Assembly: GCA_964354285.1 (NCBI GenBank)
Contig: CAYGYR010000001.1
Location: 518,424-582,423, forward strand
Source of the DNA: an uncultured Methanosarcinales archaeon
GTDB taxonomy: Archaea; Nanobdellota; Nanobdellia; Woesearchaeales; ARS49
Length of the DNA: 64,000 nt
Direction: 5' to 3'
The position numbers and the translations under genes were made by a program. This document shows positions 1 to 64,000 of this stretch, piece after piece. Within the stretch, counting starts at the first letter, position 1. The number at the start of each line of letters is the position of its first letter. The notes under the pieces are model-generated. The model saw only the letters and a program-made list of their open reading frames with translations. It was not told where the DNA came from and made no database searches.

Positions 1-1671
1 TGGGCACTGCAGAATGCCTTGAAATATGGTGGAAAAGCAAACATGGGTGCTGTGATAGGCAAGATACTGTCAGATCATCCTGAGCTAAAGGCAGAAATGA
101 AAGCAGTGAGCAAAGACCTGCAATTAATAATCACAGAAGTAAACAAGCTCGGAGTAAAAAAACAAGAAGAGGAATTAAAGAAAATAGCTCCTGAGCTTCT
201 TGAGGAAAAGCCAAAAGCAGAAAAGAAAGAGCTGAAAGACCTGCCTGATGCAATTGCTGGAAAATTTGTTGCAAGAATGGCACCATCACCATCAGGGCCG
301 CTGCATATTGGCCATGCTTACGGAGTTCTAATCAATTCAGAATACGCAAGAAAGTATCATGGAAAATTCATTTTAAGAATAGAAGACACTAATCCAGAAA
401 ACATCTACGAGCCAGCATACAAGCAGATTCCAGAAGATGCAAAATGGCTAACAAAAGACAACATAGGAGAGATTGCAGTGCAGTCAGACAGGCTCGGGCT
501 GTACTACGATGTTGTTGAAAAACTTGTTGGCCAGGGAAATGCATACATCTGCACATGCAACCCAGATATCTTCAGGGATTTGATGGTTGCAAAAAAAGCA
601 TGCCCGTGCAGAGATTTGCCAATAAAAGAGCACCAGAAAAGATGGGCAAAGATGTTTGGGGAATTCAAGCCAGGAGAGGCTGTTGTAAGAATAAAAACAG
701 ATGTCCAGCACCCAAACCCTGCAATGAGAGACTGGCCTGCAATGAGAATAAATGACCACACGCACCCAAGGCAGGGAACAAAACACAGGGTATGGCCTTT
801 AATGAATCTTTCAGTCGCAATCGACGACCACCTCATGGGTGTAACACATGTCATGAATGGAAAAGAGCATGCTGACAATGCAAAAAGGCAGAAATACATT
901 TTTGATTACATGGGCTGGACTAGGCCAACATACAAGAACTGGGGAAGAATCAATTTCATAGGCCTAGAGATAAGCAAGACCAAAACAAAACAAAAAATAG
1001 AATACGGAGAATATGACGGCTGGGATGACATAAGGCTGCCATTCCTTCCTGCAATGAGAAGAAGAGGATACCAGCCAGAAGCATTCATAAAATTCGCAGT
1101 TGACATGGGAGTCACGCTAAATGACAAAACCGTGACAGGAGAGGAGTTCTTCAAAAACCTGAACTCATGCAACAGGGAAGTTATAGAGCCGACATCAAAC
1201 AGGCACTTCTTTGTCAATGATCCTGTTGAGATAACAGTCGAGGGAGCTCCTGAACAGAAAGTTGAGCTGGACATACATCCTGACTATCCTAAGCGCGGCA
1301 AGAGAAAATTCAGCTGCACTGATAAGTTCTATGTGTGCAAAGAAGACATTGCCAAATTAAAAGACGGAAAACTATACCGCCTGATGGACTGCCTCAACTT
1401 CAAGAAAAAAGGAGACAAATACACTTTTGTAAGCAATGAATATGAGGATTACAAAGACAAAGGAGAGGCAATAATACACTGGCTTCCTGTCTCAAAAGAT
1501 TTAGTGAATGTTGAGGTTTTAATGGAAGACAAGACAACATTCAAAGGCCTTGGGGAATCAGGCATGGCAAAAATAAAAGCAGGAGACATTGTGCAATTGG
1601 AAAGAAGATTCTTTGCAAGGCTTGACTCAAAAGAAGGAAATTTGCTGAAGTTCTGGTTTACGCACAGGTAA
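1..1671 (+). CDS. gltX: Glutamyl-tRNA synthetase, archaeal/eukaryal class I type; N-terminal appended helical domain; ORF open at window start (5' partial)
   Basis: HIGH motif PSPSGPLHIGHAYG and a class I catalytic core; the reading frame continues upstream of nt 19 to the window edge. Confidence 0.85.
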   Translation, partial: WALQNALKYGGKANMGAVIGKILSDHPELKAEMKAVSKDLQLIITEVNKLGVKKQEEELKKIAPELLEEKPKAEKKELKDLPDAIAGKFVARMAPSPSGPLHIGHAYGVLINSEYARKYHGKFILRIEDTNPENIYEPAYKQIPEDAKWLTKDNIGEIAVQSDRLGLYYDVVEKLVGQGNAYICTCNPDIFRDLMVAKKACPCRDLPIKEHQKRWAKMFGEFKPGEAVVRIKTDVQHPNPAMRDWPAMRINDHTHPRQGTKHRVWPLMNLSVAIDDHLMGVTHVMNGKEHADNAKRQKYIFDYMGWTRPTYKNWGRINFIGLEISKTKTKQKIEYGEYDGWDDIRLPFLPAMRRRGYQPEAFIKFAVDMGVTLNDKTVTGEEFFKNLNSCNREVIEPTSNRHFFVNDPVEITVEGAPEQKVELDIHPDYPKRGKRKFSCTDKFYVCKEDIAKLKDGKLYRLMDCLNFKKKGDKYTFVSNEYEDYKDKGEAIIHWLPVSKDLVNVEVLMEDKTTFKGLGESGMAKIKAGDIVQLERRFFARLDSKEGNLLKFWFTHR

Positions 1672-1672
1672 A

Positions 1673-2008
1673 ATGGCATCTGCTTTTGCTTTAAAATTTA
1701 TTTTCTTTGGACTGCTTGCGCTTGCTGTCGCTCTTGAAGTTGTTGGAGACATATTTTTCAAGAAATGGTCCTTAGATAATAAGAATATTCTCTTGATACT
1801 TGGCTTAATCATTTATTTCATTGGAACAATCTTCTGGGCAGTCTCACTGAAATATGAGTTCTTGTCAAAAGCAATCTCTATATTCACAGTGCTTAACCTG
1901 ATCATTGTTGTATTAGCAGGAGTGATAATATTCAAAGAGGATTTATCTTGGATAAACAAAATAGGGATTGCGTTAGGAATATTGAGCGTAATACTGATAG
2001 AGATTTAA
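1673..2008 (+). CDS. Small 4-TM membrane protein, SMR/DMT-like
   Basis: 111 aa with four hydrophobic helices; starts 2 nt after the GluRS stop. Confidence 0.45.
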   Translation: MASAFALKFIFFGLLALAVALEVVGDIFFKKWSLDNKNILLILGLIIYFIGTIFWAVSLKYEFLSKAISIFTVLNLIIVVLAGVIIFKEDLSWINKIGIALGILSVILIEI

Positions 2009-2096
2009 TTAAAGATATTCGCTACACTGTCTGATATGGCAATCCATTTTCAAAAGAACAGGTATTTTTATAAATAACAACAATTTCTGATTTATT

Positions 2097-2948
2097 ATGG
2101 AAGCAACCAAACTTTATCAAAAGCTTGAGAAAGATTTCATCAACCCAGAGCTTAGTGATGACTGGGCAGAGCACATGGGCTCTGTTGCAGATTTCATTAG
2201 TGAAAACTACAAAAAAAGGTCAATGGGGATTGTCTGCGATTTCGCAACAGAAATAAACAAAGTCTACACAGCAGTATTTCCATCAAAAAAAGTCATGAAA
2301 AAAATTTTGGATGACGGAATCCAGGATGCAATGCTTTTTGTGCATCACCCTGCAATCTGGGACATAAGAAAAGCCCCTGCAGTTTTTCAACAGATGGACA
2401 GAAGTTTATTGCAGCAGTTTAAGGAAAAAAGAATCTCTATCTATAATCTGCATGTTCCTTTAGACAACTACGGCAAATACTCAACAAGCAACGCTCTTGC
2501 AAAAGCATTAGGAGTAAAGCCGCAAAAGCCTTTTGCGCCATATTTTGGCTCACTATGCGGCGTTTTTGGGAAGACAAATATTGCAAATGTTCAAGTCCTG
2601 AGAAAAAAGTTTGAGGAAGCAGTAGGGCACAAGGTCAGCTTATACGCGTATGGTGATGAAGAAATTAAAGACAGAACTATTGCAATCATTGCCGGCGGCG
2701 GAAATTCTATTGATGTGCTTGAAGCAATCGCAAAAGAAGGAGTAAATACCTTTGTCACAGGAATAACTGCAAAAAGCGACCATTCAAGAAAAGCGCATGA
2801 GTTTGCCGCAGTGCATAAAATCAATCTTCTGGGAGGAACCCATTACTCAACTGAAAGATTTGCCTGCATCGCAATGTGCGATTATTTTGCGAAAAAAGGC
2901 CTGCAATCTGAATTTATTGAAGACAAGCCAGTAATGGAAGATATGTGA
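2097..2948 (+). CDS. Nif3-family dinuclear metal centre protein
   Basis: Conserved His clusters (HHP, NLHVPLD, GGTHYSTE), typical length. Confidence 0.7.
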   Translation: MEATKLYQKLEKDFINPELSDDWAEHMGSVADFISENYKKRSMGIVCDFATEINKVYTAVFPSKKVMKKILDDGIQDAMLFVHHPAIWDIRKAPAVFQQMDRSLLQQFKEKRISIYNLHVPLDNYGKYSTSNALAKALGVKPQKPFAPYFGSLCGVFGKTNIANVQVLRKKFEEAVGHKVSLYAYGDEEIKDRTIAIIAGGGNSIDVLEAIAKEGVNTFVTGITAKSDHSRKAHEFAAVHKINLLGGTHYSTERFACIAMCDYFAKKGLQSEFIEDKPVMEDM

Positions 2949-3026
2949 ATTTTATTTTTTTCTGCCAAAAAATTTATAAACTCCTTCTGACAGAGTAAGG
3001 GAATATTGGGTTTTGAGGTGAAAAAT

Positions 3027-3188
3027 ATGCTTGTAGTCAAAGCAAAGATAAAAGAGATTGCCGGTGATTTTAATGTAGCTGGCGATTTTGCAGATGCCCT
3101 TAACAAGAAAACAGAGCAGCTGGTAAAAGATGCTCTTGACAGGGCAAAGGCAAACAACAGAAGAACAGTTATGGCAAAAGATATATGA
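3027..3188 (+). CDS. Small histone-fold-like DNA-binding protein (start at internal ATG after the GAGGTGA Shine-Dalgarno)
   Basis: Helix-loop-long helix pattern; the ending RRTVMAKDI resembles archaeal histone RKTIKAEDI; only about 53 aa, so alpha3 appears absent. Confidence 0.3.
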   Translation: MLVVKAKIKEIAGDFNVAGDFADALNKKTEQLVKDALDRAKANNRRTVMAKDI

Positions 3189-3189
3189 T

Positions 3190-3744
3190 TTATTTTTGAA
3201 GCCTTAATTTTTCTTTCAGTGTTTCTATTTTTTTCTGCACAGCAGAGAGCCTTGCTTTAGGGAATTTCTTGTTCTTCTTAGCTTCATTATATATTTTCTC
3301 AAGAGTCCTTATCTGCTGGGCAATATCACTCACTTCTTCCCTTTTCGTGCCAGCCTCTGACTTTATTTTTTGCTCAAGCTCCCGTATCCTTTTCTGCCTT
3401 GCATCACGCGTATCCATGTATCTTCCAAGCTTTTTCTCAAGAAGGTCTATTTTTTCTGCAATTGACTTGTGCTCGCTTTCCTCACTTATCTGCGCAGTGA
3501 GTATCCCTTTTTCCTTTCTGATAGTGTCTGCAATGTGCCTCTCAAGCTCCTCAACGTGCTTCTTGACAGACTCTGTGCTTATTTTCTTTAGCTGCGATAA
3601 TTTTATCTCAAGCTTTCTTCTTGCAAAATCTCTTTCCTCTATTTTTTTCTTTGATTTCCCGAGGTAATAAAGCAAACGCCTTGCTTTGCCTAGGTCTGTC
3701 TCTTTCTCTATATTGTCCTGAAATATGTCATCTTCAGAAATCAT
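3190..3744 (-). CDS. Charged coiled-coil protein
   Basis: K/E-rich heptad-like sequence; 4-nt overlap with the upstream gene. Confidence 0.4.
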   Translation of the reverse strand: MISEDDIFQDNIEKETDLGKARRLLYYLGKSKKKIEERDFARRKLEIKLSQLKKISTESVKKHVEELERHIADTIRKEKGILTAQISEESEHKSIAEKIDLLEKKLGRYMDTRDARQKRIRELEQKIKSEAGTKREEVSDIAQQIRTLEKIYNEAKKNKKFPKARLSAVQKKIETLKEKLRLQK

Positions 3745-4277
3745 ATTATCCCAAAGGTTCTTGGCCTTCTAGGCGGCGCAGGAGGAACACCTGGCATTGG
3801 ACCCATCTGCCTTGGAGGCATTGGCGGAAAAACTCCTGGCGCAGGCGCCCTTTGCATCGGCATTGGGAACTCTGGCTTCAGGTCAAATTCATCTGGAGCA
3901 AAGGACTCTTCTTTTTCAGGAGCTTTTCCTTTCATCCCTTTGACCATATCAGCAATAGCAACAATTCCCTCTGCAATGTCTGCATTCTGCTCAAGAATCT
4001 TGTCCATCTTGTCAGATACTGGCTTCATACGCTCCTTGAACGTGAGGCCCATCTCCTCTGATTTTATGGTGTGTGCTGCCTCATCAAAAATATTCAGCAG
4101 CCTGTCTATCTTCTTGTTCAGCTCTAATAAAGAAAGCCTTAATTTCTTTGTTGGGGTAATCTCAAAGTCCTTTAGCTTCTGCAGCTCGCTTTTTAACTCC
4201 TCAATCTCCTTATGAGGCAGAAGCTCATAATCCTCTTCCTCATTTGCCATAGAAATATCTTTAAGGTTCTCAACCAT
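3741..4277 (-). CDS. Coiled-coil protein with a Pro/Met-rich C-terminus
   Basis: ORF translationally coupled to 3190..3744. Confidence 0.4.
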   Translation of the reverse strand: MVENLKDISMANEEEDYELLPHKEIEELKSELQKLKDFEITPTKKLRLSLLELNKKIDRLLNIFDEAAHTIKSEEMGLTFKERMKPVSDKMDKILEQNADIAEGIVAIADMVKGMKGKAPEKEESFAPDEFDLKPEFPMPMQRAPAPGVFPPMPPRQMGPMPGVPPAPPRRPRTFGII

Positions 4278-4408
4278 AATGCATCACCACTTTTTTTGAT
4301 TTTTAAATGTATATCTATTACCATATACTATTTTGTTTATAAATATTTCGCTTGATATTTCTTAAAAAAGTATTTATAATACCTGTTGTTTCAAGCCATT
4401 GGTTGGAC

Positions 4409-4789
4409 ATGGGAAACATACATCATACGCAGACAAGAAATATAACCGCAATTGTTGATAAGTGCGGCGTGGCAAGAAAAGTAATCTATTCTAATTTTTC
4501 TTTGGTTACCCTTCTTCCTGGCAAACGCGAGAGGATGCACTTTCATGGCAAAATGGAAGAGCTTTATTTCTGCTTACTGGGCTATGGCAGGATTGCTTAT
4601 GTTGATGGTGAAAAGGAAATAAAAGGCCCCCGTGAATTTATAGCTGTCCCAAAAGGCATGATGCATATGATTGTAAATGACAGCCAGGCAAACCCTCTTG
4701 AGCTTATTGCCGTGAATAATCCTGTATATGATGCAGCAGATGTTTTATTCGAAGAAGACTTAAAATATATTGAAGAAGAAGGAAAATAA
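4409..4789 (+). CDS. Cupin-domain protein
   Basis: HFHGKMEE...H cupin metal motifs; internal start chosen. Confidence 0.5.
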   Translation: MGNIHHTQTRNITAIVDKCGVARKVIYSNFSLVTLLPGKRERMHFHGKMEELYFCLLGYGRIAYVDGEKEIKGPREFIAVPKGMMHMIVNDSQANPLELIAVNNPVYDAADVLFEEDLKYIEEEGK

Positions 4790-4795
4790 AAAAAT

Positions 4796-6427
4796 TTATT
4801 CCATTCCAGGATGTCTGCCAGGAGGCATGCCAGGCATTCCGCCTTCAGGCATCTTTCCGCCTGCAATAACATCATCAATCCTCAGAATCATCTGAGTGAC
4901 TTCTGCTGCAGATGTTATTGCCTGGGTCTTTATCTTCAATGGCTCAATGACTCCAGCTGCCCAGCTGTCAACAACTTTTCCTTTGAAAACATCAATGCCA
5001 GCCCATTTCTTTTTCTGGTCATGAGCTGCCTTCATCTCTGTAAGAACATCAATCGGGTCAAGCCCTGCATTTTCCGCAAGAGTCCTTGGGACGATCTCAA
5101 GGGCGTTTGCAAAGCCAAGCACTGCAAGCTGCTCCCTTCCAGAAAGGCTGTTTGCAAACTTTCTCAACTGCCTTGCAACCTCTATCTCAGGAGCGCCAGC
5201 CCCTGCAACCACTTTTCCAGTCCTCAAAGCAGCAGCAATATCACCAATAGCATCTGTCATCGCCCTTCTTGCCTCTGCAACAACATGCTCTGTCCCGCCT
5301 CTGACAATAATAGTTACTGCTTTCGGATTCTTGCAGCCAGTGATGTACATCATCTCTTCATCACCGATTTTTTTGCTCTCAACAAAACCAGCCCTTCCAA
5401 GGTCTTTCGCGCTTAAATCATCAAAGTGTGTCACAATCCTTGCAGCTGTCGCCCTTGCAATAGCTTCCATGTCTGATTTCTTCACTCTTCTGGCAGCCAT
5501 TATGCCTCTCTTTGCAAGGAAATGCTGAGCCATGTCATCAATCCCTTTCTGGCACAATACAACATTTGCCCCTGACGCAGTAATCTTCTCAACCATGTTA
5601 AGGAGCATCTTCTCTTCCTGCTCAAGGAATGCCTGCATCTGCATAGGATCTGTTATTGAGATTTTAGCATCAATCTCCGTGTCTTTTATCTCCACAGCAG
5701 AATCAATAAGAGCAATCTTCGCATCACTAACCAATTTTGGCATGCCAGAATGCACAACCTCTTTCTCAATGACTATCCCGTCAATTAATTCAGTGTCCTC
5801 AACAGACCCGCCGACTTTTTTCTCAAGCTTTATGTTTTCCTTGTCAAAGACAAATCCTTTATCACTTTTGTCAATGACTTTCTTGACTGCCTTCACAGCA
5901 ATATCACTCAATATTTCTTTTGCAGACTCAGCACCTTTTCCTGTGATCGCGGTCATTGCAATCTTTTTCAGTGTCGGGTCATCTTTCTCTGATATCGTCT
6001 CGCTGATTTCATTAAGAATCTCAATTGCCTTGCTTGCAGCCTGCCTGTATCCTTTTGCAATCACAGTCGGATGAACATTCTGGTCAAGCAATTCCTCTGC
6101 CTGCTTCAAAAGCTCTCCTGCAATTATCACTGCAGTTGTTGTTCCATCGCCTATCTCATCTTCTTGAGTCTTTGCGATCTCAACAATCATCCTTGCAGCA
6201 GGATGCTCAACATGCATCTCCTCAAGAATTGTCACGCCGTCATTTGTCACAGTGATGTCTCCCATGCTGTCAACAATCATCTTGTCCATGCCTTTTGGGC
6301 CAAGAGTTGTGCGCACAGTCTCTGCAACAAGCCTTCCAGCCATGATGTTGTTTCTCTGGGCACTCCTTCCGGTGTTCCTTTGAGTCCCTTCTGGTAATAT
6401 GAATATTGGTTGTATTTCCCTTGCCAT
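4796..6427 (-). CDS. ths: Thermosome subunit (group II chaperonin)
   Basis: [16 protein letters not shown], and a GGMPGM C-terminal tail. Confidence 0.95.
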
Positions 6428-6495
6428 AGATATCTAAACCCCCTGCTAATTCTATGAAAAAAATGAATGAGTGGATGTTTATAAACCTTGTGTAA

Positions 6496-6906
6496 TTACT
6501 TGTCTCTCTCCTGCTTAACAACTGCCTTATAGATGCAGAAATCAATTACATCAATCCTCTTGGTATCTGGATTGTAGGCAATGACTTCCCGCACGCCAGG
6601 CTTTTTAACTCTCTTCAGCCCGACATAATCCTGGTAGTTGATATCTATTGGCATGACTTTATCGCCTTTCCAATAAGCAACTTCTGTTGGGACAAGGTTT
6701 CCAGATTCAAGATCTGCAACAATATCATCAAGCGCAGCCTTACTGACTTTAGGCAGCCCCTTCATGTTTAGGACGTCCTTGTTATCAAAGTTTGCAGGCG
6801 TGCTGCTTTGCACTTTTATTCTGAAATTATATGCGCTGGTCTCCTTTGAAAGCGGGTCTGCCTGCTTATCCTCTTTTTCATATGCTTTAAATCTTCCACT
6901 CACCAT
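6496..6906 (-). CDS. Hypothetical protein
   Basis: ORF only. Confidence 0.35.
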   Translation of the reverse strand: MVSGRFKAYEKEDKQADPLSKETSAYNFRIKVQSSTPANFDNKDVLNMKGLPKVSKAALDDIVADLESGNLVPTEVAYWKGDKVMPIDINYQDYVGLKRVKKPGVREVIAYNPDTKRIDVIDFCIYKAVVKQERDK

Positions 6907-6988
6907 TATGTCTCCCCTCCGAATTCAAAATTAATGCATGGGAAATTAAAGTTTTATATAAATTTTACTAATTGCTTATTTTTTATAA

Positions 6989-7140
6989 CGCAGACTCGCT
7001 GGTGAGTCTGCGGGATACAACGAAAATCTTCGATTTTCGTGTACACAAAATTCCGCGGAATTTTGTTGTAACAAATTCAAGCCGCATCTTAAGCTCTGTA
7101 TTCCCAATCTACTGGGTGAGATTTTAAGGCTTGAATTTGT
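6989..7140. repeat. Array of four perfect palindromic hairpins: CGCAGACTC(gctggt)GAGTCTGCG; ACGAAAATC(ttc)GATTTTCGT; ACAAAATTCCG/CGGAATTTTGT; 13-bp inverted repeat ACAAATTCAAGCC...GGCTTGAATTTGT
   Basis: Read directly from the sequence: 6989-7012, 7020-7040, 7045-7066, 7071-7083/7128-7140. Confidence 0.7.
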
Positions 7141-7555
7141 TATAAAACCAGCAAGTCTCTTTTTCAAGCTTGCTTTTTTTCTGTGTAAGAACATAAATCC
7201 TGCCAACATCATTATTTAGGTCAATACCTGCTATGTATGCAAGCCTTGCTTCAAGGCCCTGTTTTTCTGCAGGAATCCTTATCACACTGCCCACATCAGA
7301 AGCAGTATACTTACATTGCGGAGTATGCATCTGCAAGGAATTTTTTGCATCTTGCCCTGCAGTATTTTTCAAAGCTTCAATAACTTTGCTCGCATCATAC
7401 TTTGGAAAGTCAGCATGCGCATATCTATCCTTTTTTGCAGAGCTTTTGCTGCCTGCTGAATAATCATTGTCATCTTCACGCTCATCTATGGCTGCCTGCG
7501 CCCAGATCTTGTCTGTGTCCCTTCTTTTCAGGACAGATATATCATCTTTTGTCAT
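7124..7555 (-). CDS. Hypothetical protein
   Basis: ORF only. Confidence 0.35.
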   Translation of the reverse strand: MTKDDISVLKRRDTDKIWAQAAIDEREDDNDYSAGSKSSAKKDRYAHADFPKYDASKVIEALKNTAGQDAKNSLQMHTPQCKYTASDVGSVIRIPAEKQGLEARLAYIAGIDLNNDVGRIYVLTQKKSKLEKETCWFYNKFKP

Positions 7556-7573
7556 TTTAGTTCACCCACCTGC

Positions 7574-7822
7574 TCAAAAATAAACATCTATGCTTTCATG
7601 GCTTGGAGCATCCTCTCCACGTGCACGCCCGCCCTTGAAAAAGTATGGCTCTTTGCTGTACATTTTTTTCAGATCAGAATCTTTTTTCATTAATTCTTTG
7701 AACTCCTCTGGGGTGCCGCCGCATGCATAGCACGCTTCAGCCATCACTGCGCAAATGCTTTCCTCAGTGGCGGTTCTTACTCCAATATGTTCATTATCTC
7801 CACTCATCTTGATTACCTCCAA
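7574..7822 (-). CDS. Small Cys-containing hypothetical protein
   Basis: ORF with a CAVMAEACYACGG motif. Confidence 0.3.
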   Translation of the reverse strand: MEVIKMSGDNEHIGVRTATEESICAVMAEACYACGGTPEEFKELMKKDSDLKKMYSKEPYFFKGGRARGEDAPSHESIDVYF

Positions 7823-7865
7823 AGCAAATAAATAGGAATTAAACGGCGGTTTATAAAGATTTTGA

Positions 7866-8069
7866 CCAAACTTTGGGAAAGTTTAACCAAACAAAGTTTG
7901 GTGAGACCCCAAAAACGCTTCGCGTTTTTGATGGTTTGATCAAAATGCGCTCCTCGTTCAGGCTCGAGAAGCATTTTATCGGCTGTTTTTCTTGCGAAAA
8001 ACAGAGGTTCTACTCTTCTGTCGGAAACTTGTAAAGTTTCCGAGCACCGTCAGAAAACGTTGTTTTCTG
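7866..8069. repeat. Array of six perfect short hairpins in a divergent intergenic region
   Basis: AAACTTTgggAAAGTTT 7868-7884; CCAAACaaaGTTTGG 7887-7901; AAAAACGCttcGCGTTTTT 7911-7929; CTGTTTTTCttgcGAAAAACAG 7983-8004; CGGAAACTTgtaAAGTTTCCG 8022-8042; CAGAAAACgttGTTTTCTG 8051-8069. Confidence 0.7.
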
Positions 8070-8159
8070 AGGTCTCGCCTTCACGATGTCGCGCAGACGT
8101 TGATTGTGGCTCATGAAGTCTTGCAAACATTTTTAAATCCAATATTGTTCTTGATTTTT

Positions 8160-11036
8160 ATGGATCTGGGGGAGAGAATTAATGAGCTTGAGCAGAAGCT
8201 CCATTCATTTATAAAAAATGATGAGCTAGAGAAAGCATCAGAACTCATTCTTGATAAAAAAGATGAAGCAGTCAAGCTCACTGAAAATTATGTTCCGGAA
8301 AGCGCCTTGAAAGCATTAAAAATAAAATTCGCGCTTCACTGGCCAGATGGGAGCGGCTCCTATGGTTCTCACGAAGATTATGATCAGCAGAATATAACAA
8401 GGAGAAAACTATTCGGTCTTGAACATGATTTGCTAAGCGTGCACAATCCCAGAAGGGCGGAAAAATTATTTGCAGAGGCAAAACCGAGACTTGAGAAAGT
8501 ATATGGGGCTGAGTTTGTGTGCAGAGAAGATGTTGCAATAATGAACGGCCTGTATCACAATAGAAAAAAGCTAGAAGAAAAGGCTGAGAACCTGCAGGAA
8601 CTGCTTTCGCGCATAAATCTCTTTAAAGATTTTTCAAAGAAATACCTGAATTTCGGCTGGGAAGAAATAACAGATATGTGGAGGCATGACAGGTTACGTG
8701 AAGATGTGACAGATTCTGCAATTGCGCTTGTTGGCTTAATGAAAGATGTCAAAGACCCATCGAGAATGATGTATCTTAAATCATCTCATGTTAAACATTG
8801 TGATGGCCCGTGGGAGCAAGAGGAATCAGGCATGCCTGACCTGCTTAATACGCACGGCCACGGAAGCATTCTTATCAGTGATTTCGATCACAGCAGTTGG
8901 TCTTCTTATCATGACCATGTTCTAGATTATCTAAGCGCAATCCTGATTGCAGGGAAAGCAGGAAACCTTGATTTCAGGAATGCATTAAATCTTGCATCTT
9001 TCAGTTGGGCACAAAGTGCAGGAATGAATATTGAGAAATACCGCTCTGCCTTTGTTTCAGTTGAGCGTGATCGTGTTCCAAAAAGAATCACAGAGATTGT
9101 TGATGAAACCTTAACAAGGCAGTATCATAACAGGCAGCCAGGGGATGACTGCTCAAGATTCATGAGGCATCTTGCAAATTTTTTTCTTGAAAGGTGGAAA
9201 GCAACTGCTGTTGATTACGACCTGCTTTTTGATTTCCATGTTCCAGAACATAGGGACCTGCAACAAATAGATTTCTTCTACCGCATCAGAGACGGGAAAG
9301 AGCCAGCATATGAAGACAAAAGAGCTTCTATAGGGAGGCTTCCAGATGTGCTCCGCCTGCTTGTCCAGGATGGTGTGCTAAAAGAAAGCGAGATAGACCC
9401 GCCATTAAGAAAAAAATACCTGCTGCCAGATGAAATGAGAGCAATACTCAGCTCTGGAAAACTTCTGACAGATGGAAAAGGAACAGCTGAGTCACTGAAC
9501 CTGCCGATGAAATACAAGCCAGCAGTGATTGCAACAAAAGCAAGCCCTATCAAGCTGATTCCTGAATTCACAGAGAAAAAACTTCCTGCCCTAAAGGATG
9601 ACCTGAGCGCCCTGGCAGGAGTGCTTGACCCGGATAGCTCTTATTATGTCCTTTTCAAAGGAAACCACACACTATTCCTTGCAAAAGAAGAGCACTGGCC
9701 TAATGGCGATCTTGTACTGCAGGACATACAAAGGATAACACTCCTTGAAGACAATGCAAATCCAGCAGACGGAGCTGTCATCAAGCTTCGAGGCCAGAGA
9801 TTCTATGTCAGAAAAGAAAAAAGCCTTGACGAGCAGCAAAAACTGCGAAACGCAATCTTCAGTTCAAAAACAGACCTTGTGCCTGTCAAATGCTATACCT
9901 TTATCACAAGCGCCACACCAGAAGAATTCAGGCAGAACTACTTCAAAGACTTCATGGCGCACGTCATGCTGAACAGGCCATGGCTTGATGCAGAAGCGAT
10001 AATTAAAGACCTGCACAGGATAGATGATATGCCTGCAACAGGCCTGAACGTGGGCATAGGCCCTACAGGACGCACAAGCTTTAGGACATTTGAGGTTGCA
10101 GGCAGATTCTCATTCCAGCTAAAGTACGATAGCATACTTGGCCTTGAAGAGGTCCTCTCGATCGCACTGCAATTGAAAAATTACATAGAGGGAGTCGGCC
10201 TGGGAATACACCAGGAGATAGGCCTTGACGAGTATGGCAGGGCACGGGTAAAAAGAAAACTAGAAGACAGGCTTTTCTACCGGGAAAATTTTGCAGCAAT
10301 TGCAGAATCACTCAACGGGCCAAAGCTTGCAGATGCGCTTGCAGCAGCCCTTGCGTACAAAGAACACGCCTTTTATAGGATTGGAGCATCATATACGCCG
10401 TGCGAGCACTGCGGCAAAAAATATGTTTCTGGCAACATTTACAGGCCTGACCTGCGGGAGCAGTGGTGTGAGGGCATACGAGGTGATGAGCTGCATGCGA
10501 TATCAAGGCATCCTGAAACATTTGAAGACGAGTTCAGTGCATTAAGAAAAATAAGGCGAATGCTCACAGACATAAAACCAGCAGAGCAGCCCATTATATT
10601 TTCACATCCAGGGCTGATGCCTGAATTTGACAGTTTTGCAAGAGCATATGATGATTCTGCTAAAGCAGACAGCGCCAGTTTTGATTTCTGTATGAACACA
10701 GGGGGAGGCCTTTCACATATAGAAGACGAAGACCTGGAGGACGATGTGGAATTAAAAAAATTATCTGCTGAAGAGTCAAATCTGCATTCTAAAATCGCAG
10801 AAAGCAATGATGTTTTAGAAACTGCAAGGGATTTGCTTCAAAAAAAATATGAGTCTTTACAAGGCATTGCTGCTTCTGAAGCAATGAAAGATGAAGATGT
10901 CTGGAAAAACTTGCGCTTCTGGGCAGATCAATTGTTCTTATTTGATATATACAGCTTAGCTGCACCAGAACTGACAGAATGCTTCGCAGAATCCTGGATA
11001 ATGAAAAATCCAGGCAAGCTAATGCGGGACCGTTAA
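8160..11036 (+). CDS. Large uncharacterised protein (959 aa) with His-rich segments and a C-terminal CxxC motif
   Basis: Long uninterrupted ORF; start moved to the first ATG after the hairpin array; no Walker A or other recognisable catalytic motif. Confidence 0.55.
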   Translation: MDLGERINELEQKLHSFIKNDELEKASELILDKKDEAVKLTENYVPESALKALKIKFALHWPDGSGSYGSHEDYDQQNITRRKLFGLEHDLLSVHNPRRAEKLFAEAKPRLEKVYGAEFVCREDVAIMNGLYHNRKKLEEKAENLQELLSRINLFKDFSKKYLNFGWEEITDMWRHDRLREDVTDSAIALVGLMKDVKDPSRMMYLKSSHVKHCDGPWEQEESGMPDLLNTHGHGSILISDFDHSSWSSYHDHVLDYLSAILIAGKAGNLDFRNALNLASFSWAQSAGMNIEKYRSAFVSVERDRVPKRITEIVDETLTRQYHNRQPGDDCSRFMRHLANFFLERWKATAVDYDLLFDFHVPEHRDLQQIDFFYRIRDGKEPAYEDKRASIGRLPDVLRLLVQDGVLKESEIDPPLRKKYLLPDEMRAILSSGKLLTDGKGTAESLNLPMKYKPAVIATKASPIKLIPEFTEKKLPALKDDLSALAGVLDPDSSYYVLFKGNHTLFLAKEEHWPNGDLVLQDIQRITLLEDNANPADGAVIKLRGQRFYVRKEKSLDEQQKLRNAIFSSKTDLVPVKCYTFITSATPEEFRQNYFKDFMAHVMLNRPWLDAEAIIKDLHRIDDMPATGLNVGIGPTGRTSFRTFEVAGRFSFQLKYDSILGLEEVLSIALQLKNYIEGVGLGIHQEIGLDEYGRARVKRKLEDRLFYRENFAAIAESLNGPKLADALAAALAYKEHAFYRIGASYTPCEHCGKKYVSGNIYRPDLREQWCEGIRGDELHAISRHPETFEDEFSALRKIRRMLTDIKPAEQPIIFSHPGLMPEFDSFARAYDDSAKADSASFDFCMNTGGGLSHIEDEDLEDDVELKKLSAEESNLHSKIAESNDVLETARDLLQKKYESLQGIAASEAMKDEDVWKNLRFWADQLFLFDIYSLAAPELTECFAESWIMKNPGKLMRDR

Positions 11037-11086
11037 GGGCCTTTTCTAGCAAAAAATTTAAATAAGCTAATCACAAGCTGTTCTTT

Positions 11087-11632
11087 ATGATAATCACAAT
11101 CTCAGGAGACCCTGGCTCTGGAAAGTCAACTGTTGCAAAAGCAATAGCTGAAAAGCTCAAGATAAAGCATCTTTCTGCAGGGGATTTCATGAGAGAGCTC
11201 GCAACAGAAAGAAAGATGACAATACTTGAACTCACGCAGAAAGCAGAGAAAGACCAGTCCATAGATAAAGAGATTGATGAGAGGACAAAAAAGCTTGCTG
11301 AGCAGGACAATTTCATCATGGATAGCAGGCTTGCATGGTATTTCATACCAAAGTCGCTTAAGATTTACCTGAAATGCAGCGCAGACGAGGCAGCAAAGAG
11401 AGTATTCACGCAGAAACGAGGCGGAATAGAGGCAGAAAATATCTCACTCGAGCAGACCAAAGCAAACATAATCAAAAGAGAACAAAGCGAGATTAAGAGA
11501 TACAAGAAATATTACTGCGTTGATTTTAAAAAAGAAGAAAACTATGATTTTGTGCTTGACACCACAAAACTCACGATACCAGAAGCAATCGATGAAGTCC
11601 TTGAATTCGTAGAATCCAAGCAAGTACAATAG
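11087..11632 (+). CDS. cmk: Cytidylate kinase, archaeal type
   Basis: N-terminal P-loop ISGDPGSGKST; archaeal CMK-like length and layout. Confidence 0.75.
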   Translation: MIITISGDPGSGKSTVAKAIAEKLKIKHLSAGDFMRELATERKMTILELTQKAEKDQSIDKEIDERTKKLAEQDNFIMDSRLAWYFIPKSLKIYLKCSADEAAKRVFTQKRGGIEAENISLEQTKANIIKREQSEIKRYKKYYCVDFKKEENYDFVLDTTKLTIPEAIDEVLEFVESKQVQ

Positions 11633-11667
11633 AAAGCTTTAAATTTCCCCAGTAAAATCTATTTCTT

Positions 11668-12384
11668 ATGCCAATAAAGAAGAAAGATTTCATAGAGCTT
11701 GAATACACAGGAAGGCTGAAAGACGGCAATGATGTATTTGACACAACAGACGAGAAGACAGCAAAAGACACAGGAATGCACAAACCGAACGCGCTCTACG
11801 GCCCTGTCGTGATATGCGTTGGGGAAAATCATGTTCTAAAAGGGCTTGATGCTGCCATTGAAAGCAAAGAGATTGGAAAACACAAGATAGAGCTTACTGC
11901 AGATAAGGCCTTTGGCAAGAAAGATGTAAAAATGATACAGATGATACCTCTTAAAAAATTCAGCGAGCATGAAGTAAGGCCATTCCCTGGGCTGCAGATA
12001 AACATAGACGAAGTCATGGGAACAGTAAAGACAGTATCAGGAGGAAGAGTGCTTGTTGATTTTAACCACCCGCTCTCAGGAAAAGATGTTGTCTATGAAA
12101 TCAAGATAAACAAGATAGTGGCTGACAAAAAAATACAAATTGATGCCCTGATGAAACTGTTGCTTGGCGTAAAGGACGCGGGAATAACTGTCCAGGGAGA
12201 TGATGCAAAAATCACATTAAAAGCAGAGCTTCCTAAACAATTTGCAGAAGAATTAGCAAAAAAAATAACAGAGCTAACGGGCATAAAGAAAATTGAGTTC
12301 GCAAAAGAAGAGAAGAAAGCAGAGACAAAAAAAGAGACAGAGAAACCCAAGGCAGAGAAGCCAAAACAAGAGCAAAAAGCTTAA
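11668..12384 (+). CDS. FKBP-type peptidyl-prolyl isomerase with insert and Lys-rich tail
   Basis: FKBP fold motifs (DVFDTT...VVICVGE...LKGLDAA) and a KE-rich C-terminus. Confidence 0.8.
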   Translation: MPIKKKDFIELEYTGRLKDGNDVFDTTDEKTAKDTGMHKPNALYGPVVICVGENHVLKGLDAAIESKEIGKHKIELTADKAFGKKDVKMIQMIPLKKFSEHEVRPFPGLQINIDEVMGTVKTVSGGRVLVDFNHPLSGKDVVYEIKINKIVADKKIQIDALMKLLLGVKDAGITVQGDDAKITLKAELPKQFAEELAKKITELTGIKKIEFAKEEKKAETKKETEKPKAEKPKQEQKA

Positions 12385-12419
12385 ATAGAAAGTAGACTAG
12401 TTTCTTATAAAAAGAGGAA

Positions 12420-14483
12420 TTGATGAATAAGACTGAAATACTTGCTCTAATTATTTTATTTCTGATAGCAAGCAGCGGCATGGTTTACATGATGTATTCT
12501 GAGGATATAGGCAAGGCCTGGTTCGGAGGAAAACGCATATCAATCTCAAAGCTTGATAAGCTTGTTGTTGCACCAGCATCTGTGCCAACTGCTGCTCCGG
12601 CACCACCGGCGCCCACACCAGTTCCTGCACCAACACTGCCATCTACAGAACCAAGATGCGCAGATGTTATTATCAATGGACCGCCAGAAGATAAAATCAA
12701 TGTCATCTTCATAGGCATAAATTACGCAGATAACTCTTTATTTGAGCAGCATGTTAACCTGGATATAGATTGGAACGGACAGAATTACGGCCTGTTCTCA
12801 GTCGAGCCATACAAAACATACAAAGAGCAATTCAACTTTTACAGAATAGACTATACTTCTAACACCTTTGACTGTTTAGGTAAGGATACACCAACAGCTT
12901 GTGGTGGAGTGCCTTATGAAAGCATTCGTGCTTTTGTCAAACAGATTTGCGGCGATAAATTATTGAAAGGTATAGAGACAGGAATGATTGCAGCAGACCC
13001 CTTTATAGAGGTTTTGATTAATGAACCAAATCAGGGTAATGCTGGTTGGAGTCCGATAGGACAAGGAGTCTCATTGATGTGGAGTTCAGGAGTTTCAGAA
13101 GAACCAGCATACAGGCAGGTATTCACTCATGAATTAGGCGGGCACGCCCTTGCAGGATTGCAAGACGAATATAGAGGAACACCCAAGGACATGCCTCAAA
13201 CATTCTGTTCGCATCAATACTGCCAGCAATTCCTTCAAGCAATAGGATATGGCGGAGACCGGCCTGAAGAACAGGCGTCCAACTGCGATAAAGCAGGATG
13301 CACCAAATGGGCAAACCTACTAGGCCAAGACGGGATAGACTGTGTTAACTTATGCGGCGGATATGAGGACTTATACCATCCTACAAAATGCCAGATAATA
13401 GTTGACCAAGATGGAAATCCTGTAAGAAAGACTGAAATAGGAAAAGATAATGCAAAATACCTGATGAAATGCAACATTATGGATAAACCCACAGGGGTAG
13501 TAACCGGCAGAAACAATCAAGGAGAAGAATGGAACGTAAACCCAAAAGAAATAGACAGTTACACGTACCAATATTTTGACCTAGTTGCGCAGACAGCTAT
13601 CAGAAAACAGATACAGCGACTAATTAAATATCCTCTTTGTAGTCAAAGCGAACCAGAATGTGAGAAGGCAGTAAGGCTTTTCAAATTAATACCTCCAGTA
13701 AAAACCCCTGGCGGGTATATTCAAGGTGTCTTTGACAAAGAGAAAAAGTTCACTTTGCATCAATTCGGAATTGTTTACGATGCCTTGACCAGTCTTCCAG
13801 CAGATTTGATGTCTGCATTAAAACTTCTTGTTTTCTCTCCTCACCCCACTTTAGGCAGTGGAGCGAACAGTATTCCGGAAACAGGAGAAGTATACTTAGG
13901 ATACAGGACAGACAAGTATTTACAAACAGACAAAGCTTTATTTTGCGTAGTTATTCATGAAATGGGGCATTTAATTGAAACGAATAAGAATGTCGAGAAA
14001 TCATTCAGAAGCATTTGTTATGATCGGATTGGAGAAACATGGCAAAGAAAGTCAGAATGTGAGATTTATTTGGATTTTGCGCCGCAATTAGTTGAAGATA
14101 ATTGGAATACTGAATTAAGAGCAAGATCTGCAGGAGGGGATGGCCGCGAGGATATTCCTAATGCATTCGAATATTATGTCTGTGCCGGAGATTTATTCAG
14201 GGCTGAAGCAAGAGCAAGGCCTAAAATGAAAGAGAAATATTTATTCTTAAAAGACAGATTGTTCAATGGGAAAGAGTATAAATGTGAGATTGACAGCTGC
14301 CTAACCTTAGTACCTCCGCCAACACCGTGCGGAAGCAACGGATGTGCAAGCTGCAAGAAAACAGGCGATCCCTGCATAACTGCCTGCAATGACTGCCCAG
14401 CAATCGCCGGCTGCGGTCCTGGCGGATGCAAACAATGGACATGCACAAATAATCAATGCATCATTGCCGGGCAAATAAAATAA
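12420..14483 (+). CDS. Secreted, membrane-anchored zinc-metallopeptidase-like protein with a Cys-rich C-terminal module
   Basis: N-terminal TM, Pro/Ala linker, HELGGHALAGLQDEY and HEMGH (HExxH) motifs, and a C-terminal CxxC-rich region. Confidence 0.55.
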   Translation: MMNKTEILALIILFLIASSGMVYMMYSEDIGKAWFGGKRISISKLDKLVVAPASVPTAAPAPPAPTPVPAPTLPSTEPRCADVIINGPPEDKINVIFIGINYADNSLFEQHVNLDIDWNGQNYGLFSVEPYKTYKEQFNFYRIDYTSNTFDCLGKDTPTACGGVPYESIRAFVKQICGDKLLKGIETGMIAADPFIEVLINEPNQGNAGWSPIGQGVSLMWSSGVSEEPAYRQVFTHELGGHALAGLQDEYRGTPKDMPQTFCSHQYCQQFLQAIGYGGDRPEEQASNCDKAGCTKWANLLGQDGIDCVNLCGGYEDLYHPTKCQIIVDQDGNPVRKTEIGKDNAKYLMKCNIMDKPTGVVTGRNNQGEEWNVNPKEIDSYTYQYFDLVAQTAIRKQIQRLIKYPLCSQSEPECEKAVRLFKLIPPVKTPGGYIQGVFDKEKKFTLHQFGIVYDALTSLPADLMSALKLLVFSPHPTLGSGANSIPETGEVYLGYRTDKYLQTDKALFCVVIHEMGHLIETNKNVEKSFRSICYDRIGETWQRKSECEIYLDFAPQLVEDNWNTELRARSAGGDGREDIPNAFEYYVCAGDLFRAEARARPKMKEKYLFLKDRLFNGKEYKCEIDSCLTLVPPPTPCGSNGCASCKKTGDPCITACNDCPAIAGCGPGGCKQWTCTNNQCIIAGQIK

Positions 14484-14550
14484 AAATCACTTAACTAATA
14501 GAAAGTATTAAATAATAAAAAATTCTGAGTTGTAAGAAAAGAGGAAATAT

Positions 14551-14895
14551 ATGAGAAAAATAATATTTACCTTCATTATTATTTCAATTCTCTTACTTCT
14601 AACTGGCTGCAGGACAAGCGGAAAAGCAATAGAGCGAGTAGCTGGAGGCCCTGAGATAGAGGCAGATACGTATCTTGAGCGGGCTGACGTGCAGCTGACC
14701 AACCTTGCCGATGCCCTGAATGAAGGAAAAGTTAAAGATGCGCGCTCTGCGCTAGATACTGTGGGAGCGTATCTTGTAAATGCTGATTCTGCAATAAGCA
14801 AAATACCTTATACATCCGTAGCAAGGGATGAGTTTAAGATAAGGTATGACTCTATCAAGCAGAGATATGATTACCTGCGGACGCAAATAAAGTAA
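14551..14895 (+). CDS. Small secreted lipoprotein-like protein
   Basis: Signal peptide with LLTGC. Confidence 0.4.
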   Translation: MRKIIFTFIIISILLLLTGCRTSGKAIERVAGGPEIEADTYLERADVQLTNLADALNEGKVKDARSALDTVGAYLVNADSAISKIPYTSVARDEFKIRYDSIKQRYDYLRTQIK

Positions 14896-14941
14896 CTATA
14901 AAAGTAATTATAAAAGTGATTATAACTGCAGCACAATAAAA

Positions 14942-14949
14942 TTTATATA
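14942..14949 (+). promoter_or_regulatory. TATA-box-like element upstream of ftsZ1
   Basis: TTTATATA about 45 nt upstream of the ATG, A-rich BRE-like sequence before it. Confidence 0.3.
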
Positions 14950-14993
14950 GTCTTCCTGTTATTTTTATTTTAAAAAAGGGCTAGGGGAGAAAA

Positions 14994-16118
14994 ATGGATT
15001 TTATAAAACCGATAAATTCTGCTGAGCAGCAACAGGCACAGCAACAGACTGTTAAGCCGCAAGTGACAAGAGCAAGCTGTGACGAGGAGCTTGAAGAGCT
15101 TCTTGCAAAGCAGAGAGCAAGCATAAAAGTTGTTGGATGCGGTGGCGGCGGAAACAACACAGTTGACAGGATGTCAGAGGTTGGCATCATTGGCGCTGAA
15201 ACAATTGCAATAAATACAGACGCTCAGGATCTTCTATACACAACAGCTGACAAAAAAATTCTCATAGGACGAGAGGTAACAAAAGGCCTGGGAGCAGGCT
15301 CTAACCCAAAAGTCGGAGAGGAAGCAGCGCGGGAAAATGAGCATGACATAAAAAAAGCCATAGAGGGCTCTGACATGGTCTTCATAACCTGCGGCCTTGG
15401 CGGCGGCACAGGAACAGGCAGCGCTCCTGTGGTTGCTGAAATAGCTAAAAAAATGGGCGCACTGACTGTCGCGATAGTCACAATGCCGTTTACGATGGAA
15501 GGAAACAGGCGATATGAAAATGCTGTAACAGGGCTTGAAAAACTTGAGCAGATGGTTGATACACTTATAGTCATTCCAAACGACAAGCTATTGGAGCTTG
15601 CCCCTGATTTGCCGCTGCAGACTGCATTCAAGGTAGCAGATGAAATCCTGACAAATGCAGTTAAAGGAATCGCAGAACTGGTCACGAAAGTCGGCTTGGT
15701 CAATCTTGACTTTGCAGACATAAGGGCGGTCATGGCAAACGGAGGAGTCGCATTGATTGGCGTCGGCGAAAGTGACTCTGAAAACAGGGCAGTAGAAGCT
15801 GTTGAAAAAGCACTGAACAATCCACTTCTTGACGTAGAGATAGCAGGAGCAACAGGAGCGCTGATTAATGTCGCAGGAAGCAAAGACTTGACACTATCAG
15901 AAGCAAGAAAAGTAGTAGAGGCAGTATCTGCCAAGCTATCAGAAGACGCAAAAATAATCTGGGGAGCACAGATATACGATGACCTTGATCATATTCTAAA
16001 AGTAATGCTGATAATAACCGGAGTGAAATCACCACAGATATTCGGCAAAGAGAAAAAAATGTCTGATGGCCAGAAAAAAGAAATTGAGAACGAACTAGGG
16101 ATAGAGTTCGTGGATTAA
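14994..16118 (+). CDS. ftsZ: Cell division GTPase FtsZ (paralog 1)
   Basis: [14 protein letters not shown] and GGGTGTG tubulin signature motifs. Confidence 0.95.
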
Positions 16119-16119
16119 A

Positions 16120-17130
16120 ATGGGGCTAAAAGCAATACCTGCGGGAGATGGAGTATATTCTTTTGTGAATGAAAATGTCAGTCCTCACACGCGCCACTAC
16201 GAACTTACCATCAAGCTAACACCAGAACAAGAAAAAAGCCTGGCAGCAGATCCACACGAAGACATTTACAGCATTAATTTTTTCCATCCAGAACAAGTCC
16301 TTTCTTACTTTTGCGATAAATGCAACGAGACAATCCAAGGAAACCCAGGCATGCAAGCTTACATCAGGCTAAGGCACGACTTGAAACGCCAGGTTGCTGA
16401 TATCCTCTACACATGCAAAAAATGTGATACTACCTTTTACATAGGCCTTGCAGAAAACCCGGCACCAATACCTGTAGAATTCATTGTCATGGATGAAACA
16501 GGAGACTACAAGAAACCAACGCCTGAATCAATTGAGGATCTGCTGGCAAAAGCAGAAAAACGCGCTACAGAAGCATTCCTTGATAAAGACAGCATTGAGA
16601 CATGCAGGCGGTGGGCTGAAAAAATAGGGTACAAGCTTGATGAAGAAAGAATCAAGAAGCTAGAACCAATCCAAAGAGAAGCATATCTAAGAAATTTTGA
16701 GAAAAACCTTCCAGATTTGGTTGAAGAAATAAGAAAAGACAGCTATGCCTTTATGTTAGGAACGTCTGCTAGTGATGAAGAATGCTCAATGTTTGAAGGA
16801 ACAGGATTAGCAGAGCAAGTAGACAAATTGCTTGAAAACCTTCCCCACATAAATCTTCCAGAAGACAAAAAACTGAGAGAAAAAATATTGAAAATACTAT
16901 TTCAGTACAGAAAAATGTACGATAATGCTATTACGCAAACAATTACTGAAAAGGCAGAAATGGAGAAAAAATTTAATGATGATATTCAATCATGCCAAAA
17001 TGTTTCAAGAAAAACAACGCACTTAATCACGCAATACTGCGAAAAGGCAGGCATTGACAAGGAAACCCTGGATAAGATTGCTGATGACTCAACAATTCCC
17101 TTCTCATTGGATGAAATAGAAGATTTTTAA
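16120..17130 (+). CDS. Uncharacterised zinc-ribbon protein translationally coupled to ftsZ1
   Basis: Starts 2 nt after the ftsZ stop; CDKC...CKKC motif; acidic C-terminus DEIEDF. Confidence 0.55.
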   Translation: MGLKAIPAGDGVYSFVNENVSPHTRHYELTIKLTPEQEKSLAADPHEDIYSINFFHPEQVLSYFCDKCNETIQGNPGMQAYIRLRHDLKRQVADILYTCKKCDTTFYIGLAENPAPIPVEFIVMDETGDYKKPTPESIEDLLAKAEKRATEAFLDKDSIETCRRWAEKIGYKLDEERIKKLEPIQREAYLRNFEKNLPDLVEEIRKDSYAFMLGTSASDEECSMFEGTGLAEQVDKLLENLPHINLPEDKKLREKILKILFQYRKMYDNAITQTITEKAEMEKKFNDDIQSCQNVSRKTTHLITQYCEKAGIDKETLDKIADDSTIPFSLDEIEDF

Positions 17131-17177
17131 TAGATTCAAAAAGCTTTTTATACTATTCATAACTTCTGAGATGTAAA

Positions 17178-17594
17178 ATGGACGAAGAAGAGCAAAAAGA
17201 AGAAATTCAGGAATCTTTTGAAGAGATAGAGCCAGAAACAGAGAAAACAGAAGCAAGAGAGGAAGCAGAAGAAGCTGCAGTCGAGCCGCAGCCAGAAGAG
17301 ACAGCTGAGATAGAAGCAGAAGAGTCCCCAACAGGAGGAGAGCTTCCCAAGCAATTTGAGCAGCAGCCGACACAGATGTTCATAGCAAAGAAAAGAGAGG
17401 ACACGAAAGAGATACAGCAATCAAAATTTGAACGCCTTAAAACTTATCTTATTGAATGCAAAAGAGTCCTCAAAGTCACAAAGAAGCCAGACAAGCTTGA
17501 GTTCAAGACAATAGTAAAGGTATCAGGAATAGGAATACTCGTTATCGGATTGATTGGATTCCTGATAAACATGGTTAAAGAACTGTTCTTCTGA
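17178..17594 (+). CDS. secE: Preprotein translocase SecE/Sec61-gamma with an acidic N-terminal extension
   Basis: Single C-terminal TM GIGILVIGLIGFLIN; position in the conserved ftsZ-secE-spt5-L11 cluster. Confidence 0.7.
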   Translation: MDEEEQKEEIQESFEEIEPETEKTEAREEAEEAAVEPQPEETAEIEAEESPTGGELPKQFEQQPTQMFIAKKREDTKEIQQSKFERLKTYLIECKRVLKVTKKPDKLEFKTIVKVSGIGILVIGLIGFLINMVKELFF

Positions 17595-17595
17595 T

Positions 17596-17618
17596 GCTTT
17601 GTAAAAGCAAAGCTTTTT
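17596..17618 (+). terminator. Hairpin plus T-run after secE
   Basis: GCTTTG(taaaag)CAAAGC followed by TTTTT, immediately after the secE stop. Confidence 0.4.
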
Positions 17619-17738
17619 AAATAATAGGTATCTACTTAGAGTAAAACATTCTAGGAAAGAAAAAAACGACCTAGAGTAAAATAAAAAAAAATCCGTGCCG
17701 GATTTTTAAACTTCAAAATCTTTTTGAAGTAAAATAAA

Positions 17739-18257
17739 ATGACAGAAGAAACACACACGTGCATCTACGCATTAAGAACAACTGCTAACAGAGAAGACCA
17801 GGTAATGGACTTCATAACCTCTAATATCAAAAAGAAAGGGCTAGAGGTATTTGCAGTCATAAGGCCGCACGGCATGAGAGGATACATATTCTTAGAAGCC
17901 CTGAACAAGGAGCATGCAGAGCAGGCGGCATTCAACGTGCCATACGCTCGAGGAGTGCTTCCGAAAGAGATCGAGTACAGGGAAATAGAGCACATGCTCG
18001 AGCAAGTCAAGAGAGATGTTGACATCAGAAAGAATGATATTGTCGAGATAATCGCAGGCCCGTTCAAGAGAGAGCAGGCAAAAATCACAAGAATAGACAA
18101 GGCAAAAGAAGAGGTTGTTGTCGAGCTCCTTGGGGCAGCAGTGCCAATACCAATCACAGTAAAGATGGACTCTGTCAAAGTAATTAGGAGAGAGACAGAA
18201 TCGTCAGAAGATTTAATATCTTCAACAGACGATGACGAAGAAGCGCAAACCTTATAA
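17739..18257 (+). CDS. spt5: Transcription elongation factor Spt5 (NusG)
   Basis: NGN domain plus KOW motif (GPFKREQAKITRID); acidic C-terminal tail. Confidence 0.85.
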   Translation: MTEETHTCIYALRTTANREDQVMDFITSNIKKKGLEVFAVIRPHGMRGYIFLEALNKEHAEQAAFNVPYARGVLPKEIEYREIEHMLEQVKRDVDIRKNDIVEIIAGPFKREQAKITRIDKAKEEVVVELLGAAVPIPITVKMDSVKVIRRETESSEDLISSTDDDEEAQTL

Positions 18258-18279
18258 ATCAACCATAATCTCACATTCA

Positions 18280-18334
18280 TTACAAATTCAAAATTGAATT
18301 TGTAATTCCAAAAATTTGTTAAAACAAATTTTTG
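18280..18334. promoter_or_regulatory. Two perfect 12-bp palindromes upstream of L11
   Basis: TTACAAATTCAA(aa)TTGAATTTGTAA 18280-18305; CAAAAATTTGTT(aa)AACAAATTTTTG 18309-18334. Confidence 0.6.
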
Positions 18335-18354
18335 TCATTAGGAGTTTTTTAAAA

Positions 18355-19152
18355 ATGCCAGAACAAATAGTTGAATGCTTGGTCGAAGGAGGAAAAGCAA
18401 CAGCAGCACCGCCATTAGGCCCAGCTCTAGGACCACTCGGAATCAACATAGGGCAGGTTGTTGCTGAGATAAACAAGAAAACAGTTGACTTCAAGGGAAT
18501 GCAGGTTCCCATCAAAGTTATTGTAAAATCAGACAAATCATTCACAGTCACAGTTGGAACACCGCCTGTCTCTGCACTCGTAAAGAAAGAGGCTGGCGTT
18601 GAGAAATTCTCTTCAAACCCATTAACTGAAAAAGTTGCTGACCTAAAGATTGAGCAAGTGATAAAGGTCGCAAAAATGAAATTTGACTCGCTTCTCGGAA
18701 AAGACATGTTCGCAAAAGTGAAAGAAATCCTTGGCTCATGCGATGGCATGGGCGTCCTTGTTGAAGGAAAACAGGCAAGAGAGATAATTGCTGATATCAA
18801 CAAAGGAGCATTTGCTGAAAAGATAAAGGCAATGAAGACAGAGCTCACTGCAGAGGACCTCAAGAAACTCGAGGAAGAGAAGATTAGGCTGCAGGAAGAC
18901 ATCACAAAGAAGAGAGCACTGTACGAATCACAGGCAAAATCAATCATTGCAGGAATGGAAGGGCAGCCAAGAGGAGTAATCAAGGCAAAACTCGTCGAGG
19001 CAAAGATACCGACTGCAATCATCGAAGAGCTGCTGCCAGCCGCAGAGGGCGCAGGAGGAGCAAAAGGCGCAAAACCAGGAGCTCCAGGAGCAGCACCTGC
19101 AGCAGGAGCAAAGCCAGCAGCAGGAGCAAAACCAGCAGCAGGAAAGAAATAA
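18355..19152 (+). CDS. rpl11: Ribosomal protein L11 with a ~110-aa C-terminal extension ending in Ala/Pro/Lys repeats
   Basis: EGGKATAAPPLGPALGPLGINI L11 signature; AGGAG Shine-Dalgarno before the internal ATG; tail KPAAGAKPAAGAKPAAGKK. Confidence 0.85.
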   Translation: MPEQIVECLVEGGKATAAPPLGPALGPLGINIGQVVAEINKKTVDFKGMQVPIKVIVKSDKSFTVTVGTPPVSALVKKEAGVEKFSSNPLTEKVADLKIEQVIKVAKMKFDSLLGKDMFAKVKEILGSCDGMGVLVEGKQAREIIADINKGAFAEKIKAMKTELTAEDLKKLEEEKIRLQEDITKKRALYESQAKSIIAGMEGQPRGVIKAKLVEAKIPTAIIEELLPAAEGAGGAKGAKPGAPGAAPAAGAKPAAGAKPAAGKK

Positions 19153-19250
19153 ATTATTTTCTTTATTTTCTTTTATCCTTTTTTAATAGAAAACGACAAC
19201 TATCATGTCTATATACTTTTGTCATTTTTTAATCAGTACATGCCACTATT

Positions 19251-19868
19251 TTGTCAATTACTTACAGCGTTTACTATAATTTCAAAAAGTATTTAAAGCC
19301 CAAATTCTACACAACACCGATGAGCTTAAAAACAGTGGTGATAGGCGCCCTTGGCCTAGGAATAATAATTACAGCGCTTGCTGTCGCCCTGAGCTTTTTT
19401 GTGGGAAACCCGGCAGATGTCCCAACACTTCTGCTGAATACTATTGATTTGAAGCAAAAGCTTGACGATCCTGTTGTAAGGGCAAAGGCAGTCACGAACA
19501 TCGATGATGCCGTAAGATCCCTGCGCAATGATGCAATATCAGAATCATGGCAGACAGTGCTATCCTGCCTTCAGCAAGGATGTGTTCCAGATGATTATTT
19601 CAACTTCATAGCTGTTGTCATACAGGAAAAGAAAGAAGAGGCAGTGAACAGCGACCTGATATTCAACATACTCATAGTGCAGAGATACTGGGGCGGAGAG
19701 AACATTGTTGAGTTCTCAAAAGCACTGGCTGCTGCAAATGATGAAGTCGAGCAGCTGCGCTCCAAGGCAGCATCTGACAAGTGGTCTGACATAGTTGAAT
19801 GCAATGGGGCATGCCCTGAAAAAGATGACTTGTTTTTTGAGATGATAAAAATAGTTTTGCAGTCCTAA
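19251..19868 (+). CDS. Membrane-anchored hypothetical protein
   Basis: ORF with one TM; start uncertain (alternative ATG at 19320). Confidence 0.35.
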   Translation: MSITYSVYYNFKKYLKPKFYTTPMSLKTVVIGALGLGIIITALAVALSFFVGNPADVPTLLLNTIDLKQKLDDPVVRAKAVTNIDDAVRSLRNDAISESWQTVLSCLQQGCVPDDYFNFIAVVIQEKKEEAVNSDLIFNILIVQRYWGGENIVEFSKALAAANDEVEQLRSKAASDKWSDIVECNGACPEKDDLFFEMIKIVLQS

Positions 19869-19869
19869 A

Positions 19870-20532
19870 ATGAGCATTATAGAAAAAATCGCGGAAACAA
19901 GGAGAAAATACATCAAGGAAGAATTTGCTATTTTAATTTTTCTTTTGATAATGGTCTCAGTATTTATTTCAAGGCCAGAGGTCATTGGCTATGCAAGCAC
20001 AAACATCCACAGCCAGCCATTGAACCTCATGATTACAGAGGGCAAAAGCTATTATCTTGAGTCCATTGTTCCAGTTCACTTGACATCAATGTCCCTTAGC
20101 GGAAAAATAACAGGCAGGGGAACAGTAACCGTTTACCTGGATAATGAAAGAGAGGCAAAAAACCTTGTTTTCACCAATGCCAAAAAAGCAAGCAGCAGGA
20201 TAAACCAGATAACAGGAAACATCCCGACAATAGGCGGATTTTACCAGTTCTCAAAAGGCATGTCAGGATCGAGTGTCACAGGGGACGCTCTTCCTGCAAA
20301 ACAAAGCCCACCAACACTAAAGATAACTGAGGGCGGATTGCTTTACGGCTTTGAGACACTGCCTCCAGGATACCTCACGCTTTCTGGGGTGTTCAATTAT
20401 GCCTGCGTTGACTCATGCATACTGCGGGAAGCTGATTTCACAGGAACAAGGTTCAGGCTTGACTTCTTCATACAGCCAGGAACACAGATAGAGCTAGACG
20501 AGCTGATATACACGACGTATGAAGTTAAGTGA
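19870..20532 (+). CDS. Membrane-anchored hypothetical protein
   Basis: ORF with an N-terminal TM. Confidence 0.35.
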   Translation: MSIIEKIAETRRKYIKEEFAILIFLLIMVSVFISRPEVIGYASTNIHSQPLNLMITEGKSYYLESIVPVHLTSMSLSGKITGRGTVTVYLDNEREAKNLVFTNAKKASSRINQITGNIPTIGGFYQFSKGMSGSSVTGDALPAKQSPPTLKITEGGLLYGFETLPPGYLTLSGVFNYACVDSCILREADFTGTRFRLDFFIQPGTQIELDELIYTTYEVK

Positions 20533-20569
20533 GCAAATGTTTTTAAACATCTAATCTTAATCTTTAATT

Positions 20570-22252
20570 ATGAATGAGAAAGAGCTATATGCAGAACTTA
20601 TTGATGCGCTAAAGCAGAGGAAGCTCTCAAAAGATGAGTTCTCAAAACTAAAGAACAAGCTGTGCAAGAAATACAGGATAATGCAGCCGCCGACTGACAT
20701 ACAGATACTTCTGCACTCAACCCCTGAAGATGCGCAAAAGATGAAGATTGTGACAAAGCCCATAAGGACAATATCCGGGGTTGCAGTCATCGCGATAATG
20801 AGCTATCCTTTTGCATGCAAGCACGGCAGATGCATGTACTGCCCTGGCGGGCCTGGAAGCCCTTTTGGTGATATCCCACAGAGCTACACAGGAAGAGAGC
20901 CTGCAACAATGAGGGCAATAAGAAACAAATACGATGCTTACCTGCAAGTTTTTAATCGACTCGAGCAATACATCGCTCTTGGGCATTTCCCAGACAAAAT
21001 AGAGCTTATAATAATGGGAGGGACATTCCCCAGCTTTGATTTAGAATACCAGCAGGAATTCATCACTCATGCCATAAAAGCAATGAATGATTTTGGAGCT
21101 GAATTTTTCCCAAAGGGAATTTTTGATTTCAAGAAATACAAAGACTTCTTTGAGATGCCAGGAGAGATGAAAGACGAAGCACGCGTGAAAAGAATACAGG
21201 AAAGAGTCTCGGCACTAAAAGGAAAATCAGAGCTTGAAAAAGAACAGAAGCGAAACGAGAAATCAAAGATACGATGCGTAGCAATGTGCCTTGAGACAAG
21301 GCCTGATTACTGCTTTGAAAAAGAAATCAACACAATGCTCCGCCTTGGAGCAACAAGAGTAGAGCTTGGAGCGCAGACAGTCTATGAAGAAGTCCTGAAG
21401 AAAATCAAAAGAGGGCACACAGTCAAAGACACAATAAAAGCAACACAGCTGTTGAAAGATTCTTTCCTTAAAGCAGGATATCACATGATGCCTGGCCTGC
21501 CTGGCTCAAGCAATGAACAAGATGTCATGATGTTCAAAGAGCTATTTAGCAATCCTGACTTCCAGCCAGATGCACTGAAGATTTATCCGTGCATGGTAAT
21601 AGAAGGGACAGAGCTATTTGATTTGTGGAAGAAAGGAAAATATTTGCCATTAACAACTGAAAAAGCAGCTGAGATGCTAGTTGAAATCAAAAAATTCATT
21701 CCAGAATACTGCAGGATAATGAGGGTGCAGAGAGACATACCAACAACAATGATCGCAGCAGGTGTTGACAGGACAAACCTGAGGCAGTATGCCGCTAAAA
21801 TCCTCAAAGAGAAGAACATAAAGTGCAGGTGCATAAGATGCAGGGAGCCAAAAGGAAGAGAGCTTGACTTCAATGCAGTAAAAATGAAAAGATTTGACTA
21901 CACCGCAAGCCATGGAAAAGAAATATTCCTTTCAGCAGTTGACGAGACAAATGACATACTGCTTGGCTTCTGCCGCTTGAGAATTCCATACAAGCCATTC
22001 AGGCCAGAGATAACAAAAGATTCAGCAGGAATAAGAGAGCTGCATGTCTATGGAACAGTTGTTCCTGTCGGAGAAAAAGGAGAGATACAGCACAAGGGAT
22101 TTGGCAAAAAGCTATTGCAAGAAGCAGAAAAAATAGCAAAAGAAGAATTCAAGTGCAAAAAGATGCTAGTTATTTCAGGGATAGGAGTAAGAGAATATTA
22201 CAAAAAATTCGGATACAAAAAAGATGGAGCTTATGTAAGCAAGAAGCTTTAA
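20570..22252 (+). CDS. elp3: Elongator Elp3 homolog (radical SAM plus GNAT tRNA-modifying enzyme)
   Basis: Radical-SAM Cys cluster CKHGRCMYCPGG; C-terminal GNAT HKGFGKKLL. Confidence 0.9.
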   Translation: MNEKELYAELIDALKQRKLSKDEFSKLKNKLCKKYRIMQPPTDIQILLHSTPEDAQKMKIVTKPIRTISGVAVIAIMSYPFACKHGRCMYCPGGPGSPFGDIPQSYTGREPATMRAIRNKYDAYLQVFNRLEQYIALGHFPDKIELIIMGGTFPSFDLEYQQEFITHAIKAMNDFGAEFFPKGIFDFKKYKDFFEMPGEMKDEARVKRIQERVSALKGKSELEKEQKRNEKSKIRCVAMCLETRPDYCFEKEINTMLRLGATRVELGAQTVYEEVLKKIKRGHTVKDTIKATQLLKDSFLKAGYHMMPGLPGSSNEQDVMMFKELFSNPDFQPDALKIYPCMVIEGTELFDLWKKGKYLPLTTEKAAEMLVEIKKFIPEYCRIMRVQRDIPTTMIAAGVDRTNLRQYAAKILKEKNIKCRCIRCREPKGRELDFNAVKMKRFDYTASHGKEIFLSAVDETNDILLGFCRLRIPYKPFRPEITKDSAGIRELHVYGTVVPVGEKGEIQHKGFGKKLLQEAEKIAKEEFKCKKMLVISGIGVREYYKKFGYKKDGAYVSKKL

Positions 22253-22277
22253 ATATTCACAAAAAACAAACAAAAAA

Positions 22278-23222
22278 ATGCCTAAACTAACACCAATTCC
22301 AGGAAACGAGACAATTGTATTCAAGCCAAAATTCATAGAGAGATATTCGGCTCTGACGAACTGGGAAGAATTCAGGAAATACTCATTATGCTTTCTCAGC
22401 AAATCCATAAGAATAAACACGCTAAAGAAAACAGTTGAGGAGATAAAACAACGGCTGAGCAAAAACTGGATACTTGAGCAGATACCCTGGTCTAAGGAAG
22501 GGTTCTGGATAGAGCATAAAAAAGGAAGATTAGATGTTGGAAACACTGTTGAGCACATGCTTGGCTATTATTATGTGCAAGAGGCTGCCTCAATGATACC
22601 GCCTTTAGTTCTCGAGCCAGGGCCAGGAGATGCTGTCCTTGACATGTGCGCTGCTCCAGGAAGCAAAAGCTCGCAGATGGCGCAATACATGCAGAACCAA
22701 GGAGTGCTTGTTACAAATGACGTATCAGGAGCCAGAATTGCTGCCTTAGGAATTAACCTGCAGAAGTGCGGGGTAAGCAATGCCCTTATAATCCAAACAA
22801 AAGGAGAAAAAATACAAGGAGAGTTTGACAAGATCCTGCTTGATGCGCCTTGCTCAGGGACAGGAACAATAAGGAAAAGCCTAAAGACAATAAACTGGTG
22901 GAATCCAGACATGATAAAGCACATCACGAACCAGCAGAAAAAGCTCATACTCCACGCATTTGACTTATTGAAATCAGGAGGAACCCTTGTTTACTCTACT
23001 TGTTCTTTAGAGCCAGAAGAAGATGAAGAAATAGTAAACTATCTTCTTACAAACAGGCAAGACGCAAAAGTTGCTGACATAAACCTAGATATCAAAAGAA
23101 GCCCTGCTGTTCTTGAGTTTGAAAAGGAAAAATACGATGAGAGCATAAGCAAATGCCTAAGAATCTGGCCCCAGGACAATGACACAGAAGGATTTTTTGT
23201 CGCCAAGATAACAAAAAAATAA
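22278..23222 (+). CDS. NOL1/NOP2/Sun-family RNA m5C methyltransferase
   Basis: DMCAAPGSKS SAM motif; catalytic DAPCSGTG and TCSL. Confidence 0.8.
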   Translation: MPKLTPIPGNETIVFKPKFIERYSALTNWEEFRKYSLCFLSKSIRINTLKKTVEEIKQRLSKNWILEQIPWSKEGFWIEHKKGRLDVGNTVEHMLGYYYVQEAASMIPPLVLEPGPGDAVLDMCAAPGSKSSQMAQYMQNQGVLVTNDVSGARIAALGINLQKCGVSNALIIQTKGEKIQGEFDKILLDAPCSGTGTIRKSLKTINWWNPDMIKHITNQQKKLILHAFDLLKSGGTLVYSTCSLEPEEDEEIVNYLLTNRQDAKVADINLDIKRSPAVLEFEKEKYDESISKCLRIWPQDNDTEGFFVAKITKK

Positions 23223-23233
23223 GAAATTCTATT

Positions 23234-23455
23234 TCAGCACGGAAGAACTCTTCCGCCATACTGCTGGCAAATCAGAGCCATATCTCTCTGGTAGCTGCTG
23301 TCTGGTATGCTGTAAGGAATTGCTGTGCGGCCATAGCAGCAATACATTGTATTTGGGGGCGCATGCGTGTATTGCATAACCTGCCCTGTGTACTCTATCA
23401 AAAACAAAGCAAGCACTGCTGCTATAACGAACATTATTAAAATTATCTTTTTCAT
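23234..23455 (-). CDS. Small secreted Cys-containing peptide
   Basis: Signal peptide; CCYG...C...GG motif; paralog of 23501..23740. Confidence 0.4.
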   Translation of the reverse strand: MKKIILIMFVIAAVLALFLIEYTGQVMQYTHAPPNTMYCCYGRTAIPYSIPDSSYQRDMALICQQYGGRVLPC

Positions 23456-23500
23456 TAAGTTTGCCTCACTAATTAAAAAAGTAAATTAAAAAAATAAAAT

Positions 23501-23740
23501 TTACCTTATAATCGGTGCTTTGCAGGCAATAATCTGTCCGCCTGACATATAGCAATTATCAACTTCTGACTGAGCTGGGCCGACTTTCACGCCGCTTGGA
23601 TAAACGCAGCATGTCAATGGCTGGTATCCAGCATAGCCTCCAGTTGGGTATCCTGGTGTCTGCTGTTGTGCTGTCTTGCAGCTAACTAAAAGCATAGCCA
23701 GAACTGCCAAAGAAAGCAGTATTAATATTGTGTTTTTCAT
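23501..23740 (-). CDS. Small secreted Cys-containing peptide (paralog)
   Basis: Signal peptide; CCVYP...C...GG...C. Confidence 0.4.
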   Translation of the reverse strand: MKNTILILLSLAVLAMLLVSCKTAQQQTPGYPTGGYAGYQPLTCCVYPSGVKVGPAQSEVDNCYMSGGQIIACKAPIIR

Positions 23741-23805
23741 ATCATCACCTTTTTTGATGTTTTTACTCTTTGAAAACGATTCCTTATTTAAACTTTTCTA
23801 GAATA

Positions 23806-24501
23806 TCAAATGTAAGTATGTACTTTTTCAGCCTCTATCCTGCCTATGCCCTGCCATTTCTTTTTCAGGAATCTCTTGAGTGATTCGCATTTTTCTTTTA
23901 TTGGCACCATAAACGCAGTTTTATAGGCTTCCTCGCACACGCGTATACCTGCTTCAAGCTCCTTGGGTGATTCTGCGACTAAAGCGCCAACGCATTTAGC
24001 TCTGTTTTCATCAATCGAAATACTGCTTGAATTCTCATAAATGAATGTGGGAGTTCCCTTTTGAGAAGATGCAAACGCGATATCATACCCGCTTAGCTCT
24101 ATTGTAGGAACCTCTTCTGTCTTCCTGCCCTGCTTTCCCTTGACCACAAATTTTTTGCTGACATCTCCTTTTAGCGCTGGAGTGAAGACATAATCAAATT
24201 TTTCATCACGCAAATACTCTTTTGCCTCATCTGTTGTTCCTGCGAACACAAACTCAAGCCTTTGGATATTGTTGTAGCTAGAATAAATTTTTTCAAGCAG
24301 GTCTGTTAAATCATCGCCAAATCCTGCAACAAGAATCCTTCTGAAATGTTTATCTACAAGCTCATCTTTTGCATTAGGGCCTATCTTAACAGGGTCCACT
24401 ACATTCTGGTTTCTTTGCTTATCTAAATAAGGATGGTCTTTTGGAGGGCCATCATTGCTCATGCAAGCTATCTTGTAGTCTAAACGGTCTTTGTCAGGCA
24501 T
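23806..24501 (-). CDS. Hypothetical protein
   Basis: ORF only. Confidence 0.35.
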   Translation of the reverse strand: MPDKDRLDYKIACMSNDGPPKDHPYLDKQRNQNVVDPVKIGPNAKDELVDKHFRRILVAGFGDDLTDLLEKIYSSYNNIQRLEFVFAGTTDEAKEYLRDEKFDYVFTPALKGDVSKKFVVKGKQGRKTEEVPTIELSGYDIAFASSQKGTPTFIYENSSSISIDENRAKCVGALVAESPKELEAGIRVCEEAYKTAFMVPIKEKCESLKRFLKKKWQGIGRIEAEKVHTYI

Positions 24502-24591
24502 TTTGCTTCACTCGCGAATGTATTATACTTGTATGGGTATGTTTTACAGCTTTATATATTCTATGGCATATTTTCTTTAAAAACCTTTGTT

Positions 24592-24620
24592 TTGACAAAT
24601 TTTAAACAAAATTGACAAAT
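24592..24620 (+). promoter_or_regulatory. Direct repeats TTGACAAAT spaced 20 bp apart upstream of a TATA-like box
   Basis: TTGACAAAT at 24592 and 24612; ACAAATT-type half-sites; TTTTAAATA at about -25 from the ATG at 24662. Confidence 0.4.
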
Positions 24621-24661
24621 CCACGAAAGTTTTAAATAGAACAAAAACATCATACTATATT

Positions 24662-25294
24662 ATGGATAAAACAAACATCAACCAGGAGATTTGGCACATC
24701 TTGCAGAGTGATTTAGCAATACAGAAAGACCTGCAAAGAAAACTTCTGAACACACGAGCACTGGCAAAATACATAATAACAAAATATCCGCTAAGGGCAT
24801 CACTTGATTCTGTAATATCCGCAATAAGAAGATTCCAGAGCCAGGAAAAATTTGCAGAAGAAGAAAAAGCCCTTCTCGGATGCTTCAAAGGGGCTGTTGT
24901 CTCGACAAAAAACAATGTGGTGTGCATAACATTGCAGATGAGGCCATCTGAGTTTTTTAAAAAATTCAGCGCACTGAACAACCCATCACTAAGGATAACC
25001 ACAGGAAGCAGGGAAGTCAAGGTGATAGTTGAACAGCCTTACCTGGCTGACATAAAGAAACTGTTTGAAAAAGAGCAGTTCAGGCAGATTCAAGAAAAAT
25101 TAAGCGAGATAAATGTAAAACTCAGCACAAACTCACTTGAGATAAAAGGAGTTCTTGCAAGAATAGCCAGCGAGATAGCGCTCGCAGACATAAACCTTTA
25201 TGAGATGCTTGTCTGCCCCCCAGAGTTCTTGATTTACATCAAAGAAAAAGACATTGTAAAAGCACATGAAGCAATATTGAAGCTGTGCGAGTAG
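24662..25294 (+). CDS. Hypothetical protein, possible wHTH regulator
   Basis: ORF; N-terminal helical region. Confidence 0.35.
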   Translation: MDKTNINQEIWHILQSDLAIQKDLQRKLLNTRALAKYIITKYPLRASLDSVISAIRRFQSQEKFAEEEKALLGCFKGAVVSTKNNVVCITLQMRPSEFFKKFSALNNPSLRITTGSREVKVIVEQPYLADIKKLFEKEQFRQIQEKLSEINVKLSTNSLEIKGVLARIASEIALADINLYEMLVCPPEFLIYIKEKDIVKAHEAILKLCE

Positions 25295-25320
25295 AACTGA
25301 AGGGAAAGCTGGAAAAAGGA

Positions 25321-25752
25321 TTACTGCCATATTTTCTTTCTGATTTCATAACATGTGATTGCAGTAGAATAAAAAAACAAGTCAGAACAAAGCTTTCCAA
25401 TTATTATTGCAACTTGAAAATTCAGTATTAGCTTAGGGAATACGTATAAACAGAGAGGCCCTATCAAAAGAATATCTAATACCTCTGCGGGACTAAATTC
25501 AAAAATAAGATTTCTTATGACTTTAAAGAATGACATAATCGTAATCTTATTTTTTCTGTGCTCTAAAACTAGCTCCCTTGTAGAGATATAAAGATAATAT
25601 GAGATAATTCCACCCCAAGAGCCAAGGTACGCAATAACAATATCATTTAATTCAAGAAATCTGCCTAAATTTGAAAATAGCAATACAAATACTGTCGCAA
25701 CCAAAAATGGAGGAAGGTATCTTTTCAACCATTCTTGTAATTTATGTTTCAT
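25321..25752 (-). CDS. Membrane protein
   Basis: Multiple TM helices. Confidence 0.4.
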   Translation of the reverse strand: MKHKLQEWLKRYLPPFLVATVFVLLFSNLGRFLELNDIVIAYLGSWGGIISYYLYISTRELVLEHRKNKITIMSFFKVIRNLIFEFSPAEVLDILLIGPLCLYVFPKLILNFQVAIIIGKLCSDLFFYSTAITCYEIRKKIWQ

Positions 25753-25811
25753 TTAAATTTATATTCTGCCTTGATTTATAATATTATTTATTTGAATGCA
25801 CTCATATGGCT

Positions 25812-26540
25812 TCATTCTTTTTCAATGATAGCAGCATACGTTGGTCCATCAGAACTGATAAATTTTCTAACTTTCCAGCCAGTGCCTTTGAGAATATCTT
25901 TTAATTCATCTTTTGAAACAAACAAATAATCAAACCAATCACCAACGCACTTCTTGAATCTCAATCTCATGCGAATTTGGCCAGGCATTCTTCCTCTTTT
26001 TCTATTGAACTTATGATACGAAAGGTGTACGGGATCCTTTGTTTTGGAGGGATCAAGATTTTCAGAAATTATCAAGGCATCAGGACTTGTTATTCTATGA
26101 AACACTTTCAATAATTTTTTGGCTTTATTATAACTGCCGAATAATCCGAAATTATTGCCAAACAGGATTATGGTATCAAAAGCACTTGCCTTGAATGTGC
26201 TAATTCTTTCAATAGGCAAAACTTTTGCATGTTTCACGCCTCGTTTTTTGCAAATTTTAATAGCCAAAGGAGAGTTATCTATTGCTATAACATCAAACCT
26301 CTTCTTTTGAAGGTAAAGTGAAACACGGCCGACTCCTGCGCCGACATCAAGAACCTTGCCTTTCGTCAGTTTTATTGCTTGTTTTTGAATTTTTGGCCAA
26401 TCTTTGAATTCTGCAAAATATGCAGGCGCGCCTGTAGACAAATCAATAAAACCATCATCCCTCTCAATGACTTCGTATGATTCTTTGCCTTTGAAGAATG
26501 CCCACATTTCTTGTCCGTAAGCATCTTTGTTTATGTCCAT
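25812..26540 (-). CDS. Class I SAM-dependent methyltransferase
   Basis: VLDVGAGVGRVS motif I. Confidence 0.7.
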   Translation of the reverse strand: MDINKDAYGQEMWAFFKGKESYEVIERDDGFIDLSTGAPAYFAEFKDWPKIQKQAIKLTKGKVLDVGAGVGRVSLYLQKKRFDVIAIDNSPLAIKICKKRGVKHAKVLPIERISTFKASAFDTIILFGNNFGLFGSYNKAKKLLKVFHRITSPDALIISENLDPSKTKDPVHLSYHKFNRKRGRMPGQIRMRLRFKKCVGDWFDYLFVSKDELKDILKGTGWKVRKFISSDGPTYAAIIEKE

Positions 26541-26688
26541 ATTGGTTTGGTTACGATTAGGATTTATATAAATGTATCTTGAGAGAAAGATTTTTATACG
26601 GTACTAATAATAACTTGCTGCATAAGAGACAGCACAGAACCTTTTGGTTCCGCTGGTCTCAATTTTTAGGAAAAATTGAGGTGAAATT

Positions 26689-27681
26689 ATGATTAGAGTC
26701 GCAATTAATGGATTTGGCCGAATAGGCCGACAAGTTCTCCAGGCAGGATTCAAGGAAAAAGGAATACAGTGGGTCGCTGTAAATGACCTCACTGATACAA
26801 AAACGTTAGCTCATCTTCTGAAGTATGATTCTGTTTACGGAAGGTTCCAAGGCAAAGTAAGCTCCACAGACAAATCACTCATCATTGATGGAAAAGAAAT
26901 TCTCGTATTTGCAGAGAAAGACCCGATGAACCTGCCATGGAAAAAACTAAAGATAGATGTAGTCGTGGAAAGCACAGGATTCTTCACAAAAAGAGAGGGA
27001 GCTGAGCTGCACCTGAAAGCAGGAGCAAAAAAAGTCCTTATCTCAGCACCTGCAAAAAACCCAGACATAACTGTCGTAAAAGGAGTTAATGAGCACCTGT
27101 ATGACAAAAAGAAACACAACATAATATCAAATGCATCATGCACAACAAACTGCGCAGCGCCAATGCTAAAAGCTCTAAATGATGCATTTGGCATAGACCA
27201 GGGATTCATGGTGACAGTCCATGCATACACTGCAACGCAGAAGCTTGTTGATGCGCCAGCAGATGATTTGCGAAGAGCAAGGGCAGCTGCAGTAAACATT
27301 GTCCCGACAACAACAGGAGCTGCAACAGCAGTAATAGATGTCATCCCAGAATTGAAAGGAAAAATAGATGGAATGGCAATACGCGTGCCAGTGATAGACG
27401 GCTCATTCGCACAATTCTCTGCAAGACTGAAAAAACCAGCGACTGTCGAGCAGATAAACAAGGCATTCAAAGAAGTATCACAGAAAAAAATGAAAGGAAT
27501 AATAGAATACACAGAAGAGCCATTAGTCAGCACAGACGTAATCAAAAACTCAAGCAGCTGCGTATTTGATTCGCTTGCAACAACCATGACCGGAGACAGG
27601 TTTGTCTCAATAGGCGGATGGTATGACAATGAATGGGGATATTCCTGCAGAATGGTTGACATAATCAAGATATTACTATAA
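26689..27681 (+). CDS. gap: Glyceraldehyde-3-phosphate dehydrogenase, type I (bacterial/eukaryotic type)
   Basis: INGFGRIGR Rossmann motif; active site SNASCTTNCAAP. Confidence 0.9.
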   Translation: MIRVAINGFGRIGRQVLQAGFKEKGIQWVAVNDLTDTKTLAHLLKYDSVYGRFQGKVSSTDKSLIIDGKEILVFAEKDPMNLPWKKLKIDVVVESTGFFTKREGAELHLKAGAKKVLISAPAKNPDITVVKGVNEHLYDKKKHNIISNASCTTNCAAPMLKALNDAFGIDQGFMVTVHAYTATQKLVDAPADDLRRARAAAVNIVPTTTGAATAVIDVIPELKGKIDGMAIRVPVIDGSFAQFSARLKKPATVEQINKAFKEVSQKKMKGIIEYTEEPLVSTDVIKNSSSCVFDSLATTMTGDRFVSIGGWYDNEWGYSCRMVDIIKILL

Positions 27682-27682
27682 A

Positions 27683-28861
27683 ATGCAGTTCAATACACTA
27701 AACGACATTGATTTCAACTCAAAAGTTGTTCTAGTAAGAGTTGACTTCAATGTTCCAATTGACAAGAAAGGAAACATTTCTGATGACAGAAGAATAAGAG
27801 AAGCACTGCCAACAATAAATTACCTAATCAAGCACAACGCAGTTGTTGTCCTGATGTCTCATCTCGGAAGGCCAGACGGCAAAGTGGTTGAAGAGCTGAG
27901 GATGGATAAGGTAGCAGAGAGATTATCAAAGCTCATGAAAAAACAGGTGATAAAGCTCGACGACTGCATAGGCGCAGATGTTGAAGATGATGTTAATGAG
28001 CTCCAGGCAGGAGAGGTCTGCCTGCTTGAAAACCTGAGGTTCCATCCAGAGGAAGAGGCAAATGACCCAGATTTTGCACAGGGCCTGGCAAGCTTCTCAG
28101 ATATTTATGTGAATGATGCTTTCGGAACAATGCACAGGGCTCACGCATCTGTATCAGGAGTTCCGCAATACCTGCCAAGCTGCGCTGGCTTTCTTGTGCA
28201 AAAAGAGTTGGAGATGCTCGATAAAGCAAGAAAACCAAAAAAACCATTCCTTGTTCTTTTATCAGGGGCAAAAGCAGATAAAATAGAACTGATAAAAGCA
28301 ATGATACCCAAAGCAGACAATCTTTTCCTGGGCGGAGTGCTCGGCAACATTGCATTGCAGGCAAAAGGAATACCTGTCGGAAAAAGCACAACAGACAAGG
28401 AAGCTGTAAAAATCGCAAAGCAGTTTATCAGCAGCAAAAAAATAATCCTGCCAGAAGATGCACTTGCTGCAAATAAAATAGATGAAAAAGCAAAAACAAA
28501 AATTGTTCCAATCGCTCAAATTCCAAAAAACTGGATAATTGTGGACATCGGGCCAAAAACAATAAAAAAACTCCAGGGGATAATCAAAAAATCAAAAACA
28601 ATATTCTGGGCAGGCCCACCAGGAATATTTGAGATAAAAAAATTCAGCAAAGGAACAAAAGCAGTTGCACGAGCCATGGCAAAATCAAAAGCAATAAAGA
28701 TAGTCGGCGGCGGCGACAGTGCAGATGCAATAGCAAAATTTAAATTAGAGAAGCGCTTTACTCACATAAGCACTGGCGGGGGAGCATCAATTGCATATGT
28801 TGAAGGCAAGGAACTGCCAGGAATAAAAGCCCTTATTGAAAGCAAGAGGAGGTTTGGATAA
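27683..28861 (+). CDS. pgk: Phosphoglycerate kinase
   Basis: RVDFNVP, SHLGRP and GGGDS motifs; 1-nt gap after gap. Confidence 0.9.
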   Translation: MQFNTLNDIDFNSKVVLVRVDFNVPIDKKGNISDDRRIREALPTINYLIKHNAVVVLMSHLGRPDGKVVEELRMDKVAERLSKLMKKQVIKLDDCIGADVEDDVNELQAGEVCLLENLRFHPEEEANDPDFAQGLASFSDIYVNDAFGTMHRAHASVSGVPQYLPSCAGFLVQKELEMLDKARKPKKPFLVLLSGAKADKIELIKAMIPKADNLFLGGVLGNIALQAKGIPVGKSTTDKEAVKIAKQFISSKKIILPEDALAANKIDEKAKTKIVPIAQIPKNWIIVDIGPKTIKKLQGIIKKSKTIFWAGPPGIFEIKKFSKGTKAVARAMAKSKAIKIVGGGDSADAIAKFKLEKRFTHISTGGGASIAYVEGKELPGIKALIESKRRFG

Positions 28862-28862
28862 G

Positions 28863-29378
28863 ATGGCTGATGACGCAGTAGCCTTTTTCAAGGCAGAGGA
28901 TGTCAAGAAAGCAGAAAGCGTCTTAAAGGGACTTGTTGGGCTCTTGAAGACAGTGCGGGGAAGAACTGGTTTTGGGCTTGACGCCACTAAAAGAACAACT
29001 GCTGTCAAGGTAGGTCCTGAGTTCAGGGCAAGCGCCGCCCACATTGCTGATGAAATCCACAAGACAATTCTTCTTTTTGTCCAGAAATTCGCTCTGCCAG
29101 ATACTGAAGAGAGTGTTATAAAAAGAGGCGGAATTCTAGTCATCACTGCTTTTAATGACTTGAATGACCTTGAAAATTATTACAAGGAAATCGCGAATAC
29201 AGGCAGACTGCCAAGCGCACCCTTTTGGAAGTTTTGGGGCAGGGATATCAGCAGGTTTAATGATGCAAAGCGCATAGATGCACCTTTCATAAAACTGATT
29301 GAGGATACTGAACAGGCAAGAACAGGAACAAGGCCCAGTGAAAACAAGCTAGCATTTATGCTTAAAAAAATATTTTAA
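28863..29378 (+). CDS. Hypothetical protein
   Basis: ORF; internal start chosen after the pgk stop. Confidence 0.3.
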   Translation: MADDAVAFFKAEDVKKAESVLKGLVGLLKTVRGRTGFGLDATKRTTAVKVGPEFRASAAHIADEIHKTILLFVQKFALPDTEESVIKRGGILVITAFNDLNDLENYYKEIANTGRLPSAPFWKFWGRDISRFNDAKRIDAPFIKLIEDTEQARTGTRPSENKLAFMLKKIF

Positions 29379-29896
29379 TTTACTTCTGCAAATCTTTCTA
29401 GTATGTAAGAAACGTTTTTCTTGAGTGCTTTTTGGTATACGGATGTTTGGTTAGGCAGGTATCCTATGAATTTCTTTGCCTCAATAGCCTCTCTTAAGCT
29501 CCCAATTGTTATTTCATTAAGACTTAATTTTTTCATGCTTGTATCCGGGCTTACTTCAATATCTGAATAAAAGCTCAGCCTCTCTGTTATGATAAATCCG
29601 ATTGTTGCCCTGCAAAGATACTGCAGAGGGGTTTCTGGCTTTTTAAAAAAACAGCCATCTTTCTTTCTGCGGAAGCTCTTCTTAAGAAAAGATACTGACT
29701 TATCAAGATACTTTCTGATGCGCTCAACATAGATGTCCAGCTCATCAACATCCTGCGCCATTGTCAGCCTTCTGTAAATAAGGCAGCCAATCCTGCTTCT
29801 GCCCTTGCCAAAAAGCTCTTCATGCCTCTGGCTATACTCAGGTGCAAGTGACATAACTCTTTCATCCAAGCAAAGCATTACAAATCCCCAGAACAT
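29375..29896 (-). CDS. Hypothetical protein
   Basis: ORF only. Confidence 0.3.
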   Translation of the reverse strand: MFWGFVMLCLDERVMSLAPEYSQRHEELFGKGRSRIGCLIYRRLTMAQDVDELDIYVERIRKYLDKSVSFLKKSFRRKKDGCFFKKPETPLQYLCRATIGFIITERLSFYSDIEVSPDTSMKKLSLNEITIGSLREAIEAKKFIGYLPNQTSVYQKALKKNVSYILERFAEVN

Positions 29897-29984
29897 GTAT
29901 GACTTAGATGTTTAAAAAGGTTGTGACCAAAAGGCATATTAGTAAAGGACATAAATAATACATACACTTGTGTCAGTTACTAAA

Positions 29985-30029
29985 TAGTAAACGACATATC
30001 CTAGTATGCTCTAATTATGTCGTTTACTA
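29985..30029. promoter_or_regulatory. Perfect 13-bp inverted repeat TAGTAAACGACAT(19 nt)ATGTCGTTTACTA, with a third direct copy TAGTAAAGGACAT at 29940
   Basis: Read directly from the sequence. Confidence 0.6.
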
Positions 30030-30073
30030 TACCACCGAAACATTTATATTTGTTAACTTGTTTAACAGAGGTT

Positions 30074-30334
30074 ATGGCAAAAAAAGAGGAAAGTCACATA
30101 CCTAAACTTATTTTCCAGTACTCTACACGGCATTTGCCAAAGAAAGACAAAGTAAGGTTCTATTATGCATTGAAAGGCCGTGATGGAAAATCTGGAATCG
30201 TGGTTTCACTGAAAATAGAGCAATTAGGCAGAACTGTTCTGCTTGTATCTGAAAAAGCTGAAAAAGAAGTCGAGGAATTCCTTAATTTTTGGAAATGCAA
30301 TTTCAAAAAAAGAAAGGTGCTAGTTGAAAAATGA
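30074..30334 (+). CDS. Small hypothetical protein
   Basis: ORF; start moved to the ATG after the AGAGG Shine-Dalgarno because the upstream codons lie in the inverted repeat. Confidence 0.3.
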   Translation: MAKKEESHIPKLIFQYSTRHLPKKDKVRFYYALKGRDGKSGIVVSLKIEQLGRTVLLVSEKAEKEVEEFLNFWKCNFKKRKVLVEK

Positions 30335-30744
30335 GCAATGAAATAATGCAAGATGTCGGAAAAATTCTGCTCTCTGGATTAATTATCTTAACTGTTTTGG
30401 GCCTTTTTAGGGATGCAGGAATAGCTGGCTTTAGTGTTGCAGACCTTCCTTTGCCAGAATATACTGGCCCAGAAAGATTCTTTGTGGAGAATAACAAGCT
30501 GCTTACACTTGACCTGAACTATTATTTTTCAGGTGATGAACTTGTTTATACAGCTGACATGCCCAAAGGACTGGATGTTGTGATAAGAAAAAACATCCTT
30601 TCAATAATTCCCACTGAGGCAGGAGAGCACGAGATTACAGTTTATGTCTCAAATACTCAGCAAATACTCAAACAGAAACTGCATATCAAAGTCACAGAAA
30701 AACTACAGCCTAATACTGGCGGCTGTGGATGTAAGCGCAGTTAA
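30331..30744 (+). CDS. Membrane-anchored hypothetical protein
   Basis: N-terminal TM; 4-nt overlap with the upstream gene. Confidence 0.35.
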   Translation: MSNEIMQDVGKILLSGLIILTVLGLFRDAGIAGFSVADLPLPEYTGPERFFVENNKLLTLDLNYYFSGDELVYTADMPKGLDVVIRKNILSIIPTEAGEHEITVYVSNTQQILKQKLHIKVTEKLQPNTGGCGCKRS

Positions 30745-32007
30745 AGCACCAGCAATATCTGCGCGCAATGCCTCAGTATCTATTTTCTCAAGCTCTTTCT
30801 GCAAGTCAGCAATCTTTCTTTCCGTTATTTTTTTTGCAGAATCATCTTTGTCTAGCTTTTCTTTTTTCTCCTTAACCAGTATTGTCACATTTGACGTTTC
30901 TATTGCCTTTGCAGTCTCGCCTTCCTCTTTTTTTAGCTGGCCGTATTCTGTGAGGAAGCTTCCAAGATACTCTTTTGTGAAAAGCTGAAGCACCTCAAGA
31001 GTCTTATCTTTTTTTCGGTCCTTTAAGTCAACCCTATTATTCCTTATCAATGCCTGCATGTCAGAAAATGCTTTTATAATCCCAAGATGCAGGTCCTGCA
31101 CCAATGCATCGAGCGGAGAATCAATGTATCTCTGCAGTATCTCCTTATGCTTGTATGTTATTTTCTCAAACTTTCTCATCGCAGCATCTATCGCAGAAAA
31201 AGAATTCATCATTCTTGCCCGCGCCTGCTCTATCTTTGCTTTTGTCTCCAATTGCATTTTCTCAAGCTCTCTCAGAGTTTTATCTTTCTTAAGCAGCGCA
31301 AGCTCGCCGGAAAGCGTTTCCATCTCTTTTTCCAATCCATCTTTTTCTTGTTTCAACAATTCTGCCTCTTCCAAAAGCTTTTTCTTCAGATTTACCTTGA
31401 ATTCGAGATCTTTTATCCTTGCTTTTGTGCTTTCTAAAGAATGAATTGACTTTGACATTATTTCCTGCTGCACGCTGTTCAGCTCTTTTTCAATCACAGC
31501 AATGTTAGAGCTTACCTGCCTTGACTCATCTGAAAAAAATTCCTGGAGTATCTGGTACGGCCTTGCAATGCCCTGCGCAAGATTCCTGAGCTCTTCCTGC
31601 ATTGCAGAATAGAAAGAGCCGTAATCCCGTATGTCACTTGGAAAATGAATGCTGTTAAGGAAAAAACCTATTCTTTTAATGTATGTCTCCCTGTTGCCCT
31701 GCATGAAATGCTTTGCCCTTTCAGGGATGCTTTGGTTTCTCAGCTGCGCCTGCTCAAGAATCTCGAGATTGTGCCTCGTCTCCTCTATCTCATGCGCCAC
31801 TGCTTGTTTTGCAGCAGCCAGCCTGCTATTCAGCTCTGCCACAACAGGCCCGGTTTTCTCATCAAGCCACTTCTCAAGCTGCTGAAGCTCAATCTCTTCC
31901 TTTGGCAGATCTGGCTCTTTCTTCCTGAACATAGATTTGAATATTTCCCACATGCTCCTGCTTAAAAGAGGAGAATTTATATAGTTTTGCCTCATAAAAG
32001 CAGCCAT
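30703..32007 (-). CDS. Long coiled-coil protein (about 434 aa)
   Basis: Heptad-rich; start set at MAAFMRQ because the longer ORF extension is antisense to Rpp21. Confidence 0.45.
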   Translation of the reverse strand: MAAFMRQNYINSPLLSRSMWEIFKSMFRKKEPDLPKEEIELQQLEKWLDEKTGPVVAELNSRLAAAKQAVAHEIEETRHNLEILEQAQLRNQSIPERAKHFMQGNRETYIKRIGFFLNSIHFPSDIRDYGSFYSAMQEELRNLAQGIARPYQILQEFFSDESRQVSSNIAVIEKELNSVQQEIMSKSIHSLESTKARIKDLEFKVNLKKKLLEEAELLKQEKDGLEKEMETLSGELALLKKDKTLRELEKMQLETKAKIEQARARMMNSFSAIDAAMRKFEKITYKHKEILQRYIDSPLDALVQDLHLGIIKAFSDMQALIRNNRVDLKDRKKDKTLEVLQLFTKEYLGSFLTEYGQLKKEEGETAKAIETSNVTILVKEKKEKLDKDDSAKKITERKIADLQKELEKIDTEALRADIAGALTALTSTAASIRL

Positions 32008-32332
32008 GGGCAAAAAAAAATTCTTTTCAAAAAAGCAGAAAGAAATGAAAGAAATTGCTGAAAAAAGAATCATATACCTGTTTGGGCAGGCAAAAGATAT
32101 TTTTAACAAAAGTCCAGAGCTTGCAAACAGGTACGCGTCTCTTGCAAAAAAAATCTCTATGAAATACAAGGTAAAAATCTCCAGAGAGCTGAAAAGGCGA
32201 TTCTGCAAGAACTGCTGCACGTATCTTGTTCCAGGAAGGACCTGCAGGGTGAGAACGCATAAGGGCAAAGTTGTTTATTACTGCTTTAACTGCAAAAAAT
32301 ACCTGAGATTTGTAATCCCTAAAAAAGTTTAA
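32006..32332 (+). CDS. rnp4: RNase P protein subunit Rpp21/Rpr2
   Basis: Basic N-terminus; CKNC...CFNC zinc ribbon typical of Rpr2. Confidence 0.7.
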   Translation: MGKKKFFSKKQKEMKEIAEKRIIYLFGQAKDIFNKSPELANRYASLAKKISMKYKVKISRELKRRFCKNCCTYLVPGRTCRVRTHKGKVVYYCFNCKKYLRFVIPKKV

Positions 32333-32358
32333 ATACCTAAAGAAAAATTAGTTTCAAA

Positions 32359-33006
32359 ATGGCAAAAAAAGAGTGTGCAAAGCGATATCCTGAAAGAGAT
32401 TTAGCCTTAATCATAGTTCTTGCTGCTGTGCTGTTCGCAACAATGTCTTTTACGAAGAATAATCCAACAAGCTTAGCAACGCTTCAGAGCGCCCCTGAAA
32501 ATGCTGCACTGCAGGCTCCAGAAGCAATAAGTGAAGCTGGAATATCTCTTTCATCTGCATTTTGCTCATCACTTCCTTTAATCGCATACGCGATATTGCT
32601 GATTTTGGTGATTGTGCTGCTTACCTATCTCTTGAGAAAACATTTTTTCAGCCATGCACTTGACGCCAGGTGGACTTATGCGCTTTATGTGATGCTTGGG
32701 CTGACCATATTTTTAACAGCTCTTGAATACATCTTGTGCGACCAGGCACTCTATTCAGCAGTGTTTGCTATTGCAGCCATAATTGTTGTATTCATACTTG
32801 ACGTGCTTCTTACAATGATACCAAAGCAAAAGCCTGCAGGAAGGATTGTGATAAAACCCACAGTCATAACCCTGCCCAAGCCAAAAAAAGAATCTATCTT
32901 TGATAGGCTAAGACTGCACGCGATAAAGCCAGCAGAGCCAGGAAGCAGAGAGATGGCAGAACTAAAGCAGGTTCTTAAAGACCTGAAGGAATTAAAGAAA
33001 AAATAA
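32359..33006 (+). CDS. Membrane protein
   Basis: Several TM helices. Confidence 0.4.
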   Translation: MAKKECAKRYPERDLALIIVLAAVLFATMSFTKNNPTSLATLQSAPENAALQAPEAISEAGISLSSAFCSSLPLIAYAILLILVIVLLTYLLRKHFFSHALDARWTYALYVMLGLTIFLTALEYILCDQALYSAVFAIAAIIVVFILDVLLTMIPKQKPAGRIVIKPTVITLPKPKKESIFDRLRLHAIKPAEPGSREMAELKQVLKDLKELKKK

Positions 33007-33058
33007 TTTTATAATTTTTGATTGTTTAAAAATTTGAAAATTTTTAAGCTCAAAAATT

Positions 33059-33367
33059 CTATAATTTTTGATTGTACTCTTTCTGTAATAATAATGTGTA
33101 TATGAACAGCGAGATTATAATCAGCTCAAAGAATCCATTAATGTGCATAGGAATGCTTATCATTCCTGCTGCCCTGAGCACTGTCAGCACTTCCTCAACT
33201 ATGAATACAAACAGGGCGATAAAAATTATTTTCCAAGGCTTCAGGTAAACCTTCTTGTTCTTTACAGGCGTGTTGAACAATTTGATGAAAAGATACACTG
33301 TTATGATTACAAGCACAAGATTATAGTAAGGGGCAGCCAAGCCAAGCGCAACTGTGAGCTCGCTCAT
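33059..33367 (-). CDS. Small 3-TM membrane protein
   Basis: About 100 aa; tandem paralog of 33368..33670. Confidence 0.4.
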   Translation of the reverse strand: MSELTVALGLAAPYYNLVLVIITVYLFIKLFNTPVKNKKVYLKPWKIIFIALFVFIVEEVLTVLRAAGMISIPMHINGFFELIIISLFIYTLLLQKEYNQKL

Positions 33368-33670
33368 TCAGTCCGCCCCCTTTGTTATGTTTATTTGAAT
33401 TATGAGCGCAGCTATCACAAACAAGAGTATGAAGAAGGGAATAATATGAGTCATGTGAGGCGTGCTGTAGATGCCGAATGATTTAAGGGCGCCAACAATC
33501 TCCTCACCCATGAAAATCACGAGGGCAACTATCATCCACTTCCATGCGCTAAGGATTTTTTGCTGCCTAGATGCCTCAATCATGCTGATGGCAATGATTC
33601 CTGCAATTATGGATAAGAATGCAGCTGCAAGCTCTGCAGTGCCTAAAATCCAGTCATATGTTGTAATCAC
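33368..33670 (-). CDS. Small 3-TM membrane protein (paralog)
   Basis: About 100 aa with the same topology; abuts 33059..33367. Confidence 0.4.
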   Translation of the reverse strand: MITTYDWILGTAELAAAFLSIIAGIIAISMIEASRQQKILSAWKWMIVALVIFMGEEIVGALKSFGIYSTPHMTHIIPFFILLFVIAALIIQINITKGAD

Positions 33671-33716
33671 CTGGGCAATTCACCTCTTTATAAGTTCTTT
33701 TTTGGCTTACTCATAT

Positions 33717-34166
33717 TTAAAACTTTTGATTTATAAAGAAGAGAATTAATGCAATAACAAGAAATGAAATCACGCAGATCGTAATCTCTTTTTTGTTTTT
33801 GAGAACCAGGCTTCCTGTCGGAAAGCTGTAAAGAAAAATTGAGGCAGAGACTGGCAGAAACATGCCTGTCAATGATGCCAGGAAAAAAACAAAAGCAAGG
33901 AAAGCATAAGTAATCGCGTGGCGCATCTTTTCATAATAATACAAATAAATGAAAATAATCAGCCCTCCTGCCCACATATAATGGATATTTGTCCTGTTGG
34001 CATACATCAAAAAAACAATTGCGAGCGTGAAAAGAATTTTCTGCAGCCAAACAAAATATTTTTTTCCTGGATTTAGTTCTTCTTTTGCAAAATATCCGAT
34101 AACAGCTCCGCAGATTAAGCCAAGGGCTGTGATTAAAGCAATCAAGGAATAATTCAGGATTTCCAT
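33717..34166 (-). CDS. Membrane protein
   Basis: Four or five TM helices; its start overlaps the end of the Dph2 remnant. Confidence 0.4.
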   Translation of the reverse strand: MEILNYSLIALITALGLICGAVIGYFAKEELNPGKKYFVWLQKILFTLAIVFLMYANRTNIHYMWAGGLIIFIYLYYYEKMRHAITYAFLAFVFFLASLTGMFLPVSASIFLYSFPTGSLVLKNKKEITICVISFLVIALILFFINQKF

Positions 34167-34408
34167 TCAGAATGCCCCCACTGGATCAATAAGTCAACAC
34201 CAAGGCCTTCAACTTGCTTTGGGATATCACACGCCCCAAAACAAGAGCCAAGCCAGATGATTACCTCTGCACCTGTTTTTGACTTCAGCTCATCTGCTAT
34301 GCTTTTTGCTTCTGGCTTCAGGCCATCTGGCAATTGGATACAGACCCTTCTGGCTTTTGCTTTCTTTATTTCCTCTGCTGCTCTTTCAAGCTCTAAATCG
34401 TATTCCAT
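34154..34408 (-). pseudogene. dph2: N-terminal remnant (84 aa) of diphthamide synthesis protein Dph2
   Basis: VCIQLPDGLK...IIWLGSCFGACD...LLIQWGHS matches the Dph2 N-terminus, but the ORF stops after 84 aa where about 330 are expected. Confidence 0.5.
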
Positions 34409-34469
34409 GATAGACGTGATGGCAAATACATTTAAAAAGTTATTGATTTCCGAGCATCAGCGAGGACTA

Positions 34470-34499
34470 ACTGTGCGAAGCACCTGACTGAGGATTTTA
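34470..34499 (-). repeat. Partial copy of the ~125-nt structured element family (5' module only)
   Basis: Minus strand AAAATCCTC...GGTGCTTCGCACAG matches the 5' ends of the elements at 48810 and 60789. Confidence 0.35.
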
Positions 34500-34602
34500 C
34501 TTGACTTTTGCGCTATACTGAAAATATGAAACGCAAAAGTTTAGTTTTAGAAAACTATTTAAATCATCTGTCACAACTAAACCACAAGGCGATTAAATAC
34601 TT

Positions 34603-34688
34603 GCCCCCGTAGCTTAACGGTGGAGCGACTGACTGTTATCCATTGGAGAGAAATCAGTAGGTCACCAGTTCGAATCTGGTCGGGGGCG
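34603..34688 (+). tRNA. tRNA-Asn (GTT) with an anticodon-loop intron of about 14 nt
   Basis: Acceptor GCCCCCG/CGGGGGC; T-arm ACCAG-TTCGAAT-CTGGT; anticodon stem ACTGA/TCAGT enclosing CTGTTAT plus the intron. Confidence 0.75.
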
Positions 34689-34693
34689 TATTT

Positions 34694-36277
34694 TCAGTTC
34701 GCTCTTGCGAGCGAGAATTCTTCCTTCATCTTGTTTATCAAGTCTGCCCTGGCATACTGTGCAGCATTCTTTGTTGCATTGTAGAATGCGGTCTCATTTG
34801 ACCTTCCGTGGCACTTGATTACGCAAGTATTAAGGCCCAGCAAAGGAGCACCACCATACGACGATGAATCAAATGTTGCCTTGAGATCGTAGAACATGTC
34901 TTTAAGCAGGTATCCGCCAATTTTTCTTTTATTTTTTCTCACAAAAGAAGGGTCATGGTATATTCCCTTCTTTACAAACTGGAACAATTTATTGACCAGG
35001 GCCTCGCCTTCTTTGAGAATTATATTTCCAATAAAGCCATTTGTGACAAATATGTCAGCATATCCCCCAAAGAGAGCCTCAACTGACTGATTTTTTCTTG
35101 AATCTGGATTAAAAGATTTTTTTAATTCATCAAACAGCCCATTCAGCAACGCCTTGCCTAGCTTTCTCTTTGCATATTGTATTATCCCATTTGAATCCTG
35201 CACGCCTTTTTCAACATGCTGAATTAATTTATCAACAAGTGTTTCCTTCATGCTGAGAATCATTCTTGCACTAAAGCTGTCTGTGATGTAAATATCTGCA
35301 TGCCCGTTAAATAGAGGGTATGGCTCTGCATTTTTCTTGAAGTTTTTTCCAAACTCTGCCTCAAATAACTTATATGCCTCAAGCTCTAGAGCCCTGCCTT
35401 TATTTGACTCCTCACCTATATTGACAAGAGCTATTGTGGGCTCTTTGATTCCTTTGGTTCTCTGCACCTGCTCAATCGCTTTTTTTGCAAGCTCAACCAG
35501 ATATCGTGGGGTGCAGACCGCATCTGCTTTTGGCTTTACAAAATATGCTTTGCCAGTATCATATGCAGGATCTTTTTCTGTGCCCGCACTTCTTATCCAA
35601 GGAATTGAAACTAAATTAAACTCAGCTTCAGCAGCATCCTGCATTTTGCCTGAGCTGCCTATAACCCCAAGATAATTCTGTAGAAAATGCCTTACAAGCT
35701 CCTTGTTTGCTTCTGCCTCTAAATCCATGTACTCCACTTTTTCATCCACATCAACCAGCGCAATTGTAGGCTCACTGACGCCAAGAACATGCTGGACATA
35801 AAGCCTTGCCATGATTGCAAAATCACGCAGATTCTGCGGGGTATAACTCATATTTGCGCCAGCATCAAGCAGATATGAAAATCCAGTAGCGTACTTACCA
35901 TTTACCATTTTAACCCAGGGAAGCGGAATTATGATTGGCGGATTCTCAAACTCTTCTGTGCACATGCCTATCCCCTTCTTGACAGAAGCCATAACAAGCT
36001 TTGTGTTGTTTGCAGTGACTATTGCATCTATTTCCTGCTTATTGCTTAACTCAGTAAGAACCCTCAGTGCTGCGCCTTTGCTTTTTTTGGTGGTGTTTGC
36101 CGCAATTAATCTTTCTAGAGAATGCTTGGCGCAGAATTCTTTAATTTCAGCAGCATCTCCAGGAATGACGATTTCAATGCATTTGTCTTCCTCGAGAGCT
36201 CTCTTTGCACCATAGAGCGCGGGATGTCCTTCAACCTCACTTGTCGGATCAAGCCCTATTCTAACATAATTTGTCAT
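34694..36277 (-). CDS. plsX: PlsX-like phosphate acyltransferase family protein with an internally duplicated C-terminal module
   Basis: TANNTKLVMA (GNTG-like), AGANM; the EPTIALV(D/N)...EE and ADI(Y/F)(I/V)T(D/N)(S/G)F motifs each occur twice; ends in YGGAPLLGL. Confidence 0.55.
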   Translation of the reverse strand: MTNYVRIGLDPTSEVEGHPALYGAKRALEEDKCIEIVIPGDAAEIKEFCAKHSLERLIAANTTKKSKGAALRVLTELSNKQEIDAIVTANNTKLVMASVKKGIGMCTEEFENPPIIIPLPWVKMVNGKYATGFSYLLDAGANMSYTPQNLRDFAIMARLYVQHVLGVSEPTIALVDVDEKVEYMDLEAEANKELVRHFLQNYLGVIGSSGKMQDAAEAEFNLVSIPWIRSAGTEKDPAYDTGKAYFVKPKADAVCTPRYLVELAKKAIEQVQRTKGIKEPTIALVNIGEESNKGRALELEAYKLFEAEFGKNFKKNAEPYPLFNGHADIYITDSFSARMILSMKETLVDKLIQHVEKGVQDSNGIIQYAKRKLGKALLNGLFDELKKSFNPDSRKNQSVEALFGGYADIFVTNGFIGNIILKEGEALVNKLFQFVKKGIYHDPSFVRKNKRKIGGYLLKDMFYDLKATFDSSSYGGAPLLGLNTCVIKCHGRSNETAFYNATKNAAQYARADLINKMKEEFSLARAN

Positions 36278-36348
36278 ATACCTTTTTGATTTATTTTATT
36301 TCGTTTTTAAAGCTTTCGTCTAAATAAGCTGTTTTTCTGTAAAAAAAA

Positions 36349-36422
36349 TGGGCCTGCCGTGATTCGAACACGGGACCTCACGATTATCAGTCGTGCGCTC
36401 CACCAGACTAAGCTACAAGCCC
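36349..36422 (-). tRNA. tRNA-Ile (GAT)
   Basis: Minus-strand cloverleaf: acceptor GGGCTTG/CAGGCCC, anticodon stem CACGA/TCGTG with loop CTGATAA, T-arm CCGTG-TTCGAAT-CACGG. Confidence 0.85.
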
Positions 36423-36537
36423 GTTGAATAGTTGTAGAGCATGGTTTGTTTTTAAAAGTTATGCTTTTTTGCAATAAAATATACTCACTGGCCAACCACC
36501 CACAATCTATTTAAAGCGATATTCACTAATTCTCTGC

Positions 36538-38043
36538 ATGCAGAGCATCAAAGTCGAAGAGAAATCAGGAGAGCCTGTCATAAACCTGGCTCTAGACACG
36601 ATATCCAAGAAGAAACAGGCTCTTGTCTTCGTAAATGCAAAGCGCTCTGCTGAGAAGTGCGCAGAGGATATAAGCAAGAAAATAAAAGAAACAAGCCAGG
36701 AATTAACAGAACTCTCTGAAAAAGCACTCGGCGCGCTAAGCAGGCCGACAAAACAGTGCGAAAGGCTTGCAAAATGCCTTGCAAAAGGAATAGCTTTCCA
36801 CCATGCAGGACTGCATTCAAAACAAAAAGACCTGATTGAAGAAAATTTCAGAAAAGGAAAAGTAAAGATAATCTGCTGCACCCCAACACTTGCTGCAGGA
36901 GTTGATTTGCCCGCATTCCGCTCAATCATCCGCGATGTGAAAAGATACACGAGCATGGGAATGCAGCACATCCCTGTCTTGGAATACCTGCAGATGGCAG
37001 GAAGAGCAGGAAGGCCTTCATTTGACGCTTATGGTGAAGCAATACTTATTGCAGGCACTGATGCTGAAAAAAAAGCAATATACGAAAAATTCGTGCTTGG
37101 AGAGCCAGAAGAAGTTTATTCAAAGCTCGCAGTAGAGCCTGTCTTAAGAACATACTTATTGTCCCTTATTTCAACAAAAGTGATACAATCACAGGAGGAG
37201 ATATACACTTTCTTTGGAAAAACATTCTGGGCCCACCAGTTCAAGGACACGGCAAAGTTGAGAAAGAAAATAGACCAGATGCTGAAACTGCTCGAGGAAT
37301 GGGAGTTCATACAGCCGTTAAGCGGAAGCTACAATGCAACACTGTTCGGCAAGAGAGTTGCAGAGCTTTACATTGACCCTTTAACTGCGCATCATTTCAT
37401 CCATTGCCTGCAGATGGCAAAAGACACGAAAATAATGCCGATGTCCTTGCTTGTACTGGTTTCTAACACTCTTGAGATGACTCCGCAGCTGAGAGTCAAG
37501 ACCAAAGAATATGACGAAATACAAGAGCACATTGCAAAACACGAAAGTCACATGATTGACAAGGAGCCCAGCATGTTTGAGCCAGAATACGAGGATTACA
37601 TAAATGCATTCAAGACAGCCATGATGTTTGATGAGTGGATAAACGAGAAAGATGAGGAGCAGCTTCTTGAGCAGTATGACATAAGGCCAGGAGAGACCAG
37701 GGCAAAGCTTGAGAAGGCAGAGTGGCTTCTTTATGCATTGTCTGAAGTTGCAAGAATCAACCAGCAGCAATTCATCCTTAAAGACATTGCAAAACTAAGA
37801 TTCAGGCTAAAGCACGGCGCAAAAGAAGAATTAATACCCTTGCTAAGATTGAAAAACATAGGCAGGATAAGAGCAAGAAAAATGTTCAGGGCAGGTGTAA
37901 AGGATTTAGGTGATGTGAAGAAAACACCCCATGAACAGCTTTCAGTAATTCTTGGAAGCAAAAAAATAGCACTTGATATCAAAGAGCAGGTCGGGGAGAA
38001 GATAGTGGAAGAAAAAGATGGAACCCTGGAAAAGTTCAGTTGA
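36538..38043 (+). CDS. Hel308/Ski2-like helicase, C-terminal portion only (RecA2, winged helix, ratchet, HhH); N-terminal motor domain absent
   Basis: Begins at ALVFVNAKRSAE (start of RecA domain 2); HHAGL and TPTLAAGVDLPA motifs; no Walker A or DEAH box; only 115 nt upstream before tRNA-Ile. Confidence 0.6.
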   Translation: MQSIKVEEKSGEPVINLALDTISKKKQALVFVNAKRSAEKCAEDISKKIKETSQELTELSEKALGALSRPTKQCERLAKCLAKGIAFHHAGLHSKQKDLIEENFRKGKVKIICCTPTLAAGVDLPAFRSIIRDVKRYTSMGMQHIPVLEYLQMAGRAGRPSFDAYGEAILIAGTDAEKKAIYEKFVLGEPEEVYSKLAVEPVLRTYLLSLISTKVIQSQEEIYTFFGKTFWAHQFKDTAKLRKKIDQMLKLLEEWEFIQPLSGSYNATLFGKRVAELYIDPLTAHHFIHCLQMAKDTKIMPMSLLVLVSNTLEMTPQLRVKTKEYDEIQEHIAKHESHMIDKEPSMFEPEYEDYINAFKTAMMFDEWINEKDEEQLLEQYDIRPGETRAKLEKAEWLLYALSEVARINQQQFILKDIAKLRFRLKHGAKEELIPLLRLKNIGRIRARKMFRAGVKDLGDVKKTPHEQLSVILGSKKIALDIKEQVGEKIVEEKDGTLEKFS

Positions 38044-38489
38044 GGCATATTATGGAGCATATCGCAATACTTTCAAAAAAAAGAAAAATTCTTGATAAAA
38101 TCATTTCAGGAGAGAAAACAATAGAATCAAGATGGTATAAATTCAAAAAAGCCCCTTTTGAAGCAATCTTTGCAGGCGAAACTGTTTATTTCAAAGAATC
38201 AGGAGAGATGATATCTGCAAAAGCAAAAGTCAAAAAAACATTGTTCTTCAAAGACCTCAATCTTGAAAAGATAAAAGAAATACTGACAGCACACGGAAAA
38301 GATATTTGCATGAATATATCTCAGGCTGAAACAATCAAGGATAAAAAATTCTGTACATTAATTTTCCTTGAAGATGTTAAAAAAATAGAGCCTTTTGCAA
38401 TCAATAAGAAAGGATTTGGCGTGATGGCTGCATGGATATCCATTGATGATGTTGGCAAAATAAAGAAAATGCCAAATGCTGACAGGTGA
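38040..38489 (+). CDS. ASCH-domain protein
   Basis: ILSKKRKILDKIISGEKTIESR ASCH signature; 4-nt overlap with the helicase ORF. Confidence 0.55.
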   Translation: MRHIMEHIAILSKKRKILDKIISGEKTIESRWYKFKKAPFEAIFAGETVYFKESGEMISAKAKVKKTLFFKDLNLEKIKEILTAHGKDICMNISQAETIKDKKFCTLIFLEDVKKIEPFAINKKGFGVMAAWISIDDVGKIKKMPNADR

Positions 38490-39126
38490 ACAATTGATAC
38501 AAAGAATGACAGAAGACAACTCAGTGACTCTTTTTAATGAGAAATACCAGGAATATTACCACTCGATTCATGGCGCACTGGAAGAGGCATTTGAGAAATA
38601 CATAAAGCCCTGCAGGATTGCTGAGATTGCAAAAACCGGAAAAATCAGGATTCTTGATGTTTGCTTTGGCCTCGGCTATACATCTGCAGCTGCAATTGAG
38701 GCAGCTCTTGAAAGCAATCCTGAATGCGAGATTGAGATTGTAGGATTGGAGATTGATGCTGGCATATTTGATGAAATGAAAAAAGTAAGTCCTTCATTAA
38801 AATATTATGATGTGATACGCGGAGATAAAAAAAATCCCAAAATAAACCTAAAAATTCTAGTTGCTGACGCAAGAGTTAGTATAAAAGAGCTAACAGAGAA
38901 ATTTGATGCAGTTTTCCTGATTCCATTCAGCATTGCAGTCTGCCCAGAGCTCTGGACTGTTGAGTTTCTTTCAGACATTAAAAAAGCCATGAAGCCAGAA
39001 GCAATTCTTGCCACGTATTCCTGCGCAAAGCTTGTACGGAATAATCTTAAATCAGCAGGATTCATTATCAAGGACGGGCCAGCAGTGGGAAGAAGAGGGC
39101 CGTCTACAATCGCAACTCTTAAATAA
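38476..39126 (+). CDS. SAM-dependent methyltransferase, MnmC-like (DUF752-type)
   Basis: YHSIHGALEE and LDVCFGLGY motifs. Confidence 0.45.
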   Translation: MLTGEQLIQRMTEDNSVTLFNEKYQEYYHSIHGALEEAFEKYIKPCRIAEIAKTGKIRILDVCFGLGYTSAAAIEAALESNPECEIEIVGLEIDAGIFDEMKKVSPSLKYYDVIRGDKKNPKINLKILVADARVSIKELTEKFDAVFLIPFSIAVCPELWTVEFLSDIKKAMKPEAILATYSCAKLVRNNLKSAGFIIKDGPAVGRRGPSTIATLK

Positions 39127-39147
39127 TCTGCTCTTTTTTCTTTTGCC

Positions 39148-39798
39148 ATGAACAAATACGACCTGCACGTCCACACGTATCATTCTTCTTGTTCTAGAAT
39201 CAAGCCTGAGAAATTATTGAAAATTGCAAAGAAAAAAGGCCTGAATGGAATTGCGGTAACAGACCACAACACAATAAAAGGCGGGCTGGAGGCAAAGAAG
39301 CTCAACAAAGACAAGAATTTTGAGGTGATTGTCGGTGCTGAGATAAAGACACCTCAAGGAGAGATTCTCGGATACTATCTGAACAAAGAAATAAAATCAA
39401 GAACTCCTGCAGAAGTCATTGATGAAATCCACTCACAAGGTGGGCTTGCATTTATTGCTCACCCATTCACATGGGGAATCATAAGACAAGCAATGCAGGC
39501 AGACTGGAAGGAAATCAAAAAAGCTGATGGTTTTGAGACATTTAATGCAAGAATGACTTTCAAATGGGAAAATGAGCTTGCACAGCAGTTCGCGCAAAAG
39601 AAAAGATTAGCGCAGACCGGAGGATCTGACGCTCATTTTTGCTATGAGATTGGAAGGGCATTCACTGCTTTTGATGGAGATTTCAGGACAGCTGTTAAAA
39701 AGAAGAAGACCTTTGCCAGTGGAAGGATAGCCCCAATTCCTTTTGGCAGGGCACTGAGCTTGTTAAGGAAATTTACAGTTAAATTTATAAAACAGTAA
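39148..39798 (+). CDS. PHP-domain metal-dependent phosphoesterase
   Basis: YDLHVHTYHSSCS and AVTDHNT PHP motifs. Confidence 0.7.
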   Translation: MNKYDLHVHTYHSSCSRIKPEKLLKIAKKKGLNGIAVTDHNTIKGGLEAKKLNKDKNFEVIVGAEIKTPQGEILGYYLNKEIKSRTPAEVIDEIHSQGGLAFIAHPFTWGIIRQAMQADWKEIKKADGFETFNARMTFKWENELAQQFAQKKRLAQTGGSDAHFCYEIGRAFTAFDGDFRTAVKKKKTFASGRIAPIPFGRALSLLRKFTVKFIKQ

Positions 39799-39819
39799 GT
39801 TATTTTCTATAAAATAGAG

Positions 39820-40278
39820 GTGATTTTCATGGAAAAACTAGAAGCACTTTTGCTTATTGTTGTTTTAGTTGCAGCAGTCGTTGGATTATACTATATCTAT
39901 TCAGGAACAGGAGAAGCTGTCAGAACACTGCCTGGCTGCAAAGGCGGCTACACTATGAAGCTGCTTGCCACAGGCACACGCCCGATAATCTCAGACAAAT
40001 ATCATTTCCGTGGTGCATCGGGAACGATTGAGCTTGCAGGCATGCTGAATAATAGAGCAAAACTCCGCGTAGATGGTGTTGACACGCCTTATCTTGGATT
40101 CCGCGAGGTCTGGGTTGGCGACAAAATCGGCGTAAAGATGAGCGAGGTCACAAGAGATTCTGCTTCGTTCTGCCTTGCATCAAACACAGCAGAGTGCACA
40201 GATTATGTCTGGAATTATGACACCAAGAGAAGGGAATGCGGCAGGTGGACCAGCCAAGTAGAGTCATTGTTCAGCTAA
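39820..40278 (+). CDS. Secreted or membrane-anchored hypothetical protein
   Basis: N-terminal TM; scattered Cys. Confidence 0.35.
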   Translation: MIFMEKLEALLLIVVLVAAVVGLYYIYSGTGEAVRTLPGCKGGYTMKLLATGTRPIISDKYHFRGASGTIELAGMLNNRAKLRVDGVDTPYLGFREVWVGDKIGVKMSEVTRDSASFCLASNTAECTDYVWNYDTKRRECGRWTSQVESLFS

Positions 40279-40367
40279 ATTTTTTATTTTTCTTCTTTCT
40301 TTTATTTTTAAATTTAATTTTCGAAGAGATAGTTTTTTAAAGGCAGGTTATGTTATTAGACACAAAA

Positions 40368-40460
40368 GCCCCTGTAGTATAGCTTGGATAGTACGCGAGG
40401 TTGCGGACAGCGTGTAAATGCAAAAACCTTGAAACTGGGGTTCAAATCCCCGCAGGGGCG
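40368..40460 (+). tRNA. tRNA-Arg (GCG) with an anticodon-loop intron of about 19 nt
   Basis: Acceptor GCCCCTG/CAGGGGC; anticodon stem CGAGG/CCTTG around TTGCGG plus intron; T-loop TTCAAAT. Confidence 0.7.
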
Positions 40461-40521
40461 TGTTTTAAAATCCTTAAACTGTGTCACAATATTTAAAAAT
40501 AAGTTCTTACGAAGCAAGCTC

Positions 40522-41799
40522 ATGCAGGAATACTATCTGTCCCGAAATGCCAACAGCGAGGAATCAATAAAACTTTTTCTTAGAGATATTGGCAAACAAG
40601 AGATTCTCAAAAAAGAAGAAGAATTCGCATTGGCAGAGCAGATGGCGTACTACAAGAAAGAGATAATCCTAAACTTGTGCAGGCTTCCTGACTACAAAAA
40701 CTGCCTTGAAGACAGGTTAAAAGAATACAATGCTTATTGCGGGCAGATTGGAAAAAAAGAGCAGATTGAGAAGATACTCAATGACAAAACAAAAGGTGTT
40801 GAAACACGCCTCAAGTCTTGCATGGAACAAGTTGACAGAATAAACGCACGCTTAGCCTATCTTGCAAAAAATAGCAGCAGCGTTGGTGTGAGAAAGATAA
40901 CTAGCCAATTAAGAATCCATAAGCATAATCTGATAAATGATCTTGATTTTCCTCGCGACTTCATCTACAGGCTTATATTTGACCTGAAAGAAGCAAATCT
41001 TGGCAGGAGGTATGATGCAATAACAGAGAGAGTATACAAGCTCAATGAGTGTTATAATTCTGCTTTTGAGCTGTTTTCCAACTCAAATCTTAGGCTTGTT
41101 GTGAGTATTGCGAAAAAATATAGGTTCAGGGGATTTACTTTCGGAGACCTTATCAACGAGGGATGCTTTGGCCTGATAAGAGCCATAAACAAGTATGATT
41201 ACAAAAGGGGATATAAGTTCTCCACATACGCAACTTGGTGGATAAGGCAGGCAATACTTCGCGCTCTGGCTGACAAGGCAAATCTCAGAAGGATTCCAAT
41301 CCACATACTTGAGAAAAGAAACCTCATCAGTAAAGCAAGAGCTTGCCTCAGGGAAAAATCAGATGAAACACCCACTGTTGATCAGCTGGCAGAAGAAGCG
41401 AATATGTCTATTGCGGAAGCAGAGAACATTGAGAATGTATTTTCACGCAAGACAATCTCTCTTGATAAGCCTGCTAAAGATGACGATGATGATTACGGCA
41501 GCATGGTTGACTTTATGGTTGATGATAAATCTGCAAATCCTCCAAAGGAAGCAATAAGAAATGATATGAAGATAACAGTGCATAAAGTTCTCAATAATGC
41601 ACTTGACAGCAGGGAGCAAGAGATAATAAAACTAAGATACGGCATACCTGACGGCGCAAAATACACCCTTGAGGAAGTAGGCAGGATTTTCAGGGTCTCA
41701 AAGGAAAGAATCAGGCAGATAGAAGCAAAAGCAATGAGCAAACTGCAGCATCCTAGAAGCCCAAAGCTAAAAGCTTTTCTTGAGAAAGTAGGCAGATGA
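40522..41799 (+). CDS. Bacterial-type sigma-70 family RNA polymerase sigma factor (regions 1.2, 2, 3 and 4 present)
   Basis: [11 protein letters not shown] (region 1.2); [13 protein letters not shown]...[37 protein letters not shown] (region 2); [26 protein letters not shown] (region 4 HTH). The larger ORF start overlaps the tRNA, so the start is set at M47. Confidence 0.8.
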
Positions 41800-41879
41800 A
41801 AGACTGGGACCAGGCAATAACTTTATAAGCTACTAACTATATACTCTATCATATATTATGAACAAGGAGTGATGATACT

Positions 41880-42887
41880 ATGAAAAAAACAATACTGTTT
41901 TTAGCTATTTTCTTTATGTTCTTGACTGCGTGTGTTGTACAGCAACAGCAGCCAGCCAAAGAAACTGAAGAACAGATTACAACTGAAGGCGAGACTGCTC
42001 CTGAAGAGGAGATAGACGTTGAGGCAGTCCAACAGGATGAAAATGTAGTTGAGATTATTGAAGAAGAGCCGCAGGAAGAGCTGTCTGCAGAAAGAAAATA
42101 TTTTCTTGAGTTTGTAAACAAAGCGCCAACAGCATATGTCTTCAAGCAAGACCCTGGGGGAGCAAGATACGTGACTGTGTCTGGAAACAAAAGAAGCATA
42201 GGAGAATATAGGACTGATTATGATAACATATACTGGGGCACAGATACAAAAGAAGTGCTGCTTTACACAAGAGAGATTCCAGAATCCTGGTGGTGTCAGA
42301 GGAAAAACCTGACCTGCGGCATAAATCAGAGTCTAGGCGCAGGAAAATACCTGCCTGCATTCTTTAAGTTCATAGTATCAGGAGACAAGGAACAAGACGA
42401 GAGCCTCGTTCCAGATGAGTTGCAGAAATGGTTCTGGGTGTTCACTGCGGCACATGGGTCAAAGATTGTCAAGACAGACTGGTTTGGAGAGGTATACACC
42501 TTTGGCCCGATTGATTGGCTGATGGCATATAAAGATGCAGAGCCAGTAAAAATTGACCACAAAAAAATAACCGTGAAAGTACTAGGAAAAGAAGTGACTG
42601 TTGACACATCTATCTATTTCCAGGACGATGATGGGAAGACAGTGATTTTCAGAATGGACCCAAAACTCAATGTTCCTATGGTTGTCGAGAAGCTCAACAG
42701 CAATGGAACACAGGTTGAGTATTACAAGTATTTGCTTGAAACTCAATACCGAAGAAACACTTTTGAAAGTGTGCCTATACAAGATGTAGTCACGCCACCT
42801 TCAAACCACATCATAGTGACTGTAAGCGACATGAATGCATATGATGAGTATAAGGAAGGTTCAAGAGAAAATGCAGAGCGTTATTGA
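41880..42887 (+). CDS. Lipoprotein with a bacterial-style lipobox (LTAC) and acidic linker
   Basis: Signal peptide MKKTILFLAIFFMFLTAC followed by a D/E-rich region. Confidence 0.45.
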   Translation: MKKTILFLAIFFMFLTACVVQQQQPAKETEEQITTEGETAPEEEIDVEAVQQDENVVEIIEEEPQEELSAERKYFLEFVNKAPTAYVFKQDPGGARYVTVSGNKRSIGEYRTDYDNIYWGTDTKEVLLYTREIPESWWCQRKNLTCGINQSLGAGKYLPAFFKFIVSGDKEQDESLVPDELQKWFWVFTAAHGSKIVKTDWFGEVYTFGPIDWLMAYKDAEPVKIDHKKITVKVLGKEVTVDTSIYFQDDDGKTVIFRMDPKLNVPMVVEKLNSNGTQVEYYKYLLETQYRRNTFESVPIQDVVTPPSNHIIVTVSDMNAYDEYKEGSRENAERY

Positions 42888-42908
42888 TTTCTTTTAAATT
42901 TTTATTTT

Positions 42909-44678
42909 TTATTTCCCTCTTCCCCTCTGCTTCTCATAAAGAACTTTAACTTCTTCTGTTGTGCTTATCTCATCAGGGCTTCTGTCTTCCCTTAATCTTA
43001 CAAATCTTGGGAATCTTAATGCAAATCCTGAGCCATATGTCTGGCTTGCCTGAATCTCCTCATAATTAACTTCTATGATTACTGTTGGCTTGACTCTTAT
43101 TTCCTTGCCTTCTTCCTTGATAATGAACGGCTTAAGCATCTCTGTAAGCTGGTTAAAGCTGACACCTTCCTCATCTTTCTCTTTTATTCCTGTTCCAACC
43201 CTTCCGATTTCAACAAGCTCTCCTGTCTCTGGGTTCCTTACTGCAATTATGAAACTGCTTAACCACGCGCTTCTCTTTCCCTCACCCCACTCTGCACCAA
43301 CAATAGCAACATCAAGTGTCTCCATAACAGGCTTTAGCTTAACTCCGTAGCCGACTCTTGAGCCTGGCTTGTAAATTCCCTGAAGATTCTTAACCATCGC
43401 CCCCTCATTGCCTGCAGCAAGGGATTTCTTGTAAAACGCTTCTGCTGCGCTGTCATCTTCTGTGATCAACTGCACAGCTGGCTTTATCTTCAGGTCAGCA
43501 GGATTTGCAATGATTCTCTCAACAATCTTCCTTCTTTCAGAAAAAGGCTTCTTCAAAAGGCACTCGCCATCATAATAAACAACATCAAATATGTTAAGCT
43601 CGACAGGAAATTTCTTTGACATCTCTGCAATATCATACTTTCTTTTTATTCTTTGAGAGATATTCTGGAATGCAGTGTATTTTTTTGTATTTGTGTCATA
43701 GCCAACTGCCTCGCAGTCAATAATGAAAGAATCGCCTTTGACATGCCCCTGAACAAAAGAAACAACATCAGGGAACTGCTTTGTGACCTCATCAAGGCGC
43801 CTTGTGAAAAGCCAAATCTTGTCCTTATTCTTGTGAATCTGAAGCCTGAACCCGTCATACTTGTACTCAAAAGCAGCAGGCCTACCGACTGCCTCAAAAG
43901 CCTCTTTCATATCCTTTACTTTCTGGTAGAGCATCACTTTTATCGGCTTTCCTGGCTCAATGCTAATGCTGCCAAGGCCCTGAAGCCCATTTTCTTTTGC
44001 AGCTTTAGCAACAACTGCAAAATCATTAGCGACATCATACGCTTCCTGGACAGCTCCAATATACTGGTTGTATTTTTCCCTGTCTTCAACCACAAAATCA
44101 TTTTCTTTGCTTTCATACTTGAAGCCAAGCTCCTGGCTGAAAAACGCCCAGGCTATTGCATCCCTGACAGTGCCCTCACCAAGGCCAACCCTCAAATCCT
44201 CAAGAACAGTCCTGATGATATACTTGGCCTCAATCGGCTTTGCGCTCGTGATCAATTCTGCAATCAGCTTTACTTTTTTGTCAACTGTTCCAGCACCCTC
44301 CATTGATGCCTGCTTCTGTATGTTCTCAAAAACCTTGTCTGTTGTAAGCTCCTGAGCGAAAAGTGTTGCCTGGCTTTTCTTTGACATTATGTTTTCTGCA
44401 CAAAGGCCAAGGTCTCCTGTCTTTTTCCATTCCTTTTCTATCTCTGCCAGGTCAATTCCAGAAGCTGTATTGATCGCCTTAAGCAACAAGCGCGATGCCA
44501 TCCCTATTTTTCTTTCATCCCACTGGGGAAAAACAAGCCCTCTGACAAGAAGGATTATCCTGTCAAGCTCTTTCACAGGAATCTTTTTCAAAAACTCTGA
44601 CATGCAATATGTTTTCTCAAGCCTTTTAGAAGTTCTTTCAAGCTGCTCGTAAACCCCCACTAACTCAAGATATTTCAT
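42909..44678 (-). CDS. lig: ATP-dependent DNA ligase
   Basis: Active-site KYDGFR motif and an OB domain; archaeal/eukaryal-type length. Confidence 0.9.
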   Translation of the reverse strand: MKYLELVGVYEQLERTSKRLEKTYCMSEFLKKIPVKELDRIILLVRGLVFPQWDERKIGMASRLLLKAINTASGIDLAEIEKEWKKTGDLGLCAENIMSKKSQATLFAQELTTDKVFENIQKQASMEGAGTVDKKVKLIAELITSAKPIEAKYIIRTVLEDLRVGLGEGTVRDAIAWAFFSQELGFKYESKENDFVVEDREKYNQYIGAVQEAYDVANDFAVVAKAAKENGLQGLGSISIEPGKPIKVMLYQKVKDMKEAFEAVGRPAAFEYKYDGFRLQIHKNKDKIWLFTRRLDEVTKQFPDVVSFVQGHVKGDSFIIDCEAVGYDTNTKKYTAFQNISQRIKRKYDIAEMSKKFPVELNIFDVVYYDGECLLKKPFSERRKIVERIIANPADLKIKPAVQLITEDDSAAEAFYKKSLAAGNEGAMVKNLQGIYKPGSRVGYGVKLKPVMETLDVAIVGAEWGEGKRSAWLSSFIIAVRNPETGELVEIGRVGTGIKEKDEEGVSFNQLTEMLKPFIIKEEGKEIRVKPTVIIEVNYEEIQASQTYGSGFALRFPRFVRLREDRSPDEISTTEEVKVLYEKQRGRGK

Positions 44679-44747
44679 CGAAAAGAATATATAGAAGGAG
44701 TGTTTAAAAAACTTACGTTAAGTGTTAATTAAAAAGAGCGTGATACT

Positions 44748-45392
44748 TTGGATACACTAGACTGCATCGCAACCAGAAGATCTGTAAGAAAATACAAGGA
44801 CATTTCTATTGAATTTGAGAAGATAGGCAAAATACTTGATGCAGGAAGGCTTGCGCCAAGCGCTGGAAACCTGCAGGACTGGAAATTCATTCTTGTCACA
44901 GAGGAAGAAGCGAGGAAAAAGATTGCAGAGGCCTGCCTGAAGCAGTACTGGATGCAGGATGCTCCTGTGCATATCATTGTGGTCAGCCACCCTAAAAGAG
45001 TGGCCAGGTTCTATGGAGAGAAAGGGGAAAAAATCTATACGCAGCATAATGCAGCTGCAGCCATGCAGAACATGCTTCTTGCCGCAAATGACCAGGGCCT
45101 TGGGTGCTGCTGGGTCGGCGCCTTTGAAGAAGGAATGTTAAGGCAGGCCCTGGCGATACCAGACAGCGCAATGCCGCAGGCAGTCCTGACCTTCGGCTAT
45201 TCAGACGAGAAAGCAAAAAGGCCCCCAAAATATACCATCGAGGACGTGGCTTTTATCGAGGCATACGGCAATAAAGTCAAGGACATTGCAGCATACAGGG
45301 GATATTACTTAGAGCACGTGCAGAGGGCAATCAGGAAAGGAAAAGAGATGGTAAGAAAGATCCTCGACAAAAAGAGTTTAGAGAAGCGATAA
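44748..45392 (+). CDS. Nitroreductase-family protein
   Basis: RRSVRKY...PSAGNLQ motifs. Confidence 0.7.
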   Translation: MDTLDCIATRRSVRKYKDISIEFEKIGKILDAGRLAPSAGNLQDWKFILVTEEEARKKIAEACLKQYWMQDAPVHIIVVSHPKRVARFYGEKGEKIYTQHNAAAAMQNMLLAANDQGLGCCWVGAFEEGMLRQALAIPDSAMPQAVLTFGYSDEKAKRPPKYTIEDVAFIEAYGNKVKDIAAYRGYYLEHVQRAIRKGKEMVRKILDKKSLEKR

Positions 45393-45674
45393 TTATATCC
45401 TTTAACATATATTTTTAATCACGAAAATATTTATATATAAGAATTGTTTTATAAAAGAAAAATTAATTTTTAAACAAGTGTTTGGCGACACAAGTTTAAA
45501 ATCGTGTGTTTGTATTTGGCGTATCTTAGTATTGGCGTTCTAAGATAGTTAGATGAACGAATGTGCTTTCTTGAAAGACTTGTTGGCGCAAATCCTCAAA
45601 AACCCGTTCTAAGAAGTTCAAAGTATGAACTTAGATATAAACATTTCGTTATTGAAATGTATATATCATAAAAT

Positions 45675-45723
45675 ACAGAATTGCTTGCAATTCTGTGAGA
45701 TCACAAATTTTGAGTAATTTGTG
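45675..45723. promoter_or_regulatory. Two palindromes upstream of ftsZ2
   Basis: ACAGAATTGC(tt)GCAATTCTGT 45675-45696; CACAAATT(ttgagt)AATTTGTG 45702-45723; TTGGCG triple repeat further upstream. Confidence 0.55.
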
Positions 45724-45764
45724 ATACATCTAAAAAAAAGGGGAACCAAAAGGGGGGATGCCAA

Positions 45765-46838
45765 ATGGATATACTGGTAGAAAATGCAAAAGAAACAAGC
45801 CAGAGCCAAGACTTTTCTGACCTAAAAGTTGGCCAGGCAAATATAAAGGTAATAGGCAGTGGTGGAGCAGGAAATAATATGGTAACCTGGCTCTATAAAA
45901 GAGGAATAAAAGGAGCTGAAATAATTGCGTGCAACACAGACAAGCAACACCTTCAGATATCTGAGGCAGACAAAAAATTTATAATCGGAAGAGAGCTAAC
46001 TAGAGGGCTCGGCTGCGGTGGCTTTCCAAAGAAAGGAGCTGAGGCTGCACAGGAGAGCATGAGTGAATTAAAAGATGCTCTGAAAAATGCTGACATGGTC
46101 TTTGTCTGCGCAGGAATGGGCGGAGGCACAGGAACAGGCTCTGCACCAGTCATTGCACAAATCGCAAAAGACATGGGAGCAATAGTGATAGGAACAGTAA
46201 CCATGCCATTCAACATTGAAAGGGCAAGGGTAGAGAAAGCAGAATTCGGCCTTGAGCAACTAAGAAAATATTCTGATACTGTAATAGTAATTGACAACAA
46301 CAGGCTAGTCGCAATCGCAGGAAACCTGCCAATACAGCAGGCATTTGCAGTCGCGAACGAGCTTGTCGCAACAATGATAAGAGGAATCGTCGAAACAATA
46401 GCACTGCCAAGCCTTGTCAACCTAGACTTTGCAGACGTCAAAGCAATAATGACAAACGGCGGAGTAGCTGCAATAGGCGTCGGAAGCTCTGACACAAACA
46501 ACAGAGTTGAGGAAGCAACAAAGGGAGCACTTGAGAACCCACTGCTTGACATCAACTATGAGGGAGCAACAGGAGCGCTGCTTCACATCTGGGGCGGCCC
46601 GGATATGACGCTTGAAGAGATTAACAGAGTAGGAGAGCTTGTCACAGCAAACATGGATGAGGATGCAAACGTCATCTGGGGAGCAAGAGTCACAGATGAC
46701 ATGAAAGGAAAGCTCATGGTGATGACAATCATCACAGGAGTGAACTCGCAATGGATAATGGGCAAGACAACTGCTCAAACCAAAGCAGCTGCTAAGGCAG
46801 AGATTGAAGACGCTTTAGGAATCGAAATCCTAAATTGA
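45765..46838 (+). CDS. ftsZ: Cell division GTPase FtsZ (paralog 2)
   Basis: GSGGAGNN, GLGCGG and GGGTGTG motifs; C-terminal EIEDALGIEILN peptide parallels the ftsZ1 C-terminus. Confidence 0.9.
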   Translation: MDILVENAKETSQSQDFSDLKVGQANIKVIGSGGAGNNMVTWLYKRGIKGAEIIACNTDKQHLQISEADKKFIIGRELTRGLGCGGFPKKGAEAAQESMSELKDALKNADMVFVCAGMGGGTGTGSAPVIAQIAKDMGAIVIGTVTMPFNIERARVEKAEFGLEQLRKYSDTVIVIDNNRLVAIAGNLPIQQAFAVANELVATMIRGIVETIALPSLVNLDFADVKAIMTNGGVAAIGVGSSDTNNRVEEATKGALENPLLDINYEGATGALLHIWGGPDMTLEEINRVGELVTANMDEDANVIWGARVTDDMKGKLMVMTIITGVNSQWIMGKTTAQTKAAAKAEIEDALGIEILN

Positions 46839-46953
46839 ATAACACTCACCCCCTTTGGTCTTTGGTGAACGGGCTAGGCGACTGGCTCGTGTGTGTTTTT
46901 CTTTGCCTTCATTATACCACCCCCAATCGAAATGAAGGCAAAAAAAACTTTTG

Positions 46954-46990
46954 CCCTCTCGCACACAGAGAGGGTTTTTTTCTTTTTTTT
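46954..46990 (+). terminator. Hairpin plus T-run terminator after ftsZ2
   Basis: CCCTCTC(gcacaca)GAGAGGG followed by TTTTTTTCTTTTTTTT. Confidence 0.55.
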
Positions 46991-47008
46991 AAGTAAGAAT
47001 ATAAAAAA

Positions 47009-47446
47009 ATGATAGAACCAACATCATATACGGACATCATAATCAGGCTTTTAGTAAGCTTAGCTTTAGGTGCAATTCTTGGTTTTGAAAGAGAGACAAA
47101 AGCGACAGCTGCGGGCCTAAGGACACACACACTTGTCGCCCTTGGCGCAACAATGTTCACTCTCGCATCAATATTCTTCGGCGGGCCAAATGTTGATATG
47201 TCAAGGATTGCCGGGCAGATAGTTGTTGGCATCGGCTTCATAGGCGCAGGAGTCATATACAAGTCAAAAGAGCATGTCTTTGGACTGTCAACAGCAGCAA
47301 GCTTATGGGTCGCTGCAGGACTAGGATTGCTTGCAGGGATTGGAGAATTTTTTGTCGGGACTGTCGCGCTTGTGTTGGCAATCATTGTTCTTGTCGGCGG
47401 GATTTACATAGAAAACAAAATGCTTCATAAGAAGAAGCCTAGCTAA
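47009..47446 (+). CDS. MgtC/SapB-family membrane protein
   Basis: LGAILGFERE signature and TM helices. Confidence 0.7.
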   Translation: MIEPTSYTDIIIRLLVSLALGAILGFERETKATAAGLRTHTLVALGATMFTLASIFFGGPNVDMSRIAGQIVVGIGFIGAGVIYKSKEHVFGLSTAASLWVAAGLGLLAGIGEFFVGTVALVLAIIVLVGGIYIENKMLHKKKPS

Positions 47447-47485
47447 GTTTTATAAATTAAGCAGATATATTCTTCATTATGCAAA

Positions 47486-47998
47486 GTGATTATCGGTGGC
47501 AATGATAGCAAACGACTTTCTTTAGATGCAACCATAGAAAAATTTGATGCCTGTTATAACTGTAAAGGTAATTGCTGCAAAACAAAACAAGTGGTTATTC
47601 CTCTCTCGGATTATGAATTTGAAGCAATCCCAAAAAAGTTGACTGCTATTTTTGAAGGATTTCCAATAATGCAAAGGACAGACAATGGTTGCAATGCACT
47701 GACAGAAAAAGGATGCTCGATATTTGATATAAGACCTTTTTATTGCAGAATGTATCCTATAAAAATAGTCCCTGTAGGCAAGTCAGATCTATGGGATTCT
47801 TACCATATCGATGGATTTGCGTTTGTATTAAATCATTGTGGCGGGAGAGAGATAGATTTTGCAACTAATATAGAGAAAATACTGAAAGAGTTAGAAAAAG
47901 ATAAAGTTTATTTCAATAGGCTTTATGAGGTAACAAGAAAGTATGAAGAATTAGTAATTTATTTTGATGATTATGCTGCATATACATTGATTGAGTAA
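47486..47998 (+). CDS. YkgJ-family (UPF0153) Cys-cluster protein
   Basis: CYNCKGNCCK motif and CRMYP. Confidence 0.5.
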   Translation: MIIGGNDSKRLSLDATIEKFDACYNCKGNCCKTKQVVIPLSDYEFEAIPKKLTAIFEGFPIMQRTDNGCNALTEKGCSIFDIRPFYCRMYPIKIVPVGKSDLWDSYHIDGFAFVLNHCGGREIDFATNIEKILKELEKDKVYFNRLYEVTRKYEELVIYFDDYAAYTLIE

Positions 47999-48030
47999 CC
48001 TTTTTAAACCTAACTTGCCTTTAGGAGAAT

Positions 48031-48789
48031 ATGTTATATTTTATCGGCCTAGGATTGAATGATGAGAAAGACATCTCAGTCAGAGGGCTTGAGATAGCCA
48101 GGAAAGCAGATGTTGTTTATTTGGAAAACTATACTGCTGTTCTTAATTGTCATCTTAATTACCTGGAGAAGCTCTATGGCAAAAAACCAATACTTGCAGA
48201 CAGGGAGATGGTTGAGAAAAATCCAGAGCAGACAATCCTGAAAGATGCAAAAGACAAAGAGGTTGCATTCCTTGTTGTAGGAGACCCATTTGCAGCAACA
48301 ACACACATTGACCTTCTGATGAGAGCAGAGAAGATGAAGATAGAGACAAGGGTAGTGCATAATGCATCTGTGATGTCTGCAGTAGGGGTCACAGGGCTTC
48401 AGGTGTATAAGTTCGGCAAGACAACCAGTGTTCCTTTCCCTGAAAAAGGATTTGAGCCAGAGACGCCTTACGATGTGATTAAAGAAAATCAGAAAATAGG
48501 GCTTCATACATTGATACTTCTTGACTTAAGGCCGAAAGAGAGTAAATTCATGACAATAAATGATGCAATAAGCTACCTTCTTAAGATTGATTTAAGAAGA
48601 GGAGAGAGAGTATTTACAGGACAGACACTTTGTGTCGGATGTGCTAAGATTGGATCTTTAGATCAGAGGATAAAAGCAGGAAAAGCAAGCGAACTTCTGA
48701 AGTTTGATTTCGGTCCAGGGATGCAGTGCCTTATAGTTCCAGGCAAGATGCATTTTGTGGAGGAAGAAGCGGTTAGAAGATTTATGTGA
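48031..48789 (+). CDS. dph5: Diphthine synthase (Dph5)
   Basis: MLYFIGLGL...ADVVYLENYT tetrapyrrole-methylase-like N-terminus characteristic of Dph5. Confidence 0.85.
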   Translation: MLYFIGLGLNDEKDISVRGLEIARKADVVYLENYTAVLNCHLNYLEKLYGKKPILADREMVEKNPEQTILKDAKDKEVAFLVVGDPFAATTHIDLLMRAEKMKIETRVVHNASVMSAVGVTGLQVYKFGKTTSVPFPEKGFEPETPYDVIKENQKIGLHTLILLDLRPKESKFMTINDAISYLLKIDLRRGERVFTGQTLCVGCAKIGSLDQRIKAGKASELLKFDFGPGMQCLIVPGKMHFVEEEAVRRFM

Positions 48790-48809
48790 GTTCTGTTTTT
48801 TGTTTTTGT

Positions 48810-48936
48810 TAAATCCTTATTTGGGTGCTTCGCACAGAGACAATTGCATATTTGAGTATTTAAATCGGCAAAATATACTCGCGAAGCAGCTTTGCTGCTG
48901 AGTCTCACTGTCCGAAGGACCTCAGCAAGGATTTAC
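48810..48936 (+). repeat. ~127-nt structured element (copy B) with three hairpins and 9-bp terminal inverted repeats; candidate ncRNA or MITE-like repeat
   Basis: TAAATCCTT...AAGGATTTA ends; hairpins GTGCttcGCAC, AGCAGCtttGCTGCT, GTCCgaaGGAC; conserved GACAATTGCATAT block shared with the copy at 60789. Confidence 0.5.
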
Positions 48937-48966
48937 AAAAAAGTTTATATACTCCCTTACTAATAA

Positions 48967-49338
48967 TTGAGCTTTATGGCACTCAGCAAGAAGCACAAAT
49001 TTGTTCTTTATGCGCTTTACCAGTATCTTACTGAAGCAAATAAATTATTTACCCATCAGTCTCTTGAGATGTCTGTATCAAAGAGTGTCTTTATCGGAGC
49101 GCTGAAGAAGACAAAGATAGCTGACAAAAGCGAAAGGGCACTCTACAGGAACCTCGAGATTCTTGAAAAGAAGAAGCTGCTGACGTATGAGAACAAATTC
49201 CTGAAGCCGACTGAGAAAGGACTGAAACTGTTTGAGGCAATGAATCAGGAAATATTTCCATTCATACATGCGGTTGATGTAATAAAGAAAGATGCGCTGT
49301 CGATGAGCAAGAAAGCGCAGACTTATTTCAAGCAATAA
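48967..49338 (+). CDS. Hypothetical protein
   Basis: ORF only. Confidence 0.35.
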   Translation: MSFMALSKKHKFVLYALYQYLTEANKLFTHQSLEMSVSKSVFIGALKKTKIADKSERALYRNLEILEKKKLLTYENKFLKPTEKGLKLFEAMNQEIFPFIHAVDVIKKDALSMSKKAQTYFKQ

Positions 49339-49413
49339 TTATAGTAAACTTTAAAAGCCCTGGTTCTTAACTTTGTAATATGCTTGGCTATTGATTGCAA
49401 GCAGTTGATTAAC

Positions 49414-49486
49414 AGCCCCGTCGTCTAGTGGTTAAGGATAGCGGACTTTGGATCCGTTGACAGCGGTTCGAATCCGCTCGGGGCTA
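49414..49486 (+). tRNA. tRNA-Gln (TTG)
   Basis: Acceptor AGCCCCG/CGGGGCT, anticodon loop CTTTGGA, T-arm AGCGG-TTCGAAT-CCGCT. Confidence 0.8.
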
Positions 49487-49574
49487 TACTATTATTTTCT
49501 TAATAGCAATTTTAGTGGAATGAAACCGGCCTTTAGAATGTTTTATAAGTTTAAAGTCTTTATTTTAAAGAAAT

Positions 49575-50129
49575 ATGCAATTAGGAAAAACATTATGTGT
49601 AACCAATAGAAAAGATTGGCGTTCATGGCTTGCTAAAAATCATAATAAAGAAAAAGAAATTTGGCTAATTTATTATAGAAAATCATCTGGCAAGCCAAGG
49701 ATACCATACAATGATGCTGTTGAAGAAGCACTCTGTTATGGATGGATAGACAGCATTATCAAGTCTATTGATGAGGAAAAATTCGCCCAAAGATTTACGC
49801 CGCGAAGACCAAAAAGCGTGCTTTCAGAGCTGAATAAGGAACGTATCCATAGACTGATTGCAGATAAGAGTATGACTTCTAAAGGCCTTAATGCAGTCAG
49901 CCATGCATTCGATAAAAACCAGAAATTTACAATTGCCCCCTATATTTTGAAAAATCTTCAACAAGACCAGGAAGTTTGGAAAAACTTCCAGAACTTTCCT
50001 CATTCATACAAACGCATTCGTATCGGTTGGATAGCATCAGCTAGAACTCGCCCGAAACTTTTTAGTCAGAGATTAAAATATTTTCTAAAGATGACTGCAA
50101 AGAATAAAAAATATGGGATGATGCAGTAA
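49575..50129 (+). CDS. YdeI/OmpD-associated family protein (DUF1801-like)
   Basis: WRSWLAKNH...CYGWIDS...FTPRRPKS family pattern. Confidence 0.55.
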   Translation: MQLGKTLCVTNRKDWRSWLAKNHNKEKEIWLIYYRKSSGKPRIPYNDAVEEALCYGWIDSIIKSIDEEKFAQRFTPRRPKSVLSELNKERIHRLIADKSMTSKGLNAVSHAFDKNQKFTIAPYILKNLQQDQEVWKNFQNFPHSYKRIRIGWIASARTRPKLFSQRLKYFLKMTAKNKKYGMMQ

Positions 50130-50486
50130 TAAACTGACAGCAGTTATTTATTGAATTCTCTAAATATTGATTCCAGACTTATAATTCCCTCAGGTAAAGA
50201 AGGAACTCTCCTAGAGAAGGATTAGTTCCCCAAAAAGGGTCTCTGATTTTGCAGAGGTTTGGGCAGGGCTAATCTTTTTTTAAACCGCATCTTATCCAAG
50301 ATAATCTGCAGTATTTACGCCAGACTTCTAATATCTTTTCGAACAGATTTTACGAAATCTTTATAAAGGTTTATAGGCTATCGCATATAGCTTAAATTAG
50401 GAAAATACAAATATACGACTATAAATAATTTGGTTGATCAAATAAATTATGTTTGTTTTCTTCCGGATATTTAGAGATGAATTAAT

Positions 50487-51020
50487 ATGGCAAAATTATC
50501 ATTAAAAGGATATGAATTTGAAGATGTTATTGTTAAAGACTCTTTTAACAGAAGAGAGTTAGCCTTTGCAAATAACATAATACGCACTTTAAAACAGATT
50601 GGTGTTGATGAAGATCAAATAGAGGTTAGTCATGAAAATCTGCCCTTGACAAAAAAACCAGCTCGTGTTTCATGGTATCACAAAGAAAGGCACCATTATT
50701 ATAGTTATTCAGGAAAAAGATTTGTAGACAACCTGTTTGTAGTTAATAAAATTATTAGCTTAAGCGTACTTGATGTCATTGAAGCCAGAAAAAGCTATGA
50801 AGATTTTTCTCTAGATTTTTTAGAAGAAACAAATATAGAGGATAAAAGGAAAGAGGCCAGAGAATATTTTGGTCTTAAAGAGAATTTTACGATGGCGGAT
50901 GTTAATAATGCATATAAGCAGCTAGCCAAGGATTTACATCCAGACATGCCTAATGGGGATGGAGAGAAGTTTAAGAAATTAAATGAAGCCCACAAAATTC
51001 TTAAGAGAGAACTAACTTAA
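50487..51020 (+). CDS. J-domain protein with an uncharacterised N-terminal domain
   Basis: C-terminal J domain with YKQLAKDLHPDM (HPD motif). Confidence 0.6.
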   Translation: MAKLSLKGYEFEDVIVKDSFNRRELAFANNIIRTLKQIGVDEDQIEVSHENLPLTKKPARVSWYHKERHHYYSYSGKRFVDNLFVVNKIISLSVLDVIEARKSYEDFSLDFLEETNIEDKRKEAREYFGLKENFTMADVNNAYKQLAKDLHPDMPNGDGEKFKKLNEAHKILKRELT

Positions 51021-51074
51021 TTTTAATTATAAAAAACAACAAAGTTTATTAATTAAGTTATCTTTTTTTTAAAA

Positions 51075-51647
51075 ATGGATTTTAAAAACAATTGCAGGAA
51101 GTGCCCAAAAAACACGCATTGCTGCATTTTTAAAAACTCAGGATTTGTTTTTGTAGGCATCAAAGACGCAAGAACAATCAAGAAGCAAACTAAAAAAGAA
51201 TACTGCTTCTTTTTGGATTATTCACCAATTTCAAAAAAAATTGTTAATTGCTTAAAACACGATGATCCTGCTCTTGAAGGAAGATTAAGATATTCCCAAT
51301 TAGATAAAAATAACCGCATTCTCAGATTGAAAACCAAAAAAGACAGCAGATGCCTTTTCTTAAATAAGCATAACTTGTGTGATATCTATGGCATTAGGCC
51401 GAATATATGCAGAATATTCCCTTTTTGGGCAGTGAAGCTGATTAATGGCAAAATTAAGATTATACCTCACGATGTTCAATCTAAGTGCAAAATTATAACA
51501 GCATTAATTAAAAAACAAAGAGATAATATTGATGAAATTTTAAGTAGAAAAGAAAAAATCGAAATCAAGAAAACAGTTAGAAAGATTAAAGATGAGAATG
51601 TCTTCTATAAGAACAATATTCTGAAATTTATAAAAGATATAACCTGA
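51075..51647 (+). CDS. YkgJ-family Cys-cluster protein (paralog of 47486..47998)
   Basis: CRKCPKNTHCC and CRIFPF motifs. Confidence 0.45.
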   Translation: MDFKNNCRKCPKNTHCCIFKNSGFVFVGIKDARTIKKQTKKEYCFFLDYSPISKKIVNCLKHDDPALEGRLRYSQLDKNNRILRLKTKKDSRCLFLNKHNLCDIYGIRPNICRIFPFWAVKLINGKIKIIPHDVQSKCKIITALIKKQRDNIDEILSRKEKIEIKKTVRKIKDENVFYKNNILKFIKDIT

Positions 51648-51670
51648 CATAATGATGTTTCAAACCACAT

Positions 51671-53593
51671 TTACAAAATATCAACTAATTTTATGCACAT
51701 CTTTATCGCATCGCTGCAGTTGTCCATCTTTTTTGAAAGCTTATGGTCATTTGTTGCTTTTTTTACCTGCGAAACCTTGTCTAAAAGAGTCCTGTAAAAT
51801 CTCAATAAATCGCCTTCTGGCAATTGCGTGTTCTCAATCACCTTAAAGATATCCTCGCCATGAAAACAAGGATCGATTAATGCAGTCATTTTAATGATAT
51901 TATCAAAACGCTTTTCAGCCTTGAGATAATCATTTCCATTCAGTTTTGATTTTAATTTTTCTATTGATTTATCAGGATATACCTGTTTGAACTCCTCTTC
52001 TTCCCTGGATTCAAAACATATGCATGCTATCAGCAGCAGCAAATGGTATTCATCAAGATCCTCATAGAATTTGCCAAAGAATATCTCACCCATTAAAAAT
52101 TCATCACAATATATTTTTGATGCAAAAATCCCTTTTTCAGTGAGGCAATCATCTTTTAAATATCCTAGTTTAGTCAGCTTTTTCTTCAAATTATCAAAGG
52201 CATTATGGCTTTTCATATTCCTTCTCTTATCAAAGTTCTTGCCGTATCTCTGGTAAGAATCAAAGCTTTCGCATAATATCTCCGCAATTTCAGGAACAGT
52301 GTGCCTTTGGATCATATTTAATACTGTGTTAGGGGAAATCTTGAACTGCGAGTTTATCGGTTCAGTGTCTTTTGCGATCATCTTTTTAATCTTGTTATAC
52401 TCAAAATCATTCCTGTTTATCATAGGTATAACATATCCTATCTTGTCAATCCCCCTGCGCCCTGCGCGCCCCGCAATCTGGAAAAACTCTTTCGATGAAA
52501 TATATCTGAAATTAAATCCATCAAATTTCCGTAAAGTCTCAAAACAAACAGTCTTTGCAGGCATGTTAATCCCCACAGCAAATGTTTCAGTGGTATACAA
52601 AACTTTAATCAGGCCAAGAGAGAATAATTCCTCGACAATGTCTTTTAAAATCGGGATAAGGCCTGCATGATGAAATCCTATGCCCTTTGACAGTGTTTTT
52701 TTAAGGAGCATTGTTGATTTGAGAGTATTTATTTCCGGGGGCGATTCACTCAGCCTTTCTCTTACCATCTTGATTATTTCCAAATTAGTCTCAAATACGC
52801 CGCAAGTATAAAGCTCATCAGCCATCTTCTCGCATTTTGATCTTGAGAAACTGAAAAACAAGCATGGCAGTTTGTCATAAATATCCTTGATAAGCTCAAT
52901 ATGTGAAGCAGTTTTGATTCTTTTATGCCAATGCCTTGATTTTCCCATAACACTGTCATAATCAGGTATCTCTGCAATGTCTTTAATTTCATTAAGCGAG
53001 GATATGCCTAGCTCAAAATCATAAAAATTTGTTTTTAATGGCACGGGCCGTTCAGCATGCTCGATTACTTGAACCTTGTGATTTTTTATAACACTGATCC
53101 AGTCAGCAAATTCTCTTGCGTTGGGGATAGTTGCAGAAAGGCACAAAAATCTGGTGCTTGACTTTGAAAATATTATAGATTCTTCCCAAACATACCCTCT
53201 TTCAATATCACTAATAAAATGAATCTCATCAAAAATCACGTAAGAGATGTTCTTTATTATGTCATCATCTGACATAAGCATATTTCTATAAATCTCAGTA
53301 GTCATTATAAGAATAGTTGCACCAGGATTTTTCACAGTATCTCCTGTCAATAATCCTATATTCTCTTCACCGTAATCCTTGCAAAAATCTTTGTATTTTT
53401 GGTTTGAAAGCGCCTTGATTGGCGCAGTGTAGATAACTTTTATGCCCTTTTTGATATCGCGGCTGATAATATAATCAGCAATCAAGGTTTTTCCAGAACC
53501 TGTCGGAGCGCTCACTATCACAGAATAGTTTTTTTCAATTGCAATAATGGCTTCTTCCTGAAACTTGTCAAGCTGCAATCCCTTAAAAATCAT
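51671..53593 (-). CDS. Ski2-like DExH-box helicase
   Basis: Walker A APTGSGKT, DEIH box, HHAGL motif. Confidence 0.85.
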   Translation of the reverse strand: MIFKGLQLDKFQEEAIIAIEKNYSVIVSAPTGSGKTLIADYIISRDIKKGIKVIYTAPIKALSNQKYKDFCKDYGEENIGLLTGDTVKNPGATILIMTTEIYRNMLMSDDDIIKNISYVIFDEIHFISDIERGYVWEESIIFSKSSTRFLCLSATIPNAREFADWISVIKNHKVQVIEHAERPVPLKTNFYDFELGISSLNEIKDIAEIPDYDSVMGKSRHWHKRIKTASHIELIKDIYDKLPCLFFSFSRSKCEKMADELYTCGVFETNLEIIKMVRERLSESPPEINTLKSTMLLKKTLSKGIGFHHAGLIPILKDIVEELFSLGLIKVLYTTETFAVGINMPAKTVCFETLRKFDGFNFRYISSKEFFQIAGRAGRRGIDKIGYVIPMINRNDFEYNKIKKMIAKDTEPINSQFKISPNTVLNMIQRHTVPEIAEILCESFDSYQRYGKNFDKRRNMKSHNAFDNLKKKLTKLGYLKDDCLTEKGIFASKIYCDEFLMGEIFFGKFYEDLDEYHLLLLIACICFESREEEEFKQVYPDKSIEKLKSKLNGNDYLKAEKRFDNIIKMTALIDPCFHGEDIFKVIENTQLPEGDLLRFYRTLLDKVSQVKKATNDHKLSKKMDNCSDAIKMCIKLVDIL

Positions 53594-53688
53594 TTTAGAT
53601 TAAGAAAATGTACACCTATTTAAAGCTATCAAACAGATTTTCAGATCTGATGATTGCATAACAATTCTAGTTTTTTTAAGAATGAATA

Positions 53689-54918
53689 TTATCTTCTAAA
53701 ACTAGGCCTACGCCTGAATTTAGATTTAAAATCTCTGCGAAAAGGCCTTTGCTGTTTTGGTGCGGGCTTAGCAGCTGCGCCGACAGCATTTTTTGCATAT
53801 TCTGAATGGTATGCATGCTGCATAACCTCAATCTTTTGCCTAATCAGCTTTTCAATATCGCGAAGAAAATCTCTTTCATCTGCTGCGCAAAAAGAATACG
53901 CTGTGCCTTCTGCCCCTGCTCGTGCAGTCCTGCCTATCCTATGGACATAGCTTTCAGGCAGATTAGGAAGCTCAAAATTTATAACATGAGAAATACAGTC
54001 TATATCAATCCCGCGCGCAGCAATGTCTGTAGCAACCAACACTTGTATTTTTCCTGATTTGAAATCAGAAAGCGCCTGTGTTCGCGCATTTTGTGATTTA
54101 TTGCCATGAATTGCATCCACTTGGATGTTATTCTTGTGTAGATATAATGCAACTTTATTTGCACGATGCTTTGTGCGGGTAAACACTAAAACGCGGGTAA
54201 GATGCTCTTGCCTAAGAAGGTCCAATAACAGCTGTTCCTTAGCAGAAGAATCCACAAAAAAAACACATTGTTTTACACTTTCAACAAGGGTTGCTTGTGC
54301 TGCAGCCTCAACATGAACTGGATTTCTAAGAAGTGTTCCGGCAAGATCGCATATCTGAGGAGACATTGTTGCTGAGAAAAAAAGCGACTGGCGCTTTTGC
54401 GGCAATCTGGATATTATTTTTTTGATATCATTGATAAATCCCATATCAAGCATCCTATCAGCTTCATCTAAAACAAAAAATTCAATGTCTTTCAAGCTGA
54501 TTCGGCCTTGATTCATTAAATCAAGCAATCTGCCTGGTGTTGCGATAACAATATCAACACCCTTAGCCAGAGCATTAACCTGTGATCCTTGGCCAACACC
54601 CCCAAAAATGACAGTATGCTTAAATTTAAGAAACTCACCGTATGCAGAAAAACTTTCACCAATCTGTGCTGCAAGCTCCCTAGTTGGCGCAAGGACTAGT
54701 ACACGGATAGTTCGAGGATATTTTTCAGTCATCCTTTGAAGGATAGGCAATACAAATGCAGCAGTTTTGCCTGTTCCTGTTTGAGCTATGCCTATTAAAT
54801 CTCTCCCTTTCAAGAGATCAGGAATAGCTTTTGACTGTATTGGTGTCGGCTCAACATACCCCTGTTTGGCAATTGCCCTTTCAAGAGGCTCTATCAGATT
54901 TAGATTTTTAAATGACAT
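53689..54918 (-). CDS. DEAD-box ATP-dependent RNA helicase (RhlE-like) with a basic C-terminal tail
   Basis: Q-motif, [15 protein letters not shown] and HRIGRTAR motifs. Confidence 0.9.
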
Positions 54919-55010
54919 TTTAGTTTTTTATAAATTAATAAGCATGCTTTATGCTTTTAAAGGTATGGTTTATTAAGGTATGCAATTAAATTATTCAGTA
55001 TTCACATATA

Positions 55011-55034
55011 CAGCCCTGTGGTGTAGCAGCCAAG
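55011..55034 (+). other. Orphan duplicate of the tRNA-Gln(CTG) 5' segment
   Basis: AGCCCTGTGGTGTAGCAGCCAAGC versus the tRNA 5' end AGCCCTGTAGTGTAGTGGCCAA (20 of 22 identical); intron-like TATTCAG lies just upstream. Confidence 0.5.
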
Positions 55035-55073
55035 CAATAAATATTTATACCTTTTCTTCTATCCAATTCACTT

Positions 55074-55979
55074 GTGAGAGTCCAATTTAAATCATCAAAA
55101 CAAAGAGAAGTAATTCTGAATTTTAAACAGAATACTGATTTAACTTGGCAAGAACTTGCGGATTATTTGCATGTCAGAAAATCAGCATTATTAACCTGGT
55201 ATCATGAAAAAACTTTGTTGCCGTATGCAATATACATAATATTAGATAAAAAAGGACTGTTCAAAGAGCACATTCTAGAACTTAAAAATGATTGTTGGGG
55301 CCAAAGCAAAGGAGGAATTGCATCAACAGGAACAACAAAAGAAATATCCTTGCCAAGGCCTTGTACAGATTTAGCTGAATTAATCGGCATTGTATTAGGT
55401 GATGGTAATATCCATGAATACATTCAGACTAAAAAAATTAGGACATATATGCTAAGAATAGCGGGAGATTCGAGAAAAGACAGAAATTATCTTGTGACTT
55501 ATGTTGCTCCGCTCTGCGAATGCTTGTTTTCAATCCAGCCAAAATTTTTATATCAAAAACAGAGCAATGAGCTTTTTGTTATATTACACAGCAAGAAAAT
55601 CATTGAGTTCTTTAAAAAAATGGGCTTAACGCCAGGTAACAAAATCAAGAATCGATTAAATATTCCTGGCTGGGTACTCGAAGATGAGACATATCTTCGA
55701 GCATGTTTGCGTGGTTTAATAGATACAGACGGATCTATTTTCAGAATGTCAAATAGAGATCCGCAATTATTGAGAATTAATTTTAGAAATGTAAATAGCT
55801 CTTTGCTTGAAACTGTTTATAAGTCTTTTATTACGTTAGGATTTAAACCGGCACTTGCAAATAATGTAGTTTACTTATCTAGGAAGCAAGATATAGTAAA
55901 CTTTTTAAAAGGCATAGGTTTTTCTAATAGTAAGCATAGGTTAAGGCTTAAGAAGTTCAAAGGCAGCCCTGTAGTGTAG
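55074..55979 (+). CDS. Free-standing double-motif LAGLIDADG homing endonuclease with an N-terminal HTH-like region
   Basis: LIGIVLGDGNI and LRGLIDTDGSIF motifs; the last 15 nt overlap the tRNA-Gln 5' end. Confidence 0.8.
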   Translation: MRVQFKSSKQREVILNFKQNTDLTWQELADYLHVRKSALLTWYHEKTLLPYAIYIILDKKGLFKEHILELKNDCWGQSKGGIASTGTTKEISLPRPCTDLAELIGIVLGDGNIHEYIQTKKIRTYMLRIAGDSRKDRNYLVTYVAPLCECLFSIQPKFLYQKQSNELFVILHSKKIIEFFKKMGLTPGNKIKNRLNIPGWVLEDETYLRACLRGLIDTDGSIFRMSNRDPQLLRINFRNVNSSLLETVYKSFITLGFKPALANNVVYLSRKQDIVNFLKGIGFSNSKHRLRLKKFKGSPVV

Positions 55980-56072
55980 TGGCCAAATTTTTATTCAGCG
56001 TATGCTGAATAGAAAGGCTAGGCATGATTGGCTCTGGACCAATCGACGGCGGTTCGAATCCGCCCGGGGCTA
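55965..56072 (+). tRNA. tRNA-Gln (CTG) with a non-canonical intron of about 35 nt in the D-loop region
   Basis: Acceptor AGCCCTG/CGGGGCT, anticodon stem ATTGG/CCAAT with loop CTCTGGA, T-arm GGCGG-TTCGAAT-CCGCC; extra segment ATTTTTATTCAGCGTATGCTGAATAGAAAGGCT after GTGTAGTGGCCAA. Confidence 0.6.
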
Positions 56073-56134
56073 TTATTTATTCTGTATCAAAAGATGAGCA
56101 ACTTGGTAGAGATGTCCTGACAGGGATATTCTGA

Positions 56135-56629
56135 TTATCTTATGTCTGAGTGCTCAAGAAATTTAATGATTTTTTTAAATTTGTCTTCTAAAAATCTCAC
56201 ATCTGCTTTCTTTATCCTTTTTTTGTTGTATTTTAGAAAAAATCTTAGAACACCTGGTTCAATCCAGCACAATTTATCTGCTGTTTTTATTATTTTGCCT
56301 TCAACTGTTTTTGGTTTTTTGGAAGAACCATGATTTAATATACAATCTTCCAGCTTAGAATCAACTCTAAATCCGCTCTTTTTCAAAATATTAACACTAT
56401 GAAATGCATGATCTTCAGAAGAGATAGTTCTTCCTATATCATGCAAATTAGCTGCAATCACTAATGTTTTTCTGTCAACCTTTCTTTTTTCAGCTAGAAT
56501 AAGCGCAGTTTCTCTTACTTGTTTCATATGCGCAAGAAAGATCTCCTTGTCCTTAGCAGATTTAACCTTGCCAAATAACTGCTTAGCAAATTGTTCAGAA
56601 CTTTTAATAGTTAAAGTTAATTTTTTCAT
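56135..56629 (-). CDS. HD-domain phosphohydrolase
   Basis: H...HD...H...H...D pattern (ANLHDIGR). Confidence 0.6.
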   Translation of the reverse strand: MKKLTLTIKSSEQFAKQLFGKVKSAKDKEIFLAHMKQVRETALILAEKRKVDRKTLVIAANLHDIGRTISSEDHAFHSVNILKKSGFRVDSKLEDCILNHGSSKKPKTVEGKIIKTADKLCWIEPGVLRFFLKYNKKRIKKADVRFLEDKFKKIIKFLEHSDIR

Positions 56630-56755
56630 AATATTAAATAACTTAACTCAATATTTAAACATTTCCAAAGTTTCTCATCAAATGATACAAAAATCATAGA
56701 TATCTGTGAGGGGCTATCGATTCTTTTCTTCCAGCCCTAAATTCAACTCTTAGAA

Positions 56756-56962
56756 TCATCCCAAAAGCTCCTTATATCCTTCCAGGTTTTTTAGTCCATA
56801 TGCGCTGATTATTTTTTCCCTGCCTTTTGGCTCTTTTAGAAGTCTTTCAATAAATTTCTGTGATTTGGCAAATTGCGCATTAATGAATTCTGTGTGAATC
56901 TTTTTCCATTTATCAGGGTTTTCTTTCATAAATCTTATCCAGCGGTCAATTTCTTCGCTCAT
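56756..56962 (-). CDS. Small helical hypothetical protein, coupled to the upstream nucleotidyltransferase-like gene
   Basis: 68-aa ORF with a 4-nt overlap. Confidence 0.3.
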   Translation of the reverse strand: MSEEIDRWIRFMKENPDKWKKIHTEFINAQFAKSQKFIERLLKEPKGREKIISAYGLKNLEGYKELLG

Positions 56963-57516
56963 GATAATCTTAGCCTTCTTATCATTTTTTTAATATGATT
57001 GATGTTATCTTCACTGATTTGCTCGGCATATATCTTTCTTAAATGCTCTGCATCTTTTAAATCCTTCTCTGATTTCAATAGTTCTTCCTTAAATGCTATA
57101 TTCATGTCTATGCTGCTGAACCAGACATCAAGGCCGGTCAAAGGCAGCTTCGTTCTTGTCCTGATTTGAAACTCATCCAGATCATCTTTTACAAACTTGA
57201 TTTCCATCTCTGGCAAAGGCTGGTTTCTTAGCGTGTAGCGCACTGCTATTTTATCTTTTAAGTAATCGAATATCTCTTCTTCTGAATCAGACTGCATGCA
57301 CGTAAATCCTCCTTTTATTAAGTCCTGGTGCAGCCTCTTGAATCTTTCAAAATCGAGTTTTTCAATAATCATATCAATGTCTTCTGTTGCCCTGCTTCTT
57401 CCAGAGCTTATTGCAACAAATCCTGAAACAATTATGTACTTGCAGTGCTTATCTATTATAGAACAAAACTTAATACAAAAATCATCCAATATATTTTTAT
57501 CATCTATTGCGCGCAT
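56959..57516 (-). CDS. Minimal nucleotidyltransferase-fold protein (putative)
   Basis: GFVAISSGRSRATEDIDMII resembles the GS...D.D motif of pol-beta-type nucleotidyltransferases. Confidence 0.4.
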   Translation of the reverse strand: MRAIDDKNILDDFCIKFCSIIDKHCKYIIVSGFVAISSGRSRATEDIDMIIEKLDFERFKRLHQDLIKGGFTCMQSDSEEEIFDYLKDKIAVRYTLRNQPLPEMEIKFVKDDLDEFQIRTRTKLPLTGLDVWFSSIDMNIAFKEELLKSEKDLKDAEHLRKIYAEQISEDNINHIKKMIRRLRLS

Positions 57517-57569
57517 AATTCTTATTAAAGAATTTGCTCTTATAAACTTTTCTAATGAACTTGATTAAA

Positions 57570-57959
57570 TCAGAAATTAATCTTAACAATCGCTTCTGAG
57601 CAATATGGGCAGCTGCCTGGCTTTTTCCTGATTACACTGTATTTGAAAGAATACTTGCAGTGAGGGCAGGTGTATTTTACATACTCTGAATCAATCTTCT
57701 CAACAGCAGCGGCAGGTGTCTGCTTTGTTTTTGCCTTAACAGCCCTTTCAAGATAGTCATCTTCCTTGTCCCACCCAGCTGGCTTTGGAACAGATATTTC
57801 CTGCGTTGGCTCTTCCTTATGGACAAAACATTTGTTTTTGTCTTTTATGCATGCAGGGCAGACCATTGTCTTAAATGAGTGGTCTAGCACAAACTCCTCT
57901 GAGTTTGCCATTCTCCCGCAATTCTTGCATTTGACCTTTATTGCTGATGAATCAAACAT
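57570..57959 (-). CDS. Double zinc-ribbon protein
   Basis: CKNC...CPAC and CPHC...CPYC pairs. Confidence 0.4.
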   Translation of the reverse strand: MFDSSAIKVKCKNCGRMANSEEFVLDHSFKTMVCPACIKDKNKCFVHKEEPTQEISVPKPAGWDKEDDYLERAVKAKTKQTPAAAVEKIDSEYVKYTCPHCKYSFKYSVIRKKPGSCPYCSEAIVKINF

Positions 57960-57983
57960 ATTAGCATTGTTAACTCAACTGAT

Positions 57984-58772
57984 TTAAATATTTTTCTGAA
58001 TACCTATTTTTTTCTCAAGAAATTGCCTTTCTGCATGCATAAATTCCCCTTCTTTTATTTCAAGATCTTTTAATTGAAGATTGCCAATCGCAACTCTTTC
58101 TAGCTGCAAAACCTTGTTTCCAGCTGCCTGGAAGATTCTTCTTGCCTCTCTTTTTTTACCTTCAAATAACGTGAGTGTAAGATTTTTATCAGAGCCATTG
58201 TCCATAGTTATCCTGCATCCTTTTGTCTTGTACTTTGTTATCTTGCCGTTCTCCTCAAGCTCGATTATGATTCCTTTCTCAATTTTTGCAATCGCTTCTT
58301 TATCAAGAGGCTTTTCCAAAACCGCATGATATATCTTTGAAACATCATACTTTGGGTTTGTCATCTTTGTGCAGAATTTGCCATCATTTGTTATCATGAT
58401 CAATCCAGATGTATCCTCGTCAAGCCTTCCGACACTGAAAAGGGTCTTTTTTGTTTTTTCATCAAGATTTTTGTCTTTTTCAATTATATCAAACATGCTT
58501 TTCTTTCCAAGCTTTTTGTCCATCGCAGTCAAGCGGGAAGAAAGATATCCTTCTGGCTTGTTAAGCAAGAGATAGACAAATCCCTCTACTTCTTTTATTG
58601 GCTGCCCTTTCCAGTAAACTATCCTTTTTCCTGATCTGAATTGGAAGAAAGGGTTGATTACAGGCCTGTCATCTATCTTTATCTCTCCATTTCTTATTGC
58701 CCGAATTAGGTCTACTTTGCTTGCAAACAATCCTGTTTTGCTGAGAAACTGGTGAAGGTAGACTTTTTTCAT
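57984..58772 (-). CDS. Pseudouridine synthase, RsuA/RluB family, with an S4 domain
   Basis: GRLDEDTSGLIMITNDG catalytic motif. Confidence 0.8.
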   Translation of the reverse strand: MKKVYLHQFLSKTGLFASKVDLIRAIRNGEIKIDDRPVINPFFQFRSGKRIVYWKGQPIKEVEGFVYLLLNKPEGYLSSRLTAMDKKLGKKSMFDIIEKDKNLDEKTKKTLFSVGRLDEDTSGLIMITNDGKFCTKMTNPKYDVSKIYHAVLEKPLDKEAIAKIEKGIIIELEENGKITKYKTKGCRITMDNGSDKNLTLTLFEGKKREARRIFQAAGNKVLQLERVAIGNLQLKDLEIKEGEFMHAERQFLEKKIGIQKNI

Positions 58773-58862
58773 TAATCCTGCTTTATGAGTTTCTTTATTT
58801 AAAGTTTTGCCTGTTGTTCTATTTCATACAGCTCTTCTTTAAATAGCTGAAAACCCATTATT

Positions 58863-59348
58863 GTGCACATGACCACTCTAGATGACATTATCATAAAACC
58901 AGCAAACGGCCATGTTTTCGGCAAGAAACAAGGAAGCTTGTTCTGGCCGACAACTTACAAATACAATAGTTCTGACGGCTTGAAGCTAAGGTCAAAGAAA
59001 GAATGCTCCTGGCACAGCCTGCTGTCAAGGGAAGGAATACGGCATACATACGAGCCAAACATTCCTGGAACAAGATACAGGCCTGACTTTGGCGTAGCCA
59101 ATAATTTCCTGCTCGAGATATGCGGAATGGTTGATTTCCCGCAGCACAAAAAAGAAGATACTGCTAAAAAAGCTGAATATAAATCAGACATGGATGCTAA
59201 AAGAAAAGAGTTCATGAAGCTCGGATACAATATTCTTGAGGTTTATTCAAAAGAAGTCCTGCTTAATGGGTATATCCTGAGAAATATAACAGATACCTCT
59301 TTTGTCCTTGCTGTTGTAAAGAAATACAATCCTGGATGCAGGAGTTAG
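58863..59348 (+). CDS. Hypothetical protein, possible PD-(D/E)xK-like fold
   Basis: YRPDF...LLEICGM pattern; weak. Confidence 0.3.
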   Translation: MHMTTLDDIIIKPANGHVFGKKQGSLFWPTTYKYNSSDGLKLRSKKECSWHSLLSREGIRHTYEPNIPGTRYRPDFGVANNFLLEICGMVDFPQHKKEDTAKKAEYKSDMDAKRKEFMKLGYNILEVYSKEVLLNGYILRNITDTSFVLAVVKKYNPGCRS

Positions 59349-59413
59349 AAAATACTTAGTGTGCATCACGATACTGTTCTGGTTAGAAAGCTTTATAAAT
59401 TAATAATGCCTGT

Positions 59414-60166
59414 ATGCCTTCTGGTGGGAGTAAATTGAAGCAAATACTAACTGCATTACTGGTTGCATTGATTTTTATTAGTGGATGTTCTGAAAATACA
59501 CTTGTTGCAAAACCTGTTTCAGAGCTGAATACTGTCACAGAGATAGAAGTTGAGGCAAATGTGACAGATGCAGACGTAGATCCTTGCGCAAAAGTTACCT
59601 GTGATACAAACAGCAAATGCAGCGAGGGCAGCTGTGTTTGCAGTGATGGCTACAAAAAATGCGATGGCAAATGCATTTCAAACAATGCCTGCTGCAAGGA
59701 TGCTGACTGCGGAACAAATAAGATATGCAAGGACAATGTGTGCACTGACACTAACTGCGGATATAGCCAGCTCTATGATCCCCAAAAGAAAACCTGCGTG
59801 TGCAGCGCTGAATCAAAATACTGTGCAATCCAGAAGAAATGCATATCAAAGAAAAGCTGCTGCCAGCATGCAGATTGTGACACGTCTGGAGGATGCACCC
59901 AAACACAATTCTTGGTAAGAGTATGCATGAAAGATGACAAAACAATGTGCAGGGCAATTGCAGAAAAAAAGAAAGATTCTTTTGATATCGGCGGCTTCAA
60001 GTATTATGTTGAGTTCAAGAGTGTGCTTCAAAATGGAAAAATTGATTTGCTTGTCAATGAGAAAGAATTTGTTCTCGCGATTAATGAGATGCAGCCGCTT
60101 GACAGCAGCGTGAAAATGTATGTCGAGAAGTTTGAGACAATCGGCGGCTATTGCAAAGAAGAGTAA
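59414..60166 (+). CDS. Secreted lipoprotein-like protein with Cys-rich repeats
   Basis: LISGCSE lipobox; repeated C-x-DADC-x-T modules. Confidence 0.5.
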   Translation: MPSGGSKLKQILTALLVALIFISGCSENTLVAKPVSELNTVTEIEVEANVTDADVDPCAKVTCDTNSKCSEGSCVCSDGYKKCDGKCISNNACCKDADCGTNKICKDNVCTDTNCGYSQLYDPQKKTCVCSAESKYCAIQKKCISKKSCCQHADCDTSGGCTQTQFLVRVCMKDDKTMCRAIAEKKKDSFDIGGFKYYVEFKSVLQNGKIDLLVNEKEFVLAINEMQPLDSSVKMYVEKFETIGGYCKEE

Positions 60167-60289
60167 ATAAGTAATAAACACAAGCTTTTTAAATAAGCAC
60201 AGAATAATTCTACCTATTCAAGAGATGAGCCGGTATATAGCTTGCTCATGCTGGAGAGTTTATTCTCCAAATTAAATGTAACATAGAGG

Positions 60290-60754
60290 GTGAGTCTTAT
60301 GGCTAGAATGCATTCAAGAAGGAAAGGAAAATCAGGAAGCAAGAAACCAATAAAGAAATCAAAGCCAACATGGATAAGATACAAGGCAAAGGAGATAGAG
60401 CTTTTGGCTTCAAAGCTTGCCAAAGAGAACAAAACACCATCTCAGATAGGTATTGTGCTCAGAGACGTTTATGGTATTCCTGACATCAAGCTTATTGCAG
60501 GAAGGACCCTGACAGAAATCCTGAAGGAAAAAGGCCTGCTTAAAGAGCTTCCACAGGACGTGATTGACTTGATGAAACACTCAGTTGCGCTTAAGAAGCA
60601 CATGGGCGCAAACAAGAAAGACATGACAGCAAAACACGGCCTTATGCTCAATGAAAGCAAGATAAAAAGGCTGATAAAGTATTACAAGAGAACCGGAAGA
60701 ATTGCAGTTGAATGGAAATACGACCAATCCAAGCTGAAAATGTATACTGAGTAA
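60290..60754 (+). CDS. rps15: Ribosomal protein S15 (S13e)
   Basis: MARMHSRRKGKSGSKKP N-terminus typical of archaeal S15. Confidence 0.85.
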   Translation: MSLMARMHSRRKGKSGSKKPIKKSKPTWIRYKAKEIELLASKLAKENKTPSQIGIVLRDVYGIPDIKLIAGRTLTEILKEKGLLKELPQDVIDLMKHSVALKKHMGANKKDMTAKHGLMLNESKIKRLIKYYKRTGRIAVEWKYDQSKLKMYTE

Positions 60755-60788
60755 ATTTTTATTTTTTTATTTAATTTCTTTCCTTTTC

Positions 60789-60913
60789 TAAATCCTCCTT
60801 TGGGTGCCAGAGGCACAGTGACAATTGCATATACTTTTCTTAATCAGCACAATATATTTGCGAGCAGCAAAACTGCTCGCCTCTCTGTCCGTAGGACCTC
60901 AACAAGGACTTAA
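60789..60913 (+). repeat. ~125-nt structured element (copy C), same family as 48810..48936
   Basis: Shared TAAATCCT...GGGTGC...GCACAG.GACAATTGCATAT...CTGTCCG.AGGACCTCA.CAAGGA; stems differ with compensatory changes (GTGCCagaGGCAC; GCGAGCAGcaaaaCTGCTCGC; GTCCgtaGGAC). Confidence 0.5.
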
Positions 60914-60950
60914 AGAAGAATAATCAATAAAAGTTAGAAAAAAAATAAAT

Positions 60951-61220
60951 TTAAAGCAATCCCCTGACGTCGTCTATTCTTATGGCAACATCCTGGCCTT
61001 TCTTTGTGAGTGCCAAGAGCTTCAATCTTCCCTGCTTGTCGAAATTTATCAGGCCTTCGCGTTCCATCTGCTGAAGTATCTTTACAACATGAGAATACGT
61101 GCAGTCAATGTGTTTTGCAAGAGAAGACGCATAAATTTCAGATTTTGCATTTTTCATCTCGACCAGCATCATTGCCGGTTTCTCCCGAAAAAAGACCTTG
61201 AAGATTTCTTTGTTTTTCAC
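60951..61220 (-). CDS. Winged-helix transcription regulator
   Basis: SSLAKHIDCTYSHVVKILQQMEREGLI HTH. Confidence 0.5.
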   Translation of the reverse strand: MKNKEIFKVFFREKPAMMLVEMKNAKSEIYASSLAKHIDCTYSHVVKILQQMEREGLINFDKQGRLKLLALTKKGQDVAIRIDDVRGLL

Positions 61221-61418
61221 TTAGTTTCCCCCTCTCATGCGGTTATATTCTATAATGGATATATTATAGGATATATTTAAACCTTTCGTTTGAATGCATT
61301 TTCCAAACGGATAAAACCAGACCTCTTTTGTAATATCTGTTGTTAGTAAGAGTTTGTATTTAAATGTTTCGAAAAAATCAATTTTAAAAAAAATAAATCA
61401 TTACCTGTTCAAATAAAA

Positions 61419-61688
61419 TCACTTTGCAGCCATTCGTATGTATCCACTTCTTTTCAGCGCTTCCCACATTTTTTGAGCAGCAGGATTTGTTGCCAATATT
61501 GATTTTTCTGTATCTGCATCTGCGATTAAGATAAGTATTTCTGCTTCTGCAAACTCGATTATGGCTGAGACAGGCAAATATCCAGCAATTGCATGATCGC
61601 CAGCATTAAACTCTACAGGCCAGCCTTTTGCTGAAGGATCTCTTGCGCTATGAACACTTATCACAAAGATATTATCTAACCTACCCAT
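61419..61688 (-). CDS. Hypothetical protein
   Basis: ORF only. Confidence 0.3.
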   Translation of the reverse strand: MGRLDNIFVISVHSARDPSAKGWPVEFNAGDHAIAGYLPVSAIIEFAEAEILILIADADTEKSILATNPAAQKMWEALKRSGYIRMAAK

Positions 61689-61816
61689 CTTATGCCTCCA
61701 CGGACAAGCCGTGATTTGTGTAACTTTGTTTGTACTTATAAACTTTTCTTTTCAGTCGGAAACTTTGCGGGGAATCTATGCAAAGACATTTAAATGCTGG
61801 CTGTTTCTAGGAATTC

Positions 61817-63679
61817 ATGAATTTAGGCGAAATATATTTTCCGCATGATAAAATACGGCCAATACAAGACAAGCTGATAGAGCAAGTTGCCAGTGCATTG
61901 AAAAACAAAACACACCTGATAGCTCATGCTCCAACTGGCTTGGGCAAGACTGCAGCTGTCCTGTCTCCGGCACTCGCGCATGCATTAAAGAAAGACGGCT
62001 TTACTGTATTTTTTCTAACATCAAGGCACACGCAGCACAAGATAGTGATTGACACCCTTCTAGAGATAAAGAAAAAATATTCCCTAAATTTCAGCGCAAC
62101 ATCAATCATCGGAAAGAAATGGATGTGCCTTGTTCCAGGGACAGCAACGATGAGGACAGGTGATTTCTCAGAATTCTGCAAGGCACTGAGGGAGGATGGA
62201 AAGTGCGAGTTCTTTGAGAACACAAAACAGAAGAATATGAACTTCCAGAAAACACTTGAGCTGGTAGAGAAAAACTCCCCACAGACAACAGAAGAGATAA
62301 TTGAGCTCTGCGGCAATGAAAAAATCTGCCCATACGAGCTCTCGCTTAAGCTCTCTGCAAAATCAAAAGTGATTGTGTGCGATTATTACTATCTTCTTAA
62401 CCCGCACATAAGAAAAATATTCCTCACAAAAACAGGAAAAACACTTGAGAACTCTATCGTAATAATTGATGAAGGCCACAACCTGCCGTCAAGAATAAGG
62501 GAGCTGCTGACATCAAAAATATCCAATATGCTCATAAAAAAAGCAATCAATGAAGCAAAAAAATTCGGCTTTAGCGACGTAACAACGCTCCTCTCAGAGA
62601 TAGAGGGAATACTTCTCAGGCTGGCTAAGGACATCAAGGCAGGCGAAGGAAACGAGATGCTTGTGCCAAAAGAAAGATTTCTTGACGCGCTCAAAAAAGT
62701 AAATGACTATGATGAACTGCTTGCAAAGCTCGAATTTGCAGGAGACAAGATACTTGAGGAGCAGAAGAAAAGCGCAGTGGGCTCTGTTGCTGCATTCATA
62801 GAGAACTGGCCATTTGGCGATGTCGGCTACTGCAGGTTTGTGAGGAAAAATGGTGATTTCATCATGCTGACGCAAAGGTGCCTAGACCCATCGCTCGCAG
62901 CAAAAGAATTGATTGACAGCTCATACTCGACAATAATAATGTCAGGAACATTGTCTCCAGCAGCAATGTATGCAGACCTTCTCGGCTTCCCAGCAGAAAA
63001 AACAGCAAAAATAGAGCTGCCATCGTCATTTCCCCAGCAAAACAAGCTCGCACTCATTGTCCCCAAGACAACAACAAAATTCACATCAAGAAGCCCAGAA
63101 CAATTCAAGGCAATAGGGGAGATCTGCGCACAAGTCGTTAATACAATCCCAGGAAACTGCGCAATATTCTTCCCTAGCTATTATCTGCGCGATGAGATAA
63201 ACAAATACTTTGAAACACTGTGCGAGAAAACAACATTCCTTGAGCAGCCATCACTGACAAAACAAGAAAAACAAGATTTGATTGACAAGTTCAGGAAATA
63301 CAAGCAGGCAGTCCTTCTTGGGGTTGCAGCAGGAAGCTTTGGCGAGGGAATTGATTTGCCAGGAGTGCTTGACTGCGTAATAATAGTCGGGCTGCCGCTT
63401 GACAAGCCAGACCTTGAGACAAAAGAATTGATTGAATATTATGAAAAGAAATTCAAGAAAGGATGGGATTACGGCTACATAATGCCTGCTTTAACCAAAA
63501 CAATGCAGAATGCAGGAAGATGCATAAGAAGCGAAACAGACAGAGGAGTAATAGTATTCTTAGACCAGAGATACACCTGGCCAAATTACTTCAAAGTATT
63601 CCCTGCTGACTGGAAGATAAGAATAACACTTGATTATTTGAATGAGATAAAAAGATTTTTTGAGAAGGGGAAGAGTTAG
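61817..63679 (+). CDS. xpd: XPD/Rad3-family 5'-3' DNA helicase with an FeS-cluster domain
   Basis: AHAPTGLGKT, four-Cys cluster (CLVPG...C...C...C), DEGHNL box. Confidence 0.9.
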   Translation: MNLGEIYFPHDKIRPIQDKLIEQVASALKNKTHLIAHAPTGLGKTAAVLSPALAHALKKDGFTVFFLTSRHTQHKIVIDTLLEIKKKYSLNFSATSIIGKKWMCLVPGTATMRTGDFSEFCKALREDGKCEFFENTKQKNMNFQKTLELVEKNSPQTTEEIIELCGNEKICPYELSLKLSAKSKVIVCDYYYLLNPHIRKIFLTKTGKTLENSIVIIDEGHNLPSRIRELLTSKISNMLIKKAINEAKKFGFSDVTTLLSEIEGILLRLAKDIKAGEGNEMLVPKERFLDALKKVNDYDELLAKLEFAGDKILEEQKKSAVGSVAAFIENWPFGDVGYCRFVRKNGDFIMLTQRCLDPSLAAKELIDSSYSTIIMSGTLSPAAMYADLLGFPAEKTAKIELPSSFPQQNKLALIVPKTTTKFTSRSPEQFKAIGEICAQVVNTIPGNCAIFFPSYYLRDEINKYFETLCEKTTFLEQPSLTKQEKQDLIDKFRKYKQAVLLGVAAGSFGEGIDLPGVLDCVIIVGLPLDKPDLETKELIEYYEKKFKKGWDYGYIMPALTKTMQNAGRCIRSETDRGVIVFLDQRYTWPNYFKVFPADWKIRITLDYLNEIKRFFEKGKS

Positions 63680-63701
63680 TAAGTGCGGGAAGTTGTTTAT
63701 T

Positions 63702-63914
63702 TCAAATTTTCTTGTGGAATTTTTCTTTTACAATCTTTTTGTATTCATCCTCAGAAACAATGAAGAAATCTTTTCCAGTATATTTGCAATCCAGGCAGTC
63801 CCATCCAAAAAGACCGGTTTGTTCTATCGGATCCCCAAAAGGGATTAGTGTGGATGCTTTAATATGTGTGCTTCCACATTTTGGGCAAAATTGAACATCT
63901 TTTTTCTTAACCAT
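63702..63914 (-). CDS. Zinc-ribbon protein
   Basis: CPKC...CLDC. Confidence 0.4.
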   Translation of the reverse strand: MVKKKDVQFCPKCGSTHIKASTLIPFGDPIEQTGLFGWDCLDCKYTGKDFFIVSEDEYKKIVKEKFHKKI

Positions 63915-64000
63915 ACTTAAATTACAAGATATACTAAATATAAAAAGCTATTGTTGATTTGAGATTGGCAATTGAATATAACATACCTCATTGATGTTAG

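Follow-up and report, generated by a model that had tools for sequence, protein, structure and literature searches.

Sigma factors on the one hand, and TBP and TFB on the other, are textbook markers of bacterial and archaeal transcription initiation, respectively. An open reading frame resembling a complete sigma-70 factor in a 64-kb stretch of archaeal DNA (referred to here as the window) raises the question whether such a gene genuinely belongs to its chromosome and, if so, on what its product could act.

The sigma-70 gene and its archaeal host

Sigma-70 regions 1.2, 2, 3 and 4 had been assigned to this open reading frame in the original prediction (Table 1), and a profile check substantiated this assignment. 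All four regions exceeded their Pfam gathering thresholds: Sigma70_r2 (PF04542) with 70 bits vs. 24, Sigma70_r4 (PF04545) with 59.4 bits vs. 24.1, Sigma70_r3 (PF04539) with 30 bits vs. 25.3 and Sigma70_r1_2 (PF00140) with 26.2 bits vs. 22. No Pfam match to region 1.1 (PF03979), which is present in nearly all bacterial matches to the protein, was obtained and just 14 residues precede region 1.2; thus, the factor can be called complete only with respect to regions 1.2 to 4. The AF2 model of the protein (pLDDT 78.4) retrieved primary sigma factors in holoenzymes as top Foldseek matches, and the sequence matches in the PDB were primary sigma factors as well. A signal peptide was not found in the protein.

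Table 1. Coordinates of the sigma-70 gene, its regions and neighbouring features in the window.
Feature	Position	Strand	Remarks
Thermosome	4796-6427	-	
SecE plus Spt5	17178-18257		NGN and KOW domains
Elp3	20570-22252		
tRNA-Arg (anticodon GCG)	40368-40460	+	93 nt; ARAGORN; Rfam tRNA 46.4 bits
Intron of tRNA-Arg	about 40407-40425	+	roughly 19 nt, after anticodon-loop purine; canonical 37/38 site
Variable slot, tRNA-Arg to 3' end of ligase gene	40461-42908		synteny comparison
Conserved promoter block GTCACAATATTTAAAAATAAG	40483-40503	+	near-invariant across loci with sigma only 57-70% identical (alignment A5)
Archaeal-type TATA box TTTAAAAA	40492-40499	+	begins 30 nt ahead of sigma ATG
Sigma-70 family gene	40522-41799	+	425 aa; Pfam, NCBIfam, PDB sequence search, AF2/Foldseek
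Region 1.2	about 40564-40644		
Family-specific non-conserved insert	about 40684-41076		between regions 1.2 and 2
Region 2	41080-41280		
Region 3	41311-41544		
Region 4	41599-41751		
Lipobox lipoprotein ORF	41880-42887	+	335 aa; starts MKKTILFLAIFFMFLTAC; LTAC at about 41922-41933
ATP-dependent DNA ligase	42909-44678	-	convergent gene

The surroundings of the gene are archaeal as originally described: the thermosome, Spt5, Elp3 and the ATP-dependent ligase were all borne out, and the window also encodes a Hel308-type helicase, XPD and two FtsZ genes. The thermosome falls into a 90% identity cluster with a protein of 'Candidatus Woesearchaeota archaeon'; the host of the sigma gene is a Woesearchaeote (DPANN). 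The suspicion of a mis-assembled contig was dispelled by the junctions, which recurred identically or nearly so in four independent assemblies (ERR3804373, SRR12594517, JGI 3300032156 and ERZ27247851), and an identical sigma protein is present on a contig of 585,399 bp. A real RpoD-like sigma-70 factor in a genuine archaeal chromosome, and not a chimera, is hereby confirmed.

Comparison with known systems showed the same order of regions 1.2, insert, 2, 3 and 4 as in bacterial RpoD/SigA (group 1), an identity of about 50-53% across the C-terminal 60% of the protein with Planctomycetota/Phycisphaerae on top, and a common fold with common melting and -10/-35 residues. Unlike RpoD/SigA, the protein lacks region 1.1, evolves faster and scores below all RpoD equivalog cut-offs of NCBIfam, namely 309 vs. 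555 for NF004208, 268 vs. 354 for the C-terminal model TIGR02393 and 254 vs. 572 for NF006666. Group 2 factors (RpoS, cyanobacterial SigB-E) resemble it in their RpoD-like regions 1.2 to 4, the lack of region 1.1 and their non-essential role, whereas the window protein stays below the cut-off of rpoS_proteo (TIGR02394; 219 vs. 379) and carries a family-specific insert of 125 aa between regions 1.2 and 2. MzaA of the MZA anti-phage system gave a generic match to the sigma-70 C-terminal part (303 bits in NCBIfam and, for residues 171-422, 193 bits in PADLOC). Identity with MzaA was rejected as generic similarity, the NCBIfam cut-off being 800 and other Mza genes not lying nearby; PADLOC returned no defence matches among the neighbours of the sigma gene.

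The occurrence of sigma-70 genes in Woesearchaeota is not a new finding and has been published. Castelle et al. (2021, Front Microbiol, PMC8204110) described them in DPANN, mostly Woesearchaeota, as protein family fam00359, excluded mis-binning as their cause, detected no anti-sigma factors and left the mechanism unexplained. The sigma factor of the window is evidently one of this group: both are of the same kind, located on archaeal contigs and without a known anti-sigma partner, and nothing essential differs. A 152-aa membrane protein encoded upstream was considered as an anti-sigma factor and rejected, as it has an N-terminal transmembrane helix and no family match and is separated from the sigma gene by the tRNA. 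Beyond the published description, we provide the residue changes of the family, an archaeal promoter, estimates of the selection acting on the gene and a history of its locus. Auxiliary 'rpoS' genes reported in DPANN viruses (PMC12647753) are likewise DPANN-linked sigma-70 genes; the window gene instead has housekeeping genes as neighbours, and viral genes are absent there.

Family relationship, functional residues and mode of action

Eight representatives, including P0124, P0127, P0135 and P0148, were assigned to the family of the window protein, and all of them share the loss of region 1.1 and an LCxLPxY motif in the insert. The nearest relatives of the sigma factor are these family members and not bacterial sigma factors, and none was found in a bacterial context. 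Four of the eight, namely those named above, have an archaeal or Woesearchaeota-labelled context. P0148 was named RpoD/SigA of a Woesearchaeota archaeon in the full-length family profile search, the matches of which were mostly bacterial RpoD, and P0124 is encoded on a 5-kb contig on which a TFIIB-family gene follows about 2.4 kb further downstream. Neighbour joining of the C-terminal part recovered the family as monophyletic with a bootstrap value of 68/100, which is moderate and was obtained with a simple tree method. Apparently, the sigma factor belongs to a small monophyletic archaeal family. Searches with the N-terminal family alignment yielded zero matches in the profile search and an irrelevant Clostridia match only in the scan of genome contigs. 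The scanned IMG/VR viral contigs contained no family member, with generic matches to the C-terminal part that did not exceed 48% identity. As the gene neighbours vary among family members, the idea of conserved operon partners was rejected.

Alignment to solved primary sigma factors allowed E. coli numbering (query residue + 194 in region 2, + 190 in region 4). Y430, W433, W434, Q437, R441, R451, H455 and E458 as well as E585, R586, R588 and Q589 of region 4 are unchanged in the sigma protein, in agreement with the earlier view that its -10 and -35 recognition helices are near-canonical; the exceptions are T440, substituted by leucine, and R584, substituted by lysine. We compared the eight family members with 128 bacterial representatives and found that the family differs from RpoD/SigA at Q406, N409, T440 and R448. 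Q406 (98% conserved in the bacterial set) is N, G or S in six of the eight family members and Q in two. N409 (98%) is replaced by C, S or F, with cysteine in six of eight. T440 (91%), which reads position -12, is L in seven members and R in one, and R448 (97%) is N, S, K or T in six and R in two. The window protein itself carries N, C and L at positions 406, 409 and 440. Among these sites, Q406 and N409 belong, together with D403 and E407, to the core-binding sites of region 2.2 (bioRxiv 10.1101/2020.09.07.285775). The seven aromatic melting residues are all intact, as are D403, E407, Q437, R441 and the -35 residues, and most of region 2.1 is unchanged in the sigma protein. The ratio of conservation in the family to that in bacteria was lowest for regions 3.2 (0.53), 3.0-3.1 (0.58) and 2.2 (0.64) and higher for regions 2.3 (0.81), 4.2 (0.71) and 2.4 (0.69); the region 3.2 finger is shorter in P0124.

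The reading that we favour, with slightly better than even confidence, is a domesticated bacterial-type sigma-70 factor of ultimately bacterial origin in a Woesearchaeota chromosome, for which we infer a role as DNA-binding regulator. As to this mechanism taken by itself, we hold it with slightly less than even confidence: the protein would no longer work as a canonical factor on a bacterial core and would instead regulate transcription by binding to specific DNA sequences. It may read -10-like and -35-like DNA via the retained regions 2.3/2.4 and 4.2, and the missing autoinhibitory region 1.1 would ease binding to free DNA. Sigma-A of B. subtilis binds -10 DNA on its own (PMC3035472). The polymerase-contact segments, namely region 2.2, in which Q406 and N409 are replaced, and the finger of region 3.2, appear to be most relaxed or re-tuned. 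This suggests that the sigma factor acts without polymerase or, with a rather low probability, that its domain 2 docks on the homologous coiled-coil in the clamp of the archaeal polymerase.

Two observations speak against this role. Firstly, W433, W434, Y430 and region 2.1 are strictly retained, for which a function on a polymerase is an easier explanation than simple duplex binding. Secondly, no target DNA motif for the sigma factor was found in the window. The sigma-70-type promoter scan of the 64 kb gave weak, mostly intragenic matches (54 vs. 40.3 +/- 5.1 expected), TTGACA-motif counts in the window did not reveal convincing target sites, and neither enrichment of TTGACAAAT nor a -35-like hexamer at a fixed distance from TATA boxes was detected there.

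Another reading is hybrid initiation, which we consider unlikely on balance. In this case, a re-tuned sigma factor would use region 2.2 to dock on the clamp coiled-coil of Rpo1N in the archaeal polymerase, read or melt -10-like DNA and, at some of the promoters, direct or assist open complex formation. All known multisubunit polymerases have a clamp coiled-coil, and the site on Rpo1N is also used by TFE and Spt5. Archaeal TFE and TFB would be functional analogues, without sequence or fold relationship to sigma factors. With TFE, sigma domain 2 would share the use of the clamp coiled-coil and of the non-template strand, and the sigma finger would take the place of the TFB reader. Such a function is favoured by the intact aromatic residues for melting, by D403 and E407, by the largely unchanged region 2.1 and by the purifying selection on the gene described below. 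Furthermore, the changes of Q406 and N409 are consistent within the family, with cysteine at position 409 prevailing, which makes re-tuning more likely than decay. The archaeal polymerase is also the only one expected in the cell (PMC8204110). On the other hand, constraint is weakest in the finger of region 3.2, which is shortened in P0124 and would clash with the TFB reader were both bound, and the window did not reveal sigma-type promoters.

Promoter, selection and history of the locus

Between tRNA-Arg and the start codon, the sigma gene has a predicted archaeal TATA-type promoter, which is part of a block conserved among the sigma loci (Table 1). The distance of the TATA box from the ATG implies a leaderless or short-leader mRNA. 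Similar boxes (TTTAWAW), starting 42 to 24 nt ahead of the start codon, precede 25 of the 58 window genes vs. about 2.3 expected. The GC content of the sigma gene is 0.401 vs. a window mean of 0.402, and among 25 long genes only two have a more typical codon usage. As judged from sequence comparison, the gene is shown to be held by purifying selection, with a dN/dS of about 0.19-0.34; the values of the neighbouring genes (0.05-0.20) are below that of sigma. Host-like composition together with purifying selection indicates that the sigma gene is long resident and functional, so that the argument for long residence, made earlier from its AT-rich composition, gains support from GC content, codon usage and dN/dS.

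ARAGORN and Rfam both place tRNA-Arg where it had been located, directly 5' of the sigma gene. The same arrangement was found in all close-clade loci (L001-L007); the two-intron tRNA of L007 was missed by Rfam and is visible in the alignment. Downstream of sigma, the predicted lipobox protein was recovered, with the lipobox in its N-terminal start and a signal peptide ending in the pattern [LVI][ASTVI][GAS]C; it matched no Pfam family. Its lipobox had been taken as a bacterial mark, which does not hold in this genome, as a second lipobox protein is encoded in the window at 59414-60166. In L002, where the sigma protein is 92% identical, an unrelated 810-aa gene stands in place of the lipoprotein gene. 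L006 (a 70% relative) has the ligase gene directly after sigma and no lipoprotein gene, and in L005 (58%) a 284-aa ORF between sigma and ligase displaces it. Judged by these loci, the lipoprotein gene is strain-variable cargo and not a unit with sigma, and the idea of an island formed by the two genes is not supported.

Three more distant loci (L098, L100 and L128) keep the gene order FtsZ-nitroreductase-ligase-(slot)-orf152-PHP-MTase-helicase with other genes and no sigma in the slot. In L098, the 3' end of the tRNA recurs together with its flank as an exact direct repeat of 27 nt, resembling an att site, and a similar repeat is present in L128. In the window, no integrase domain was found among the genes from 36.5 to 46.8 kb and the 3' end of the tRNA was not found a second time, either when up to 3 mismatches in 16 were allowed or among the repeats detected. 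The composition does not deviate, and the sigma gene is fixed in the close clade and absent from the slot in more distant syntenic relatives. Synteny shows the sigma gene at the tRNA-proximal position of a slot, the other contents of which differ between relatives. The proposal of tRNA-Arg as an integration site is in line with the variable slot and the att-like repeats of L098 and L128; the window itself offers neither integrase nor att repeat in its favour.

These data bear on the possibility of a recent mobile island of bacterial origin, comprising sigma and lipoprotein genes and inserted at tRNA-Arg, which we regard as improbable. The location immediately 3' of the tRNA, the variable slot lacking sigma in three syntenic loci and the repeats of the tRNA 3' end would fit such an event. 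It is contradicted by the missing integrase and second tRNA-end copy in the window, the inconspicuous composition and codon usage, the unlinked lipoprotein gene and the closest sigma relatives, which are family members with none found in a bacterial context. Moreover, the tRNA-sigma junction and the promoter are kept down to 57% sigma identity with dS saturated; any insertion would thus be ancient. The 'recent' and the 'pair' parts of this explanation are already largely refuted.

Bacterial polymerase, assembly artefact and implications

A canonical sigma factor for a bacterial core enzyme, encoded elsewhere in the genome or in a bacterial host receiving the protein, is highly improbable. The near-canonical DNA-recognition residues would agree with it, and Woesearchaeota are thought to be symbionts (PMC8204110). 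It is opposed by the replacement of Q406 and N409, the core-binding residues with the strongest conservation, by the missing signal peptide and by scores that fall far short of all equivalog cut-offs for RpoD and RpoS. In addition, TBP, TFB and TFE but no bacterial core enzyme were reported in these genomes (PMC8204110), and the host promoters are, unlike those served by RpoD/SigA, of the TBP/TFB type. An assembly or binning artefact joining bacterial and archaeal DNA, which only the taxonomic oddity would suggest, has a negligible probability in view of the junctions recurring in four assemblies, the host-like composition and the archaeal promoter.

The residue pattern of the family, with DNA-reading parts kept and Q406, N409 and the finger changed or relaxed, yields testable hypotheses for a published phenomenon. 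A sigma factor long maintained by selection in archaea without a known bacterial polymerase would represent either a new use of the sigma fold or cross-domain compatibility with the archaeal polymerase. If hybrid initiation should prove true, some Woesearchaeota would run a mixed bacterial/archaeal mode of transcription initiation or regulation.

Sequence features of the sigma-70 family protein

The sigma ORF adjoining tRNA-Arg(GCG) matches Pfam models of sigma-70 region 2 (70 bits), region 4 (59.4), region 3 (30.0) and region 1.2 (26.2), all above gathering thresholds. Region 1.1 is absent, and an insert of about 125 aa separates regions 1.2 and 2; the complete sigma-70 factor of the original prediction is therefore complete for these four regions only. 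A longer, TTG-initiated frame from 40384 was rejected as it runs over the tRNA; the ATGCAG start is common to all relatives in the alignment. The top-ranked NCBIfam models were RpoD, with scores all far below the equivalog cut-offs (e.g. 309 versus 555, and 268 versus 354 for the RpoD C-terminal model). Residues 185–421 match primary sigma factors of many bacteria with solved structures (E ~1e-55 to 1e-63). The AlphaFold2 model (mean pLDDT 78.4, low in the region 3.2 linker only) retrieved with Foldseek, as best matches, the primary sigma factors of E. coli, Vibrio and Thermus inside holoenzymes.

Residues were converted to E. coli numbering by offsets of +194 in region 2 and +190 in region 4. 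All seven aromatic melting residues are kept (F419 as Y, Y421, Y425, F427, Y430, W433 and W434), as are Q437, R441 and R451, the extended -10 residues H455 and E458, and the -35 residues E585, R586, R588 and Q589. The -10 and -35 helices, described originally as near-canonical, thus retain most reading residues in the structure alignment, apart from the substitutions of T440 by leucine and R584 by lysine.

Features of the window and of related loci
Feature	Sequence	Position	Strand	Remarks
Sigma ORF	window	40522–41799	+	425 aa; Pfam sigma-70 regions 1.2, 2, 3, 4
tRNA-Arg(GCG)	window	40368–40460		ARAGORN, Rfam and sequence reading
Lipobox lipoprotein ORF	window	41880–42887		downstream of sigma; lipobox in MKKTILFLAIFFMFLTAC
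Second lipobox lipoprotein (predicted)	window	59414–60166	+	signal peptide ending ...LLVALIFISGC
Candidate operator	window	24592–24620		two exact TTGACAAAT copies, 20 nt apart
Unannotated gene	window	24662–25294		
PlsX-like gene	window	34694–36277	-	527 aa; matches PlsX/FA_synthesis family in three stretches
Counterpart of PlsX-like gene	L002	94–1182		362 aa only
Low-GC region	window	49000–57500		GC 0.31–0.37 versus ~0.41
LAGLIDADG-like ORF	window	55074–55979		inside low-GC region
Large ORF	window	7992–11036	+	1014 aa; no Pfam family (E <= 1e-4)
Large ORF	window	30703–32268	-	521 aa; no Pfam family (E <= 1e-4)
tRNA-Arg	L007	226–492		anticodon-loop intron and extra 44-nt D-loop-region insertion
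tRNA-Arg(GCG)	L098	~10620–10720	-	D-loop insertion only
tRNA-Arg(GCG)	L128	~1580–1680	-	D-loop insertion only
tRNA-Arg(GCG)	L100	8308–8381	-	no intron
Direct repeat TTCTCCGCAGGGGCGTATTCTATTACT	L098	10509–10630	-	exact, 27 nt; tRNA-Arg 3' end and flank; copies 111 nt apart
Similar repeat	L128	~1571–1700	-	tRNA-Arg 3' end
Gyrase B gene	L009	9943–12155		interrupted by intein; genome GCA_964387435.1, carrying P0127

Family divergence and putative function

Among 1.84 billion representatives, searched exhaustively, there were few full-length relatives, namely P0002 (70% identity), P0124 (42%), P0127 (37%), P0135 (38%) and P0148 (38%), followed by a mass of bacterial RpoD proteins aligning over the C-terminal 60% only (~50% identity). 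All eight family representatives lack region 1.1, share an LCxLPxY..C motif in the insert and have a residue other than asparagine at position 409, and position 440 is leucine (arginine in P0002); this combination was found in no other protein among the 415 collected. Neighbour joining on the C-terminal part alone places its members in a clade of their own (bootstrap 68/100), with internal distances of 0.90 exceeding those of bacterial RpoD (0.57). The family is small and apparently archaeal; four of its eight representatives have a demonstrated archaeal context. P0148 carries the annotation RpoD/SigA from a Woesearchaeota archaeon, and the 5-kb contig of P0124 also carries a TFIIB-family gene ~2.4 kb downstream. 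P0127 and P0148 have a gene neighbourhood in common (DEAD helicase, sigma, HD-domain gene, M24 peptidase, GyrB) that is unlike that of the window; the contigs of other members are short or uninformative. No neighbour gene is common to all members, and hence no partner gene is conserved. The top-scoring bacterial sequences, RpoD of Planctomycetota/Phycisphaerae, give a weak hint of the donor. Genes with GGDEF and HD (HD_5, HD-GYP-like) domains, i.e. bacterial-type cyclic-di-GMP signalling domains, lie close to sigma, itself a bacterial-type regulator, in loci L009–L011 and L013–L016 of distant family members (P0127, P0148, P0135) from putative Woesearchaeota.

When the eight family members were set against 128 representatives from bacteria, several positions near-invariant in bacteria proved to be replaced across the family.

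Replaced positions (E. coli numbering)
Position	Conserved in bacteria	Family
Q406	98%	N, G or S in 6/8; Q kept in 2
N409	98%	C in 6/8; also S, F
T440	91%	L in 7/8; R in one
Q446	86%	K, T, S or H in 7/8; Q kept in 1
R448	97%	N, S, K or T in 6/8; R kept in 2
T449	95%	L or P in 6/8; T kept in 2

The region 2.2 residues D403, Q406, E407 and N409 bind the beta-prime clamp coiled-coil (bioRxiv 10.1101/2020.09.07.285775); D403 and E407 are kept in the family. The family-to-bacteria conservation ratio was lowest in the region 3.2 finger (0.53), region 3.0–3.1 (0.58) and region 2.2 (0.64), and higher in the DNA-contacting regions 2.3 (0.81), 4.2 (0.71) and 2.4 (0.69). These ratios, together with the replacements, show that the DNA-reading and melting parts are retained and the canonical polymerase-contact parts relaxed or re-tuned.

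Region 1.1 of sigma-70 is autoinhibitory. Its absence from the family, the polymerase-contact segments being the most altered, and the precedent of a primary sigma factor able to bind -10 DNA without core enzyme (PMC3035472) led us to propose, tentatively, a sigma-derived regulator that would bind DNA sequence-specifically as the most likely function. In the main rival reading, which we regard as rather doubtful, sigma domain 2 would dock on the archaeal polymerase through the latter's homologous clamp coiled-coil. In favour of such docking, the melting residues, D403 and E407 are strictly conserved and the N409C change is consistent; the relaxed region 3.2 finger speaks against it. A canonical sigma factor serving a bacterial core enzyme is unlikely.

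No target sites were found in the window: sigma-70-type promoter matches there (54 versus 40.3 +/- 5.1 expected) are weak and mostly intragenic, and no -35-like hexamer accompanies the TATA boxes. Just upstream of the TATA box of an unannotated gene lies the candidate operator listed in the table, whose TTGACAAAT copies are the sole exact ones in the window; the motif is not enriched overall (41 versus 42 expected).

Age and history of the locus

The GC content of the sigma gene (0.401) equals the window mean (0.402), and only two of the 25 long genes have a more typical codon usage. A TTTAAAAA box begins exactly 30 nt upstream of the ATG and the block GTCAYAATRTTTAAAAAYAAG is almost invariant across loci with sigma proteins only 57–70% identical, which points to an archaeal promoter driving the gene. 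Pairwise dN/dS values of 0.19–0.34 at every divergence level, compared to 0.05–0.20 for neighbouring genes, indicate purifying selection weaker than on the neighbours. The gene is an old, selected resident of the archaeal genome, as its long residence had been read originally.

The lipoprotein, at first paired with sigma as a possible bacterial island, is exchangeable cargo. Locus L002 (sigma 92% identical) departs from the window sequence at the sigma stop codon and matches it again from the ligase on, with an unrelated 810-aa gene between; in L006 (70%) the ligase 3' end within ~14 nt of sigma leaves no room; in L005 (58%) a 284-aa ORF precedes a lipoprotein homologue. Nor does the lipobox mark bacterial origin, since a second such protein shows that these are a normal feature of this genome.

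In all close-clade loci tRNA-Arg lies directly upstream of sigma. The sigma-less relatives L098, L100 and L128, recovered by a metagenome scan with the ligase (72–76% identical), keep the order FtsZ-nitroreductase-ligase-[slot]-orf152-PHP-methyltransferase-helicase; in one of them the slot between ligase and tRNA is occupied by a 182-aa ORF, in the others by an ASCH/DUF3850 gene and a membrane protein. As orf152 is 67% identical in sigma-bearing L007 and only 26–47% in sigma-less loci, sigma presence at this site tracks a sub-lineage. The repeats in L098 and L128, with a conserved spacer, resemble an att-like scar or a small insertion beside the tRNA, so tRNA-Arg has been an insertion target; its originally suggested role as integration site is borne out in these relatives, and the window shows no repeat of the tRNA 3' end, integrase or compositional break. 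The locus is most simply explained by the ancient arrival in the slot of a sigma gene that was already 'archaeal', followed by fixation; sigma may alternatively have been lost from the sigma-less lineages. A recent island is unlikely.

The window's tRNA-Arg contains a ~19-nt insertion one nucleotide 3' of the anticodon; the D-loop insertion hid the two-intron tRNA of L007 from both ARAGORN and Rfam. Such differences between close relatives indicate rapid intron gain and loss.

Archaeal context and previous reports

The surroundings are archaeal, as originally recognised: the window encodes a thermosome, SecE followed by Spt5 (NGN and KOW domains), Elp3, Hel308-like and XPD helicases, an ATP-dependent DNA ligase, two FtsZ proteins and intron-bearing tRNAs. 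TTTAWAW boxes starting 42–24 nt before the start codon precede 25 of 58 genes (~2.3 expected), the pattern characteristic of leaderless mRNAs transcribed from archaeal TATA promoters. The thermosome shares a 90% identity cluster with a protein labelled 'Candidatus Woesearchaeota archaeon' by NCBI, and one 585,399-bp NCBI contig carries nine of ten looked-up proteins, i.e. all those in the collection. An artefact is unlikely, and a chimeric assembly, the caveat initially raised, is excluded by recurrence of the gene order around sigma in four other independently assembled data sets at 95–100% nucleotide identity (ERR3804373, SRR12594517, JGI 3300032156 and ERZ27247851).

The PlsX-like gene is another bacterial-type gene in this archaeon, variable in length. 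The low-GC region, with several ORFs lacking family matches, is possibly a variable or foreign segment in its own right.

Sigma-70 genes of DPANN archaea were described as 'particularly prevalent in Woesearchaeota' by Castelle et al. 2021, who dismissed mis-binning as an explanation, detected no anti-sigma factors and did not settle the mechanism (PMC8204110). A 2025 study also gives rpoS-like annotations to genes from putative DPANN viruses (PMC12647753); our scan of IMG/VR found no member of the present family. The archaeal sigma-70 finding is thus real and intriguing, yet the phenomenon was already known. The gene is intact, under selection and equipped with an archaeal promoter, and its DNA-recognition determinants are retained. 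What is added here is the residue-level divergence pattern, the archaeal promoter, the selection estimates and the locus history.

Follow-up and report, generated by a model that had tools for sequence, protein, structure and literature searches.

Short structured repeats in the 64-kb stretch of archaeal DNA analyzed here (the window) probably belong to a MITE-like family of non-autonomous DNA transposons in a clade of Woesearchaeota, within the DPANN archaea. A first-pass annotation of this DNA had kept a MITE-like origin possible because of the inverted ends of the repeats. We now favor that origin, since copies are dispersed, have inverted ends and TA on both sides, vary between strains, exchange segments, contain other repeats and occur as solo ends, and since one site that lacks the element carries a single TA. 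Like MITEs in general, the elements are short and non-coding, bounded by terminal inverted repeats, dispersed at unrelated loci and polymorphic between relatives.

The window contains two full copies (A and B) and one solo end (C). Their positions, parts and surroundings are as follows.

48810-48935, plus strand: copy A, the full element including the flanking TA (48810-11 and 48934-35), with the dph5 stop codon (48789) on one side and the promoter of the ORF at 48976-49338 on the other.
48810-48840, plus strand: left terminal inverted repeat of copy A, which holds hairpin H1 (GTGC at 48825-28, loop ttc, GCAC at 48832-35).
48836-48881, plus strand: central segment of copy A, AGAGACAATTGCATA ... 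AAAATATACTCG.
48882-48902, plus strand: hairpin H2 of copy A, CGAAGCAGC-ttt-GCTGCTGAG, with a tandem G.A/A.G pair at its base.
48905-48935, plus strand: right terminal inverted repeat of copy A, which holds hairpin H3 (GTCC at 48910-13, loop gaa, GGAC at 48917-20).
60789-60912, plus strand: copy B, the full element including the flanking TA (60789-90 and 60911-12), between the convergent genes rps15 (stop codon at 60754) and a winged-helix gene (60951-61220, minus strand).
60804-60816, 60860-60880 and 60887-60897, plus strand: hairpins H1, H2 and H3 of copy B.
34471-34499, minus strand: copy C, a solo left end (TAAAATCCTCAGTCAGGTGCTTCGCACAG) that is without the central block and stops after GCACAG, between the gene for an N-terminal Dph2 fragment (34154-34408, minus strand) and a tRNA-Asn gene (34602, plus strand).

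The first-pass annotation had described two copies of about 125 nt immediately 3' of dph5 and rps15 and a partial inverted copy near a Dph2 remnant, and all three are where it placed them. Two exact blocks, GCACAGNGACAATTGCATAT (48832-48851 and 60813-60832) and CTGTCCGNAGGACCTCANCAAGGA (48908-48931 and 60885-60908), each occur exactly twice in the window, far beyond the chance expectations of 0.02 and 0.00. Copy A begins 21 nt after the end of dph5 (PF00590) and copy B 35 nt after the end of rps15. Against the covariance model R1, copy A scored 82.2 bits (E=1e-18), copy B 81.1 bits and copy C 11 bits. Copy C has AAATCCT and the exact 14-mer GGTGCTTCGCACAG in common with copy A, a kind of match expected about 5e-4 times in 128 kb, and the Dph2 fragment that it adjoins (84 aa) matches only the first 56 of the 302 positions of the Dph2 profile. 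The full units are 124-126 bp long and non-coding, with stop codons inside. A small peptide was rejected because the lengths of indels between copies are not divisible by three. Two tRNA genes in the window are over-long (88 and 93 nt), like intron-containing archaeal tRNA genes.

A search for additional copies, which the first-pass annotation had proposed as a check, recovered about 15 more loci beyond the window, all of them in Woesearchaeota. These loci come from other genomes and metagenome contigs (labeled L0xx) and were reached by exact-pattern scans, by the covariance model and through neighboring proteins. The scans demanded 18 exact bases of the left block in public genomes and metagenomes. 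True relatives turned up in one Woesearchaeota MAG, where three contigs carry them, and in about 12 metagenome contigs; the other pattern matches lacked the rest of the element and were chance matches. The covariance model added one more diverged copy, in L013. The window itself is Woesearchaeota DNA, and the closest named homologues of its rps15 are Woesearchaeota proteins. The neighbors of the elements are unrelated housekeeping genes, among them those for SepF, ZPR1, acylphosphatase, arginine decarboxylase, an rRNA methyltransferase, rpl37e and UPF0147.

Rfam 15, applied at gathering thresholds to the window and 14 loci, returned tRNAs only, and its matches over the elements at E<=10 were noise. 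An origin from a virus, phage or plasmid was dropped, as the viral scan gave chance-level matches only (<=15 bits) and the phage and plasmid collections gave none. We regard the MITE-like family as new. Among about 60 window ORFs there is none with a transposase domain, nor did a transposase turn up next to the copies inspected at other loci.

The copies share a common layout. From the left, TA is followed by the left inverted repeat with H1 (GUGC or GUGCC stem), AGAGACAAUUGCAUA, a short variable stretch and CUGUUnAUCnGCAnAAUAUAAnCG; then come H2, GAGnCUnnnUGU, H3 (GUCC stem), the right inverted repeat and TA. The unit of about 125 bp thus opens with TA and AATCCTTnTTGGGTGC-loop-GCACAGAGAC and closes with GTCTCnCTGTCC-loop-GGACCnCAnCAAGGATT and TA, its imperfect terminal inverted repeats being about 35 nt long. 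The inverted ends that the first-pass annotation had pointed out are evident in copy A as arms of 38 nt with 76% complementarity (48803-48840 and 48905-48942), and the covariance model matched the right ends of copies A and B as inverted left ends (in A at 48900-48926, minus strand). A recognizable right end is missing from several copies (L004, L013, L016 and L034).

The three hairpins of copies A and B also read as previously described, and their differences had been taken as preserving base pairs and as the mark of a functional RNA rather than a decaying MITE. In fact, the comparison of A with B alone holds little true covariation. H1 is GTGC-ttc-GCAC in A (48825-48835) and GTGCC-aga-GGCAC in B (60804-60816), a gain of one C-G pair; H3 is GTCC-gaa-GGAC in A and GTCC-gta-GGAC in B, a change of the loop only; and H2 has tandem G.A at its base in A and Watson-Crick pairs there in B. 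When the covariation check was extended to 13 copies, H2 showed double-sided changes in seven of its nine pairs, none of 500 shuffles reached the observed covariation, and sliding the H2 partners abolished the signal. The H1 stem, on the other hand, was invariant in this set, and compensated H1 variants were found outside it, such as GUCC/GGAC in the L051 copy. Covariation is therefore convincing with the wider family only, and there for H2 only. The terminal hairpins of the family have compensated stem variants (GTGC/GCAC, GTGCC/GGCAC, GTCC/GGAC and TCCC/GGGA), within one element the left and right terminal hairpins are set apart by a single compensated exchange of G-C for C-G, and larger insertions are placed in loops or at junctions. 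Thus, the part of the earlier claim that stands is that the hairpins are maintained rather than decaying; its conclusion in favor of RNA is not supported, since the features of the elements are those typical of mobile DNA.

At its base, H2 has Watson-Crick pairs (CGAG/CUCG) in some copies and a tandem G.A/A.G (CGAG/CGAG) in others, with no intermediates seen, and direct reading gave the tandem G.A in 8 of 14 copies. On the minus strand the tandem G.A becomes a clash of pyrimidines with pyrimidines, so the constraint acts on the plus strand. The sequences thus suggest that some constraint works on a single-stranded, plus-strand form of the element, which could be a transposition or replication intermediate or a read-through RNA. 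Templated repair within palindromes might also keep the stems complementary without selection, and palindromic DNA could hold its complementarity without any RNA role. Folding energies do not agree on the strand: in five of the six full copies the plus strand is the more stable by 2-5 kcal/mol, yet copy B strongly favors the minus strand (-44.3 versus -32.6 kcal/mol). On either strand, A and B are more stable than shuffled sequences, with z-scores of -5.3 (plus) and -4.8 (minus) for A and -2.3 (plus) and -4.3 (minus) for B.

The first-pass annotation had also described a conserved single-stranded block. The block is exact in A and B, but it varies in copies found by other means, and the central segment of about 45 nt has no consensus secondary structure across the family, though its sequence is conserved. 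The invariance of the left block is largely a matter of ascertainment, because the scans demanded 18 exact bases of it; in copies reached via neighboring proteins or the model, the block reads GACATTTCCATA, AACATGTCCATA and AAACAATTGCATT. A helix around the central block was rejected because its positions are inconsistent between copies (GAGTAT/ATACTC in A, GCGA/TCGC in L004 and GCGG/CCGC in L025). A long rod, which is predicted for A, requires pairing of the H1 and H3 loops, which are not complementary in B, L022, L029 and L032, and it would carry two conserved mismatches; for these reasons local hairpins are favored. A likeness to U6 snRNA (5' stem-loop, ACAGAGA and ...GCAU) was set aside as a coincidence, given the variation of the block in independently found copies and no other support. 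H/ACA and C/D sRNAs were rejected for want of boxes, an ACA being present past the 3' end of copy A only.

Evidence on the mode of insertion came from the rps15 loci of relatives, which were collected through the rps15 protein. The element is present at the same place downstream of rps15 in L049, whose rps15 is 85% identical to that of the window, and absent from L051 and L053; L012 carries a different allele of copy A. The gap between rps15 and the next gene is 196 nt in the window, 47 nt in L051 (rps15 74% identical) and 26 nt in L053 (70%). The flanks of L051 and L053 align to the window up to 60777 and 60781 and resume at 60934 and 60964, bracketing the element exactly. The empty sites read ...TTTATTT-TA-GAAGAA..., with one TA, and the occupied site of the window reads ...TTTTC-TA-[AATCC...GGACT]-TA-AAGAAGAA. 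Read from these alignments, a single TA against TA-element-TA is the signature of a TA target duplication, as expected of a MITE, and such a duplication is indicated for one very AT-rich locus with two empty-site relatives. TA is present on both sides of all seven copies with placeable ends (A, B, L003, L024, L029, L032 and L055), whose boundaries were placed partly with TA in mind and not blindly. It is possible that the empty sites reflect loss instead of absence of gain. A full copy was absent from the 14-20 kb syntenic loci of L051 and L053, with a solo inverted end in L051 only (17 bits).

These observations bear on the possibility that the family resembles REPINs or BIMEs, with two inverted hairpin repeats and a linker spread by a single-copy HUH enzyme (RAYT or IS200-IS605 TnpA-like) that acts on single-stranded hairpins, with no DDE transposase involved. 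A small hairpin with a conserved flank at each end, complementarity kept by compensated changes and mosaics with other small hairpin modules would all suit such a system, and the plus-strand-specific G.A motif suggests a single-stranded intermediate. However, the ends are true inverted repeats, flanks included, and the empty-site comparison indicates TA duplication; IS200/IS605 and REP/RAYT systems are not known to duplicate their targets. The window ORFs also gave no match to a Y1/HUH transposase domain. The elements and the window thus do not fit REP/REPIN families spread by RAYT, and IS200/IS605-type ends were ruled out by the end sequences and the true inverted-repeat arrangement. As a whole, this explanation appears very unlikely. 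Integron attC sites are bounded by R''/R' core sites (RYYYAAC / GTTRRRY) around an imperfect palindrome at the 3' end of a cassette. They were rejected because the ends here are TAAATCC and GGATTTA, without GTTRRRY, and the neighbors are core housekeeping genes rather than cassettes.

The MITE-like reading is further based on rapid turnover at individual loci. Two alleles occur among strains whose rps15 is 100% identical. One is the 125-nt allele of the window, present also in L054 and L056. In the other, of 231 nt (L055, L057 and L059), different sequence takes the place of the left interior half, and a repeat of 94 nt from another family (family 3) lies between the left end and H1. This nested repeat is flanked by a TTTGG direct repeat, and the flanks of the element and its nested modules form a continuous helix without bulges. 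The helix led us to reject an intron of the bulge-helix-bulge type cut by the splicing endonuclease, and together with the direct repeat it indicates insertion at the DNA level. L012 has flanks 95-98% identical to the window, and there 229 nt replace 40 nt of the copy A interior; the new segment includes a nested, inverted copy of a family 2 repeat, which is also present at window positions 7938-8023. The large insertion in the H2 loop of L025 is again family 3. The dph5 locus of L051 has no more of the element than a solo left end, which is inverted. In L004 the right third of the element has been lost, although the flanks are still 80-90% identical. The element is kept between SepF and ZPR1 in two genomes (80% identity in DNA, about 90% in protein), where the interiors are only about 60% identical, H3 has decayed in one of the two, and the flanking terminator and promoter are conserved. 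The replacement of segments between alleles indicates recombination among copies. The window and its relatives contain at least three families of small structured repeats, which insert into intergenic spacers and into each other. Hairpin modules were also found next to tRNA genes.

The same data may be weighed against a family of trans-acting small RNA paralogues, in which the 45-nt 5' module would bind a protein or target, the hairpins would serve as a scaffold and mobility would be secondary. The left module is highly conserved, H2 covaries with Watson-Crick and tandem G.A pairs interchanging, and insertions are tolerated in loops or junctions only. The persistence of the element at SepF-ZPR1 in the two genomes with 80% DNA identity, and downstream of rps15 in the relative with 85% identical rps15, is also consistent with such RNAs. 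However, the conservation of the 5' module is largely the effect of ascertainment noted above, the central region has no consensus structure, and Rfam contains no matching family. Upstream of the elements there was no TATA-like motif at a fixed distance (the best matches lie at -16 to -60, and L055 has none at all), and no oligo-T terminator follows A or B on the plus strand, where an A-rich run is found instead. In addition, the rps15 site is empty in the relatives with 70-74% rps15 identity, whose syntenic loci hold no full copy and, in L051, only the inverted solo end, and L004 lost its right third between flanks with 80-90% identity. Taken together, these points make trans-acting RNAs quite unlikely, and no evidence shows the elements to be RNA genes.

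A cis-acting role would arise if read-through made the element part of the 3' UTR of the upstream gene and its hairpins stabilized, processed or insulated the mRNA. Behavior of this kind is known for the bacterial ERIC, REP and Correia repeats, and such a role and a transposon origin could both hold. From the stop codon of a co-directional gene to the start of the element there are usually 20-60 nt, and the element is co-oriented with the upstream gene in six of seven tandem contexts, a bias that is not significant. The covariation of H2, the tandem G.A at its base (8 of 14 copies), which is favorable on the plus strand only, and the better folding of the plus strand in five of the six full copies would also be expected of such an RNA, and MITE transcripts with such roles have been documented (PMC10969869). 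Against this explanation, oligo-T tracts lie between the upstream stop codon and the element, T6 and T5 after dph5 (A) and T7 and T5 after rps15 (B). Oligo-T is an archaeal termination signal. Since further tracts of T6 or T8 on the minus strand lie beyond the right ends of A and B, both copies are faced by oligo-T from both sides and would be expected to occupy gaps with little transcription. Furthermore, copy B folds far better on the minus strand, the L051 copy at the dph5 locus is inverted, several copies (L013, L025 and L036) adjoin divergent gene starts, and the interior is replaced between near-identical strains. A cis-acting role thus seems unlikely to us. The covariation of H2, the highly conserved left 45 nt and the non-significant co-orientation in six of seven contexts also fit an RNA role, and any RNA role is unproven.

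For the MITE-like family, we propose that a transposase encoded elsewhere would bind both ends and insert the unit at TA, which would thereby be duplicated. The enzyme would most likely be of the IS630/Tc1-mariner kind (DDE), acting in trans, because the target is TA. The target TA would lie inside a T-rich/A-rich spacer that extends from the oligo-T terminator of a gene to the next promoter or terminator. Copies persist for a while at a locus, exchange segments (gene conversion) and shrink to solo ends, and other small repeats insert into them in turn. The mobilization in trans by a DDE transposase and the reason for the upkeep of the hairpins are what we infer.

DPANN genomes are very small and gene-dense, and this family provides a case for how mobile DNA survives streamlining. 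The route of survival, as we read it, is landing in the untranscribed gap between a terminator and a promoter. Unusual in such a streamlined genome are the dense nesting, the compensated hairpins within the inverted repeats and the covarying G.A hairpin. The maintained hairpins and the strand-specific G.A provide a lead, in that they may have been shaped by the chemistry of transposition or taken over as RNA signals. In a more far-reaching form of the latter, the elements would give rise to stable plus-strand small RNAs, and a host protein or target would be bound by their conserved 45-nt 5' module and by H2 with its G.A. We consider this doubtful; if true, structured regulatory RNAs would be spreading themselves in DPANN archaea as a transposon-borne family and, with families 2 and 3 and the tRNA-adjacent modules, would make up a mosaic system at the RNA level that is particular to these reduced genomes. 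For practical purposes, small repeats that differ between strains with identical ribosomal protein genes are useful as strain markers, and the elements are a likely cause of assembly breaks in metagenomes.

Several known systems share features with the present family. The tandem G.A/A.G at the H2 base, found in 8 of 14 copies and replaced by Watson-Crick pairs in the others, recalls K-turns and other L7Ae-binding RNAs. However, the H2 motif is symmetric (CGAG/CGAG). A K-turn is defined by a 3-nt bulge, which is missing here, and was rejected on that ground; unlike archaeal L7Ae-binding RNAs, the elements have no C/D or H/ACA boxes and no Rfam match. ERIC/IRU and REP/BIME repeats of enterobacteria resemble the family in size and position, being imperfect palindromes of about 127 bp in intergenic DNA near gene ends. 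Size variants of ERIC arise by insertions at fixed internal sites. Longer variants of this kind, and mosaics of small hairpin modules, are features that the two groups share with the present family. They differ from it in being bacterial and, for REPs, in spreading via RAYT enzymes without target duplication, whereas TA duplication is indicated here and oligo-T tracts come between the upstream gene and the element. Effects of ERIC and REP at the RNA level on neighboring mRNAs have been documented (PMC10969869).

In its behavior the family is like the TA-duplicating MITEs, such as the Correia or Stowaway elements. The MITEs of Sulfolobus (SMN1 and SM3A) are likewise non-autonomous archaeal elements with inverted repeats at their ends and direct repeats on either side (PMC3718332), but their partner IS elements, ISC1733 and ISC1058, are known. 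The TA-duplicating prokaryotic MITEs derived from IS630/Tc1-mariner elements agree with the present family in length (about 100-150 bp), in having no ORF and terminal inverted repeats of tens of bases, and in TA on both sides, AT-rich intergenic locations, a predicted stably folding transcript, nesting and variation between strains. A TA target is a property of the Correia elements of Neisseria, of IS630 and of the Stowaway MITEs of plants. The present family differs from these MITEs in its DPANN host, in the hairpin within each inverted repeat, with left and right differing by a compensated pair, and in the covariation of H2; it is set beside the described elements by its features, not by its sequence. 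The preference for AT-rich intergenic DNA, the stably folding transcripts and insertion into each other have been described for MITEs in general (PMC10969869). In a census of MITEs, a woesearchaeal genome was among the archaea of highest MITE density, with 105 per Mb (PMC11602168), and the present family may already be catalogued there without description.

The spacer between dph5 and tRNA-Gln holds a different insert in each relative, since a LAGLIDADG-type ORF lies directly 3' of dph5 in the related locus L053, at the position taken in the window by element A, a copy of the MITE-like family 1. The LAGLIDADG-type and CxxCxxCC-domain ORFs are as follows.

Window 47486-47998, upstream of dph5: CxxCxxCC-domain ORF, 170 aa
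Window 51075-51647: CxxCxxCC ORF, a paralogue of the 47486-47998 ORF
Window 55449-55979, plus strand: free-standing LAGLIDADG-type homing endonuclease-like ORF
L053 4981-5694, minus strand: free-standing LAGLIDADG-type homing endonuclease-like ORF

The 170-aa CxxCxxCC-domain ORF is absent from the close strain at locus L012 (95-98% identical), in which it is replaced by 165 nt carrying a second repeat, family 2 (L012 505-670). This repeat of about 85 nt occurs twice in L012, one copy being nested in that strain's allele of element A, and its closing stem also contains tandem G.A pairs (UGAA/UGAA).

Window 7938-8023: family 2, repeat core
L012 518-599, plus strand: family 2
L012 1657-1739, minus strand: family 2

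The window copy is located within a 280-nt intergenic stretch made up of many hairpins (7850-8130). This stretch had no Rfam match, and its fold z-scores were -5.4 (plus strand) and -5.7 (minus strand).

Another repeat, family 3, is 94 nt long with three hairpins (CGAACTTTGAA...GTTCG, GTGCAGCcttGtGCTGCAC and CTAGC...GCTAG). Its insertion sites within family-1 elements vary, and in L055 it is flanked on both sides by a TTTGG direct repeat.

L055 1182-1275, and also in L057 and L059: family 3
L025 1891-1967: family 3
L006 about 2870-2960: stretch resembling family 3

Among the family-1 copies, only the diverged one in L013 has a well-placed promoter-like motif: a perfect TATA-like box, CTTTATATAG, is found 12-20 nt upstream of its left module. 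The downstream part of this copy is unlike family 1.

L013 1628-1691, plus strand: diverged family-1 left module, TTAATTCCTTATGAGGGTGCCAAGGGCACAGAAACAATTGCATT

Two tRNA loci of related Woesearchaeota are unusual. In L006 (3007-3250), a class II (Leu/Ser-like) tRNA gene is interrupted by several large insertions and received no call from the tRNA model; a leader resembling CTCACTTACATTC lies upstream. In L025 (2090-2356), direct reading gave a tRNA-Ser gene with anticodon GCT, preceded by two partial duplications of the tRNA 5' end. Both duplications are linked to a hairpin module (ACAGAA...TTCTGT) and to the conserved leader CTCACTTACATTC, which abuts the mature tRNA 5' end.

The window carries an intact dph5 and a partial match to Dph2, another diphthamide synthesis protein; the Dph2 gene has either been split or survives only as a remnant.

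34154-34408, minus strand: 84-aa ORF, matching only Dph2 profile positions 1-56 of 302
33717-34166, minus strand: adjoining 149-aa ORF, no Pfam match

Adjoining tRNA-Arg (40368-40460) is a further ORF.

40522-41799, plus strand: 425-aa ORF

It matched all four bacterial sigma-70 regions (PF04542, PF04545, PF04539 and PF00140). By these matches it is a predicted sigma factor gene of bacterial type, which this archaeon presumably gained by horizontal transfer.

What the first reader, a model, noticed from the sequence alone, without database searches (positions are those of the whole stretch)
55011..56072. Free-standing LAGLIDADG endonuclease gene wedged between an orphan tRNA-Gln 5' fragment and an intact tRNA-Gln carrying a non-canonical D-loop intron
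A 301-aa double-motif LAGLIDADG enzyme ends 15 nt inside the 5' end of tRNA-Gln(CTG). A 24-nt near-identical copy of that tRNA 5' end (20 of 22 matches) lies 40 bp upstream of the endonuclease gene. An intron-like TATTCAG motif lies just upstream of that copy. The tRNA itself carries an insert of about 35 nt with its own hairpin (TTCAGCgtatGCTGAA) after the D-loop sequence GTGTAGTGGCCAA. This looks like the footprint of endonuclease-mediated invasion of a tRNA gene with target duplication, or a degenerated intron-encoded endonuclease from a formerly larger tRNA intron. Either way it is a mobile-element and tRNA-intron relationship caught in sequence.
Basis: seen in the sequence. Interest (0 to 1): 0.7.

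Follow-up and report, generated by a model that had tools for sequence, protein, structure and literature searches.

The report
Endonuclease cassette inserted in tRNA-Gln gene
A selfish DNA-cutting enzyme gene has inserted into a glutamine tRNA gene of a tiny (DPANN) archaeon, bringing a replacement front end for the tRNA and leaving the old front end as a stump. The same layout recurs in hundreds of related genomes and links such enzymes to the unusual introns of archaeal tRNAs.

Summary
A 301-aa double-motif LAGLIDADG ORF (55074-55979) ends 15 nt inside a tRNA-Gln(CUG) (55965-56072). That tRNA carries a 35-nt D-loop insert (55987-56021). A 25-nt copy of the tRNA's first 24 positions lies upstream (55012-36). 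The "TATTCAG" motif is chance.

The layout is not a one-off. Relatives of the protein were found at 313 loci, almost all labelled DPANN. In the loci examined, the ORF's stop codon lies inside the 5' end of a tRNA-Gln or tRNA-Glu. About half of the loci keep the upstream copy, followed by a TATA-like box about 26 nt before the start codon.

The insert fits a relaxed bulge-helix-bulge intron at position 21/22, with covariation support. It occurs in 34 of 69 endonuclease-linked tRNAs and in 0 of 26 unlinked ones.

The upstream copy matches the spliced tRNA through position 24. It therefore derives from an intron-less gene broken 3 nt from the intron site.

Best reading: a homing-endonuclease cassette inserted in the tRNA D-arm. 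It carries its own promoter and a replacement tRNA 5' segment, and the intron probably blocks self-cleavage. Cleavage, splicing and mobility were not shown, and no empty site was found. This is a new variant of known kinds.

The parts
55012..55036 (+). Orphan 5' copy of tRNA-Gln(CUG), tRNA positions 1-24 of the intron-less form (AGCCCTGTGGTGTAGCAGCCAAGCA). It lacks G18 and is probably a decaying relic.
   Evidence: 20/23 match to the genomic tRNA 5' end and 22/25 to the spliced tRNA. Score 39.5 against controls of at most 19.5. It continues GCA (positions 22-24), not the intron sequence. It diverges from L001 at JC 0.35, about equal to dS 0.36, and homology to L001 stops at its 5' end.
55037..55051 (+). 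BRE/TATA-like promoter box (ATAAATATTTATACC) for a probably leaderless endonuclease mRNA. Inferred, not shown.
   Evidence: TTTATA lies at 55045-55050, 24 nt before the GTG, with no Shine-Dalgarno sequence. A TATA-like 8-mer is centred 24.5-28.5 nt before the start codon in 27 of 55 family loci. 14/15 positions are conserved with L001, while the adjacent spacer and the fragment drift.
55074..55979 (+). LAGLIDADG homing-endonuclease gene, 301 aa: N-terminal helical domain (1-75), linker, and a two-lobed I-DmoI-like core (98-294).
   Evidence: Pfam LAGLIDADG_3. Both motifs and acidic residues D110 and D219 are invariant in 26 relatives. AF2 pLDDT 90.7. Foldseek top hits are I-DmoI and I-Tsp061I, target TM-score 0.71-0.73. 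dN/dS 0.20 against L001.
55965..55986 (+). tRNA-Gln(CUG) 5' exon (positions 1-21). Its first 15 nt are also the last four codons and the stop codon of the endonuclease ORF.
   Evidence: In-silico splicing gives an ARAGORN tRNA-Gln(ctg). The ORF/tRNA overlap is 15 nt in 35 and 10 nt in 12 of 59 distinct family tRNAs.
55987..56021 (+). 35-nt intron in the D-loop (position 21/22) with a relaxed bulge-helix-bulge motif: helix GGCC/GGCU, 3-nt bulge AA|A, 12-bp inner hairpin, 3' cut AG|G next to the D-stem.
   Evidence: MFE fold, z=-4.8. The same geometry occurs in 24 family tRNAs: 87% paired in register against 44-60% in shifted registers. Covariation score 0.474 against 0.22 for shuffles (0/500) and 0.11-0.25 for slid registers. 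Against L001, 3 of 4 differences are in the loop and the fourth keeps a G.U pair.
56022..56072 (+). tRNA-Gln(CUG) 3' exon (D-stem 3' strand, anticodon arm with CUG, T-arm, acceptor 3' strand, discriminator A).
   Evidence: Cloverleaf drawn by ARAGORN after splicing. 51/51 identical in L001.

Best explanation
The region is a roughly 1-kb selfish cassette sitting inside the host's tRNA-Gln(CUG) gene.

The cassette consists of:
- an archaeal BRE/TATA-type promoter;
- a probably leaderless gene for an I-DmoI-like monomeric LAGLIDADG endonuclease with an extra N-terminal DNA-binding-like domain;
- a replacement copy of the tRNA's 5' segment (positions 1-21), fused to the end of that gene;
- a 35-nt bulge-helix-bulge intron.

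Inferred mechanism:
1. The enzyme cuts intron-less tRNA-Gln genes in the D-arm, near positions 21-25.
2. The break is repaired from a cassette-bearing copy. The two homology arms are the upstream orphan piece (positions 1-24, contiguous up to the break) and the tRNA 3' part.
3. The recipient ends up with the old 5' piece as a stump, then the endonuclease gene, then a re-formed, functional tRNA.
4. The host splicing endonuclease removes the small intron, giving a normal 73-nt tRNA.
5. Because the intron lies 3 nt from the breakpoint, it splits the presumed recognition sequence and protects the re-formed gene from its own enzyme. This resembles 'collaborative homing'. Relatives without the intron have a diverged D-arm instead.

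Shown here: the anatomy, the protein fold and active-site residues, the intron structure with covariation, family-wide recurrence, the statistical link between intron and endonuclease, and the native position of the stump.

Inferred, not shown: DNA cleavage and its site, splicing, the immunity role of the intron, current mobility, and the promoter.
For: Protein:
- Double LAGLIDADG motifs with invariant acidic residues.
- Confident model whose best structural matches are I-DmoI and I-Tsp061I; sequence-profile hits to I-DmoI.
- dN/dS 0.20.

Family-wide architecture:
- 313 genome loci, almost all labelled DPANN.
- The ORF end overlaps a tRNA-Gln/Glu 5' end by exactly 15 or 10 nt in 47 of 59 distinct tRNAs.
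- About 100 of the 120 closest protein clusters end in the peptide encoded by a tRNA 5' end.
- The upstream copy is clear in 22 of 42 full-length loci, usually starting 53-62 nt before the ORF.
- A TATA-like box lies about 26 nt before the start codon in 27 of 55 loci.

Origin of the orphan piece:
- In D-intron loci it extends 3-4 nt into each tRNA's own D-stem 3' strand (TCA, GGA or GCA). It therefore derives from an intron-less gene broken at about 24/25.
- In L084 the orphan tRNA-Glu piece starts 3 nt after an intact tRNA-Gln. An intact tRNA-Glu starts in that place in L024 and L006.
- In L006 and L024 the re-formed tRNA-Gln keeps the native spacing to tRNA-Glu.

Intron:
- BHB geometry and covariation.
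- Present in 34/69 endonuclease-linked tRNAs and 0/26 unlinked Gln/Glu-like tRNAs in the same loci, p=1.4e-6.
- Near-identical orphan copies occur only where the intron is present: 5/17 against 0/25.
- Intron-less linked tRNAs differ from their orphan copy in the D-stem, or by a 1-nt D-loop insertion.

Selfish-element signatures:
- Truncated copies.
- Two copies at different tRNAs in one MAG, L038 and L082.
- Glu-targeting enzymes form one clade.
- Flanks are unrelated beyond the orphan piece and the tRNA 3' end.
- The orphan piece drifts at the synonymous rate between the window and L001, yet recognisable pieces persist across lineages only 40-50% identical in protein. That implies they are renewed.

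Literature:
- DPANN splicing endonucleases are associated with disrupted tRNA genes (PMC5829648).
- Collaborative homing is an established concept (PMC6083498).
- A 5' tRNA fragment, then an ORF, then a tRNA with a new intron at 24/25 was seen once in Caldiarchaeum (PMC3293823).
Against: - No endonuclease-free ('empty') allele was found, so mobility is inferred only.
- The cleavage site and the immunity role of the intron are inferred from a 3-nt proximity and from correlations. Those correlations are post hoc and not corrected for phylogeny.
- If the recipient's left end paired with the intron-bearing 5' copy, the intron alone should spread. Yet no unlinked tRNA with this intron was seen (0/26).
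- Strong purifying selection and broad conservation are also compatible with a domesticated protein.
- RNase P cleavage at the tRNA 5' end would remove the stop codon from a co-transcript, so expression is not straightforward.
- The event that first created the duplicated 5' segment is unexplained.
- Among more distant representatives, only 36-44% end in the tRNA-derived peptide.
Confidence: 0.65

Rival explanations
1. Domesticated LAGLIDADG protein. The protein is no longer selfish and serves the host at tRNA-Gln/Glu genes, for example as a WhiA-like DNA-binding regulator or an RNA chaperone/maturase for these tRNAs. The orphan pieces would be by-products of old local duplications.
For: Large family, mostly full length, under purifying selection with dN/dS 0.20. 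The positional link to two tRNA species is strictly conserved. There is an extra N-terminal helical domain with weak HTH-like hits, and weak WhiA-type LAGLIDADG hits.
Against: Both catalytic acidic residues are invariant, whereas DNA-binding derivatives such as WhiA have lost them (established knowledge). Distribution is patchy: 313 loci among 185,579 species genomes. Truncated copies exist. Flanks are unrelated. Orphan pieces are renewed in lineages far beyond saturation. The protein accompanies intron-less tRNAs as well, so it is not a splicing factor for the D-loop intron.
Confidence: 0.12
2. Integration by recombination, not homing. The cassette, or a larger element it came from, entered as a circle by site-specific or Campbell-type recombination with the tRNA 5' part. 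This is the model proposed for the Caldiarchaeum tRNA-Thr insertion and resembles pNOB8/SSV-type elements. The two tRNA 5' copies would be attL and attR.
For: Direct repeats of a tRNA segment flanking an ORF-bearing insert are the hallmark of tRNA-targeted integration (PMC3293823). The junction between the orphan piece and the promoter box is constant across the family.
Against: There is no integrase in the about 1-kb unit or next to it; the neighbours are helicases, an HD-domain protein and a pseudouridine synthase. A single crossover with an intron-bearing circular copy would place the intron in the left (orphan) copy, the opposite of what is seen (inference from the sequence). The only encoded enzyme is a LAGLIDADG nuclease. 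The family is absent from viral contigs.
Confidence: 0.08
3. One giant ORF-containing bulge-helix-bulge intron. The real gene would be the upstream piece (5' exon), about 985 nt of intron containing the endonuclease gene, then the 3' exon, as in archaeal rRNA introns that encode I-DmoI-type enzymes. The downstream 5' copy would be secondary.
For: The upstream piece joined to the 3' exon also passes ARAGORN as tRNA-Gln. Its AGCC can pair with the intron's GGCU (sequence). The closest structural relatives are encoded in BHB introns.
Against: The upstream piece carries exon positions 22-24, so it is not an exon ending at the 21/22 splice site. After its bulge there is no sequence complementary to the inner helix (sequence). 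It has lost G18 (AGCAGCC) and drifts neutrally. In L006 the piece would pair with the acceptor 3' strand only through three G.U pairs, while a complete intron-less tRNA lies downstream. Half of the linked tRNAs have no D-loop insert.
Confidence: 0.05
4. Chance similarity or assembly artefact.
For: None beyond the short length of the repeat.
Against: Two independent assemblies give the identical sequence. The layout recurs in dozens of unrelated assemblies. Control searches score far lower.
Confidence: 0.01

Closest known systems
I-DmoI / I-Tsp061I (monomeric LAGLIDADG homing endonucleases encoded in archaeal rRNA bulge-helix-bulge introns)
   Same: Same fold, with two LAGLIDADG motifs and acidic residues in one chain. 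Both are archaeal, both are associated with a stable-RNA gene, and both are associated with a BHB intron.
   Different: Here the gene is not inside the intron. It lies upstream of a tRNA and overlaps the tRNA's 5' end. It has an extra 75-residue N-terminal domain. Sequence identity is only about 22%. The target is a tRNA, not rRNA.
[quoted passage not shown] 2009, as described in PMC6083498)
   Same: A free-standing endonuclease gene sits next to its target gene. An ORF-less intron in that gene lies at or near the presumed recognition site, would block self-cleavage, and would be carried along.
   Different: That case involves a group I intron, an Endo VII-type nuclease, a phage and a protein-coding gene, with no duplicated gene segment. 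Here there is a protein-spliced BHB intron, a LAGLIDADG enzyme, a cellular tRNA gene, a duplicated 5' segment and an ORF/tRNA overlap. The immunity role is untested here.
Caldiarchaeum subterraneum tRNA-Thr(GGU) locus: 5' fragment (positions 1-27), 1.87-kb insert with an 813-bp ORF abutting the tRNA, and a new intron at 24/25 (Sugahara et al. 2012, PMC3293823)
   Same: Nearly the same anatomy: an orphan 5' fragment, an ORF on the same strand immediately upstream of the tRNA, and an extra intron at the junction. That paper also proposed that a mobile element delivers a tRNA intron.
   Different: It is a single locus in one population. The ORF was called a 'recombinase' only by a property-based classifier, and integration was ascribed to site-specific recombination. 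Here the enzyme is identified as a LAGLIDADG nuclease, the layout is family-wide in DPANN, and the target is Gln/Glu. Whether the Caldiarchaeum ORF is also a LAGLIDADG protein could not be checked.
tRNA-targeted integrative elements of archaea (SSV1, pNOB8 type)
   Same: Insertion into a tRNA gene, with a partial tRNA copy that keeps the gene functional and leaves a direct repeat.
   Different: Those elements encode tyrosine-type integrases, are many kilobases long, and usually duplicate the 3' part. Here the unit is about 1 kb, has no integrase, and duplicates the 5' part.
Non-canonical BHB introns of archaeal tRNAs (Thermoproteales, DPANN; PMC4033280, PMC5829648)
   Same: A short intron outside position 37/38 with a relaxed bulge-helix-bulge motif. 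It is missed by standard tRNA finders.
   Different: How such introns are gained ('intron transposition') is unexplained in that literature. Here one intron position is statistically tied to an adjacent endonuclease gene.
Mitochondrial endonuclease genes that bring a duplicate end of the invaded gene, e.g. Allomyces atp6 (recalled from memory, not checked here)
   Same: The invading endonuclease gene carries a replacement for the displaced part of the host gene and leaves the old part as a pseudogene fragment.
   Different: Those cases involve protein-coding genes, 3' ends and organelles. Here it is a tRNA 5' end in archaeal chromosomes.

Membership tests
LAGLIDADG homing endonuclease (monomeric, double-motif) | Two LAGLIDADG motifs, each ending in a conserved acidic residue | tested here: met
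   LAELIGIVLGDGN (D110) and LRGLIDTDGS (D219). G109 D110 G111 and D217 T218 D219 G220 are invariant in 26 relatives. Pfam LAGLIDADG_3 scores above its cutoff.
LAGLIDADG homing endonuclease (monomeric, double-motif) | Two alpha-beta-beta-alpha-beta-beta-alpha lobes forming a DNA-binding saddle | tested here: met
   AF2 model pLDDT 90.7. Foldseek hits to I-DmoI, I-Tsp061I, I-AniI and PI-PfuI at E about 1e-9, target TM-score up to 0.73.
LAGLIDADG homing endonuclease (monomeric, double-motif) | Site-specific double-strand cleavage of a long target, leaving 4-nt 3' overhangs | not testable with these tools
   Needs an enzyme assay. The target is only inferred from the orphan-piece breakpoint at 24/25.
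LAGLIDADG homing endonuclease (monomeric, double-motif) | Mobility: presence/absence at the same site in related genomes | tested here: inconclusive
   No empty allele was retrievable. Indirect signs: the native position of the orphan piece, truncated copies, two copies in one MAG, and unrelated flanks.
Archaeal bulge-helix-bulge tRNA intron (non-canonical position) | Central 4-bp helix flanked by 3-nt bulges, or the relaxed form with one bulge plus flanking helices | tested here: met
   GGCC/GGCU helix, AAA bulge, 12-bp inner helix, and the 3' site in an internal loop beside the D-stem: the relaxed form. 87% pairing in register in 24 tRNAs.
Archaeal bulge-helix-bulge tRNA intron (non-canonical position) | Removal at the predicted sites yields a canonical cloverleaf | tested here: met
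   Joining 55965-55986 to 56022-56072 gives a 73-nt tRNA-Gln(ctg) by ARAGORN. The unspliced sequence is not called.
Archaeal bulge-helix-bulge tRNA intron (non-canonical position) | Structure conserved through compensatory changes | tested here: met
   Covariation 0.474 against 0.22 for shuffles (0/500) and 0.11-0.25 for slid registers. Helix position 3 is C-G in 11 and U-A in 8 sequences. All five inner-helix pairs show changes on both sides.
Archaeal bulge-helix-bulge tRNA intron (non-canonical position) | Actually cut by the splicing endonuclease and ligated in vivo | not testable with these tools
   No RNA data are available. The literature says DPANN enzymes are associated with disrupted tRNA genes (PMC5829648). 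The host's enzyme was not examined.
Intron-encoded homing endonuclease (ORF inside a BHB or group I intron) | The ORF lies between the two splice sites of the intron | tested here: not met
   The ORF (55074-55979) lies upstream of the tRNA 5' end, and the 35-nt intron holds no ORF. The giant-intron alternative fails because the orphan piece contains exon positions 22-24 and there is no inner helix. No group I intron match was found.
Collaborative homing (free-standing endonuclease gene plus ORF-less intron in the adjacent target gene) | Endonuclease gene adjacent to a target gene that carries an intron without an ORF | tested here: met
   The intron is associated with the endonuclease: 34/69 against 0/26.
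Collaborative homing (free-standing endonuclease gene plus ORF-less intron in the adjacent target gene) | The enzyme cuts the intron-less allele at the intron insertion site, and the intron prevents cleavage | not testable with these tools
   Only proximity (breakpoint 24/25 against intron 21/22) and correlations are available.
tRNA-targeted integrative element (integrase-mediated) | Encodes, or lies beside, a tyrosine/serine recombinase | tested here: not met
   The only ORF is the LAGLIDADG gene. The neighbours are a DEAD-box helicase, a Ski2-like helicase, an HD-domain protein, a zinc-ribbon protein and a pseudouridine synthase.
Split or permuted tRNA gene (Nanoarchaeum type) | No complete gene exists; the halves are joined through complementary leader sequences | tested here: not met
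   A complete gene exists downstream. The orphan piece has no complementary leader.

The most novel reading that the evidence does not exclude
The cassette is a self-contained 'gene-replacement' homing element. Its nuclease cuts intron-less tRNA-Gln/Glu genes in the D-arm. Repair then copies in the nuclease gene together with a cleavage-resistant tRNA 5' segment, and the D-loop bulge-helix-bulge intron of that segment is the immunity determinant. This would be the first concrete mechanism for how non-canonical introns are gained and spread in archaeal tRNA genes. It would also directly support the old proposal that disrupting tRNA genes protects them from mobile elements. The unexplained Caldiarchaeum tRNA-Thr insertion may be the same kind of element.
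Probability: 0.4. Interest if true: 0.8.

Novelty: new variant of a known kind. Interest (0 to 1): 0.7.

Why it matters
How archaeal tRNA genes acquire introns at odd positions, and why they are so often disrupted, are open questions. The reviews consulted describe 'intron transposition' without a mechanism and do not mention homing (PMC4033280).

This locus, and the family-wide pattern behind it, ties one specific intron position to an adjacent endonuclease gene. That gives a directly testable model: one enzyme, and three or four synthetic DNA substrates.

It also shows a way for a homing endonuclease to invade an essential RNA gene without relying on splicing of its own coding sequence: it brings a spare gene segment.

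Practically, it explains why tRNA-Gln and tRNA-Glu genes go undetected in many DPANN genomes. It also offers a set of natural nucleases with related but distinct long targets.

Tried and rejected
Empty-site searches (all failed, so mobility remains inferred):
- The exact 3' exon in JGI metagenome contigs: no match.
- Loci of orthologues of the neighbouring DEAD-box helicase (64-82% identical): no tRNA-Gln or endonuclease beside them, and no shared gene order with either flank of the window.
- Ribosomal protein S3Ae next to the L002 relative: only the identical allele, then relatives at 61% or below.

Other searches and hypotheses:
- Single-protein scan of the genome collection: nothing. The alignment-based scan worked.
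- Viral contigs: only distant LAGLIDADG proteins, so there is no evidence for a viral vehicle.
- Group I intron or another Rfam family in 54000-57000: none.
- The TATTCAG/TTATTCAG motif: chance.
- Overall orphan-copy score does not differ between intron-bearing and intron-less loci (Mann-Whitney p=0.37). Only the near-identical class differs (5/17 against 0/25), and that threshold was chosen after seeing the data.
- A promoter for the tRNA inside the ORF's 3' end: no clear TATA at about -30. There is only an AT-rich stretch at -62 to -52 that also encodes the conserved peptide KYLKE. Left as an idea.
- Campbell-type integration of an intron-bearing circle: rejected because it predicts the intron in the orphan copy.
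- Giant-intron reading: rejected for the reasons given under rival explanations.
Full report
**What is in the window**

The ORF at 55074-55979 (+ strand, GTG start) encodes 301 aa. It matches Pfam LAGLIDADG_3 above the cutoff, with a weaker LAGLIDADG_2 hit on its first half.

Its last 15 nt (AGC CCT GTA GTG TAG) are also the first 15 nt of a tRNA-like sequence at 55965-56072. ARAGORN and Rfam do not call that sequence as it stands. Removing 55987-56021 gives a 73-nt tRNA-Gln(CUG) with a normal cloverleaf.

The unspliced RNA's minimum-free-energy fold is a cloverleaf whose D-arm is extended by three elements: a 4-5-bp helix, a 3-nt AAA bulge and a 12-bp hairpin (-49 kcal/mol, z = -4.8).

Upstream, 55012-55036 repeats the tRNA's 5' end. 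It matches the genomic sequence 20/23 and the spliced sequence 22/25, far above control regions.

Two independent assemblies reproduce the whole region base for base.

**The protein**

- An alignment of 26 relatives shows both LAGLIDADG motifs and their acidic residues to be invariant.
- A profile search of solved structures finds I-DmoI, archaeal intein endonuclease domains and I-Tsp061I.
- The AlphaFold model is confident (pLDDT 90.7). It has a helical N-terminal domain (1-75), a disordered linker and a two-lobed core.
- Foldseek ranks I-DmoI and I-Tsp061I first.
- The N-terminal domain has only weak HTH-like hits and no Pfam match.
- dN/dS against the 85%-identical relative is 0.20.

**The layout is family-wide**

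- The word-indexed protein search found 534 relatives, mostly about 300 aa, named Pacearchaeota, Woesearchaeota or Nanoarchaeota where a name exists.
- An exhaustive search of 50%-identity representatives found 95 clusters at E<=1e-30 and 1214 at E<=1e-10.
- A genome scan found 313 loci, and 80 were fetched.
- In these loci the ORF's stop codon lies inside the 5' end of a tRNA. The overlap is exactly 15 nt in 35 and 10 nt in 12 of 59 distinct tRNAs. 48 are Gln-like and 11 are Glu-like.
- About 100 of the 120 closest protein clusters accordingly end in S-[P/L/S]-x-V or in -AP/-AL, which are the translations of a tRNA 5' end.
- That fraction falls to 36-44% in more distant representatives and to about 10% in a longer subfamily.
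- Enzymes linked to tRNA-Glu form one clade in a neighbour-joining tree.

**The upstream copy**

A partial copy of the tRNA 5' end is clear in 22 of 42 full-length loci. More decayed remnants sit at the same place in others. The copy usually starts 53-62 nt before the ORF.

It is followed by an A/T-rich box resembling an archaeal BRE/TATA element. A TATA-like 8-mer is centred 24.5-28.5 nt before the start codon in 27 of 55 loci, which is the geometry of a leaderless mRNA.

In the window this box is 14/15 identical to L001, while the copy itself differs at 7 of 25 positions (JC 0.35). That is about the synonymous rate of the ORF (dS 0.36). Sequence to the left of the copy is unrelated. In this lineage the copy is therefore a drifting relic.

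Yet recognisable copies, some 100% identical to their own tRNA, exist in lineages whose proteins are only 40-50% identical. This means the copies are renewed, either by new insertions or by conversion.

**Where the copy ends**

In loci whose tRNA has the D-loop insert, the copy runs 3-4 nt into that tRNA's own D-stem 3' strand (TCA, GGA, GCA or TCAT). It does not run into the insert. It therefore derives from an intron-less gene broken at about position 24/25, which is 3 nt from the insert at 21/22.

**Native position**

A Gln-then-Glu tRNA gene pair recurs in these genomes.
- In L084, whose enzyme is Glu-linked, the orphan Glu piece starts 3 nt after an intact tRNA-Gln.
- An intact tRNA-Glu starts in exactly that place in L024 (5 nt) and L006 (12 nt).
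- In those two loci, which are Gln-linked, the re-formed tRNA-Gln keeps the native spacing to tRNA-Glu.

Both outer ends of the arrangement are thus in native context, as expected for an insertion inside the resident gene.

**The insert is an intron**

I anchored the splice sites on the cloverleaf alone: the end of the GGYYAA D-loop and the start of the D-stem 3' strand. Twenty-four family tRNAs then share one geometry:
- a 4-bp helix GGYC/GRCN;
- a bulge AA|N;
- an inner hairpin of variable sequence and length;
- a 3' cut two nucleotides after the helix.

In register, 187 of 216 positions pair, against 95-129 in shifted registers. The pair-counting tool gives 87.6% paired cells. Covariation is 0.474, against 0.22 for shuffles (0/500) and 0.11-0.25 for slid registers. 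An exon D-loop base covaries with an intron base (C-G 11, U-A 8).

This is the relaxed bulge-helix-bulge form. DPANN splicing endonucleases are associated with increased tRNA gene disruption (PMC5829648).

**The intron is tied to the endonuclease**

- Among Gln/Glu-type tRNAs in the fetched loci, 34 of 69 endonuclease-linked genes carry a D-loop insert, against 0 of 26 unlinked ones (Fisher p = 1.4e-6, not corrected for phylogeny).
- The window's own unlinked tRNA-Gln(UUG) has neither an insert nor an endonuclease, and it has a different D-arm.
- Intron presence is interspersed in the enzyme tree, so it has been gained or lost repeatedly.
- Near-identical orphan copies occur only with the intron (5/17 against 0/25, post hoc).
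- Intron-less linked tRNAs differ from their orphan copy in the D-stem, or by a 1-nt D-loop insertion.

**Interpretation**

The simplest account is a homing-endonuclease cassette. It comprises a promoter, the nuclease gene and a replacement tRNA 5' segment, with or without the small intron. It is flanked by two 'exon' homology arms: the orphan piece, which is contiguous up to the break, and the tRNA 3' part.

The intron, or D-arm divergence in loci without it, would protect the re-formed gene. This is the logic of collaborative homing (PMC6083498).

The anatomy closely matches the single Caldiarchaeum tRNA-Thr locus. That locus has a 5' fragment of positions 1-27, an ORF abutting the tRNA, and a new intron at 24/25. 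Its ORF function was only guessed, and integration was ascribed to a recombinase (PMC3293823).

No paper in the searchable library links tRNA gene disruption to LAGLIDADG enzymes.

**Limits**

- Cleavage, its site, splicing, the promoter and present-day mobility are all inferred.
- No endonuclease-free allele could be retrieved.
- The association tests are not corrected for phylogeny.
- The model predicts that some tRNAs should have the intron without the endonuclease gene, and none were seen.
- RNase P processing would remove the stop codon from a co-transcript.
- A domesticated function for the protein cannot be excluded.

**Verdict**

The 'invasion with duplication' interpretation is supported, and the 'remnant of a larger intron' interpretation is not. 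The finding is a new variant of known kinds, combining a free-standing homing endonuclease, a non-canonical tRNA intron and a tRNA-fragment insertion. It has wide distribution and gives a testable link to an open question.

Noticed in passing
window 34603-34688 and 40368-40460: tRNA-Asn(GUU) (86 nt) and tRNA-Arg(GCG) (93 nt) carry introns that ARAGORN and Rfam tolerate, so they lie in the anticodon region. Together with the Ski2-like helicase, this marks the window as archaeal.
   Followed up: partly
window 49414-49486: A second tRNA-Gln, anticodon UUG, has no intron and no endonuclease gene. Its D-arm (GTCT AGTGGTTAA GGAT) differs from the CUG gene's. It would be a natural negative control for the enzyme.
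   Followed up: partly
window 54969-54995: A/T-rich TATA-like stretches (TTTATTAA, TTAAATTA) lie 17-43 nt upstream of the orphan 5' piece. They may be the promoter of the original, now disrupted, tRNA gene, and transcription could still read into the endonuclease gene. In L044 no TATA box lies between the orphan piece and the ATG, and the piece's GGAG sits like a Shine-Dalgarno sequence.
   Followed up: no
orphan pieces in window 55027-55030, L001, L020, L022, L058, L071, L084: The orphan copies repeatedly read AGTAGCC or AGCAGCC where the functional tRNA has AGTGGCC, i.e. G18 to A. This removes a conserved D-loop G and would improve pairing with the intron's GGCU. It is unclear whether this reflects selection, shared ancestry or AT-biased decay.
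   Followed up: no
L060, L067, L069, L071, L080, L082 (linked) and L012, L018, L021, L024, L026, L030, L037, L039, L041 (unlinked): tRNA-Glu genes in these genomes, whether linked to the endonuclease or not, carry very long inserts (about 45-145 nt) in the anticodon region. The inserts have recurring sequence blocks (e.g. ...GTTGAGAT...GGACAGGCA...). L067 is 209 nt with at least two introns. The inserts may hold a structured RNA.
   Followed up: no
L042, L061, L075, L078, L081 (short subfamily, about 170-236 aa): A shorter branch of the family lacks the N-terminal domain. Its upstream tRNA copy covers only about positions 1-13 and lies 200-300 nt upstream. Some of its tRNAs have D-loop inserts at other positions. 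This suggests a second insertion site.
   Followed up: no
ORF 3' end, 52-62 nt before the tRNA start, in the window (about 55903-55913) and in relatives: The conserved peptide K-Y-L-K-E-I-G-F-S-N is encoded by AAATATTTAAAAGA..., which also looks like a BRE/TATA element. It could double as the tRNA's promoter, giving a leader of about 30 nt. This is untested.
   Followed up: partly
L002 2460-2500: A perfect 10-bp inverted repeat (TTAATCACCC...GGGTGATTAA) lies immediately before the ATG of the relative's endonuclease gene. About 100 extra nt separate the orphan piece from the ORF there and in L014. It may be a regulatory hairpin or a small insertion.
   Followed up: no
L010, L013, L045, L049, L057, L077, L079: Several MAGs labelled Methanosarcinales, Thermoplasmatales or Hadarchaeota carry this DPANN-type cassette. 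L010 is identical to contigs of the L002 lineage. Mis-binning or mislabelling is likely.
   Followed up: no
L038 and L082: These two loci are contigs of one assembly (JAHJSH01). That assembly holds two family members, one at tRNA-Gln(CUG) and one at a tRNA-Glu, so a genome can host more than one target-specific lineage.
   Followed up: partly
L002 1-571: The flanking DNA gyrase B gene of this relative contains an intein (precomputed Pfam Intein_splicing). It is another selfish element in the same small genome.
   Followed up: no
representatives P0210-P0298 (about 320-360 aa): A longer sister subfamily has a different N-terminal region of about 125 residues. It rarely ends in the tRNA-derived peptide (5 of 51), so it probably sits in another genomic context.
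   Followed up: no
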